DNA of 55,831 nt, the filler included, from Catajapyx aquilonaris (taxonomy: Eukaryota), in assembly GCA_000934665.2 (NCBI GenBank). It is 2 parts of 2 records of this genome, joined end to end, with 100 filler letters (N's around TTAATTAATTAA, not from the genome) between each part and the next. Parts side by side here need not be neighbours in the genome. Positions count along the whole stretch, not along the records: positions 1 to 27,820 come from JYFJ02004998.1; 1 more part is not named here. The stretch is one strand, 5' to 3'. Both the position numbers and the translations under genes were made by a program. The notes under the pieces are model-generated. The model made no database searches. It was not told the origin of the DNA and saw only the letters and a program-made list of their open reading frames with translations. Positions 1 to 55,831 of this stretch are shown in pieces. Numbering within the stretch: the first letter of the stretch is position 1; every line of letters starts with the position of its first letter.

Positions 1-241
1 GGTTTGAACCCAGCCGAGGTCGGTGACAATTCTCCGGGTGGTAGAAAAGTGAGAGTGCGCCTTCCTTTGGAGGGGAAGTAAAGCCGTCGGTCCCGTGTGC
101 TTGTGACATTGCACGAGTGCATGTTAAAGATCCCCAGAGTGGCCAAATATCCAGGAGGGGGAGGAGGACCCCCTGGCGTCGGTGTTGAGCCTAGCGGCAG
201 AAATAGACCGACGTTAAGCCCCCACTAATGTATGTATGTAT
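1..241 (+). mobile_element. tRNA-derived SINE, Deu/Nin-domain-like (cut by window start)
   Basis: Near-identical to 52214-52487. B-box ggtttgaaccc, central ggaggggaagtaaagcc...gttaaagatcccc, (atgt)n tail. Confidence 0.75.
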
Positions 242-512
242 GATTGGGTTTCAACCACTTCTAGTAACTGAAAAAAATTATCCAAAAAAGGCCCCATTTC
301 TAAACTTGCGCGATTTTTTCCTTCCCCATGGTATTTCGCAATTTGTCTGAAACTTGATATGCAGTGTTATGGCATAGGTGTCAATTTTTAAACCGAAATC
401 CGAGATGATCTAGAAACATTTAGGCCCACTTGATTGGGAATAAACCCTATATTAAGTATTTTTGTCTTTTGACTGTCACGAGGCCAAAAACAAATTGCAG
501 ACAAAATTAATG
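242..512. repeat. Dispersed repeat, also at about 17415-17686 (direct) and about 17178-17335 (inverted)
   Basis: The sequence aaaaaggccccatttc...gaaacttgatatgcagtgtt...gcagacaaaattaatgg recurs. Confidence 0.8.
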
Positions 513-1298
513 GGGGTCATTCCATGTCAATTCACCGAGCTTTTAAGGAAAATTGACCCTTGGGTTGTCAGATTTTGACGAAAATCGGCGAATCGCTTTA
601 ATTACGTCTTTCAACGTGTCATCCATTGCCTTTCAACTTGATTAATGTTAAGTCACACAAAGAATGGCCGCAAAAGTATCACATCTGCAAGCTGACACTG
701 CATGGGACATTGCTATACGTTTTAATTTGGACCCCTCTGAATATTTTACTGCTCCTGATTTCGCCCCCCACACTTCCCCCTAGTTTTATAGTTATTTTAT
801 GGAGCAACTTCCCAGCTGCCCAATCTCTCTTTTTCGCCTGAACTGCAACGGCACATAGATGGAGACGATCTGGGCTTGCTGCTGTGCTGGGGTGGAGTGG
901 GCCGCACGCCCCAATGTCTTGCATGCAAGAAATCAGCACGCTGTGGTTGCCCCGGGAGAGCGCATGCGCTGTGCCGTCCTGGGTGGGAATAAGTAACCAC
1001 GCGAAACATTGAGAATTTTGGCAAACAGCACAAACTGCATGCGGTGAAACCAGCCAGAACTCTTGAGGGTGCCATGCTAACCCTGTCACCCATGTGACAG
1101 CTATGCCATGCATGTGGAGATCCTATCAATAGTTGGACAACTTTCCATATATACTTGGATAAAATCTCATAATGGTGGGCCTCGAGTTCTCCAGTGACCC
1201 ATAGCTGCCTGCTGGCACAGTCACCCTTGCCAGGTTTGGCCATTCTGGAGTTGGGGAATGACTAAGAGAGGTGCGTTCTTTCAATGCTATTGTACATT

Positions 1299-1548
1299 GA
1301 GGGGGTTAAAATCAAAAACTGCCAGCTCCGTCCTAAACGTAACGGGGAAAAACGATAAAAACCTACAGTTTCGCCGTATATGTCAACGTAGATACCTGAA
1401 TGTAGCGGCTATACCCATATACATATGTAGGGTTTTTTTATACCATATTCAGGTATTATGTATTCCATGGCACGAGGAATGCATTTCCGGCGCTACTCAT
1501 TTTGTTTTGTTTTTCTGGAGCTGGCGGTTTTTGATTTTAATCCCCTCA
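1299..1548. mobile_element. MITE-like inverted repeat
   Basis: Arms gagggggttaaaatcaaaaactgccagctcc and ggagctggcggtttttgattttaatcccctc. Confidence 0.65.
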
Positions 1549-1940
1549 TTTACTCCACAACCTTCAATTTTGCATTATACAGGGTGTTTCCTGTAACTCT
1601 GTAGAGACTTTCAGGGGTCATTTATCTTCCGTTGTTGTGGCGAGGTAAGGATAATCCACACCCGCATAATCGTGAGTACAGTATATACGCTATTATATGC
1701 TATTATCTATACCAGAACTACTCATCCTGGAAAATACCACCACCATGTCAGCTGCAACAGGTAACTTAAGAAGCCATTATCTCGCAAACTCCAGTATGTC
1801 AACCGCAACAGACTTCACTTTTTGAATCAAGCATATGGATGGTTTCCCTACGTCAAGTTTCATAAGCTTCTCAACTTACAGCAAGTACTGTGCCCTTGTG
1901 AGAGCAGGTGCTCACCTTCCCTAACACCCCATGTACTGTA

Positions 1941-2421
1941 CAGGGTGTAAATGAATTCAATCGACAAACTTGTAGGGGTAATAGAGGGGACCAAGACAAG
2001 TATTTTTGACATAGGAACCCGTGTCCGGAAACGCCATCTAGAGGGGGTTCATAGACGAGGAACGGGTGCGCTCAGATGCTCCACGCGGGAGGTGCTAGGC
2101 AAGCGGACTGATACGTTGATAGATGGCGCTCGGATAGTAAATAAAGGTGAGATGCGCCTTAACCTGGCAACAACAGAGCCATCTAGCAACTAAAGTACGC
2201 CTCCTAGGAGACGCATGGAGAGTAAACAACAGTTCTGTTGTTGCCATGTTATGGCGTATCACGTCGTTGTTTGCTTACGACGACGCGATATGCCATAACC
2301 TGGCAACAACTGCGCGTCCTCTATCACCAAAACAGTCCGCTTGCCTAGCGCCTCCCTCCTGACGCGTGTGAGCACACCCGTTCCTTGTCTATGAACCCCC
2401 TCTAGATGGCGTTACACCCTG
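1941..2421. mobile_element. Tc1/mariner-type MITE
   Basis: TIR cagggtgtaa...ttacaccctg, TA target duplication, internal palindrome. The empty site is visible in the paralog at about 9771. Confidence 0.9.
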
Positions 2422-2486
2422 TATATCATACGCAGACAGACTCTTCACAAAGCCGTTTATATGGCGAAAGTAAATGTGATACTCAC

Positions 2487-2540
2487 ACCACTGCGGCCAG
2501 CAGAAGGGGAAGCTGGTGGCATGCTGGTGGCTCCGGTATC
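2487..2540 (-). CDS. Candidate small phase-0 exon (DTGATSMPPASPSAGRSG)
   Basis: tgtttttag|...|gtgagt, 54 nt. Differs from paralog 9837-9878 by a frame-preserving 12-nt length change. Confidence 0.5.
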
Positions 2541-2706
2541 CTAAAAACACAATTAAAATTCCATTAGGATGAATAAAAGCCACTGGGATTCTTCCCAAAG
2601 CCCTTAATATTTTTGAATTATTTGGAGGCCCCTGCCCTGGGATAAATTGTGCAGATGAAAACCCTCCTAACCATACAGAGCCATCAATAATAAGTAATGG
2701 GAAGAT

Positions 2707-2710
<4 letters not shown>

Positions 2711-2779
<69 letters not shown>

Positions 2780-3032
2780 GATATCCCATGATAGGCCTCC
2801 TTGGGCTTCTTAGGGGATAATCTTTTAAATACATGTCTTTAATCATTGCCTGCACTATCATGGATTTTGATTGTGGGAGGAAATGGGAGAACCCAGAGAA
2901 AACCCACACGAACATGGAGAGAACCCATCGAAACTCAATCCACATAAGTATCCCCCGTCCGACCCGGGGATCGAACTCGGGACTTCAGAGGTGGAAGGCT
3001 GCGGCGATAACAACTCCGCCACCAAGTCGCCC
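2711..3032 (-). mobile_element. tRNA-derived SINE with V-domain-like core
   Basis: 15-bp TSD aatgggaagatatta (2696-2710 and 3033-3047), A/B boxes, (TTA)n tail. Confidence 0.88.
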
Positions 3033-3241
3033 AATGGGAAGATATTATCATTGCATACGTATGCCTTTAGACTTGCAATAGAAACTGTCAGTAGAATAGA
3101 AGACATGGTCCTAAACATAATATATTCTTTTCCCTTTTCCTCTCACCCCAGGAATCAATCCAGGGCAGACTGGCAATGATGTCGCAAAGTTTCAAATTAT
3201 AACTCATCTGCATCACCAGACCATCAGTCATCAAACTTAAC

Positions 3242-3433
3242 CTCCACTCCAGGGTAATGTTGCGCGCAGAAGATGTCAAGGAATCTAGATCTGAGAGCCT
3301 TTGGTACCGACATGTTCACATGTGTGGCTCTTACACAAAGCCACAGGGGGTCCTCCCTCTCCCCTGAGGAATCATCTGACTCATCCTCAGGGAGGACCTC
3401 CTGTGGCTCAGGCTCCTCTCTCTCCAGACTCAT
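3242..3433 (-). CDS. Candidate acidic exon (MSLEREEPEPQEVLPEDESDDSSGERED...)
   Basis: Polypyrimidine tract and gacag| lie directly before the ATG at 3433. Donor GAG|gttaag at 3242/3241, or read-through to the stop at 3224. Confidence 0.5.
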
Positions 3434-4209
3434 CTGTCTTTACAGAAGAAAAACCAGCATTTAGCGGCTAAAGTTTAGCCATATAAAATAATTCAGGAAA
3501 ATGTGCCTTATGTGTCTGGGGTGGGCAACCTATGCCCAGTATTGGCTGGATTCAGTTGGGTTGATACCAACGAAATTGGGCCATTTTTGGAAATTGCAGC
3601 ATCTAAAGACTATTTAATGTTACCGTTTTTTCATGAAACATTGCATAGCTTTGAAACTAGAAATGCAGACACAGAGGGATGCATTGTACAATGCCAAGAT
3701 GCAATAACCTTTAGGAACTAACTACATCATATGATGCTAGTATTAGGTGAACTGGAAAGTTCCATGCAAATCATGAACTTCATTCACATTTTTACTTAAT
3801 TGTCAAACAACCACCAATTAATATTGTCTTCAAAAGTAGCACAATGTTAATGGCAAGGGGGGGAAAACACCCCTCAATTCAATATTTCCATTGCTTCACT
3901 TTTCTTACTTGCCAATCACACTACTAGCATTTACCAGACTAAAAATTATGCAAAGCACATCATCTTCTTCTCCATCAATTCAGATAAACATGAAGCCACA
4001 AGGACAAAGACCAATCAGTTCCCCACAATACTTGGCTTTCTTTTCCAAACTTCACACACCTGCTGTACTGATTTTTTGACAGTGTTACCACGTGACCTCT
4101 ATATGATTATTAGCCCCTCAAGATCACCTTGTAGGCCTCACATTTCACAATGACAATTCTCTTTCAAAGACTATCAATGTTCTTCAGCTAGTGCGGAAGA
4201 AGTACTTAC

Positions 4210-4278
4210 TTCCGGCAACCACCACCTCAGAGGCTTCTTCCCCTTACTGCGGGGGGGCTGCGGCTGGTCCCCAGCATC
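4210..4278 (-). CDS. Candidate small phase-0 exon (DAGDQPQPPRSKGKKPLRWWLPE)
   Basis: aatttcag|...GAA|gtaagt, 69 nt, a GC-rich island in AT-rich flanks. Confidence 0.55.
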
Positions 4279-4513
4279 CTGAAATTATACAGACAGGATT
4301 AAGATACCGCCATGGTGCCATGTTGGATTATGTCCATCTTGATTGCTTGATTATCATACACAGACATAGGCTCATGAATCTTTTACAAAGCAGTTTTATT
4401 TGTGCCAAAAGTGTCATTTTGGCAATACCCTTAACATGTCAACCTCACCTGAGAGGTGGAGGGATTTTATCATTAAATCAGCCTAACAGTTGGTCGGCAG
4501 TCATTTCATTTTC

Positions 4514-5045
4514 AATCACCCTGTATAGCTGTTGTTATTTGTAAAATATCTTGTCTTCAGAGTATCTGCAGAAAATATAAGTGCTTTTGACCTAGCTGGT
4601 AGCGAATGGGTTAAAATTTTCCCGATAATAGTTGATGATGGCCAATTTTTCCAGTAGCATATACTGTATAGTGTTCACAGAAAGTATTATTTAGTAAAAT
4701 AAATGCTAGTTGCAATGTGGCAACACGGCAAATGGGATATTATAGATCAGTCAACATAAGAACGCAACCAAGTGTGCATCGCCGTGGCGGACAGGATGAA
4801 ATATCGGTACTGGAATCAGAAATGATCTGTATGACCATGCCAGCTTCAGAAAAAAGTGTCGACTTGAATAGGTGAAATGATTTTTCTCTCTCTCCCTTGG
4901 GACAAACCCGATGGGGAAGTTTTTTCCAGGGACATAATGTGTTGTGGACGAAATTTCCGGGGACGTTTTGTCTAGGATGAAATTTCGTAGAACCCCCCCT
5001 CCTTCTGACTTTTCGTCAGCTATTACTGGTCTAGGTAATCACCTG

Positions 5046-5079
<34 letters not shown>

Positions 5080-5412
5080 AGGTTGTTGTTGTTGTAGCTG
5101 CTGCTGCTGCTGCTGATGCTGATGATGCTGCTGCTGGTGGTGCTGCCGAGGCTGATGCTGCTGGAGCTGCTGCGGGTTGCTGCTGGTGGTTGTTGCTGTG
5201 TAAGCAGGATTTTTTTTTGTCAAGAAATTCAGATTCACTTCCAAACTAAACCGCTAGAATAGGGGACCTGATCAGGGCACAATAAGCTATACAGGCACCA
5301 AATAACAGCTTTGAGTGAAATTTCCAATAACTAAAAGGACCCATGACCTTGGAACATCCCGCATAAAAAAGCACCTCTCAGTATAACAGAACACATGGTT
5401 CCCAAACTAACA
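4514..5412. repeat. Local duplication blocks B (4514-4744 / 6736-6991) and C (5198-5412 / 8054-8265)
   Basis: Direct repeats aatcaccctg...gggatattata and tgtaagcag...ctcagtataacaga. Confidence 0.85.
5043..5195 (-). CDS. Candidate low-complexity (S/Q-rich, CAG-repeat) exon
   Basis: cttacacag|CAACAACC...CAGCAG|gtgatt, 153 nt, frame-preserving. Could be merely a microsatellite. Confidence 0.35.
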
Positions 5413-5489
5413 AGCTAAAAAAATGGGGAGAGAAAAATAAGCACCTTACATTCAATATGGTGGAAAATCAGTCCACCTAACACACACCA

Positions 5490-5830
5490 TGTACACTTTT
5501 TTCTGCGAAATTCTGTGCCTGTTGCAGGAACTTTCCAGCCACCCATTTGAGGCCAATTTGACATACCAAGTTTTTGGCCTATTAATTTTGCCTGCTCTTT
5601 TGGACCATCTGCCTGGACACGAGCTATATGTTGAGCCGATGTCAATCCCATTCCTCTTCCCCAACATTTTACAAGGAGGAAGAATAGAAAAACTGGACTG
5701 AACAGTGAACTTGAAGGCTACGAATAACGGGTCACAATCTTCTTGGCCCCCCAACAGGCCGCATCTCCATTTTCCAACCACAATTAGTCCCCTTTCCTCT
5801 CGAAATATCTTCAAGTGCACTGTCTCACAG
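5490..5830 (-). mobile_element. Tigger/pogo transposase remnant
   Basis: Frameshifted CENP-B-type HTH (DGP..QAK...QKLG..ASNGWLES..NRHRI); homologous to 34330-34810. Confidence 0.7.
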
Positions 5831-8344
5831 CAATTCCAGTCGTTCTGTATATTTTAGCATATTAATTTTCATAGTTAAATGAGCCTAACAGTTGGCCAGT
5901 AGTACTCGAAACTCGAGTTTTCAAGGCTGTCTTTTTGTAAATTAATTTAGGGACTTCTGGATGAGTAAAATTGTTCACAACACATTCATTGTGTTTTCCA
6001 TGAATGGATAAAAACCGGGTGATCGAGAAAAAATTGCGTAGATTTTAAAATCCTATAACTCAAAAGCTTATAAACACATTTAAATTATTTCAGCTTTGAA
6101 ATGCTATGAAAAGTCTCAAGGTTTGGTCTCACCTCAGTTTGTTTCCATATGCACTTCATTTGCCGCTCGACAGATTTAAAAATACTGTTTTACTTCTAGT
6201 GCCAATCCCGCTCAATCATATCAGGAGTTACCATTGCGATCCCATCCCGTAGGTGATGGATGTCTCGTATCATTACACCCCACACATTATTCTTGATGAT
6301 TCAAATAAAAAAGTCGCCTCATCCATGAATCCAACCTGCCTTAGAAAAGTCTCATTTGTTCAGCCTCCCAGTGTGCGAAGGCTTCCATGAGAAGTTTCTC
6401 CATCCCTACCTCCTCCAAAAGCCCAGATGTTACACCATTAAACTTTTTTGTGGAGATATATGTATGGTGAAAAGATCCGGCATCACCAGCACCTATGGGA
6501 TAAGATTGCAATGGTAACGCCACACATGCCTTAGAGGGTTTGGCACGACACCGATTACTATTGTACGAGTATTTACATTTGCTGGGCGACGAATGTAGCT
6601 CGTATAGAAACAAAATATGGCGAGTCCAAAACTTTAGAGTGTTTAGACAGTTCTTAGCATTTCAAAAGTTAAATCATTTAGATATGTCTACAAGTTTTCG
6701 AGTTATAGGGTTTTTAAATATGTGCATTAATTTTAAATCACCCTGTGTAGCTGTTGTTATTTGTAAAATATCTTGTCTTTATCTTCAGAGTAAGTGCACA
6801 TGAAAATCTAGGCACTTTTGACCTAGCTGGTAGCAATTGGGTTAAAATGCTTCTGGAATGTTAATATTAATTTTTCAGATAATCGTTGATGATGGCCAAT
6901 TTTTCGAGTCACATATTGTTCTCAAAAAATATAATTTAGTAAAATAAATGCTAGTTGCACAATGTGGCAACAATGCAAATGGGATATTATACTGTGCAAT
7001 CATGCTTGAGTGCAGTTAAATTTTTAGCAATATTATCTTTCTTGAACAATACACAACTCAAAAAATGGGCCACGATGGGCCATCATAATCAACTATTGTC
7101 GGAAAAATTGACATTAAAATTCCCGAAGCCATATGAAGTTCAGAAAAATTACAAATTCCCGACATTTGAGCCCAAGTTTTCACTACTCAGGGGACAGGTA
7201 CTTAAAAATTGAAGATTGACTTTTTCAGCTAATATAATGAGGAACAACTTCCAGTAAAAAATGTTGCGGAGCACTGCAAAATCAATCCTGGAAGGGATCC
7301 TTATGCAACTTACGCCAAAGCCACAGCAATGGGACAAGTATTTCAGATCACCCTGTACTGCTTGGTATGACATGGTGTGACATGGGACATACTTTCTAAG
7401 GTGAATAATGAGAAATTCCTTTGAAAAGTCTTATTGGCTGAAACACTTGAATTACGGGGATGAATTACGATCGAAACACACCAGTTTCCACCAGTGCCAC
7501 CAACCATGTACCATTTGATGTGAGAATTGCGACATTGGAAGTAAAATAAAGCAAAAGTTCAGCAAAGAGTATGCGGATTTCCTAGCATCCCACATGTAGG
7601 ATGCCTTGTAAATTTTCCTTTGTAGTTAAAATTTTACACCAAACAATTTTTTGTATCTTGTTTCCAGCCTTCTAACGCGTTACAGGTGAGCTCTGGCACA
7701 GACGAGGGATGACCAAGTGGTGTTAATCCTTCATTGTGGACGAGAGGGATGGACTTACATGGAAGTGCCAGCCCAGTTTAAAAAAAATAGATATTTGTAG
7801 AGGTCCATTATAAGCCAATTAGCAATTATCCAACTGCTCTACATCTTATTGACCTCTGCAGAAGACTCCCATTCAACTCGGACACCAATTATATCTGAGC
7901 CAATCCATCTCCCCCTTATTGAAGAATTAACATCACTCTGTCATCTTTTGTCAGAGGCATAGCTGTAATCAGAATACAATACTGCCATTGGGTCCAGACT
8001 CTATGCCACCCTGTAGATTGAGATATCATTACCCTGGCCGAATCTCTCTCTTATGTAAGCAGAAAATTTGTTTGTCAAAAAAATTTCAATTCACTTCCAA
8101 ACTAATCTGCTAGAATATGGGACCTGATCAGGGCACAACAAGCTACACACAAAAAATAACAGCTTTGAGTGAAATTTCCAATAACTAAAAGGACCCATGA
8201 CCTTGGAACATCCTGCATAAAAAAGCGCCTCTCAGTATAACAGATGACATGGTCCCCCACAAGCCCACAAAGTTTCCTACCAGAGTATAGCAAAAGGTTA
8301 AAGCAGCAAATTTTCCCACAAGTTGAGAAAATTTATTAATATTC

Positions 8345-9539
8345 ACTAGCAGGATACCCGGCGTTGCTCGGGTTATGAAATACTCATGTTATGAAATACC
8401 TCATGTTCGTAGAGAAATTGAATTTTCTAACATGAGTCCAGAGATAAGAAGACTTTAGGCAAGGTTTTATCTCATCGGCTCGTGTGCCTTGTGGAACAAC
8501 AGCAAATGTCTGTCTGAAGTCCCCAGCCAAAACCAAAGTTACTCCACCCATAATATTTTTGCATTCCCGGATATCCTGCAGTGTCCTGTCCAGAGCTTCA
8601 AAAGCTGCTTTGTGGGACATGGTGCACTCATCCCAAACAATTAACCTGCACTGATTCAAAAGTTGTGCCACCCCAGTACCCTTGCTGATGTTGCACCTTG
8701 CATTTTCCTGTGTAGCTAAATTTAGAGGAAGTTTGAAAGCTGCATGAGCAGTCCTCCCACCCGGCAAAAGAGTATAGATGCTATGCCAGAAGAGGCAACC
8801 TCAAGTGCAATATTTTTTGTTGATCCTGACGAACTTTCACCAACAACAGATTAGTCACAAATGTTTTACCAGTTCCTCCTGGTGCACCAAGGAAAAAAAC
8901 TCCACCTTTCTGATGACCCTGTCCATTGTCTACAATTGTCGAATAAGCAGATCTCTGATCTGGTAGCAACTTTGAGCAACCTCTCGAACGTTGTTGCCGT
9001 GGCCACGTTTTGTTTTTTTTTGTACATAATATTAATGAAATGTCGATTGTTAGGGAAGGGGGTGGGGGGTGGTTGCGGGGAAGAGGGTAGGGTGGGGGTG
9101 GGGGCATGGAACCAGCATGGAACAGGAGGGGGCGGGCGGATGGAGGAGTGCATCGGAAGGGGGAGACGGACCGGGGCTTTTTTGGCGGACGAAGAATATA
9201 TGAAAAGAAGGCCTGGAGGTGGCGGCATGAGGAGAGGGTGATGTGACCAAAGTGGATGTGACCCCTTGGGCCTTGAGAGAAGGAAGGACCATTTCCATGG
9301 CAACTTGTTTATATACCAATATGCGGATTATTAGAACAGGGCGCCAACATCCAAAGTTCTTTTCGCCTCCTGTGGCCAAGGATGACCTCGGAGGTCAATT
9401 CCAATGCGCTAAGAACCTTCCCGGTAAAAAAAACTACCCCTAGTGATACCCCTGGGGCATATGTGGAGGCCTCCGTAGGGATTTGCATAGGTCACAAAAG
9501 ACAGACAGACAGACATACGTCGAGAAATATGTATTAGAT
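8345..9539. mobile_element. Non-autonomous Helitron/Helentron-type element carrying a helicase fragment
   Basis: One end actagcaggatacccggcgttgctcggg, the other end (agac)n...tgtattagat, typical of HINE/DINE-like ends; internal PIF1 fragment. Confidence 0.65.
8384..8975 (-). pseudogene. Helitron RepHel PIF1-type helicase fragment (frameshifted)
   Basis: GVFFLGAPGGTGKTF (Walker A), GGRTAHAAFKLPL, IVWDECTM (Walker B), LAGDFRQ and STNMR, split across two frames. Confidence 0.92.
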
Positions 9540-9836
9540 CTATACCAGAACTACTCATCCTGGAAAACACCACCACCATGTCAGCTGCAACAGGTAACTT
9601 AAGAAGCCATTATCTCGTAAACTCCAGTATGTCAACCACAACAGACTTCACTTTTTGAATCAAGCATATGGATGGTTTCCCTACGCCAAGTTTCATACGG
9701 TTCTCAACTTACAGCAAGTACCGTGCCCTTGTGAGAGCAGGTGCTCACCTTCCCTAACACCCCATGTACTGTATATCATACGCAGACACACTCTTCACAA
9801 AGCCGTTTATATGGCGAAAGTCAATGAGATACTCAC

Positions 9837-9878
9837 GCCACTGGGGCCAGCAGAAGGGGAAGCAGATCCTGCGGCATC
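9837..9878 (-). CDS. Candidate small phase-0 exon (DAAGSASPSAGPSG)
   Basis: tgtttttag|...|gtgagt, 42 nt; paralog of 2487-2540. Confidence 0.5.
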
Positions 9879-10054
9879 CTAAAAACACAATTAAAATTCC
9901 ATTAGGATGAATAAAAGCCACTGGGATTCTTCCCAAAGCCCACTATTAGCCCTTAACATTTTTGAATTATTTGGAGGCCCCTGCCCTGGGATAAATTGTG
10001 CAGATGAAAACACTCCTAACCATACAAAGCCATCAATAATAAGTAATGGGAAAA

Positions 10055-10103
<49 letters not shown>

Positions 10104-10115
10104 GTTATTATTAAT

Positions 10116-10118
<3 letters not shown>

Positions 10119-10161
<43 letters not shown>

Positions 10162-10332
10162 GATACCACGTGATAGGCCTCCTTGGGCTTCTTAGGGGAT
10201 AATCTTTTAAATACATGTCTTTAATCATTGCCTGCACTATCATGGATTTTGATTGTGGGAGGAAATGGGAGAACCCAGAGAAAACCCACACGAACATGGA
10301 GAGAACCCATCGAAACTCAATCCACATAAGTA
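10119..10332 (-). mobile_element. V-domain-like SINE, head truncated (duplicate of 2711-2950)
   Basis: Near-identical to the copy in duplication A. Confidence 0.85.
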
Positions 10333-11483
10333 GAGAACGGATTTCTAGGTTTTTACCTACTTTTTCTTTTGTAGGCAGAACACCGGAACCATAATATCTA
10401 TCCGTTTCATAACACAAGGACCTCAAAAATCGCAGTTTTATAGAACCTAAAAATGCCTATTTCGGGTGTTGGGACCTAAATGGCCTATTAGCGCCTATTT
10501 GTGCCTATTTCGACCTTTTCACGCAGTTCGATAAGATTTTCGATAGTTCTGTAGGTTTTCCGTTCAAGGAATCCCTCCCACTTCAACCTGTAACAAGCGA
10601 AGTACCGGTTGATCGGCAAGATTCCTGGTAATATGCCGTTAACAGCTATTGCGAGTCGAAATAACTGCTATTAATAGCCGTTAAATAAGCTGCTACATTC
10701 GGCCCGGCGGATTTTTTAGCGGCCATATTGTCGCGGTCGGGACAAAATTGCGTCGTGGTCCGGATCCGGACCGCGGTCCGCCAGTTGAATATCCCTGTCC
10801 TAAACTAAAACTCGAATGCCACACCGGTCACTCTAACAGTATTGCACAAATCGCCAATCAACCGCTATACACTGTGCACTGGAACCAAAATAATTACAGG
10901 GCGGACGACCGCGCTGGGCCCTATAAAAATGTGTCTAGTGAATTAAAATTGCAATTCGCCTCTCCAGATTTTGCGGAAATGCCAAGAAAACATTGCAGAC
11001 TTCATTTTAAGCGCAATAAAAAAAAATTAAAACCGGTCAATTTCTGAGAAAAATGAAAATGAAACTTTTGGGCGCCATCTTTAATTCGAAATTTTGAATT
11101 TTCACAAACAGGATTCCTATCATATGAAAGAGTGCTAAAATAGCTTCCCATTCCAGTAATCATATTTCGGATATGTTAAAATCCTCCGAAGTTATGGCCC
11201 TCCAAGTGATGGCGGACGGACCCAAAAATCGCAAAAATCCCCATCTTTCGCACCGTGTAGTTATGCAACCACGCATCGCAGGGACAAACAAAATGAGGTC
11301 CTTGCTCAGACGCATATATATAATATAGCAGAACTCTTTGGTGTTCACTATCTGAGCGCCATCTATCAACAAAACAGTCCTCTCGCCTAGCGCCTCCCAC
11401 ATGAAGCGTCTGAGCGCACCGTTCCTTGTCTATGAACCCCCTCTAGATGGCGTTTCCGGACACAGGTTCCTATGTCAAAAATA

Positions 11484-11698
11484 AGGTGAAGTGGGGTAAG
11501 TGCATACATGGGGTAAGTGCATACACGGGGCCGCCATATTGGGATGAAAATGGCTGACGACACCAAAACACGTCAGACACTCTTTTGTGTAGCTGCACAT
11601 CACATCCCCACAAGAAGTGAGCATGTCAGTCATTTTCATTCCAATATGGCGGCCAGTTTATGCACTTACCCCCTGTATGCACTTACCCCACTTCACCT
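11484..11698. mobile_element. Palindromic MITE nested in the end of a mariner-type MITE
   Basis: TIR aggtgaagtggggtaagtgcataca / tgtatgcacttaccccacttcacct with TA TSD. The host end (about 11345-11760) matches 1975-2135 in reverse. Confidence 0.85.
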
Positions 11699-12062
11699 TA
11701 CTTGTCTTAGTCCCCTCTATCACCCCTGAAAGTCTTTGCAGAGTTACAATAAACACCCTGCATAACGGGAAACGGGATATAAACGGGCAAAACTTGCGGA
11801 GTACAATGCTTAAAAAAGTGACAGATGGGAAAATCTCCCCAACTCCAGTTTACAGTGTCTTCCTAAGCATGGCGAGGTGATACCAGGTAATCAAAGGAAG
11901 CACATTTTCCCATCAAGTAGCCAAGAAATAGTCTGTTATAGCCTTGATGAGGTGAAAATGAGTAGTCTACATCCAGAGTAAAAATATGCAGGGCTTTACG
12001 GAAATATGCAGGAACAGCCTTTCAAGTTTGTCATAACCTCGTGTATGTTAAAGACCCGGTTG

Positions 12063-12252
12063 TTATATCAGGAGTCAATGGTACTGTCAAACATCAATAG
12101 AAGATTAAGTAGAATCCATCATTTATATTCATTACTTGGTATTATCACCCAGGAAAAGTCCCTTGTCAGTACTGAAGGCTATTAAAACTCATTGAGATCA
12201 GAAGAATCTAGTGAAAACAAGTTCCTTTAAAAATGGCACTATATTTCCAATT
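12063..12252. repeat. Local duplication D (paralog 14739-14926)
   Basis: ttatatcaggagtcaat...gagatcagaagaatctagtgaaaacaagttcctttaaaaatggca...tttccaatt occurs twice. Confidence 0.93.
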
Positions 12253-12657
12253 GTTTGTGCTGAAGATTCCTTCCATCCGTTCCCCAGCTCTGTTAACTTC
12301 TGAAATGGTCCAGCCTGGGTTTGCTGCCCTCACCTTCGACATTTTGTGCCCCTTCTGCTGGCACCTTCCCCCTCTGTCCAGCAGGAGCTGGAACGTCACA
12401 GCGTGGCGCTTTCTGTCTGTCACGTCCATAGGCGTGGCACCGTGGAAGTTAACTTCATTTAGTGGCCACCCCAGGCCCAGAAGGTACAGGACTGCTTCTG
12501 TCCTCCCGGCCCTGGCAGCCACATGGAGGCCATTGTTTCCCCCATAGTCTCTCATTTCGGTCAGCCAGGCCAACCGCCCCCCAGTTTTGGCTGCCACTTC
12601 TCGGATCTTCGAGACTTGTCCTTCGATGCAGTACCTCAGAAAATCTTCTGGACTGAC
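12208..12657 (-). CDS. Ankyrin-repeat exon (about 2-3 ANK repeats)
   Basis: atgcag|VSPEDFLRYCIEGQVSKIR...DYGGNNGLHVAARAGRTEAVLYLLGLGWPLNEVNFHGATPMDV...FQLLLDRGG. An in-frame donor AAG|gtgagg lies at 12334/12333; read-through would stop at 12208. Confidence 0.8.
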   Translation of the reverse strand, partial: VSPEDFLRYCIEGQVSKIREVAAKTGGRLAWLTEMRDYGGNNGLHVAARAGRTEAVLYLLGLGWPLNEVNFHGATPMDVTDRKRHAVTFQLLLDRGGRCQQKGHKMSKVRAANPGWTISEVNRAGERMEGIFSTNNWKYSAIFKGTCFH

Positions 12658-12913
12658 CTGCATATCAGGAGGTAATTATACAGTGTAAGTACATACATAC
12701 ATAGACACCTGCACACATGCTGACATGACTTGTACATGCACATGCACCACGTACACATACATACATAGTCAATTTTTTCCGTATTAAAATTATTTCATAT
12801 CTTTCTTTAACAGACAATGGAATTATGTGACATGTCACGTGCATGTACTGTCTCAACCCTCACTTTCGTAGTTTTGTCAATTTTTATGCTAGGCATAATG
12901 TATGAGTAATGTA

Positions 12914-13420
12914 TGGACTGGCTCCGAGTGACTTTCAACTGTCTGGAACTTCGGATCCATGAAAAAACCCCTCCGCCGAAGCATTGGGAAAGTCTTTACA
13001 CGTTATTTTTGTGCCACAAATGCAGGGCTCTTGCAGGTCGGCCGACAGGCACACCTTATTGTTAGAACTCTCCGGAGCCGAATGCACTGGTATCATAGGA
13101 ATGTCACCCTCTCCTGTCCCTCCAGGATGCAAGTTTTGAAGGTGTGGCACAACTGCTTCCTGTACAACAATGTCCTAGCAATGGCTTCGCCGGAGGAGTT
13201 TTTTCATGGATCCGAAGTTCCAATCAGTTGAAAGTCACTCAGGGCCAGTCCAGGGGAGTAGTGCAGGTGTGGAAGCACCCAAATCCATGAAAAAAACGCT
13301 TCACCGATGGCATTTCCAGGACATTGTTGACTGTTGTTTACTATGAGCAGTTGTCCAGCAGAGGGTGCAACGACCACCAAAAAGTGGTTCCTAGAGGGCC
13401 TGCTCATGCTTCCAAACATC
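12914..13420. mobile_element. Mariner remnant with internal foldback (12914-13252)
   Basis: Minus-strand HYSPGLALSDFQLIG (YSPDL motif); inverted arms of about 70 bp. Confidence 0.65.
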
Positions 13421-14509
13421 ATATGTACTTCCAGAATCCTTACAAGTTGTCCAGTATATTATATAAAGCCCTTATACGAGGATATAGGAGGAGGAGGAGG
13501 AGGAGGAGGATATAGGATGAAAATGGCTGCACGGGTGCCGCTGGATAATCGGGAAATGGTCCTACATACCGCAAAAATGAGCTGCTCAGAGGTTTTTAAT
13601 TAACTACTAGTAATTTAACTAATAGTAAGTATTCCTAAGTTTGGTGTTCTTAATGCTCTTAAGTTGCAATGGTCATATTGGGCATCGCAAAATCATTGAG
13701 CCCTTACAGTCTGTGGGTAGCCCCATGAGACTCGCATGTAATTGTTCAAAATAATGAAAGCAAGTTGAAAACTGATAACCACTTTTTAAATAGGCCTACA
13801 CATCACACATGTATGTCATCTGTAAAATGATGATAATCTAGGTCCTTGAGAGTTGAGAGCTTTCAAATTTTTCCAATAAGAAAAGGCGTCAGAGGGCACT
13901 ACGTATGACACATTCGATTATTTCAATTTAGAGTAAATGACAATGGTGTATTGCTGGAGGCCAATTTTGTGTCACATGTTGTTTGGTGACAATAATTTTA
14001 ATATATTACTAGGAAAACTCTCGCTATGCTTGTATCATTCTCTGACACAGGCCTAGAAATCCAGTGAAACATCTGAATTTTGGCCTTTTTTGGGTACAGG
14101 GGGTGGGCAGGGGCAGGAAAGGGACTAGTGCAAGGCCCCTACACCAAAATTTGGCCAAAATTTGGATGTTTCTGTCGCACATATCTTGGAAATGACCGAA
14201 CAACAAAATTTAGAGGACTTCCACCACTGTGTTTATGGCACAGGATTGACCCCTCAAACGAATTTCAGCCAAATCAGAGGGGGACGGGTTTGGTCATTCC
14301 CTTATAAGTTAATGTTCCACTCCACTCTTACAGCATCAAGATGGAGGTCAGCTGAGAGGAACAATATTCACCGTTGAAGCTGTGCTTCCTTCTTCAGAAA
14401 ACAGAGAGAGACAGTTAACGGCATGCTAAAAGAGGCGTATGATGAAGACGTGTTCCACAGCATTACGAAAGCACAAAGAGTTCAGTGAGGCCAGTAGTCA
14501 GCTTTCAGA

Positions 14510-14677
14510 GGGTGGATTGCAAAGACAGAGTTTAAACCGCCGCTCAGTTAGATCCGGGTTTAAACCAGGGTTACGCTTGGAAAGACGGGGTTTAGCCCAC
14601 GATTAGCATGGAGAGAGGTTTAAACCACGGCTCAATTAGATCGCTGTTTAAACAGGCCACGTCTCTGCAATCCACCC
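14510..14677. mobile_element. Small MITE (PIF/Harbinger-like)
   Basis: TIR gggtggattgca / tgcaatccaccc with internal gtttaaac motifs; TSD unclear. Confidence 0.6.
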
Positions 14678-14914
14678 AAAGAGACAGATTTGCAAATAGT
14701 TCTGTTTCTGCACTCGCATCTGTTAAAGATGAGGCTGTTTATATCAGGAGTCAATAGTACTATCAAACATCAGTAGAAGAAAGTAGAATCCATCATTTAT
14801 ATTCATTACTTGGTATTATCACCCAGGAAAGGTCCGTTGTCAGTATTGAAGGCTATTAAGACTCATTGAGATCAGAAGAATCTAGTGAAAACAAGTTCCT
14901 TTAAAAATGGCATC

Positions 14915-15289
14915 CTATTTCCAATTAGGGTCACTTACCATCTCGTAAAAGACCTGCTGGGCCCTGCTCAGCCTTTCGTAAAAGGTGCGCACATCTGGCG
15001 TGGAGTCCCACCAGTCCTTGAGCGCCTTGTCCACACCTGCCCCCGTCAAGTCTGGGTTTTCCCTTCTCATATTTTCCTGGTGTTCTTGGAAAAACACAAC
15101 ATACGGCATTCCTGGGGTAAGTCGAGGAGTTTCGGGCTCCTTCCCCTTCCCCTTCCCCTTCCCCTTCCCCTTCCCCTTCCTTTTCCCCTTCCCCTTCCCC
15201 TTCTCGTACTCCTTCATCTCGTCCTCATAGCGCTTCTTGTCCTTCTCTGCGAGCTCATAGTAGGGCCTTCGCTGGACATCTGTCAGAGT
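14915..15289 (-). CDS. Divergent HMGB-like protein, exon B (box 1 helix 3, (KG)n linker, HMG box 2)
   Basis: cttcctcag|TLTDVQRRPYYELAEKDKKRYEDEMKEY-EKGKGKGKRKGKGKGKGKGKGK-EPETPRLTPGMPYVVFFQEHQENMRRENPDLTGAGVDKALKDWWDSTPDVRTFYERLS...; stop at 14915. A strong internal donor ATG|gtaagt lies at 14939/14938. Confidence 0.85.
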   Translation of the reverse strand, partial: TLTDVQRRPYYELAEKDKKRYEDEMKEYEKGKGKGKRKGKGKGKGKGKGKEPETPRLTPGMPYVVFFQEHQENMRRENPDLTGAGVDKALKDWWDSTPDVRTFYERLSRAQQVFYEMVSDPNWK

Positions 15290-15706
15290 CTGAGGAAGTC
15301 ATATAATTATGGTATTAAAATGATTGAGAGCTATGGGAATACAGCTATAAAGAAAATAGAGAAGACATCCACCATCATATAAAAAGCCAAACCTTTGCTT
15401 TGCAGAACAGGGTCAAATCTTAAAACTTTTTGTCCATATGCAAAACTCTCTAGACTTACATCTGGAGTGCAAATTGCTTGCTTGCAGTGCTTAATTTTTA
15501 ATTACTGGATTTAGCCTTGGCACTCCATGGCTCACTTTGGAGTGCAAATTAGACCATTTGATTCGAATACTGCGACCCCTGGTATAAAGAACATCAGAAG
15601 CACAAAGGAACTCATCACCAATGATCAGATAATATATACAGTGTCTACCCAAGGCCACAGTCTGGAAGTTTCCTTGTATGCCCCTGCATCTCCCTCTCTT
15701 TTCAGG

Positions 15707-15929
15707 TGCGCTTAGCAAGTCCCCTATCCCCGGATGTGGAGTCCCGCATACCCGGATGTGGAGCCCTGCACCAAATCGCATTCGGGTAACTGTTGCTGTG
15801 AATCTGCAAACTGGAGCTGAATGGGATTTGACGCTGTAGGTAAGTCCAGTACGGTTCAGAAGGCGTCTGCCTGAATGCGTTTTGGTTCAGGGCTCTACAT
15901 CCAGGGATAGGGGACTCGTTAAGCACACG
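15707..15929. repeat. Imperfect inverted repeat / MITE
   Basis: gtgcgcttagcaagtcccctatccccggatgtggag pairs with ctctacatccagggataggggactcgttaagcacac. Confidence 0.6.
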
Positions 15930-16409
15930 GCCTTCCCCATATGGCCAGATAGGGACTTGCGGGGGGCTGGGGGATGGATTACGATGGCTATTTGGAAACC
16001 AACCACCGGCAGTAATAAAATCTGAGGATGCGAATTGAGGTGACCTGATAGGGTCACACTGTACCAACCTACCCTGTGACCTAACTCTCCTTCCTTGCGG
16101 ACACACGTTCAGCATCCAAAAGCATGAGTTCAAAATTTCATATTGGTTTTCAGAACAGTTCCCGAAATATACTCATTGAAAGCGATGGAAGAAGTGCATC
16201 TTCCTGTGATTGTGATTTTGGTACCCCTTAAAAGAAATATTAATTTCTCGATAACTAAATTTAATCTCGTAAAACTGATTACTCCATAATTATAGAAGTT
16301 CAATTGGATGTGGGTTTCACATATATTTTTTTTCAACAAAATCGAAGACCATGACTGGACACCCTCTGTCTGAATTGAAATGGAACCAGCCAACTAGGCT
16401 TTATTTTAC

Positions 16410-16444
<35 letters not shown>

Positions 16445-18065
16445 CCCCTTATAGAGCTGCGCTCTTTTCGGGGGACACCACCACGTATACTTCGGATGTA
16501 ATTTGAAGGGCAAACAACTAGGTGACCTTGAGGTAGCCAGAGACCACTAGGCCACAGAAGAAGTCAGTCGCAGCCTTCCCCTTCTCGAGGGCCCTTTCTC
16601 TACCCTTTCAGTCATTTGTGGCAGAAGTATGCAGATTTCGCCACCTTGATTTTAACGGAATGAAGTACTATCCTTTGTGTGTATGTTCCTGGACTTAACT
16701 CAACTTTGACATATTTTGTGGGTTGAGACTTGACCCATTATCGCTTATATAACACTGCCCACTTGTGACATGCCTCATATGAATCAAGTATGAAAACAAA
16801 GGTTTTCGAAACCTTAGAATTCATATTTGCGCAAGAGCAGCCACATATGACAGGAGTTGTAACCCATACAACTCCTGTCACCAAATATGGCTGCTCTTGC
16901 TCAAATACATCACTAATTCCTAATTGTTGGGATCTAAATACTTGGACGTGACAGAGCATGTGACCAATATAATGCTACGCAGGTTTTTCTGATTACATTT
17001 TATAGGAAACCTAATTCCATAGGCGCATTCTCCCCGCGGTTCTCTTTTATTTGATGCATGATTAGGTGGATTGGGTGATTGGGTGTACCTGACCAGTCAC
17101 CTTAGGATTGTCATATTCGGTCAAAAGAGATGACAAGGTGTTGTACACCATAGTGTACAACACCCCTTGTCATCTCTGAACACTGCATATCAAGTTTCAG
17201 CCAAATTGCGAAATACCATAGGGAGGGAAAAAATCAATGAAGTTTGGAAATGGTGCCTTTTTTGATATTTTTTTTATATAATTTTTTTCAGTTAATCATT
17301 AGTGGAAGTGGTTGAAACCCAATCATACATACATACGTAACTTCACGGCATTGTCCCAAAAATAGGGTAGCCAGCAATGACATGCATGCATGTCATTGCT
17401 GGCTACCCACTGGCAACCACTTCCACTAACGACTAACTGAAAAAATTTATCCAAAAAAGGCCCCATTTCCAAACTTCCGCGATTTTTTCCCTCCCCATGG
17501 TATTTCGCAATTTGGCTGAAACTTGATATGCAGTGTTATGGCATAGCATAGGTGTGAATTTTTAAACCGAAATCCGAGATGATCTAGTAACATTTAGGCC
17601 CACTTGATTGGGAATAAACCCTTTATTGAGGATTTTTGTTTTTTGACTGTCACGAGGCCAAAAACAAATTGCAGACAAAATTAATGGTCATTATGCATTA
17701 CGAGTGACCTAAGGAACATGGAACTAGCGATGAATTTCCATGGACAGAAAAAATGTTATTTTTGTTGCAAGTGTAATCAACCACCCTCATCCCCTTACAT
17801 TGAACACTCATGATATCAGGTAGTGGTTCTGTCGGGGGGTTGTGGAGGTGGTGCTGGTGNATGCAAAATGCAGTGTGATGCAGTGTGATGGCCAAAATGT
17901 TTTCCACATCCACGCATTTTGATTAGACAGCTCATCTACCACCAAATGATACAACCAGCCAGTTATTCCTTTAGCCTTAACACATGAGGCCACTGCTTCT
18001 GTCACAAAATTTGACATTAACCAATCCCTGTATGTGCTGTTCTCAGTCAAAACTGACATAGATCA

Positions 18066-18310
18066 GGGGGAGGCGCAGTGGCCGAGTCGGTAATGACGCG
18101 GCTTGCTGAGCGAAGGTCCCGGGTTCGATCCCCACCCGTGAGCTCCTTTTCACCTGCGTCGGGAGGGTCACTGACCCGCGCCTAGGAGGTGTCTGGCAAC
18201 CTAACCTCCAGGGAGACTTCACATGACCCAGGTATAATGACATCGCACCTGCAGCCTTGTCTCCTCCCCAGAAACCCCCATCCCTACCTCATATCCTTTC
18301 TTCCCTGCAC
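18066..18310 (+). mobile_element. tRNA-derived SINE (related copy at about 30225-30398, minus strand)
   Basis: A-box gtggccgagtcgg, B-box ggttcgatccc; shared ggaggtgtctggcaacctaacctcc. Confidence 0.75.
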
Positions 18311-18446
18311 CGGTGATGAAGAAAATTTCAGCAAAAGTTGAAGAGCTGTAAATTGCAACAGTGCAAGGATATGGGCAGGCCATAGAAAGAGAGGGCAAAG
18401 AAAAATCATATTCCTAATGGTCTTTCTTATCTGCCACCCTCCTACT

Positions 18447-18887
18447 CAGCACTGGATTGGCGGCAAGGCAACCTAGGCGGTTGCCTAGGGCGGCAGCCTT
18501 CAAGGGTCAGCAAATTAAGGCATGCAAAAATAAGTAAACGAAAAAATAAAAATAAAAAAATTACTCGACTGGAAGCAGCTCTGGATTTACCATTGGGCAG
18601 AGTATGAAATTGCCTAGGGGCGGCTGCAAGTTGCAATAAATATTTTTCAAATAGGCTACAATGGTAGGTAATAAAGGCGAAAATGCAAAATTTTCGCCGG
18701 ATTTACCACGTGGCAGAAAAGCCTAAGGGCCTAAGTCGAATTATAAATTTTTATATAAAATAAAATGAAATGAAGGAGAGAACTGGATTAAAAAATTTAA
18801 TTTTTAAGCGGAATGGGGGGCAGGGAGTGGGGAGCAGCGGCGGATCTCAACTGCCTAGGGGCGGCCGGGGTGGTAAATCCAGCACTG
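18447..18887. mobile_element. hAT-type MITE
   Basis: Ends cagcactggatt...aatccagcactg, perfect 8-bp TSD ctcctact (18439-18446 and 18888-18895), repeated gcctagggg. Confidence 0.88.
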
Positions 18888-19259
18888 CTCCTACTGTGGT
18901 CTGACCTAACCCTTGCACTCTTGCAATTTACATCTCTTCAACTTTTCCTGACGATCATCATGTTCTGAGTTCTACTACGTATATCCCCCAACTGCATATT
19001 TTGCAGGAGGAGACTCACCACCCTGTAATATTGCTGTCTAAATTTCAATAAGAAAATTCAATTTGTGCACTAGCATTTTACAACAACCAATGAATCAGCG
19101 ATGCTCATGTTATACTTGTTTTGATTATCAATTGTTAAAGCATGATTGAAATTATAATTTTTTGTTGCTTGTTGCAATATTCAAGGGCACGTACATGTGC
19201 ACAGTTGCAAAATCAATACTGTGACACACAGAAAGACCAAATAATCCTTGATTAATTAC

Positions 19260-19394
19260 CTCCCAAATCGCAGTGTATTGCGCCACAAAAAGCTCTTCGT
19301 CGACCACTACCCTGGGCTCGATCCGCCGGCCTATCGCTCTGCACTCTTTCAGAAAATGGTGCAGCGCACTCCTGGGTTCCTCGGGCGTTGACAT
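19260..19394 (-). CDS. Divergent HMGB-like protein, exon A (N-terminal part of HMG box 1)
   Basis: aattcag|GAAAAGG then ATG. Translation MSTPEEPRSALHHFLKECRAIGRRIEPRVVVDEELFVAQYTAIWE|gtaatt resembles HMGB box A helices 1-2, with an intron just after the conserved W. Confidence 0.78.
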
Positions 19395-20151
19395 CCTTTT
19401 CCTGAATTTAACAGAGAAAACATGTTTAGAGCAGTGTCGAACCCTTCAGATGTTCAGCTTCAGGCTGTTTTTTTGTTGTTTTTTTTCATATATTGCTGAT
19501 TGGATCCATAATTGTTAATTAGACTAAGGATATAAAACAATGTGATGAACCATGGCGCCCAAAGGAGTTTATGTGTTTACTGTAATGTACTGAGAGGTCC
19601 CACCCTGTATGTGGAGACAGGGAGGTGAAATAAATGATGATGATGATGACATCCTTCTCAACTCCTTGGACTGTCAACATAATATTGGAAAAATATACAA
19701 TACATTACATGTCATAAGTCAGACAGAAAAAACCAATCAATGCAGTCTCTAGTTGGCAATAAAAAATGCGGATTCTTTGCATTCACTAGTGCATTCAGAA
19801 AGCGAATATTCGTTGCTATAATTAGTTTTACGAGTGCTATAAGCCTACCTGGTGATTGGGCATGAGTTTCCCTTCACCCTGTATATCAGATCAAATTGTA
19901 ATTGTCGGAGCTTCAAAACTCAGCAATGGTCATCTCTGTATGTGTTACTGTTTTAGAATTTAAAAATAAGCGCCATGACTTATGAAACAACCCTCGCATA
20001 AAAACGCTTTTACAAATACTCTTATGATTTAGTAGATCATTTCGGAATTAATTACCATACTGTATATAAAGGGGTGACTTCTGACACTTATTGGCAACTT
20101 TTCTGCTGTCCCATGAAGACATATTGATGGAAAATTCTGAACGAATTAACT

Positions 20152-20420
20152 ATAATAATAATAATGGATACCCCATGATAAGCCTCCTTGGGCTTTTTTG
20201 GGGATCATCTTTTAATTGACCGACTTTAATCATTGCCTGCGCTGTGATGGATTTTGATAGTGGGAGGAAACGGGAGAACCCCGAGAACACCCACGCGAAC
20301 ACGGAGAGAACCCATCGACACTCTAACCACATAAGTATCCTCTGTCCGATCCGGGGATCGAACTCGGGACCTTAGAGGTGGAAGGCTGCGGCGCTAACCA
20401 CTCGGCCACCATGTCACCCC
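20152..20420 (-). mobile_element. V-domain-like SINE
   Basis: Same family as 2711-3032; TSD tgaa(c/t)gaattaact. Confidence 0.87.
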
Positions 20421-23278
20421 TGAATGAATTAACTTAGACAGTAGGACCTCCACATAAAGGGTGTTGGTACGGTACCTACTGTATCCCACAAGGGGCACAT
20501 TTTATACAACAGATATGAACACCTGTACTAGTATGTTAATTCCAAATGAGCATCATTGATGTCACTAAAAATGTTACACCCTCTGCGAAGGTCTCTGAAC
20601 TTCATCAATTTGCAACAATAACCTGGGACTGCACCACAAGACATGAATGTTGGTGAAAGGAACATATTTCAAATGTTTCTTTCAGCGACATTTATTTGAG
20701 CATGTATTTGACCTGGAACTGTTTCTTGATGCCTACTCACTACTCAGCACACTGGAGTAACCCTATACACTGAGTTTCTTTTCCTCCTCAAAAGTTAATA
20801 CAGGTTGCCCTTCGTGTTTCTTTGCATGTTTATTTCGGACCATGTCCAAAATGGTGCTGCATAGGACCTGGTCCTGTCACACCGCTGGGTAAGCAGTAAT
20901 TATTGCAACATCTTCCGTTACTCTTGCATAATCTTCCCCTTACAACATTACATAATTTAACCTTGTTTCTCGTACGTCACGCACAGGGTGGCCTCACCCT
21001 TCAACTCCTCTGCATCAGCAGAGAAGCACTTTTGTCATGATGTGGATGATAAAAGGCTAATCTGATGCAATCCATATTATGGCAATGAAAACTAATGTGC
21101 ATCGTCAGTGGCCTCAGGGCAGTAGTTTTTCGAGTGTGAATTCCATATAAACAGTCACATTTGCTTGCCCCAAGTGGCAGAGGATCCCAGGGCACATCAT
21201 CGAATAGACTCCGTAACGGCCACACTCTTTCTCCAGATGACGCCACAGTACGATCCTACATGTAAGCACTTGGTTACACCCCGTACTTATTTTACTGTGA
21301 TAATTGTGACTCGTAACTATATACTTGGTTAAACCCCATAATCTTGTAGGCCTACTAGTGTTGATTTACCCTACTGTTTCTTTTAGTCACAATTAACTAC
21401 TTGTTGTTACTTTAACTTGCGTGCAACTTCATTTTCTCAACCTGGCACATAGAAAACTAGGCTTCGGTGCAGTTTAGGGCCGCAAAAGTCTTGCAGGTTT
21501 ATATATATTTTCTGAATCTACTCGATGAGCTGAGTCGAATGACACTATAATCCTACAGTGTGGAAATGCTTGGTTCAAGAGAAATTGAATTTTGAAATTG
21601 AAAGTAATAACAATCAATAAATGAAAGTAAACAAGTATTCCTTTGTTGAGACTGTTCACTCCCATTGTTGAGTGAATAGTGATTCTCTGTGGAAGAGTGA
21701 GAGTTGCCATGGCAGCGTGCTGTGAGGGATGCTGAATGATGTAAATAAACTGTTGTTCTTGGTTCGTTGGACATAGAACGAGAGTGCAGGAGTTTAATTT
21801 AACATCATTCAGCGGCATTCATGGCAGAGGCATTGCATCGGTGCATATCTGGAATTGAGCAAGCCTTCCTGGAAGTAAGGAAGGAGGATGGTGTCTCCTG
21901 GGCCACTGCTAGAGGCCTCTTGCCCTCCGACAAGTGTTGCCGTAAAATGAATCCTAAGCTTTTTTTAATTACTCAAGGCAAGCCCCCCTCTGATTGTGTT
22001 GGTGTTATCTGTGACTCGTTGGAGTGACCGCACCAGTACTGTCCATCTTGTGGCCCTGCCAGGCTTGGTACATTGTCCATGTATGATAATTTTAGTTAAT
22101 TTTAGTTAGCGTAAGCGGAGCTACATGCTTATTGAGTTTTGGACATTTACTGTCCGTCTTGTGGCGGCGCAGGCCAACGAACGTTATTGTGGCTTTGCCA
22201 TGCCCACATCACTCAACACCCACATCTACGCCGCCACAAGGTGGACAGAACCTGGTTAACATATTTAAGTCAATGACAGTCCGTTTCTGCTGATTCTTTG
22301 CTGCCCTGATGTAAAGAACATTGCATTACTCATCAGGAACAGCCCGTTGAAGATCCCCAGTCCTGTAGTGTTGGTAAAGACCTTCCCCCTGCAACCCCGA
22401 TGTTATACTTATTCCTCCTCATGCCGAAGTCACCCCACAAAAATTACAAAAAAAAAAAATGCGACTTGGCGCGTTTTTTACGAGTGAGTTTTTTTGAGGG
22501 GGGATTAGTTATTTTACAGTAGGTATAGCAGCCGCAAAAATTTTTACATTTCGCTAGTACGCCCATGGATTGGTACAGGCCCAAGAACAACTCGACTCTT
22601 ATAGTCGCAGGTTGGCACCCCTTCCACGGCGCGCTTCTGAATCGCAGCACAAGATGAACACAAAAGAAAAGACGGCACCCGAGATCTGACTATACCGCCA
22701 ATTACTAGCTATACGATGAGAGTGTGAAAAACCCCATATAAAATCCCACGAGAAAGGCGGGGTTCCCAAATCAGAAAAGTGAGAGAAATCCGGCAAAGCT
22801 ACTTTAAAGAAAATAACTCCTTCGGGGGGCGATATTAGAGCGATAACTAAACCCTGACAATTGCAACACAATGGAAAAGGTGACATGTTGGCTATTCCTT
22901 TATTATCCCTCGAATTAATGTACCTTAGGCTAATCGACCCGGACTTGCAAGGTCCTGAAACGCGCACTTTCCTACCGTATATAATCTTAAACATGTAGAA
23001 GTAAACGGTATAGCACAATACCGCTGCTACCGTATTTACGTGTCACGTTAGTACGTCCGCTGATTAGGCCAGATTGACAACACTAAACAATACGGCCTCA
23101 AAAGGGCGCTTCTGCAGTCGGTGCACATAATCTCAATTTTTTCCCCCTGCCACCTGCTGCAACAAAGTCCCCCCCCCCCNCCCCCCCCCCCCCAACACGG
23201 CAATAGCTGCTCGATAAACTGTGGCCAAATGATGAGGCAGTTGTTTTTCTCCGCAAGATGAAATATAGAGGTACTTAC

Positions 23279-23440
23279 ACCTACTCAGCTGGATGTCTCG
23301 GCCCGATTGAGAACTGGAAATCGGGAACAAAGAGCGGCCCCCCCAAGAAGGAGGGCCTTCGAAGGTGGGGTGGAAAGGAGGAGGAGGAGCAGGAGGACTG
23401 GAGGAGGATCTGATTGGCTGAGGGCTAAATTCAAACCATA
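23279..23440 (-). promoter_or_regulatory. Putative promoter and non-coding first exon of the HMG-box gene
   Basis: GC/CpG-rich patch with a minus-strand CCAAT (attgg 23413-23417), TTTGAA (23430-23435) and a consensus donor gtaagt (23273-23278). Exon A has an acceptor 7 nt before its ATG, which implies an upstream UTR exon. Confidence 0.45.
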
Positions 23441-24849
23441 TTTAATTTTTGCAGTTATGAATTGAAAAACACGCTGTCGAAAATATTATAGCGACTCATG
23501 GCAATTAAACCACTGACTGTTGGACCTGGTGGGTAACGCAAGAGTTGGTGTGTTTCGTGCAGGTGGATGATATATGACACCCCTCGAATACGGGTATACG
23601 CCATCTATTTCAAGGTGCAATTCTGGTGTAGGCACTAGGCAGCGGGTAGTCTGCCGTGATCAAAAATTCAAAATACGGACAGTCAAACAACAAATGGAAT
23701 CAATCAAATTCAACACTTAGATTACACCAATCACAGTTTTGTCCTTCAAATTGAATTTTAACGTCATTAAACCAAAAGTATCGTACTTCGTAAGCGGATC
23801 CAGGTACACAATAAGGGACCAAGAGGGAGGTTGAATGACCAGTATTTTTCATGTCCTTTCAGTTCTTTTGTAGCAAAATATTGGGCATATGTGGTCGGTG
23901 TTAAAGGGAGTTGCTAGGGTTGTAAAAAGTGTCAAAGGACATCAATACTAACCAAAGATATGACAAACTTGACACCTATTTGTACGCACTAAACCAAACA
24001 ATTGACCTTTTGCTACCATCTCACTGACCTGGGGTAATTACAGTTCCTGTCATCTCCTCTTCACTCCCCCCAAACTTGATAGCCTCATCTGCAATTGATG
24101 CTGCCAGTGCCAAGGGCTGGGGTGGCAGAAGGAGACCATTTGCAATGCTGGGCATGCCTGGACCGGAGGGATCTAGTGCATGCTGCTGGGACTGATACAA
24201 ATAATTTTCATTAGTCTTAACAACCTTGCCACAACTACACTAGCAAAGTGTTACCACAATCTGGTGTTGCTCAATGAGTGTTTAATTAATTTACATTATA
24301 CAGTCCACAAATTCCAAATATAAGACCACCATTAACTGCAAGCGCCGTTCATAAAGTTCGTGCCTTTGGGTTGAAGGAAAAGAGAGAGACAGTTCAAACT
24401 GTACACAGGTATAGTCCTTCTCTCTATTTGATCCCTGCAGAGCGCCCCACATTACTACCAGCAATGCACGACGATGCACTACCTGTGGGACACCATCATT
24501 GCTGCATTAGGGCAAATCAAATGAAATGTGTTCATGGTGTCTGGAGAGGATACTGCTGAACGCAGAGATTTGAAACTTCTACCATAGCAAGATAGCAGCA
24601 CTAATACCTTCTATATATCGGTAAGAGTCTGCGAGCGCATACTGCGCAAGCCACGGCAGACAATCCAAGGCTGCGTGCATCCTGTCGAGCGTGCTGGAGC
24701 GGTACCAGCGCACTGTTCTTCAATATCTGATTATATCTTGCGGTATACTCCAGGTGGTTATGGAAAATGTGAACACTGTACCCTAACTAAGGCTGACCAT
24801 TGCATCCAAGTGAGACATCTTCACCCACAATTGTCCACGTACGTGTAAT

Positions 24850-25010
24850 GATATCAGGTATGATTGCAGGCCAAGCCTGGCTTGGTCGGAGGAGGTTGGC
24901 CTGGATTGTCTGCCATCTCGGAATCGCCGGCACCATTCCGTGACATTTGTCTTTGCCATGCAATTTGGACTGTACAAAGCATACTCCCATACATTTCCGC
25001 GGTTCTATAT
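24850..25010 (-). mobile_element. Mariner transposase N-terminal HTH remnant
   Basis: MAKTNVTEWCRRFRDGRQS resembles the mariner V..W..RF..GR.S motif. Confidence 0.55.
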
Positions 25011-26899
25011 ACCCTTGGCCAGTGGAAGAACAATGCGATCATATTGCTTGGGCACGCTCGACAGGGTGCACACAGTCTTGGATTGGCTGCAGTGGCGTAC
25101 ACACTCTTATACCTATAGGCATTTAGAAAGATTAGTATTGGTGTTAAGTTTTCAACCTCTGTTGTTTGTCGTGGGAAGGGCTTGTCTTTCTCTCGTGAAC
25201 CCGAAGAGCTATGCCAATGGTATCTTCGTCTACTGGCAGGGTCTCCCATGCAAGAGAGGTCTTTGGGGTCATGGGAGAAAAAGCCACCGTGTTGACTTAC
25301 CACAACAAGAAAGTTAATGAAGTTTCATTGCCATTAAAATTAGTTCCATTCTGTTTTGTCTATACTGGTTTTCAATACTATCTGCAGCTAAATAAAAAGC
25401 TGCTGTAGCTGGAATGGAACTGCAGTTCTCTTCTTCCTTTCCCTCAAACTCCCAACTCAGCATGATGGTCATGAGAAATTCCGGATTCACGAACAGTGTT
25501 TGAAGCAGGCTGTCCATGCAGCAGGTTTGGTCACTGGTTAACCAGGCCCACATATACCCACTGGATCTATCTCTTCCATCGGAACTGGCCACAGGGGCCG
25601 TAGGGGATTGACTGTCACTGCTGTGTCTATAGTCCGCTGGTTCTGTTTCCAGTTCCGCATGATTGTCTGTGAAAAGGAAACTGATGTACGATTCTTCAGG
25701 ACAGCATGTACAAGAAATGGAAAAGGAGATCATCAAGTTATGAGTGATTCAATTCCATAGTATTATTTACTTCAGATATTCAGTGCATATTCTTTCACTC
25801 AATAAAACTCTGTAAGTGTCAGTGCACAATTTTTGTACCACTGTTCTTAAATAAAATCACCCACATTCCTCACATTGACATTATGGCCACTTCCACACTT
25901 CCGGTGAATAAAATATATCTGCACAATGCATGTTAATATACTCAGGCTGCTAAACAAAAAGTAAGGAACCCCGTCAGGTAGGTACGACTGAATTTTTCCA
26001 ATCACCATGTTATACATTGGGCATCAAACACAAGGTTTTAAATATCCTGGAATGTATGCGTCCCTTCATGATGTCTTACCTTTTTCATTTAAATTAGGTG
26101 TTAGCCATCCCACTAGGCGTAGCAGGCAATGGCCTACTATCCGTTTATTTAACTATATAATAATAGAGCCCTGTGTTTGACTCGTAGCAACTCCCAGGCA
26201 AATTATCAAAAAAAAATGATGGTATGTATCGTTAGAAAGCTTGTTTAAATCCACGTTACATACATGCGAGTTGTTTCCCTATCGTCAGTCTCTAATTTTT
26301 TATCGCAAAAAGAAGGCGAAAAAGTGTCATTTTTTGACGAGTTGCCGACGTTATACACCGCAAAGTGATTTTTCTATGACACTTTCAGGAGGCCAAAAAA
26401 TCCCCCCCCCCTCCCCCGTGAACCCTGGATAGTGCACAGTCATCTTTGTCTATCTAATGATATATTTGAAACATTGAGATCGCCATTTCTGTAATCATAA
26501 TTAAGTTAATTGCGCACCTCTGTTATCTTGGCTGTTATAATCCGAATTACTTCGCGAATGTATCGACGGCAAGCCAGAAATGTGCGTGATAAGATTACAT
26601 TGTGCTCTATTACACTAAAAATTTTACACGATTTTAAGAGTACCTATCGCCGTCTATTCCCGCCAGAAAGCAAACAATGATTTTAAAAATTTTAGTGTAA
26701 TAGAGCACAATCCATATGTTAATAGGTAATTGGCATCGCTGGATCCGAATTTGCTGTCAAAAAGGTGATTACACCTTTATTTAAAATATTCGACAGCTTA
26801 AAAGGACAGTCCAGTGGTGCATGGTAATCAAGATAACGCCAGAGGCAAAAAGGGTCGTTAGGGGGGAAAGTTGGGACGGTTTTGTGATTTGGACAGGCT

Positions 26900-27638
26900 T
26901 TTAGAGAATACTCAATGGCCACAGCAAGAGTGTCTTCGTGTCCACAAGCTTCTGATTCATGGTGCATGCATAATAAAATCTGCTATGCTGCCAATAGGAA
27001 TGCTGTCGGAGGAAGCTCTGGAGTCACGAAATGAGGATTTCAGAAATTATCCGGAGTTCCAACGCGAAAAATTCTGTCGCGTGAGAAAACCATGCGGGAA
27101 TTGTTGAACACATTGTTTTTCTCATCAAATCCCATGATTTCATCAATCCCCAGAGCAACTTCAATCCATCCTAAAGACAGCCAACCATTCACTGAGGTGG
27201 TCCGCATGTTATCTGATCCAGTATTAACAGAAGAGCAATATTCTGGCAACGCAGAATCAGATACGGATGGATATAGTGACATAGCTATAGTGGTGATAGA
27301 TATGTAATTGAGGCACTTTTATATTTTATTGTTATATATCATTCAATGTATTGTAGTGTCATATTGTGAAATGGCTCATTCAATATTATTATCATTATAG
27401 AGAAATAAAATAATTTAAAGCCCTGTAATGCCATTTTCGTAATGTATAAGTGAGATTGTGAGTGACTACAATGAAATCGGGTTTTATTGCATTGGAATTA
27501 TTTCTTTTATTGAGTTTTCCAGTCTTCTATTCATCAACAAGTGTTTCACACCAGCATAACTCCACATATTCAATTAAAAGCAATAATGAAATCTACAGCG
27601 ACTTTTTAGTTGCTAGAATTGCCTTTTAACCCACTGTG
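26900..27638 (+). mobile_element. Transib transposon 3' remnant
   Basis: VHKLLIHGACIIKSAMLPIGMLSEEALESRNEDFRNY, then frameshifted LLNTLFFSSNPMISS (Transib/RAG1-like C-terminal core). Terminal cactgtg at 27632-27638. Confidence 0.82.
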
Positions 27639-27820
27639 CGATTGGCCGATACCCCTACAGATCCTTCCCTTGTGAGGGGGATGTTTTTACTCTTATTGAA
27701 TTAGCTTACAATACGTATACGTAATATACGACAGATAGTTTCATACACCCCGCAAACGAGCTTTATCCTGGCTATCCTAAGCAACCCACACGGCATGATA
27801 ACAGAGGCATCAGGGCTTGG

Positions 27821-27920
27821 NNNNNNNNNNNNNNNNNNNNNNNNNNNNNNNNNNNNNNNNNNNNTTAATTAATTAANNNNNNNNNNNNNNNNNNNNNNNN
27901 NNNNNNNNNNNNNNNNNNNN
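27821..27920. other. Artificial scaffold join with six-frame stop linker
   Basis: 44 N + ttaattaattaa (27865-27876) + 44 N = 100 nt. Confidence 0.95.
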
Positions 27921-28100
27921 TTATTCATCTGGGGGTGCATTCTGCTGGTTACAAGCTTTCCACAGCATAACCTATGAAGATGGGCCCGAAGAACATGCTG
28001 CAACAAGTTAGAGGATGAGGGTGGTAAGGCCATTACTTTGTGACTTTTCTTCTTGTTTAGTGAATATCTTGAATCTAGCAGATTCATGCACGTCATATGT
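27921..28100 (-). mobile_element. Degenerate transposon-related coding fragment
   Basis: ALPPSSSNLLQHVLRAHL resembles an LPPT...L..H..RA motif recurrent in invertebrate repeat-encoded proteins; family not assigned. Confidence 0.45.
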
Positions 28101-28492
28101 GGTCATACTGCTACTGCTCCAGCAATGAAGGATGTTTAAATCCATTCACAAAGACACTCGAATCAGTAGCAACGATTGCAGGTGAGGTTGATCAAGACGG
28201 TTCTGAACATACGGACCAGATTGATGATATTGATTGTCCTGATGATATTGATTGACATGAGAATTTATTTTCACGAGGATGATAATGAGGATGAATCTAC
28301 TCAATCTGATTTCATGGATGAGTGGGACTAAATTCATTTAAATGCTTTCTTTGTGTCACTATTGCCATTCTTTAGATATGGTTACTTGTGTAATGATTAT
28401 TTTCTGAGTTACTGTTGCGTCATTCTAATGAATACTCTTTCATTATGTGTAGGCTACCTATACTTGGTTAATATACTGTACATTGCAAAATA

Positions 28493-28747
28493 GGGCGACA
28501 CGGTGGCGGAGTGGTTAGCGCCGCAGCCTTCCACCTCTATAAGGTCCCGAGTTCGATCCCCGGATCGGACAGAGGATACTTATGTGGATAGAGTTTCGAT
28601 GGGTTCTCTCCGTGTTCGCGTGGGTTTTCGCGGGGTTCTCCCGTTTCCTTCCGCAATCAAAATCCATCACAGCAAAGGCAATGATTAAAGACGGCTATTC
28701 AAAAGATGATTCCCTAAGAGGCCCAAGGAGGCCTATCACGGGGTATC

Positions 28748-28819
<72 letters not shown>
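28493..28819 (+). mobile_element. V-domain-like SINE, full length
   Basis: TSD attgcaaaata (28482-28492 and 28820-28830), A/B boxes, (TTA)n tail. Confidence 0.9.
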
Positions 28820-28821
<2 letters not shown>

Positions 28822-29419
28822 TGCAAAATAATAATCAGAATTAATAACAGATTCTCGTTTTAGTTTGTATGACATTTCCAGGCGTTTATTATGATCTGTA
28901 AAACATCTGACGGTTACTGTATATAAGGGGTCGCCATCTTGCAATATGGCCGCCAAGTTTAATTTTGATCATTAATGACGTTTCCAATGAAGTGGTGGGT
29001 TGGAAATGGAACAGATAAATGAAAAAAAAAACCTTCCTAGGTGCAATGCAAGCCAAGAATATGACATTCACACTCTTTCGGTCGGCCATCTTGGATATAT
29101 GGTTATTGCTGTAGTTGCCCAAAGTTGTCGACGCGACAACCAAGTTTAATTTGTTGAGGGACCCCATCGGTGTACAAATCAATCAAAAAAGTTTATAGGA
29201 AACAACATTTCCAGGTTACCAGCCCACCTAATCGACTAGGAGGTGCAAAAGCATGTGCAACAAATGATTTTTATTTGTTAATTTTATAACCCCTGCTGGG
29301 CCATCTTTGGCCCTTTTGGGGGAACCTTTTTATGAATCGCCCTGATCCAAGGGCAGGGTAATTGGGAGGGGATGTGCAAAATGCAAGTGCAATGTCTCAA
29401 ACAGGAGATTTTGTGACCA

Positions 29420-29600
29420 AAGCAGTAGTGGTGGAGTGAATATGGTGTCCGACTGCTAATCGGGAGGTCCTGGGTTCGAGTCCCGGAGGCCAGCGATCCT
29501 GACCTTGGTTTTCTGTGGTTATCCAAGGTCGCCCTAGGAAAATTCCAGGATCATACCGTAAAATAGGCCACAGCCGCTTCCTTCCCTTCCCTGCCCTGGA
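29420..29600 (+). mobile_element. tRNA-derived SINE (family also at about 33665-33850 plus and about 43383-43560 minus)
   Basis: Shared gactgctaatcgggaggtcctgggttcgagtccc...taggccacagccgcttccttcc. Confidence 0.78.
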
Positions 29601-29808
29601 GGAGGTGTGGTGTCGGTTGGGAGTTTCTGGCTCGCGCCTAGGGGGGTGTCTCTAGCTTGGCCCCCTGAGGGACTGCAGACGGCCCCCACCACAAGATAAT
29701 GCACTGCACCACTGTCCCTCCCTCTTTATCCCTTCCCTGTCCCCCGTACCAGAGAGAAAGAAAAAACATGCGGAAGTAATTGCGCATAGAAAACGGAGGC
29801 GATCTCCC

Positions 29809-29923
29809 NNNNNNNNNNNNNNNNNNNNNNNNNNNNNNNNNNNNNNNNNNNNNNNNNNNNNNNNNNNNNNNNNNNNNNNNNNNNNNNNNNNNNNNNNNNN
29901 NNNNNNNNNNNNNNNNNNNNNNN
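29809..29923. other. Assembly gap (115 N) next to a poly-G run
   Basis: Run of n. Confidence 0.98.
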
Positions 29924-30663
29924 GGGGGGGGGGGGGGGGGGGGGACCCCGGGCTGGGATCGAACCCGGGACCCTTCCATCCGTGGGCGCATACGTTACCG
30001 CAGCGCCACTCTGCCTCATCTACAAATGAGCTATTCTGTCCCTCCCTCCCCCCACCCCCTTTTTAAATCCCTGTGATAAGGCAGAGCCTTTTTAGGGGTG
30101 TGGCACACCACCATCAGTTTTCTAGTAACCGTATACTATTTTTCTTTGCTCACTGGTGCAAGGAGACAGGGACATGGGTAAGGATAGCGATTTTTGAGGA
30201 AGGAACATGGGGTGCAAGTGCAGGGTCGGTAAAGGGGTCATGCTCTGATTCCCCAGGAGGTTAGGTTGCCAGACACCTCCAAGGTCCAGGTCAGAGACCC
30301 TCCTGATGCAGGTGAAAGGTTCCCTAGGCGGGGATTGAACCTGAGGCCTTTCACTCAGCAAGCTGAGATGTTACCATCTCGGCCATCTACACCTCCCCAC
30401 AAACGAGCTATTCTTCTAGGAGATTTACAAAAAAATTGTGCCTTTTCCCAGTTGTGAAATACTTTTATCAAGTGACAAATCTTCATGTACAAGATTCTCA
30501 ATGAAGATGCATTAATATCCGCAGTGAATGGGAATATATTTTCTGCACTTTCCCAATGTAAACAAGTCAAGGTCTGTCAAGATTTTCACTCTGTCAGCTG
30601 CAGTTCCTGACTGTGGATTGGGAGTCCAAATGTACCCCTCCCACATGTGGTTTATACAAAAAA

Positions 30664-30694
<31 letters not shown>

Positions 30695-30831
30695 TGAGGA
30701 AATGCCACTTTTCAGTCAGTTTTAAAAGGATGGATTTTCCATTATTCCATTACTTGACCAAATAAAACCTTGATATTCAAGTTTGAAAGAAATTAATATA
30801 TTATATTTATCCTGCCATTTCTTCCACTTAC

Positions 30832-31016
30832 TTTGGATTGCGCCTAATTTCATCCAGCTGTCCAATCACACGGCTCAAATTGGACCGAAGCATGACAAAA
30901 GTGACATCTTCCTCTCCTACCACCTGGAATCGGTACTTGTTTTGAGAGCGGAACTTCACTTGGAGCAGCTCCACAATTGGCCGGCATTTCAGAATCAATT
31001 TCTTGCTTACAGCAGG
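30832..31016 (-). CDS. GNPTAB: GNPTAB coding exon 12 (last exon found; gene 3'-incomplete)
   Basis: aaatag|PAVSKKLILKCRPIVELLQVKFRSQNKYRFQVVGEEDVTFVMLRSNLSRVIGQLDEIRRNP AA|gtaagt. Not in the ORF track. Confidence 0.93.
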
Positions 31017-31429
31017 CTATTTTTGTTTTAAAAAACAAGTAAAATTAGACAACTTATTTAGTATTTGAAAATCATTTTCAGTGACATCTCAAAAATTTGG
31101 CAACTCAAGTCTGTCACAGATTTTAGAGTCTGCAATATTTCTAAGCCCACAAGAGACTAGTCCTTCTGGGTAAATATTAAGGCGAAGTTTAGTTTTTCCT
31201 TATGTCCAAAAATTCACCTATAGATCCACCCACCACTCCACACAAAGCCACCCTGCCAACCTAGGAAACCTGGCAAGATGACATTTCCAAATGGCTATCA
31301 CAATAATCTGAGAGTGGCCTATAATGGTAGGATGGCTTTTTATGGAGTAGTGGGTGGAACAGAAGACAATTTTCAGGTTTAGAAAAACCAAGAAAGTCTC
31401 TCGAGTCTGGTGTGGACTACGTCTATTAA

Positions 31430-32148
31430 CCCCTTCGCTACCAGATAGGCCCGAACCATATAGATTTTTGAATACGCGTACTCCGAAGATATGCACAATA
31501 TATTTGACAAATAATAACAGCGATACTTACCTGATCAGGGAAAACACTGATTGTGTCTGGAACAATTTTATTTGCCTAGAAGTCCCTAAATTAATTTCCA
31601 AAAACAAGGCTATAAAAACTCGAAATTAGATAACTGCCGACCAACTGTTAGGCTGATTTAATTATGAAATCCGTAAAAATATGCGGAATAACAACCTTGA
31701 GAACCATGCCAGACAAATTTGCTGAAATCGTCATTCTTTGCGAGAAACAAATGAATACTTATTTGTGGCTTTCTGGAAATTCCCAAATATCTTGTGAAGT
31801 GCCAGAAAGCCGCAAATAAGTATTCGTTTGTTTCTTGCAAAGTACGACGATTTCAGCAAATTTGTCTGGCATGGTTCTCAGGGTTGCTATTCCGCATATT
31901 TTCACGCATTTCATAATTAAATCAGCCTAACAGTTGGTCGGCAGTACTCTAATTTCGAGTTTTTATAGCCTTGTTTTTGGAAATTAATTTAGGGACTTCA
32001 AGGCAGGTAAAATTGTTCCAGACACAATCAGTGTTTTCCCTGATCAGGTAAGTATCGCTGTTATTAGTTGTCAAATATATTGTGCTTATCTTCGGAGTAC
32101 GCATACGCCAAAATCTACGTGGTTCGGGCCTATCTGGTAGAGAAGGTG
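31430..32148. mobile_element. Palindromic piggyBac-like MITE in GNPTAB intron 11
   Basis: ttaa|ccccttcgctaccagatagg...cctatctggtagagaaggtg|ttat; arms of about 350 bp. Confidence 0.85.
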
Positions 32149-32182
32149 TTATGTGACTGTCATACTCTGAAATAGCACCTAC

Positions 32183-32360
32183 CAATTTGGAATCATAGTA
32201 TCTCTCATATGGAGGTGTTGACACATCAGAGTAGTCTTCAGTAGACAGCTCCTGGGAACAGTTTATGATGATGTCTTCAAATTTCTGAACTGTGTTGTAC
32301 ATCAAGGGAAGATCATATAGCCGGGTCAGAAGGGTGCGTATTTCCCTGTCAGACCATGTC
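32183..32360 (-). CDS. GNPTAB: GNPTAB coding exon 11 (EF-hand / spacer 4)
   Basis: tcacag|G then TWSDREIRTLLTRLYDLPL...IINCS...YERYYDSKL|gtaggt. Confidence 0.94.
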
Positions 32361-32655
32361 CTGTGAGCATATGGCAGGTATGAATATTGAAACACTTGGC
32401 ATTAGTGCATTTGTAAGAAATATATAATTTAGGGCTTTTAGGCAGGTTTCATTATCATAGATGTTTAGCACCATTTACTTTGGAAATACAGTCGCATGGG
32501 AACCAAAGCATGGGATGATTTATTTTAAGAATACAAACCCATTAACTAAAGTATAGAAACAATATTCCAGGCCTAGTCAAGAACACCATTCAAATGTCAA
32601 GTTATTAATAACCCCTTAATTCAAGCTCTTTGAAGTTTTAAATATGCCTCTTACC

Positions 32656-32890
32656 AAGGGAGGCATGGTGGTCTAGTGGTTACGCCACTGGCCAGCCAAG
32701 CGGGAGGCCAGGGTTCAAATCCCGTCCCCGACATGCAGGGGCAGAATTGCACTCCCTACTCTTCCCAGGGCCAGGAGAAAAGGCCTGGTGTTTAAAGAAT
32801 GCCAGAAATGACTACCACACACCACCCTTCCTTGGGAACCTCCCCCCCCCCCCCAAGAGGGCCTCGGGCCCTATCACGAGGTATTTAAAT

Positions 32891-32953
<63 letters not shown>
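32656..32953 (+). mobile_element. tRNA-derived SINE inserted at the exon 10 donor
   Basis: 17-bp TSD taaatatgcctcttacc (32639-32655 and 32954-32970), A/B boxes, (AAT)n tail. Confidence 0.9.
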
Positions 32954-32955
<2 letters not shown>

Positions 32956-32969
32956 AATATGCCTCTTAC

Positions 32970-33122
32970 CCAGAATGGTCCATATCAAAAGTGTCAAATA
33001 TATTAGAGAGATCCACATCCTCTTTGGCACTCATCAGATAATAGAAGTAAGAAAATGAATACTGCATGTCAGTGGAGCTTCGTATTTTGTGGGATGAAGT
33101 CAACTCCCATTCTTCTTTGAAC
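32970..33122 (-). CDS. GNPTAB: GNPTAB coding exon 10 (CR3 end, EF-hand start)
   Basis: ggttag|G then FKEEWELTSSHKIRSSTDMQYSFSYFYYLMSA...IFDTFDMDHS GG|gtaaga. Confidence 0.95.
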
Positions 33123-33390
33123 CTAACCAAACATATTAGATGACATAATGAGACATATGACAACTATTTCTCTTAGGTCTGGCTACACAGTTGAAGATAG
33201 AGCCTCAACCACGAAGTTGTCCTTGTTACTGAGCAATCCCCAACAATTCATAACTATGACAAACCTGGGATGGAGCCTATATATTCCGTGGAACTGGGCT
33301 CCCAAACAAATAGCAACTGCTGTAATGGTGACTATGCACAGTTATAGCAATGCACCCTTGCCAATTTCTTGTTACTGACAACTAAATTAA

Positions 33391-34214
33391 CTCTTCTTAC
33401 CCTCCTAAATTTCAAAATTTGTTTGATTTTCTAATACGGCTTGGCCTGTAGTGTTGTGCAAACATCACCTCTGCTGCTAATTTTCATGTCAAAATACAAG
33501 CTAAAAGGCGATATTCAGAAGCCACAACACCTAGCAGCCGGTCGAGGGTTGCAGGTCCCTGGTCGCCATGACTGTAGCGCACTCTAGGGTGGCGCAAGCA
33601 AGTAGAATATGACCTCACACGCTTTGACATCACTGTTATGTAGTAATTTATTAATCAAGTTACCGAAGCAGTTTGGTGGAGTGGAGAAGGTGTTTGACTG
33701 CTAATCGGGAGGTCCTGGGTTCGAGTCCCGGGGCCGGCAATCCTAACCCTCGTTTTCTGTGGTTTCCCACGGTCCCCCAGGAGAATTCCGGGATTGCTTC
33801 CTAAATAATTAGGCCACAGCCGCTTCCTTCCGTCCCTATCCTATCCCAAAAAGCAAAGTAAAAATGACAGCAAAGAGTTCCAGTCAAAAGAAAAAAAATT
33901 AGGATGAATTCCCCCCCTAAAGAGCTGCCGGCTGTTAACGGGGTACGAATTTAATTCATTTATGAATCAAGTTTAATCAATCATTTACATATCACTGATA
34001 TCAGTCGCGATGACCGGCAACCTGCCTGTCGGGACCGGCGACCCACCACCCCCGACCGGATGCACATGTTGTGGGTTTGGATTTCAGTCTTTTGGCTTGT
34101 ATTTTGACCCTGCTAACGTGAAAATTAGCAGCAGAACTGATGTTTGCACAACACTATAGGTCAAGCTGAATTAGAAAATCCATAAATTTTCAAAATTTAT
34201 GAGGGTAAGAAGAG
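33391..34214. mobile_element. Palindromic MITE with nested SINE (family also at 48931-49402)
   Basis: Arms ctcttcttaccctcct..atttcaaaattt / aaattttcaaaattt..gagggtaagaagag. Confidence 0.78.
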
Positions 34215-34329
34215 TTAGTTTGGTTGTGAGCTGTGGTAACTGTTTGTAAGCTTTTATTATTGCTGAACATCCATTCTGGCTCTTCAAACTACATTGTACT
34301 CCCGATTATCCGGGCTAATGAATGCATAT

Positions 34330-34810
34330 GTGCCACCAGATAGTAGGAAAACATGGATAATCCCAAAATGGTCCTAGATACAGTGAAACCTTTCGTTGCA
34401 GTTGAATGTCCTCCTTGGAATACCCCGAACAAACACTTCCCACCTTCTCCTTCCAATTTTCTACTTCTTCAACATTCATGGCACTTTCATCACCACACAG
34501 TTTTCCAGGAAATTCTGTGCCTGTTGTGGAAACTTTCCAGCCACCCATTTGAAGCACTAAATTTTGCCACACCCAGTTTTTGGGCTTTTAATTTTGCCTG
34601 CTCTATTGGACCATCGGCCAGGACATGGGCAATACATTGAGCCTGTGTCAACCCCTTCCTCTTCCACGACATTTTAAAACTAGACTGAACAGTGAATTAA
34701 CTTGAAGGCAGGATATCTACAAATCACAAGTCACAATCTTCTTGGGGTCCCCCACAAGCCATATTTCTGTTTTCCAACCAAAAATAGTCCCTTTTCCTCA
34801 CAAATATCGT
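34330..34810 (-). mobile_element. Tigger/pogo transposase remnant
   Basis: DGPIEQAKLKAQKLGVAKFSASNGWLESFHNRHRI and CGDESAMNVEEVENWKEK...YSKEDI. Confidence 0.75.
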
Positions 34811-35576
34811 CAACGCCACAGGCTTCTAGCAATTATAGCAATTATGCAACACAGTATGGTGTTGGATGGTCCAAAAAGGGTTACTCATTCAGAGGCCTCT
34901 GGGAGGGCCCAGATTGAACTTGGCTGTAGTTTCTATTTTTGTGACTCGCAGAGATAATGTGAACCTTTTGATTTCCATTATGAACATATTTTCTCTGAAG
35001 GGAGCCAAAAATCCCTTCCGTGTCCGCTTTGGGCAGGTTCTGTAATAGCCGTCAAAAAATACATTTCATACCCTATGCATACGCCCTTTCTCCGAAAATA
35101 TTCCGCAATGGATAGGTTTTCACTATACCCAGGGTCCGTAATGGGCAGGTTTCACTGTACCATAAAAATGAGATATTCATAGATTTTTAATGAACTACTG
35201 TACATAGTGTATGCTGCTTTGCATAAGGTTTACTCAAAATAACAAAACTTACCATAGATTTTTAGTTTGTCTTCTAGAAAAAGTCTGTCATATTTTTCAT
35301 CTGTGAAACAAATTGACATTTTTCTGACTTTCATTTTTAATGTTACTTTTTGGCGATGCATGGATAATCTGCACCTGGATAATCAGGAGTACGGTGTACT
35401 TATTTCATAACATCTTCTTTTTCATGGAAAATTCAAATACACACTAGATAATAAAATTCCACTATAATTATACTTTAACCCAAAACAAATGCAATGCACA
35501 CTGTTGTCCCTAAGGTTATAATGACAAGGTAATAGAAATTAATCAAGCCCTACTGTAACCAAAGATAATTCTCTAC

Positions 35577-36160
35577 CTTTCCTGCATTTCATCAACCACA
35601 TGCTTGTCAATAAGATGGGGCATGTGTGCTGGAACTTTTCTTGCATCAAATCCAAATGCCTGGTTGTACAGTCGGTTCACATACAGTAGTGAATCTGCAT
35701 ATGCATCCAGTAGGCGCCTTGACTTATAACTCTCAAGCAATATTGAAGAAGGAGTCTTCAGGTCATTAGTTTCCAGGCCTAAAATTTTCCTCCTCTTTGG
35801 CCTGCTTAAACTGGACTCCTTGAACTGGGATCGGAGAAAAGTCCAAAATGCCTGAGCCTTTCGTTTGCGAAGTCCACTTTGTGTCAGGAGACCTTTTTCA
35901 AATTCATCTTGCAGTGTAGACCAAGTTTCTCGCACCAATAATGGAAAGTCTGATGACAAACTGCCTGCCTTTGAATATTTTGCTTCCATTTCTTCAATGT
36001 CAGGAAGTTCCTGCGAGATTATCCTAGGGGATACAGGCCTGTTTCCAAACCCAGGGAATATAAAAGTAGTCTTGGTGGATGCTTCAGTGCTGGTTTGTAC
36101 TTTCAGGTTATTGAGATTGGAATCTACAGGATTTGTATCCACAGTCACGATGAAATTAAA
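35577..36160 (-). CDS. GNPTAB: GNPTAB coding exon 9 (DMAP1-binding-like, S1P site, start of Stealth CR3)
   Basis: ttacag|FNFIVTVDT...LQDEFEKGLLTQSGLRKRKA...RRLLDAYADSLLYVNRLYNQAFGFDARKVPAHMPHLIDK...QE AG|gtagag. Confidence 0.94.
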
Positions 36161-38683
36161 CTGTAATGATGAACACAAAATGATTATGCCCTTCTCAGGG
36201 ATACATTCTGCAGCAGACAGGAAAAAAGCTGCACGTGCAATGTACAGTAAGGTCTAGAATTGTCTGTCCAGCTCCATTATACTCATGCAGCTTGCTACAG
36301 TAGTTTAATTGAGATGGACAAGCAACTCTCTATATTACACATTGTAAGTGCAGCTTTTATCCTGTCAGGAGCTGATATGGCCTAGGGATTAAATGAAATT
36401 CTAGCTAAGCAGGAGGTTTAGGGTACTAGTCCATGCTCTGAGAGACGGTATCTTTGGGTCTCATCTTTATCTGTGGCCAAGGACAAGAGGAAAGGTGTGT
36501 TGGTATGCTACCATTGTGCATTTCAAAATGCACATTGGGAAAAAATCAATATTGTCTACTTTCAAGCTTGAAATTGATCTTACAGGAGGCAGACATAGCT
36601 GAGCTTTTTGCCAACACAATTATGCTAGTAAGTTTATGTAAACCTTGAAAAGATTGGTAAACGCAAGCGAGTAAAATTTGAAATCACTTTCAATCTGTTA
36701 TCCCTTTGAGGTCTACATGCATCATAATTATGATATCCTGAGCTTTTTTGAATTTGGCACGCTAGGATGTGCATAGAGAATTCAAACTTTGCGGTTCCAA
36801 ACGCAGTTCAATATGCTCCTGACATCTCTTGTATGGTGAGTAAACTACCATAGCAATCCCAGAATCTCTCTCCCTCTCCCTCCCCCCCACCCCCCACCCC
36901 CTACCCCCGGTTCCCGCCAAGTAATTTTCTTCTCATGCGAGTGCTTATGTAAACATCCGCCAGCCATGCAGGGTGTCCCGTAAAGTCTGGACCCTTGTTA
37001 GTTTCCCATAATTCAGTGTTGCGGTAACATTATGTAACCCTAATAACAATGAATAGTGACTGAGTAAACTTGTTAGGCCTATTGACATTGTAAGAGCCAA
37101 ACAATTCTAAAAAAATTATTTCTGGGACACTCTGTGGATGAATTTTTTCCGGCATTTTACATTCAAAAGGACCACCACGAATTAAAATGATTAATTTTGT
37201 AGCGAAGTTGATATTTATTAATATCACTCCTACAACGAATTTTGGACAAAAAGGGGAAAAAACGGCCCATTAACCTGCCAAAAACTCTGCCGACAAAGGG
37301 TTAATAAATGCAAAAAATATTTTGGCGGATATTTTAGGTTGAAAAAAGGTCTTCAGAGCTCTCCCGATTTCTTTATACTATATAGCAATATTCACACTTT
37401 CATTCAAGTGTGCAAGAATAGTGGCATGTTATATGACCTCCCCCCCCCCTCCCCCAACACAGCTCAAGGCCATGTCCATCACATGAAATGGCATAAATTT
37501 TAGTGTAGTTGCTCCTAACAATGTAGACAAAAATGTGACACTCAGTTTTGCCATATCTATTCTGGCATTGCAAAAATGCTGTACATAAAATTGATAATGT
37601 TGCAATTATTTTCAATACGCGATCACCACAGGTGGCACTAGGAACTTTCAATAACTTAAAATTTGTTCAATAAATGGTAGATGAAGCCCAAGTTTTCGAG
37701 TTTCATCTTGTTCACTATAAGTAATATTTCAAAATATCAATGGCTATGCAATACTGGTAATGCAGATTGAAATGAGTAATTCAATGTGTAACTATAATTT
37801 GGTTCACATCAATTTCATCAATTCCAGATTTTGTGCAAAATGGGCACCTGTAAATATCATCAATCATACAACTAACTCCCTTATTCTGTCCTTCTGCTTA
37901 TATGTCTGTCAACACTCATCGCCTAGGTAGTACTTACAATAGTTTTCACTTTCCCCGTTCAACAAATATTAAATGACATATAGCGGTCAGATAGGATGGG
38001 ACCCACTTCAATGGAAGCGACACGTGTGCTGCTTATAGCACCCTGGTGGGCTTTGTCTGCATGTCACTCATCACCAATGTGCATATAGTACTACTTTCCC
38101 CCTAAGCATGGCAGTGGTATGCAGAAGGAGAGCCTATGTGCCAACTGGTAGGGGCCTATGGTACTACTTCCAAGTGGGGGGATGGGCCAGGCATTGTTGA
38201 CAAAATTTGGCAACGAGTCTGCTACTAGTTATCTACTATTGTCCAAAATAATTAGATTAAAATTATCTCAGATTCCAAGCACTTCTTGTGATTTGAAATG
38301 CAACCAATTTCAAAATGGCGAACATCAAACATGGATTTTTGTAATACCAGAACAAATATGACAAAACTGCCTTTCACTTTTTCATCTAACAACACTACGA
38401 ACCATTAAAAAAAAAAAAGTTAACAGTGGTTTCAGGCAAAAACAATGGTGCAACACACATGTGAACTTTCATGATAAGGGTCAAAAATTTCAAGTATATT
38501 GGCTCCAGAGTGTGGGTTAAAATAGTTATATTTTAGAACCTTGCTGTGGCAATTCTCATTTGCGCATTGCAAATGAGAATAGCCAACCAACATCTGCCTT
38601 CCATAACTCAGCTGGCTAGTTGGTAGCCATGGTTAATGCTTGCCCATCTGAATGAGGCCCAAGTATAACTGCTCTGCTCTAAC

Positions 38684-38886
38684 CTCTTCATCCATGTCAT
38701 CTTTTCCTAGAATGATTTGCAGATCTATTGTAGTTGTATTGAAGTTTGGAAGTAAAACTAATGTGAGGACTTGAAACTTCAGAGAAATTGAAATTGTTCT
38801 GACAACAGCTTCTCCATTGTAACTTCCTTCCTTCACAGTAGCATTCCTCATCACATCACTCAAATTGAAATATCCAACAGTTTCAC
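38684..38886 (-). CDS. GNPTAB: GNPTAB coding exon 8 (spacer 2)
   Basis: ctacag|GT then ETVGYFNLSDV...EGSYNGEAVVRTISIS...NTTTIDLQI...DEE|gttaga. Similar to human GECLPYFSF...EGAYSDNPIIRHASI. Confidence 0.88.
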
Positions 38887-38961
38887 CTGTAGGTATTTCA
38901 AAAGTAAATTACAAGGTGAATGAAATGAACAGGTAACTTATCTGATGGAAATAGTGTGTAC

Positions 38962-39076
38962 CTTTTGGAAGAATGTAATTGTGCACTCGTTTATCCAATT
39001 TCCATGAATATATGTTGTGATATCCCGACGTTCCACAATCTCCAGCATCAAATCCGCATGACAAATGATTGCAGTT
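38962..39076 (-). CDS. GNPTAB: GNPTAB coding exon 7 (end of LNR 2)
   Basis: ttgcag|NCNHLSCGFDAGDCG...HNYILPK G|gtacac. Confidence 0.93.
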
Positions 39077-39168
39077 CTGCAACAGCATAGTCAATATCAC
39101 ATGCATTGTTGACTTGAAATTTTGCATTAACTTTAAATAAATAATAAGTTCATGAGAGACTTCCTCAC

Positions 39169-39456
39169 CGAGTCACAATACTTGTCTGCAAGCCAACTAT
39201 TAATGCAGTTTGGTGCACAGCTTCCTTTGTCCACATCTCCATGCCAAAAGTCCAAGTCATCTTCACCACCTGTATCAATGTCACCACCTCCTCCCAAACC
39301 ACCCCCCTTCCCTTTAGCATGTCCATCTTTCTCATCACAGTCACCTCCATCCCACATACAGTCTTGGTTATTGCATGCCTTATCACAGTATCCATCTGCT
39401 ATCCATGATGAAGGGCAGCCTTCCTTGCACTCGGGAACTGGCCAGGACAGATACAC
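39169..39456 (-). CDS. GNPTAB: GNPTAB coding exon 6 (LNR/Notch repeat 1 and start of repeat 2)
   Basis: ttccag|VYLSWPVPECKEGCPSSWIADGYCDKACNNQDCMWDGGDC...CAPNCINSWLADKYCDS|gtgagg. Confidence 0.96.
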
Positions 39457-40146
39457 CTGGAATTAAAACAGAAGTGTAAAATTTTAATAGCAGGGTAATG
39501 TAAAATGTGTTGAAACACTCAGCTCATATCCACATAAGTGAAAACTTTGCATGTGGTCATTTCCTCTTGTTCTTATTGCCTCATTTACAAGTATAGGACT
39601 GGGATATGTGCAACACTGGAAAGTTCCATGTTTTATAATGGTGTATAGGGGCCTGCACTCTAATGTGGCAGAGGGGGGTTGATTGGCAACGCCCCGCCCC
39701 CTCTTGCCCTCCCCCCTGCCACTGCCACGACTCCCTCCCTCACCTGTCACCGCAGTCACAACAGAACCCAGCTTCATATCCTTTTATTTCAACCCCCTAA
39801 AGCCCTACTGTGATAACAATTAAACCTTCAAATATTCCTCACGTGATGTGCAGTGGTTTTTCTTGCACTAAACATCTTAACGTAAACCTTGAATGGCAAT
39901 AGAATACACATTCTATGTACACGTGCGTTGGCTCCATTTAGGGCCTTTCAGCCATTGCCTGGGAGTTAAGACAAATGATGCCTATACATAACTACACTTG
40001 AAGATGAAGCAACTGAGCTGAAGCATCCATAAGAGTTCCACTGATATGGATCTGAACTAAACTCTATAACACACAGTATAAAATGATGTGGTTTCTAGAG
40101 AAATTGGAATAAAACGGAATAGGTTTCAAAAATTTTACACCATATA

Positions 40147-40746
40147 CAGGGTGTATCAGTGTCACAGGTCAAGCGCGTGCAAGGGGGTGGGGAAAAATTG
40201 TAGGTGGCGACAACCCCGGTCGGTTTTATAAAACAATTAGAAATACGGCAGTAATCAATTTATTTATTACGGCTGTATGGTGTGACGTCACGTCCTTTCT
40301 GTTCGAATTGAGCCTGGCGCGCACGGCAAATGCAAGGTAAGAGTGCAGTGGTTTGAAGCTGGTTGACGGGTTTTTAGCCTTGCGGGTTGCACTGAAAAAG
40401 GCGCTCTCATGCTACACCGGCAGAGTACTGAACACACTCCTGTACAGTAGTACACTACTTTGTACAGTACCCTACCGGTGTAGCATGAGAGCGCCTTTTT
40501 CAGTGCAACCTGCAAGGGTAAAAACCCGTCAACCAGCTTCAAACCACTGCACTCTTACCTTGCATTTGCCGTGAGTGCCAGGCTCAATTCGAACAGAAAG
40601 GACGTGACGTCACGCCATACGGCCGTGATAAATAAATAGATTACTGCCGTATTTCGAATTGTTTTATAAAACCGACCGGGGTTGTCGCCACCTACGATTT
40701 TTCCCCACCCCCTCGCGCGCTTGACCCGTGACTCTAATACACCCTG
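40147..40746. mobile_element. 600-bp near-perfect palindromic Tc1/mariner-type MITE
   Basis: TA|cagggtgtatcagtgtcac...gtgactctaatacaccctg|TA. Mirror ORFs 40288..40542(-) and 40353..40574(+). Confidence 0.92.
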
Positions 40747-40785
40747 TATTTACTAAATAATGTGCTACTGTGGAATGCAACTCAC

Positions 40786-41411
40786 TTTCTGTCCCCGGAC
40801 ATGTGAGTAGAAATCAGATGGCCATATTTCCTGTCCAAACAACACATCATCATTCAGATAGAGAAACTTGGATGACAAACCCTTGATACGGTGCAAATGA
40901 GCCTCAATGGCTGGTGATGAAAAAGTTGGTAAATGAGATGTGTTAGGAAATATTTCTTCATGTGTCACCACACTGAGTCTGGGATTGTCCAAATTAAGCC
41001 AGTGGGGAATCTGACCATTTGTCACCAAGTACACATGTCTAACCCAAGGTGCCCATAACTCAATTGACCTTAGTGAATACCGAAGCTCTTCTTTGTCTTC
41101 ATATCGGTTAGGTGCAATATCATCTGTGTGTTTTAACAGGGGTAGCTGCACCACCAAGTACGCTGGGTACATTCGAATACCCTTGCCTTCCAGAGTTACA
41201 TTTCCTGCCAATTTAACAAAGTTGGTCGCACTTTGACCTTGTGACAAGGTCAGCAAGGCGACACTCTTTTCGGCATACAGGAACACCTTTTCAACTGTTC
41301 CCTGTAGTGACTTTGGCAACTTTTCTTTGAGCATATTTGCATCTACTGAGGACCTGACTCCTGTCAACATAGCTGCCTGTGAGTATGGGTAACTGTTAGG
41401 TGCATCTTGAT
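40786..41411 (-). CDS. GNPTAB: GNPTAB coding exon 5 (spacer 1 + Stealth CR2)
   Basis: tttcag|AT then QDAPNS...RYEDKEELRYSLRSIELWAPWVRHVYLVTNGQIPHWLNLDNPR...LPTFSSPAIE...LNDDVLFG...GQK|gtgagt. Confidence 0.96.
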
Positions 41412-42428
41412 CTGAAACGAGAAAGACATTTGATCTTGTAAAAGTCTCCTTAACAAGCCATACTCTTACAATATTAGGCCTCTTTCACATGAGGCCACCA
41501 CAGAGGCACCAACACATAGGGTATATTTGATGGTGCTTCTCTGGCTGCGTGTTGCAGATTAGTTATCAAACCAGCGATGCATCACTGGCTGAACTACAGT
41601 CTCACAATGCACAGCTGGCTGCATGAAAAGTCGCATCTCATGTGAAAGGCTACATATGATTCAATGCAAACACTCGGTCGTGCCAAAAATCGCCCTTCCT
41701 GCCCCCAGTATTTCTGGTGGCGACACCACAATGAAAGGCTACACTTGCAGCAATGCAAAAAAGTGGTGGTGCCACCCACCTTGGCCACGCCACAAAGAGA
41801 AAAAATCCTAATCATAAGTTTTTGCCTACTTAATCACATTTGAGCCTCATTTTGCTATACTCTTCACCCACCCTAGCCCTCTGTGCAAGATCATGAGCCA
41901 AATGGCACATTACACTGCCCACAGGCTGCCATGTTAGCAATGGTTGCAAAGGGGGGAGCCCTATCACAACATCATAACATCATAACTTGGAAGGGGCAAG
42001 CATTTTACTATCCTAATAAAACCATTGGTCATCATGACACCAACTTCTTCTGCAATCTTGAATATTCATAAGATAGTAACTGAGAGTACATTTTCAAATG
42101 CACGGAAAATTGTAAATATTTGGCATTGCTGCATAAACAGGCACAACTTCCAGTTAAAACATAATTAAGCAACATCTGAGGAAACAAGTCAGACTCTGAT
42201 ATGCATATTAAAAGTTCCCAAAGGGGTTACTCACTCTCCTGCTAAGTTTACACATGCACACTTAAGTTATGTACAAGATGCTCCAAATTCATGGGTCATT
42301 TTTAGTTATCACTAATATCACCTGAAGTAGTTAATTTTATGTAGCTTGTTGTGCCCCTATCCATGTGCCTCAATACTACCAGGTGGTCAAATGTAGAAGC
42401 TGCTACAGAATTTGGCACCTGGATCCGG

Positions 42429-42473
<45 letters not shown>

Positions 42474-42692
42474 TCATACAAAATCCCCTATTACTCAAAG
42501 CATAGTAGAACCCTGATTATCCAACCTCAGAATATCCATCTCCTCAGCACATATGTCTGTTCTGCTCCCCAGGACCGACTTTCTTCACCAAAAATAAATG
42601 TTTTCTCAACAAATACTGCACTGCACTATGTATGTGTTGCCTGATTTAAATATTGTAAATACAGTACAGTAGACTCTGCATGTAAAAGATAT

Positions 42693-43104
42693 ACAGGGCA
42701 AAGGGAAACAATCGCCAGGTAGACTAATAGTACTCGCAAAACTAATATAGGGATGTGCAATTAGTTTTTGGCTGCGTTGCGTAGTTAATGTGTATAGCGC
42801 CCTTAACGTGTAGAGGGTCGGATGGTGGAATATGAGGCAAAAATGACAAAGTGCATGGGTGTCGTACCAGGATTCTTACTCGCCTTTTGCACATGGACGA
42901 TGTGTTAGGGGCCCAAGGCAAGGGCCCTCGAACTGACTTTTGCTTCCTAGAAGCTGGCGGAATGGACGTCACGTCACGAAACTTTGAAGGCGCCGTAAGC
43001 ATTAACTATGCAACGGAGCCCAAAACTAATTGCACATCCCTATATTAGTTTTACGAGTACTGTCAGTCTACTTGGCAATTGTCCGTGAGTTTCCCTTCAC
43101 CATG
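42693..43104. mobile_element. Palindromic MITE
   Basis: Arms agtactcgcaaaactaatatagggatgtgcaattagtttt / aaaactaattgcacatccctatattagttttacgagtact; TA flanks. Confidence 0.78.
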
Positions 43105-43666
43105 TATAGGCTTACTTCACTATTTCTTGGAAATCCATAATACAGTATTTCATGCTTTTTGTTGTGTTTCGTTAAAGTTTTTTTGTTCCTCATATTATCC
43201 TACTTTTTTTGTGTTCTGACCATGTCTCAGTCCCAAGGGTGATGGATAATCGGCGTTCTACTGTACTAATATACTTTGAACACCCAGTATATTCCAATTC
43301 TTCCAGTTTGGTATGACGCCACATTGTTACTTTATAATTGATATTAAGGAGGTTGGCCCAGCATTGCCTTTCAACCTCCAAGGACAGGGAAGGAAGGAAG
43401 CGGCTGTGGCCTATTATACGGAAGCGACCCCGGAATTATCCTAGAAAGACCGTGGAAAACCACAAAAAACCACGGTCAGGGTTGCCGGCCCCGGGATTCA
43501 AACCCAGGACCTTCCGATTAGCAGTCGGACGCCCTATCCATTATGCCAACCTGCTTCGGTGCCACATTGTTACTGTCACTTGCTTAGTAATTACAACTGG
43601 TGACGCAAGTCTGTACTTTTAAAAACCTGATTTTATACTTGTGAATATATGTGCATACCACTAATA

Positions 43667-44574
43667 CGAGGAGTGATCAAAAAGTTCCCGGACTGCGTTA
43701 ATAAAACCATTAATATTTACTTTAAGACCTAATTTCCACTGCCACCTTCAAAGTAGTTACCTTGGGCACTTATACAACGATCCCAGCGAATTTCCCATTT
43801 TTGGAAGCAGCCCAAAAAATTGGCCAGCCGTAGTGTGTTCAGCACCTGCTGCGATTTTGCTTAGAGCTCTTTAGTGGAGTCAAAATGCCTCCTTTTCTAC
43901 CCAAATTTCACTTTAGGGAAGAGGTATAAATCACATGGTGCCAGGACAAACGAATAGGCAGGGTGTGGAACAGTGGTCATGTTGTTTTTTGCCAGGAAGT
44001 CCCTGACTACGCATGAGGTGTGTGCAGGCGGGATTGTCATGGTGCAGCAACCAGTCTCTGTTCTTCCATATCTCCGGCCAATTGAGCCTAAATCGTCTCA
44101 AACCATTGCAGTAAGACCTACCGTTGACAGTTTTACCAGGAGGGAGAAACTCCACATGCACAATTCCTATAATGTCAAGGAAAATGATCAGCATTGAGTT
44201 GATTTTGCTGCGAACTTGGCGCGTCACTTTTGAGGCTGTTAACCCACTCATATGTTATTGCTTGTCTTACATATTACTCATCAAAAGCCTTGTTCAGCAT
44301 TAGGTGGGTTGCAGCAGAAATTTTGTCGAGCTGGAAGCAAAATTTAATACAAATCCTTTCCTCCCTAACATCAACCATTTCGAAAAATCGCAGAAGCGCA
44401 AGAACACGGTGTCAAGAAAACTGCCGAAACTCGGAAACATGTGCACCTACGAAGACGATATTTTTCAGACTAATAGCTGAAAGGTGCTCCTAGATCCCCC
44501 TAGCGTCACAAGTTCGTATCTCCACTGGTTTGCACGGTATACCGAAAATCCAGGAACTTTTTGATCACACCTTG
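43667..44574 (-). mobile_element. Internally deleted mariner element
   Basis: TIR cgaggagtgatcaaaaagttccc / ggaactttttgatcacaccttg with TA TSD; remnant SKINSMLIIFLDIIGIVHVEFLPPGKTVN...WLLHHDN. Confidence 0.9.
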
Positions 44575-44839
44575 TAGAGTACTATTAACCGCAAAAGTCC
44601 TGTTATGTGATGGCATCCGCGACTTGTTGTTCAGCATGGGTTGTGGATTCCGGAATATTGCCGAAGTAACATCCGTAACTCGGCAACGCCCATGCTAAAC
44701 AACAAGTTGTGGACGCCATCACATAACAGTGTGACGTTACTTTTGCAGTTAATAGTACCGGTACTATGACATACTGGATGGACCTCTTGAAGTTCTCCAA
44801 TAACCCACCAATCATAAAATATTGTGCACACAATAGTAC

Positions 44840-45060
44840 CTGTAGTCCAGTAGGCTTGGTACAAAGTGACATTGTGGTGAATATCAAGCACTGAAGAAGC
44901 ATTTTCAACTATTTTAGTAGCCTCTGAAACACTAGGAAAGAATATGTAAGTCTTGTTCTGTCTCCTGAGACCATTCCCAACTGTTACTGGAACAATCTCT
45001 AGTGATTCTGGAGAATAATTCTGCAGTTGTGACTCCAGTATATCAGGTGATATCCAGTCT
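44840..45060 (-). CDS. GNPTAB: GNPTAB coding exon 4 (spacer 1)
   Basis: tgttttag|A then [11 protein letters not shown]...[10 protein letters not shown], ending G|gtacta. AYWTT+D matches human GYLTTD. Within ORF 44631..45335. Confidence 0.8.
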
Positions 45061-45135
45061 CTAAAACAATATTCACTGTAAGTAACACTGACATCAACCA
45101 AAACTTGCAAATATGAATGCCGATTTAATACAAAC

Positions 45136-45306
45136 TTGGCAACCAAAATGTGAGCTGGAACACAGTTTTTAAAACTACACAGCATGGTAAGTTCCTGCTG
45201 TTCATCCTGCATTTCTTCCTTTAGGTGCTGGAGGCTCTCCAATAAAAGTGCATCAGAACCATTCACCCAAGTGTACACCACATCAATAGGAACATGCTGA
45301 CATAGC
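45136..45306 (-). CDS. GNPTAB: GNPTAB coding exon 3 (Stealth CR1)
   Basis: tttcag|G then [18 protein letters not shown] (CR1 motif). The 3' boundary is inferred at GCCAA|gtttgt. Confidence 0.9.
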
Positions 45307-45601
45307 CTGAAAAGGACAACAATCTCATAATCCACACATATTTAAAATATTTTTATAATACTGTATTGTAATGGAATAAGAAGTGGCATGCTGATGTTAA
45401 AATGTTGTTATTTTAAATAATACAAACAGTGGGTAAATTTTTTGCCCTCTGGCTAAGGCTGCCTGCTTCTGTTTACCAGGATTCTCCCATAAGCTTTCTC
45501 ATGGGTTAACACGGTTACTAATTGCTGACAGTCATACTGCTCACCAGCAGGACAAAAATTGGCTCAAATTAATTACATTTGCCATGAAAAAGACTGTTGT
45601 T

Positions 45602-45987
45602 GGGGCGGCGGAGTGGTGCTGGGGTAACATATGCGCCCACGGATGTAAGGGTCCCGGGTTTGATCCCACGACCGGGCTTTCCCCCTTCATCTCTGTATGA
45701 GATAAAGGGGGACAGCCCAGGGAGTTGGGTTGTCTCTGGCTTCGTGTCGGGTGGAATCTCCGATAGACTAATCCATCCAGGGGAGTTCACAAAATGACCA
45801 TAGCAACGACATTGCACTGCACCTTGCACATCCCCTCCCAGTCACCCTGCTCTCAGACCAGGGTGCTTCACATAAAGGTTCCATTAGTACAATGTACGCA
45901 GTGTAATAATAAAGGTCCATGCGATATACCCCAAGAGGGGTGAAAGCACTACCAGGATTATTATTATTATTATTATTATTATATTTT
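45602..45987 (+). mobile_element. tRNA-derived SINE (head also at about 29945-30015, minus strand)
   Basis: A/B boxes, (TTA)n tail, imperfect TSD aaaagac(t/a)gt(a)tgttg. Confidence 0.7.
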
Positions 45988-47208
45988 AAAAGACAGTATG
46001 TTGCACTCATATTTAGATGGGTTAATTATGTTGATGAGGCGCAGAGGTAGCCCTCCATCACAAAATTAGAAGTCTCAGTCAGTGGTACTGTTTTTTGCAG
46101 AATTTTCTTACTCATGGGACAAAAAATGCTGACATTGGCCAAATTTGCTGGGCATACTTTTGGTGATGTCACAATTTTCCGCATGTCAGTTCAACCAAAA
46201 ATGCTACACAGACGCCATGTAACTTTGTGTAAGGAATATTTGGGTGTGCCATAAGAAAACATTTTCACTGCTCTCAGAGTATGATACATTTTATTGTCCA
46301 CACAAAATTAAATTTAGCTGCATGATGCCATTAGGGTCACTGTCTCCAAATTCAAAAATTTTGACAACAATCTGAATGTCCATATGGATCCCTAATCTCT
46401 GAAAAGTAACATGTGACCATAAAAATCTTATTAAACCACTCAAAAAATAAGGGAAACTGAGTAGCTTTGTCCTCGCCCACTTCACCTCTCTACCTCCCTA
46501 TGGGTTATTTATGGCATCACCAGTAATTGTAAATATGCATGTTTCGTCTGTGAATCCATCCACTATGAGTACATTTAGGATCTCGGTAGGGATCACTACC
46601 TCAGTCCAGCTTTGGAGTACACCCCCGCAATTACTTTGAACCCCTGGCCAGCCTTACTGATAAATTTACTTAATGTTCATTTTTGGGACAGTGGCCATTT
46701 AAGGTGTAAAACAATTCTGAAGTCCAAAAGTACTAACACCTGTAAAATTATTGTTGTTGTTGTGTTGCTGCTCTTTTCATATCATCATCATCATTGCATT
46801 CATTTACACTTACTACCAGTGATGGCGAGTATCTAGATACCAAAATGAGTATCTTTTACCTCATCTAGATAATTTGAAGTTTGTGTATCTATACTTGTAT
46901 TTAGCTACAAGTATCTGTGTGGCATCACCAGATACTTTTCCAGATACTTTGTAGCTGATTTTCCTGATGAAAACATGATCCCCCTACACAGAAACAAATG
47001 CAGTAATGCACTGTTCCGCATTATTAATCCTACTACGAACTTTAGTAAACGTCTATTATTAATTTTTGGCTCTGTGAGCATTGCTCAGTGCTCACAGACA
47101 AAATTACTGTACCAAGGTTTAATTTTTCGTTACCAAACAGAATAATAAAACATAGTGAAATTGATAGCACTCGTAGCAGTAGACTGTAGCATAGCTTATT
47201 ATACTACA

Positions 47209-48845
47209 GAGCAATTCCACGTAAAAGTAAACATCTGGGACAAAAATTGAAAATGACTTGTTGGCAATGTGTGATACGTCGTTGGAATCAGAAAGAACCC
47301 AAATTTCGGCTTCTGAAATATATTTTGACATGGAACCTGAACTGGTAAAAGAAATTGCACCTGAATGTGTTACATTGTGAATGCGAAGTTGTGCATGAAA
47401 TCACATGAACTTTGACAGGCTTAAATGGGAACTTAAAATAAAAATAACCACTTTTCTTTGCACGGGGCTCAAGTCGAGGATGAAATGACCGCGTTCCTTG
47501 GTGGAGAAGGACAGTCATTCGACATAAATGGTTGATCTTGGCATCAAAAGTGGACTCTGCGCGGTGTGTGGGGCGTAACGAAATAGATAAAAAAGTTTAT
47601 GGCAATGAGTGGGTTTTAGGGCAGTGGTGCTAGTTTTCAATATTCATTGACTAGACACCGTGAGCAATGTCTCATGTGAATTGGAAGTCATAGAATGCCA
47701 CCAATTTCTGGCAGCATTGATAAGGAAGTTGTTATGGGGTGTAACGTTACACCCCTCACGTGGCACAGGTATGGGGTGCAACATATGCTCTATTCCCGTT
47801 TAAATGAAGTAGAGTCGTACATATTGGCACATTATGCTGAAAATTGTCTGATTATTATCTATACAGTAATATGATACAGGCCTACTGTACGCATGGGTGA
47901 GGGAATTTCCCACTCAACACCTTTTACCAATCACCATCCTCTTGCATGACATGACACATCATTCCACCTTCCTCTTACCCACTCCACTATGCGCGCACAC
48001 ACACACACAGCCTTGTCTTCACTAAGGCGTGTGAACGGACATTGACCCCTTTGTAAGCGAGTGTAACCTAACCTAACCAAACCTAACCTAACCTAACCTA
48101 ACCAATCCTACCTAACCTACCCTACCCTAACGAACCTAGACTGAGAGATATGGACTTTTGTGAAACCCTACAACTGAAAATAGTGGGGACATGTCCCCAC
48201 TAATTTACACATGTCCCCACTCTAATAGTACACAGTGTGTCAAAAACACTGTGGGGACCCAAGCGTCAGCGTCACCGCCGCAAGTGATGGCCGTTGGCAA
48301 CATGCGGCGGGGATGGTAGACTTTTTGTGCATTTCAATGTATTGTATATAGATGAATAAACTTGTTCTAGATGTTGAAGTGTACTCGTACGTGGTATTTT
48401 GTGCGGTTCTCCATTTCCAAATTCGCACGTTATGGGGTGTAACGTTTTTCATGCTTGGGGTGTAACGACTTCGGATGACTGTTACGTAATGGCCATTGGT
48501 CATAAGAGTGAAATATAGTCGTAGAAAGTTAGTCCGAAGCCTATTTGACACGTCTGTGAAAATCACAGCTCATTTTACTCACACCAATCACAGGAATTGA
48601 AATGAACTCACAGGTCACTTTTCCTGCTGTACATTTCGCGTTATGGGGTGTAACGGAAGTTTACAGGGCTACAAAACCTTAACAAATTTTTATATTTCAT
48701 TGAACCTTCACAACTCGACAGCTGCACTTGTCTACTAAATGCCCTGTGAAAGTCATGACTTGAAACCCCCGTTTTCCCATTTAAATCTTGCGTCAAAGTT
48801 AAAAAATTGTGTGCGATGTGTGGGGTGTAACATATGGAATTGCTC
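47209..48845. mobile_element. Sola-like non-autonomous DNA transposon
   Basis: 11-bp TIR gagcaattcca / tggaattgctc, 4-bp TSD taca on both sides, multiple tggggtgtaac motifs. Confidence 0.75.
48065..48138 (-). repeat. Interstitial degenerate (TTAGG)n tract
   Basis: aacctaacctaaccaaacctaacctaacctaacctaacc... Confidence 0.85.
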
Positions 48846-48930
48846 TACAATGCCAGACTATTAAACTATGCATATGTTTCAATCCACAGTGAACCAGAGT
48901 ATAATGTTATTGAGGATGACAAATGAGGGG

Positions 48931-49402
48931 TCTCACAACCAAAGTAACTCTTCTTACCCTCCTGAATTTTGAAAATTTTTTGATTTTCAAATTCTGCTTG
49001 ACCTATAGTGTTGTGCAAACATCACCTCTGCTGCTAATTTCCACGTTAGCAGGGTGAAAATACAGCCAAAATGCAACGTTCCAAAGCCACAATACCTGCA
49101 TCCGGTCGCGAGTAGCCTTCGACTTCAAAGCGTGCGAGATGACCCTTCTCCTTCGCGGCACCGGAGAGAGCTACAGATGCGGTGAAAGGCGACCGCGACC
49201 AGGCAGCTGGGACTGGCGACTCGCGACCGGATGCAGGTGTTGTGGCTTCGGAATATCGCCTTTTGGCTGTATTTTCACCCTGCTATAACGTAGAAATTAG
49301 CAGCAGAGGTGATGTTTTCTCAACACTATAGGCCAAGCAGAATTAGAAAATCCAAAAAATTTCAAAATTCAGGAGGGTAAGAAGATTTACTTTGGTTGTC
49401 AG
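48931..49402. mobile_element. Palindromic MITE (same family as 33391-34214)
   Basis: Inverted arms of about 180 bp. Confidence 0.82.
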
Positions 49403-50445
49403 ATCAAAGGCAGCTAAGTCAAAAAAAAAAAAAACTGGTTGTAAAATCAGCAAAAACTGCTGATTGCTTAACTTTCACTGGTACAATCTTGAATCTTCTT
49501 GTGTCCATATGTTGCCATGGCTCAGCTACATACGCAAAGGTACAATTAATACCAAATGACATTAAAATACATTATAGCTGGACGTATTTCGGTTACACCC
49601 CCCAAAAAATGGACTTAGCCGCCGTTGATCTGAGACCCCTCAAATAAGTCAAAAGAAATATATTCACACGCGCCTGTGAGTCGGTATATCGTATATGGAG
49701 TTGTATGGATGGTATCTGAAATTGAATCTAGATACAATGTCGAATGAGTATCTAGTACAGTATCTAGATGGAAATATTTCCAAGTATCTAGTTCTAGTAT
49801 CTTATCTAGATATTTTTTGAAAGTATCTTCCCCAACACTGCTTAGTACATTAAGCATTATTATGTTAATCACTGCACCATCATACAGTACATCCTGCTGT
49901 AAAATTAACAACACTGTTACAATTTTACAACGTATTGCACCAAAGACTGCAGTTTTAATGAACTGAATGGGTTGGAAAGGTGTTCATAACCTGCAGTTGA
50001 TAATTTGGCAATACAGTCAGATTGTGACTAGATGAGTCCCAATTATGGTGCATGCCAGATTGCACCAGTGAAATCAGATTGTAATTTGAGGGTCTAGCAG
50101 ATGTTATCGAATGTTAGCAGAAATTAGCCAACAATTCATCTTCAGTCGTGCAACATGGCCTAAGCAGTAGAAAGGCCTGCATTTACTTCTTCTGAAGTGT
50201 CCACGAGCATTATTGTTCACCACACCATTGCAGGCCACTTCAGATTTGTATTTCGTTGTTATTGTTTTCACAACAATCAATAGCAATGCAATAGCAGTCA
50301 TTAAACTTTACAGGCTTTGACACTATTTGCCCTAATACATCCATCTGTAACGGGCAAGAATTCTCGGACAACTAAGGTGTACTGGGCAAATCTGATCACA
50401 ACCAGTTCCACTGTAAGTTCCTGTGAAGGTAATATGTGAACTTAC

Positions 50446-50531
50446 TTGTTTTGATAGGAACGGCCCTTAATATTGTCACTGAAAGAGTTGAAGACAGCTT
50501 CATACTTCTCTCTACTCCAAAGAAGCCATGC
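50446..50531 (-). CDS. GNPTAB: GNPTAB coding exon 2
   Basis: tttttag|AWLLWSREKYEAVFNSFSDNIKGRSYQN(K)|gtaag, 86 nt, phase 0 to 2. Similar to human [29 protein letters not shown]. Confidence 0.92.
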
Positions 50532-51241
50532 CTAAAAACAAGTGTTCACATTTGTAATTAATGACACTCAAAAATAATCACACTAATTGCATAGATAAAA
50601 ATAAAGTGAATTTCATTTGAAGAATCTTCTGGCATGTACTTGTAGGTGACTTTAATTAACCTGCAGTGGGAGATTGTTTGGAGGTACAGTATATGTAATC
50701 AGAATAATGTACTTCCAGGTATACCTCAAACAACCTCCAGAAACAAACCTCATTCAAACCTTACCACAAGATATTTCCAACAAGTCTTGAATATGACTTT
50801 TCTATGTAATAAAACATTGAAATTTACATTGCAAACCTCTCACCAAATGCACATGAAATTTTATTACTAATACATTTTCCCCCAACATGACAGTATCTTC
50901 AAAATATCCCCAAGGTTGTAAAACGCTACCTGATGATGAATCAATCCATGCACATGTGGATTCGACTTCCTTGTTTGTGCTGAATATTTCCCATAATGTA
51001 CTCTTCATTGAACCAAAAAGGTCAAAATCACTTGGTATAAAATAATTACAGTCTACCTTGTGATGAATCTTAGTGGGTTTGCAACCCCTGGCCCATGGGG
51101 TAGCTACTGATAACCTTGTGTTCCTCTAGGGTGGGCATAGTCACACTCTGGGAGATATTTGTTTTACTTCTGCTGCTCAAGCCATATTTTATGGATGAAA
51201 AACCCCAAGGGCTTTCAAGTGGATATTTCATTATTCTAATA

Positions 51242-52993
51242 CAGGGTGTATCAGAGTCACGGGTCAAGCACGCGCAAAGGGGTGGGAAAAAATTGTAGGT
51301 GGCGATAACCCCGGTCGGTTTTATAAAACAATTAGAAATAAGGGAGTAATCAATTTATTTATTACAGCGTGACGTCACATCCTTTCCGTTCGAATTGAGA
51401 GGCGCGGAAAGATGAGTACGGTGCGTACAGAGGCTCTCTAGCCGTGCCGGTTGCACTGAACAAGGCGCTCTCATGCTCTTCCGCCTTCCCACTCAAAGCA
51501 TGGGGCTGTGCTTGGACCTCCGCAACCCCTCTTCGTGACCTGCCCATGCAACGGTGCACCAAGAAATGGCGGAGGATATCGAGCACCGATGTCTCTGTAC
51601 AAGTTACTGGCAGGAATTACAGTACCCATACCGTGTAGACGTCATCCTCATCGAAAAATCGCAAATAATGTTTCTTGCGGTGGACAGACGGCTGCGTGAG
51701 GCGTCAGGTACATACAGTTTGTACAGCGTGTTGTACACCTGTACTGTAGTACAGCACTGCACTGGCGGGATAATGCCTGGGTACAGTAGTGTATGGTACT
51801 GTAACAGTACTGTATCGCACAATGCACCTCAGACCGCACGTACCATGGCAATATTAGGAAGACATTCTGGATATGGTAGCCATGGACCCATCGATCAGCA
51901 CCCGTGAAGTCGGTATGCGTACTGACAGCAAATGCTGGAACTGGCAGCCACTCGCTAGGATGCTGTCATGGTGATCCTTCACACATTGGAATGAACGCTG
52001 TGGACTCTACGACCGACTTCACGGGTGCTGATCGATGGGTCCATGGCTACCATGTCCAGAACGTCTTCCTCCATTGCCATGGTACGTGCGGTCTGAGGTG
52101 CATTGTGCGATACAGTACTGTTACAGTACCGTACACTACTGTACACAGGCATTATCCAGCCAGTGCAGTGCTGTACTACATTGCAGGTGTACAACACACT
52201 CTACTAACTACATGCCGGCGCCGGTGGACTAGTAGTTAGCACACTCGCCTCTGGTCCCAAAGTTGCGGGTTCAAACCCGGCCGAGGTCGGTGACTTTTCT
52301 TTGGGTGGTAGAAAAGTGAGAGTGCGCCTTCCTTCGGAGGGGAAGTAAAGCTGCCGGTCCCGTGTGCTTGTGACATTGTGCGAGTGCACGTTAAAGATCC
52401 CCAGAGTGGCCAAATTTCGACCATCCCCTGGCGTCTGTGTTGAGCCTAGCGGCAGAAATAGGCCTCCATTAAGCCCCCACTAAAGTGTACTAACTACATA
52501 CCTGACGTATCTTGCCTGGCTCGCAATGTACCGGCCTCAAGCAGCCGTCTGTCCACTGCAAGAAACATTATTCGCGATTTTCCGATGAGGATGACATCTA
52601 CACGGTATGTGTACTGTAATTCCTGCCTGTACACTTGTACAGAGACATCGGTGCTCGACATCCTCCACCATTTCCCGGTGCACTGTTGCATGGGCAGGTC
52701 GTGAAGAGGGGTTGCCGAGGTCCAAGCACGGCCTCATGCTTTGCATGGGAAGGCGGGAGAGTATGAGAGCGCCTTGTTCACTGCAACCGGCATGGTTAGA
52801 GAGCCGCTGTACGCACCATACTCGTCTTTCCGCGCCTCTCAATTCGAACGGAAAGGATGTGACGTTACGCCGTAATCAAAAATCGATTACTCTCTTATTT
52901 TTAATTGTTTTATAAAACCGACCGGGGTTATCGCCACATACGATTTTTCCCCACCCCTCGCGCGCACTTGACCCGTGACTCTGATACACCCTG
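51242..52993. mobile_element. Large foldback Tc1/mariner-derived element
   Basis: TIR cagggtgtatcagagtcacgggtcaag / cttgacccgtgactctgatacaccctg; arms of about 660 bp; remnant MEEDVLDMVAMDPSISTREVGRRV. Confidence 0.9.
52214..52487 (+). mobile_element. tRNA-derived SINE, Deu/Nin-domain-like, nested in the foldback arm
   Basis: 12-bp TSD tactaactacat (52202-52213 and 52488-52499); absent from the opposite arm. Confidence 0.88.
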
Positions 52994-53041
52994 TGTATTC
53001 TACAGTGGAAGCAGAAAAAAACCATATTTTCTATTAATTAA

Positions 53042-55075
53042 CCATTTTGGCCCCAGCCACCTAGAATCTAGGCGATGAGAACTCGACCGCATAGTACCAG
53101 CTATACTCGCCATCGCCTAGCTTTCCGCTTACGTGTGCACTGAAGATAAGAACAAGATTTTTTACAAATAATAACAGCTATAGATACTTACCTGTCCATG
53201 GAAAACACTATGAAAGTGTTGTTAACAATTGAGGCCCCTCCCTGTATGAGGAGACAGGGAGGTGAAATAAATGATGATGATGATGAACAATTGAGGCGCT
53301 CAGAGGAAAATTTGGTTCTGAAATAGGTAGCCTGGTTTTGATATTGGCCTACTTACTTATTGCAGTATGATTTACTGCGATCTGTACTTACGAACGGGCT
53401 CCCAAGGCTCCCCATGAGGATATTTGATAATTATCCCTCCGCTTTCAATCACTTCTGCGTACGTTGACTGACACCAAGTTCAACATATTATGTACCCGAC
53501 ACTACACACTGGTTTGCTGCTATAAATTAATAAATAACATATTTTCAAAATCTACGGATGTAAGACAAAGTTTCTGTTTTTTTGTTTGCCCATGGCAACG
53601 GGATTTTGTTGGTATGATTACCATGAAACGGGTTGTGCGAAGAACGGGCTCCGCTGCTAGTACAGTATACAGAATAACAATCTTGAGAAGCGTGCCAGAT
53701 GAATTTGCTGAAATCATCATACTTTTCGAGAAATAAGCAAACTTGGGAGTTATTCGAAGTGACAGGCAAGTCGGAGAAAAGTATTAATTGATTTCTCGTT
53801 ATGTACAACGATTTTAACAGTCTTCTGGCATGGTTCTCAAGATTGTTATTCGGTATATTTTAATGTATTTCATAATTAAATCAGCCTAACAGTTGGCCGG
53901 TAGTACTTGGATTTTCATCTTTTACAGCGATCTTTTTGAAAATTAATTTACAGACTTATAGCCAAGGAAAATTGTTTCCAATACATATGTTGTGTTTTGC
54001 ATGAACAGGTAAGTATAGCTGTTACTATTTATAAAAATATATTGCCCTCACCTTCAGAGTACTTGTAAGTTGAACAGGAGGGAAAATCTAGGCAGAATTC
54101 TAGGCAGAAAATGGGTATACTGTGCGACGATCTTTTGGAAATAAATTTACGGACTTCTATGGGAGTAAAATGGTTTCCAACACATGCACTGTATAGACAC
54201 AGCGGTTCTCTAACTTTTTCCAGATTGTACCCCTTGGCCATTACTAAAAGTCTAATGTACCCCCACGATAACATGTTCAAAAATAATAGGTTTTAACATT
54301 TTTGACTACCTGGTGAATTTTTTTAGTTGGGCAGTTTTAATAAGTTATGTTTAAGAATCCCAAATTTTAGCCTAAACAATATCTCTTATTGAAAATCGAT
54401 ATGATCAGTTGAAAATATAAAATGAAAATAACAATATTTTATGGTCAAAAGAATGCAGATTGGATATTTTTATTGAAGACTTAATTAAAAAACAACGGAC
54501 ATGAAATAAACCAAAACACAAAATGTTATGATAAAAAATACCTGCCGGTTGGTGCTGCCCAGATTCAGCACTGCTTGAATTCTGGCAGCCGTGGCATGCA
54601 TGCGTGACGTGCATGGCGTGGTGGCAGTTGCCCTCCCGTTCCCTCATTTGCGCAGGCCTAACTTTCACAGTGCTCCCAGCCACACCAACTTCGCTGGGAC
54701 CACCAGCAAAGGGATGGCTAAAATGCACCCGAAAAAAGGCCTTAACCACCCATGAGAACACCCCTATCCCACTCTGATGCCACATTCTAAAGGCTATCCA
54801 AAAAATCCTGTCGCCTCAAAATTTCCCACATCATTTTATTTCTCCATTGTTTTCCCTTCAGAGCTGCTCGCGTACCCCCTGAAAGTCACGCGTGTACCCG
54901 TGGGGGTACGCGTATCACAGTTTGAGTAAAAGTATAGCTGTTATTATTTGTAAAACGCCTTGTCCTTATTCGCAAGTGGAATGAAAGCGAAAAGAATCTA
55001 GCAAATGGAGGTGTAGCTGGTACCTGGCAGTCGAGTTCTCATCGCCTAGATTCTATTTGGCTGGGGCCGACGGAG
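53042..55075. mobile_element. piggyBac-like non-autonomous element with nested insertions
   Basis: TTAA at 53038-53041 and 55076-55079; inverted ends ggccccagcca..tagaatctaggcgatgagaactcgac; internal similarity to 31430-32148. Confidence 0.75.
53236..53285 (+). mobile_element. 50-bp 3' tail of a non-LTR retroelement (also at about 19598-19649)
   Basis: ccctgtatg.ggagacagggaggtgaaataaa(tga)n with TSD aacaattgaggc. Confidence 0.75.
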
Positions 55076-55226
55076 TTAAATACCCTCGCATAGCCTGTGG
55101 TAAACCTGAGGAAAACCTCCAATGCAACCATAAATTCTCCTAAGAACATTAATGTTTAATAAAGACATAACTATTGAATTTTTAAATTTTGATTTAATTA
55201 AATTATTCCATCAACTCCTTCCTAAC

Positions 55227-55352
55227 CTCTCCAAACTGCAGAGCGGAAACGACGATAACGAAGAGGGCTAGAAGCAGGAGTATTGCGGAGTATTTGTAAG
55301 ACAGCAGGTCATAGGTGCGCTTCTGCACCACCTTGAAGAGCCTCTGCAGCAT
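55227..55352 (-). CDS. GNPTAB: GNPTAB coding exon 1 (cytosolic tail + TM1)
   Basis: Manual translation gives MLQRLFKVVQKRTYDLLSYKYSAILLLLALFVIVVSALQFGE, ending at donor GAG|gttagg. It resembles the human N-terminus MLFKLLQRQTYTCLSHRYG...VSAFQFGE. Not in the ORF track. Confidence 0.93.
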
Positions 55353-55489
55353 GTCTCGAGGAGCACGAGGGTAGACACGCATCTGGATCCCTCATCCTCT
55401 TCTGGTTTCAACACATTTTCACGCCCCGAGACCTGTGAAAAGGGAATACCCGGCAAAAATGATCATTTCGCACGCAGTAGAGCAGTAGA

Positions 55490-55831
55490 GGATGTGGGCA
55501 TCGCCATCTTGAATCAGACATCTTGAAGCGGAGGTGCCAGCTATTATTTTGCAATTGTTTCATATACAAAGAAATTATGCAGCAACATAAATTTAAGGAA
55601 CCATTATATAAAGCTAACTTGGATTATTATTTAAAATTTAGAGGTCGACTTGCTCAGTGACAGACAACCGAAACATGTCTTTACTTTCCTCACTGGTCAA
55701 AGTAGCGTATGCTATTACTTTTAGTCGGGTTTTAACAAACGTCTGGCCAGAGGAACATGGCTCTTCTATCCGGCCAATCACAGACGGGCGCTCCCCCGCG
55801 CCACAGGAGAAGTGTGGCAGGGCCTTGTACT
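55490..55831 (-). promoter_or_regulatory. Probable GNPTAB promoter / 5' region
   Basis: Upstream of the start codon. Contains a YY1-like gccatcttg (about 55503-55511), a ccaat (about 55774) and a CpG-richer patch. Confidence 0.4.

Follow-up and report, generated by a model that had tools for sequence, protein, structure and literature searches.

Our analysis of a 55,831-nt stretch of Catajapyx aquilonaris DNA (the window) predicts a spliced mRNA that joins two HMG-box exons, A and B, to an ankyrin exon, K, and we consider this prediction about as likely to be right as wrong. The locus belongs to a family of HMGB-gene duplicates that have been shuffled. This family is multicopy, consists of chimeric genes around a diverged HMG box, and has only phase 0-0 modules. 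The features of the locus are collected in Table 1.

Table 1. Features of the HMG-ankyrin locus in the window, listed from high to low coordinates.
Feature	Position	Strand	Description
Ancestral exon A start	19649..19670	(-)	inherited acceptor at 19670, short 5' UTR, first target-site copy with ATG at 19652
Insertion	19399..19648	(-)	250-bp repeat, inserted recently; bounded by an 8-bp target duplication containing the start codon; AG acceptor 19402/19401
Exon A	19260..19394	(-)	coding, 135 nt, 45 codons; helices 1-2 of HMG box A; phase-0 donor
Exon B	14939..15289	(-)	351 nt, 117 codons; box A helix 3, Gly-Lys linker and HMG box B; phase 0-0
Intron start	14713..14938	(-)	inherited from HMGB parent; repeated at 12038-12252
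Intron segment	13543..14083	(-)	common to introns of family locus C1976
Exon K	12334..12657	(-)	108 codons; three ankyrin-type helix pairs and short basic tail; phase 0-0; internal
Remnant behind exon K	12208..12333	(-)	decayed, frameshifted HMGB box B remnant and old intron; open to stop at 12208
Exon P1 (candidate)	9837..9878	(-)	14 codons, Ala/Pro/Ser-rich; phase 0-0; multicopy module member
Exon P2 (candidate)	2487..2540	(-)	18 codons, P1 paralogue; phase 0-0

The alignments show that exons A and B and their introns derive from the HMGB copy on contig C7524, without an acidic-tail exon. The flanking introns are 87-92% identical to C7524 (89-91% for the flanks of exon A, and 91% over 125 nt for the intron start behind exon B), but the exon-encoded protein is only 24-34% identical. 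Exon boundaries and phases are the same in the window and in the parent, whose homologue of exon B (C7524:3423-3761) matches HMGB1 structures (E 2e-29). The host genome has two HMGB/Dsp1-type genes, one on C1635 and the other on C7524, probably with C3517. An acidic-tail exon is found only on C1635 and C3517 (among the best 40 of 672 and of 1016 candidates, which are crowded by repeats), and there is none in the window. An acidic 69-codon ORF at 3433-3224 was considered as a replacement tail exon and rejected, because its copies are frameshifted and its conservation is no better than that of its flanks. Searches of protein databases returned no close relative of exon B (2 matches among 8000 candidates in the 'longer' search and 2 among 4959 in the 'near' search).

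Exons A and B had been read from the sequence as splicing in phase 0 into tandem HMG boxes, with the exon B donor and the ankyrin acceptor also both in phase 0, and direct inspection confirms these splice sites and open frames. Both HMG exons are stop-free; exon A ends at a GTAATT donor, and exon B lies between an AG acceptor at 15289 and a GTAAGT donor at 14939, whose GT is preserved in all six derived copies. Profile searches agree with the domain calls, with HMG_box on the exon B ORF at 47.1 bits (Pfam cut-off 25.4), box B at 30.2 bits, also above the cut-off, and Ank_5 on the exon K ORF at 35.8 bits (cut-off 27). Exon A by itself matched no Pfam family and gave no BLASTP alignment with the parent exon. 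It nevertheless still encodes the beginning of HMG box A: the joined A-B sequence aligns with the parent box at 40.9 bits, a value that none of 200 shuffles of exon A equals (maximum 36.2). Its pN of 0.31 is below its pS of 0.60 in comparison with the paralogue on C6372 (Fisher p 0.009). For exon B, comparison with the closest copy gives no significant sign of selection (p 0.18). The predicted model of exon B is weak (pLDDT 59) and its fold search returned nothing at E <= 0.001; ranks 1-5 are nevertheless HMG boxes.

Both HMG boxes retain their hydrophobic core, and the Gly-Lys linker is basic, with a net charge of +10. The boxes themselves have net charges of -4 and -2, compared to +8 and +3 in the HMGB parent, which argues against the DNA-bending role that had been proposed for the product. 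The positions that we take to be the HMGB1 intercalators Phe38, Phe103 and Ile122 align to Glu, Val and Gly. The predicted protein is unlikely to bend DNA as HMGB1 does.

Exon K is stop-free from its phase-0 acceptor at 12657 to a phase-0 donor, AAG/GTGAGG, at 12334, which is kept in all three intact copies. Its predicted model (pLDDT 89) has three helix pairs, and the Atlas matches are all ankyrin. The best 150 of 23296 matches to all representatives are uniformly repeat proteins of 25-41% identity, and a 'longer' protein search with the ORF gave 4 of 784, none a close relative. Within the host genome, exon K corresponds to the first half of the exons in ankyrin exon arrays (28-35% identical), some of which lie beside eIF2-alpha-kinase-like ORFs. 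These host exons have about six repeats, whereas exon K has only three helix pairs. The acceptor context of exon K is common to the host ankyrin exon at C3439:19297, a better match than the exon B acceptor, from which we had considered deriving it. An HMGB-like donor context at the end of the C3439 exon was also rejected, since there is no homology beyond it. The basic tail of exon K, its 3' end and the downstream intron are HMGB-derived. The alignments show that exon K combines a host ankyrin exon with the 3' portion of a different HMGB exon B copy, and that the box of this copy later decayed into intron behind a new donor.

Purifying selection on exon K can be seen in all three pairwise comparisons (pS 0.49-0.51, pN 0.13-0.16, p <= 8e-8), and an equal amount of random change produces a stop in 75% of trials. 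Codons 1-35, which precede the first Met, are also under purifying selection (p 0.009 to 1e-6), so exon K depends on an upstream phase-0 exon for its translation. This selection is historical and need not stem from the B-K arrangement.

The sequence-only reading ended the protein in the ankyrin exon and proposed a short HMG-only isoform. In that case exon K would be the last exon, with its stop at 12208, and regulated read-through of the intron behind exon B would give the short form. The frame is open to this stop in all three exon K copies, and two ATTAAA motifs, at 14002 and 13600, lie 0.9-1.3 kb behind the read-through stop. However, the 12334 donor is the exact point at which divergence falls to that of intron (4/126 differences to C6619 in the open frame downstream, vs 8-15 per 50 within exon K), and the tail beyond it is the frameshifted box B remnant, whose alignment with box B DNA of the parent contains a 2-nt deletion and has a score that 1 of 500 shuffles reaches. 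The read-through tail is the inherited start of a parent intron, present in a conserved HMGB copy too and different in the other copy, C1635; the same intron start recurs behind exon K (216 bp, 90.7% identity). In addition, no AATAAA occurs on the minus strand between 9 and 15 kb. We regard a terminal exon K with a regulated short isoform as very improbable. The lineage-specific HMG-ankyrin chimera of the sequence-only reading is plausible in that exon K is conserved as an internal exon with an HMGB exon B-derived end and downstream intron; DNA bending, the short isoform and the terminal exon K are not supported.

Position and phase favour joining B to K, together with the selection on codons 1-35, the HMGB-derived tail of exon K and the preserved exon B donor in a family whose acidic-tail exon turned up at two places, both outside the window. 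The nearest upstream phase-0 donors on the same strand are those of exon B, 2.3 kb away, and then exon A, and between these donors and exon K only two acceptor-like sites are more pyrimidine-rich than that of exon K. The 13543..14083 segment has matches confined to the window's own loci and C1976 (147 loci compared, 630 kb, overlapping). Exon K lies behind a B-type exon at one of five loci examined, the window; it does not at C1976, C1331, C839 and C2326, where 35, 23, 7 and 2 kb downstream were examined. On C6619, no HMG exon is found within 7.7 kb upstream of the exon K copies. Conceivably, B and K are not joined: exon K, as an exon B derivative, could stand in for B (A-K or A-B), or recombination could have parked it here, where it is skipped or belongs to a different unit. 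This would fit the observations that both exons are phase 0-0 and share their end in the same intron arm, that the adjacency is found once, and that the sequence upstream of K is common to copies for just 410 bp. However, the 2.3-kb spacing poses no steric bar to joint inclusion, both tandem K copies on C6619 have full splice sites, and an A-K product would split box A. We consider separate use of the two exons unlikely.

Beyond exon K, we infer that the gene continues through the candidate Pro/Ala exons and that its end lies off the contig. A 20-nt stretch before 9750 was rejected as an exon because its AG is missing from some copies. No promoter or first exon was identified for the locus.

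On the 5' side of exon A, the acceptor just before its ATG (19401) belongs to the insertion, and the ancestral acceptor, at 19670, is the same in the parent C7524 and the paralogue C6372. The insertion lies antisense, carries a polyA signal and a trinucleotide tail, and is probably a truncated non-LTR retroelement. Its presence raises the prospect that a once real chimera was recently disabled in this copy at the start codon and is now a young pseudogene. The insertion is young, being 96-97% identical to copies on C6388 and C3167 and missing from C6372. It adds five ATGs upstream of the main ATG if the ancestral acceptor is used; its own acceptor is unchanged from two other repeat copies and is therefore fortuitous; and broken family members exist (C4399, C10319, C1331b and C4989). 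Even so, exons A, B, K, P1 and P2 are all still open with intact splice sites, and the insertion acceptor matches the B and K acceptors in pyrimidine content (11 vs 10 of 15). A pseudogene seems to us an improbable outcome.

The copies of the family differ in an unusual way, in that high divergence is confined to exons between near-identical introns. Synonymous divergence of exon K is about 0.8 vs 0.02 in its flanks, a contrast of roughly 30-50-fold, and in three exon types the divergence begins and ends at the splice sites. Positive selection alone does not account for this, since fourfold sites of unchanged amino acids differ at 13/36 vs 11/408 in intron (p 9e-10). The tandem K-K (C6619) and B-B (C1331) joins fall in shared arms. 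We propose that recombination in the shared HMGB-derived intron arms would keep the arms alike and move old, diverged exons between copies, and that such recombination may have placed exon K behind exon B.

Two other explanations concern the divergence pattern only. Mutation might be targeted to exons, rather than old exons being preserved inside homogenized flanks, which would explain edges at splice sites in all three exon types. Derived exons also have 38 states in common with C7524 against 28 with C1635 and so lean slightly towards the copy with which their introns are shared, but this lean is not significant (p 0.27). Near-identical pairs show no excess in exons (1/130 vs 3/297 and 0/84 vs 6/322), only 4-5 of 22-25 synonymous changes in exon K are of CpG type, and pN is well below pS, all of which makes targeted mutation a poor candidate. 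Alternatively, C6619, C6372 and C1331 could be further haplotypes of this one locus, in which balancing selection maintains old exon alleles and allelic recombination keeps the introns uniform. Flanks do group by exon type (0-1 differences of 100-113 among K copies, 2/113 among B copies, and 7 between types), and flank divergence of 1.5-5% could be allelic. However, K and B-type exons each occur as three variants, of which two stand in tandem on a single contig, and homology stops after 0.6-1.7 kb. We find the haplotype explanation doubtful, though not far-fetched.

The predicted transcript would splice A-B-K-P1 and continue past the contig end, using the acceptor inside the insertion. If the mRNA is made, chances are about equal for and against a nuclear adaptor function, in which two low-charge HMG folds and the strongly basic linker would anchor the three-unit ankyrin module on chromatin or on HMG-binding partners. 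A broader and rather speculative extension, which we think unlikely, is that the HMGB-derived intron arms are standing recombination arms for an old repertoire of phase-0 exons (HMG variants, basic NLS-like stubs, ankyrin, Pro/Ala and Arg-rich), from which the species keeps generating combinatorial nuclear proteins. An expressed HMG-HMG-ankyrin gene would be one product, and genetic conflict or pathogens would maintain the diversity.

If the chimera is spliced, its domain combination is new within the searches made; the same genome still shows both parents and the scar of the fusion, so that the course of exon shuffling is directly readable. If it is not spliced, what is left is a decaying duplicate whose one point of interest is the divergence pattern. 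The family offers an exceptionally clear example of young introns that enclose old exons, and the conversion-plus-selection model can be tested with one sister genome.

None of the 154 ankyrin proteins retrieved carries an HMG box, and none of the four HMG matches carries ankyrin, both sets being similarity matches in protein databases and not an architecture search. The literature search, judged by title and abstract, gave no relevant paper on HMG plus ankyrin proteins, and a search on lineage-specific duplication of HMGB yielded two papers on fungal genomes. Within these searches, the predicted domain combination matched no database protein or paper.

In the available text of PMC3388995, the defining features of the HMGB family are a pair of lysine-rich boxes together with an acidic tail. 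HMGB1 and insect Dsp1, with tandem boxes and an acidic tail, are the direct parent type, and the window gene shares their exon boundaries and phases. Unlike them, it has no acidic-tail exon, its boxes are net-negative, and an expanded Gly-Lys linker is followed by ankyrin and Pro/Ala exons. The Sp100HMG isoform gained its HMG domains by retroposition, whereas the window family duplicated introns too. Sp100HMG is also a nuclear protein in which two HMG domains are spliced to unrelated domains, but it is vertebrate and has the HMG domains C-terminal, with no ankyrin as far as the available text goes (PMC7882683). The Drosophila Dox family, in the portion of the preprint available, comprises young multicopy chimeras of pieces of several host genes around a diverged HMG box, spread via shared flanking sequence (bioRxiv 10.1101/2021.08.05.454923). 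Dox is described there as derived from protamine and X-linked, with 359 satellite on its flanks, and as a demonstrated driver (bioRxiv 10.1101/2021.08.05.454923). The window family has HMGB as its donor, HMGB introns as its shared arms and ankyrin as the partner. For the divergence pattern, the accessible parts of two papers describe paralogues with similar introns but divergent coding exons: peaks of divergence under gene conversion in primate LW/MW opsin exon 5 and colobine RNase1 (PMC3924837), and conserved introns with KA close to or above KS in venom PLA2 genes (PMC7285919). Compared to these cases as described there, the window family is distinguished by the size of the contrast at exon K, by the involvement of whole exons of three types, by dN/dS below 1, and by its tie to exon shuffling.

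The three exons proposed for the HMGB-derived gene (A, B and the ankyrin exon K) were all found with their phases and splice sites in the window, whose bases 1-27,820 form a single contig, C2854, in an animal genome of 286 Mb. Pfam assigns exon B to HMG boxes and the downstream ORF to ankyrin repeats; exon A alone has no match. What the sequence-only reading observed is confirmed, with corrections, and its interpretation as an HMG-HMG-ankyrin fusion with a short HMG-only isoform is supported in part. The short isoform is not supported, as the read-through peptide is the intron start of the parent HMGB and reads differently in C1635, which holds another HMGB gene. In a self-comparison of the window, the 216 bp following exon B are present again behind the ankyrin ORF (90.7% identity). 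No stop was identified up to the end of C2854, and no promoter of the HMG-derived gene was located.

Features of the window and derived exon copies elsewhere in the genome
Feature	Position or contig	Strand	Remark
Exon A	19394-19260	minus	phase 0
Exon B	15289-14939	minus	phase 0
Exon K	12657-12334	minus	phase 0, ankyrin
Exon P1	9878-9837	minus	phase-0 Pro/Ala module, candidate next exon
Exon P2	2540-2487	minus	phase-0 Pro/Ala module, candidate next exon
Inverted-repeat element	12914-13252		upstream of K
GNPTAB-like gene	about 30800-45350	minus	upstream of HMG-derived gene, same strand
USP47-like fragment	25317-25748	minus	degenerate
PIF1-helicase fragment	8384-9308	minus	frameshifted, just downstream of P1
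DDE transposase	43934-44254		partial
Acidic 69-codon ORF	3224-3439	minus	probably not coding
Derived exon A copies	C6372; C4399, C10319		intact; broken
Derived exon B copies	C1976, C2326, C1331, C839		two on C1331, partial
Short basic exons	C1976, C11327, C8492, C7423		exon B acceptor

Two conserved HMGB genes occur in the genome, on C1635 and C7524. Their exons B are 89% identical with a dN/dS of 0.14 (C1635 versus C7524/C3517), and structural matches of the parent exon B to HMGB1 reach E 2e-29. An acidic-tail exon is present on C1635; that of C7524 probably lies on C3517, a contig whose link to C7524 we infer. The window has no such exon. Because window exons A and B are flanked by introns that match the C7524 introns at 87-92% identity, and share the exon boundaries, the donor at 14939 is inherited. 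Short phase-0 exons rich in Lys/Arg clusters, with the acceptor or donor of HMGB exon B (C1976, C11327, C8492, C7423, C839), resemble nuclear-localisation stubs taken out of the HMGB linker. Genome-wide, HMG_box has 77 matches at E <= 0.1, many of them brief, repeated parts of exons on contigs of small size, and the contigs concerned (C4725, C3237, C5692, C3461, C7634 and others) may hold further expanded HMG families.

With K as a query against the genome, 150 of 342 candidates were scored and 137 of these matched, so that ankyrin-exon matches number at least 137. The close copies are a tandem pair on C6619 (77% and 74%) and a truncated copy on C4989; more distant matches (25-52%) form a large ankyrin array family. 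The acceptor and 5' part of K match one array member, C3439:19297, and its 3' side aligns, with a 2-nt deletion, with box B DNA of the parent (a score reached by 1 of 500 shuffles), the homology continuing into the parent intron. K thus combines an ankyrin exon with HMGB exon B, the box of which decayed behind a new donor. K differs from both C6619 copies at 8-18 positions per 50 nt inside the exon and at 0-4 outside. This confinement of divergence fixes K as an internal exon whose end is the 12334 donor, kept by all three K copies; that K is the terminal exon, as first proposed, is quite improbable. K is under purifying selection, the part before its first Met included, and its predicted fold has three helix pairs (pLDDT 89). 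At four other loci (L006, L007, L010 and L015, on C6518, C5938, C6322 and C3354), ORFs called eIF2-alpha-kinase-like from motifs read in translations immediately adjoin ankyrin exons.

A spliced HMG-HMG-ankyrin chimera is predicted with an even chance. K requires an upstream phase-0 exon, of which B is the nearest, and already contains HMGB sequence. The B-K intron has a segment matched, among the loci compared, only at the family locus C1976, and the donor is kept in six of six derived B copies, without a tail exon. Against this, K lies behind a B-type exon at one of five loci examined and no HMG exon occurs within 7.7 kb upstream of the C6619 copies, although these contigs are short, and selection on exon B is not significant relative to its closest copy; that B and K are not joined seems unlikely. 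Also against the chimera, a repeat of 250 bp, with other copies at 96-97% identity, is inserted at the start codon of exon A. It places five further ATGs upstream unless the AG within it, at 19402, serves as acceptor. A chimera that was once real, with the window copy recently disabled, is an equally doubtful reading.

Synonymous divergence in the exons far exceeds that in their flanks: 0.78-0.84 versus 0.00-0.03 for K, 1.26 versus 0.03-0.05 for exon A (against its C6372 paralogue) and 1.19 versus 0.09-0.14 for exon B (against C7524), the larger values being close to saturation and from few sites. Across these comparisons dN/dS is 0.16-0.56. Among fourfold sites where the amino acid is unchanged, 13 of 36 differ versus 11 of 408 intron sites (p 9e-10). 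Some of this excess may be general, since exon B of the conserved HMGB pair has a dS of 0.38; the tail exon of that pair (C1635/C7524-C3517) shows no excess divergence (14/123, 41/354, 9/69). The excess is absent in near-identical pairs, an argument against targeted mutation of the exons. Old alleles of one locus are a live alternative. Exchange of intron arms, with selection holding the exons distinct, fits best, and PMC3924837 describes such a process for duplicated opsin and RNase1 genes. The K-K and B-B tandem joins within these arms suggest that the same exchange shuffles exons. At C1976:5800-26600, a diverged HMG exon is followed by a tandem series of modules, each pairing a tiny Arg-rich exon with a Pro/Ala exon; their introns are alike and their exons variable. 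Window segments 1-1621 and 17434-18682 match C1976 at 91-95%, ordered as in the intron preceding exon B, which suggests a further family exon just past the contig end.

Elsewhere in the window, the GNPTAB-like gene has Pfam matches to Stealth CR1, CR2 and CR3, GlcNAc-1 regulatory, LNR and, weakly, DMAP. We could not place its last exons; an assembly gap lies at 27821-27920. The fragment similar to USP47 around the catalytic Cys (E 0.052; UCH E 0.039) is probably a pseudogene piece, and the PIF1 fragment probably a Helitron remnant. The acidic ORF is probably not coding, because several of its 10 genome matches are frameshifted and it is linked to the Pro/Ala module.

Both boxes of the predicted product keep a hydrophobic core, and a weak predicted model places exon B helices at 61-77, 83-96 and 98-116. 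The boxes carry net charges of -4 and -2, compared with +8 and +3 in the parent, and the linker +10; positions that we take to be the DNA-intercalating residues of HMGB1 differ. As for function, the product would more probably serve as a tether or decoy in the nucleus, with a small ankyrin module for binding proteins, than bend DNA as HMGB does.

HMGB/Dsp1 is the ancestor of the window gene. The HMGB criteria in PMC3388995 include basic boxes and an acidic tail; having neither, the window gene is not classed as an HMGB. Similarity retrieval, as distinct from an architecture search, gave no HMG box in 154 ankyrin proteins and no ankyrin in 4 HMG protein hits, and the literature covered, which excludes most subscription journals, held nothing relevant on HMG plus ankyrin proteins by title and abstract. 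The Dox family (10.1101/2021.08.05.454923) is alike in its manner of construction, and Sp100HMG (PMC7882683) likewise joins HMG boxes to foreign domains.
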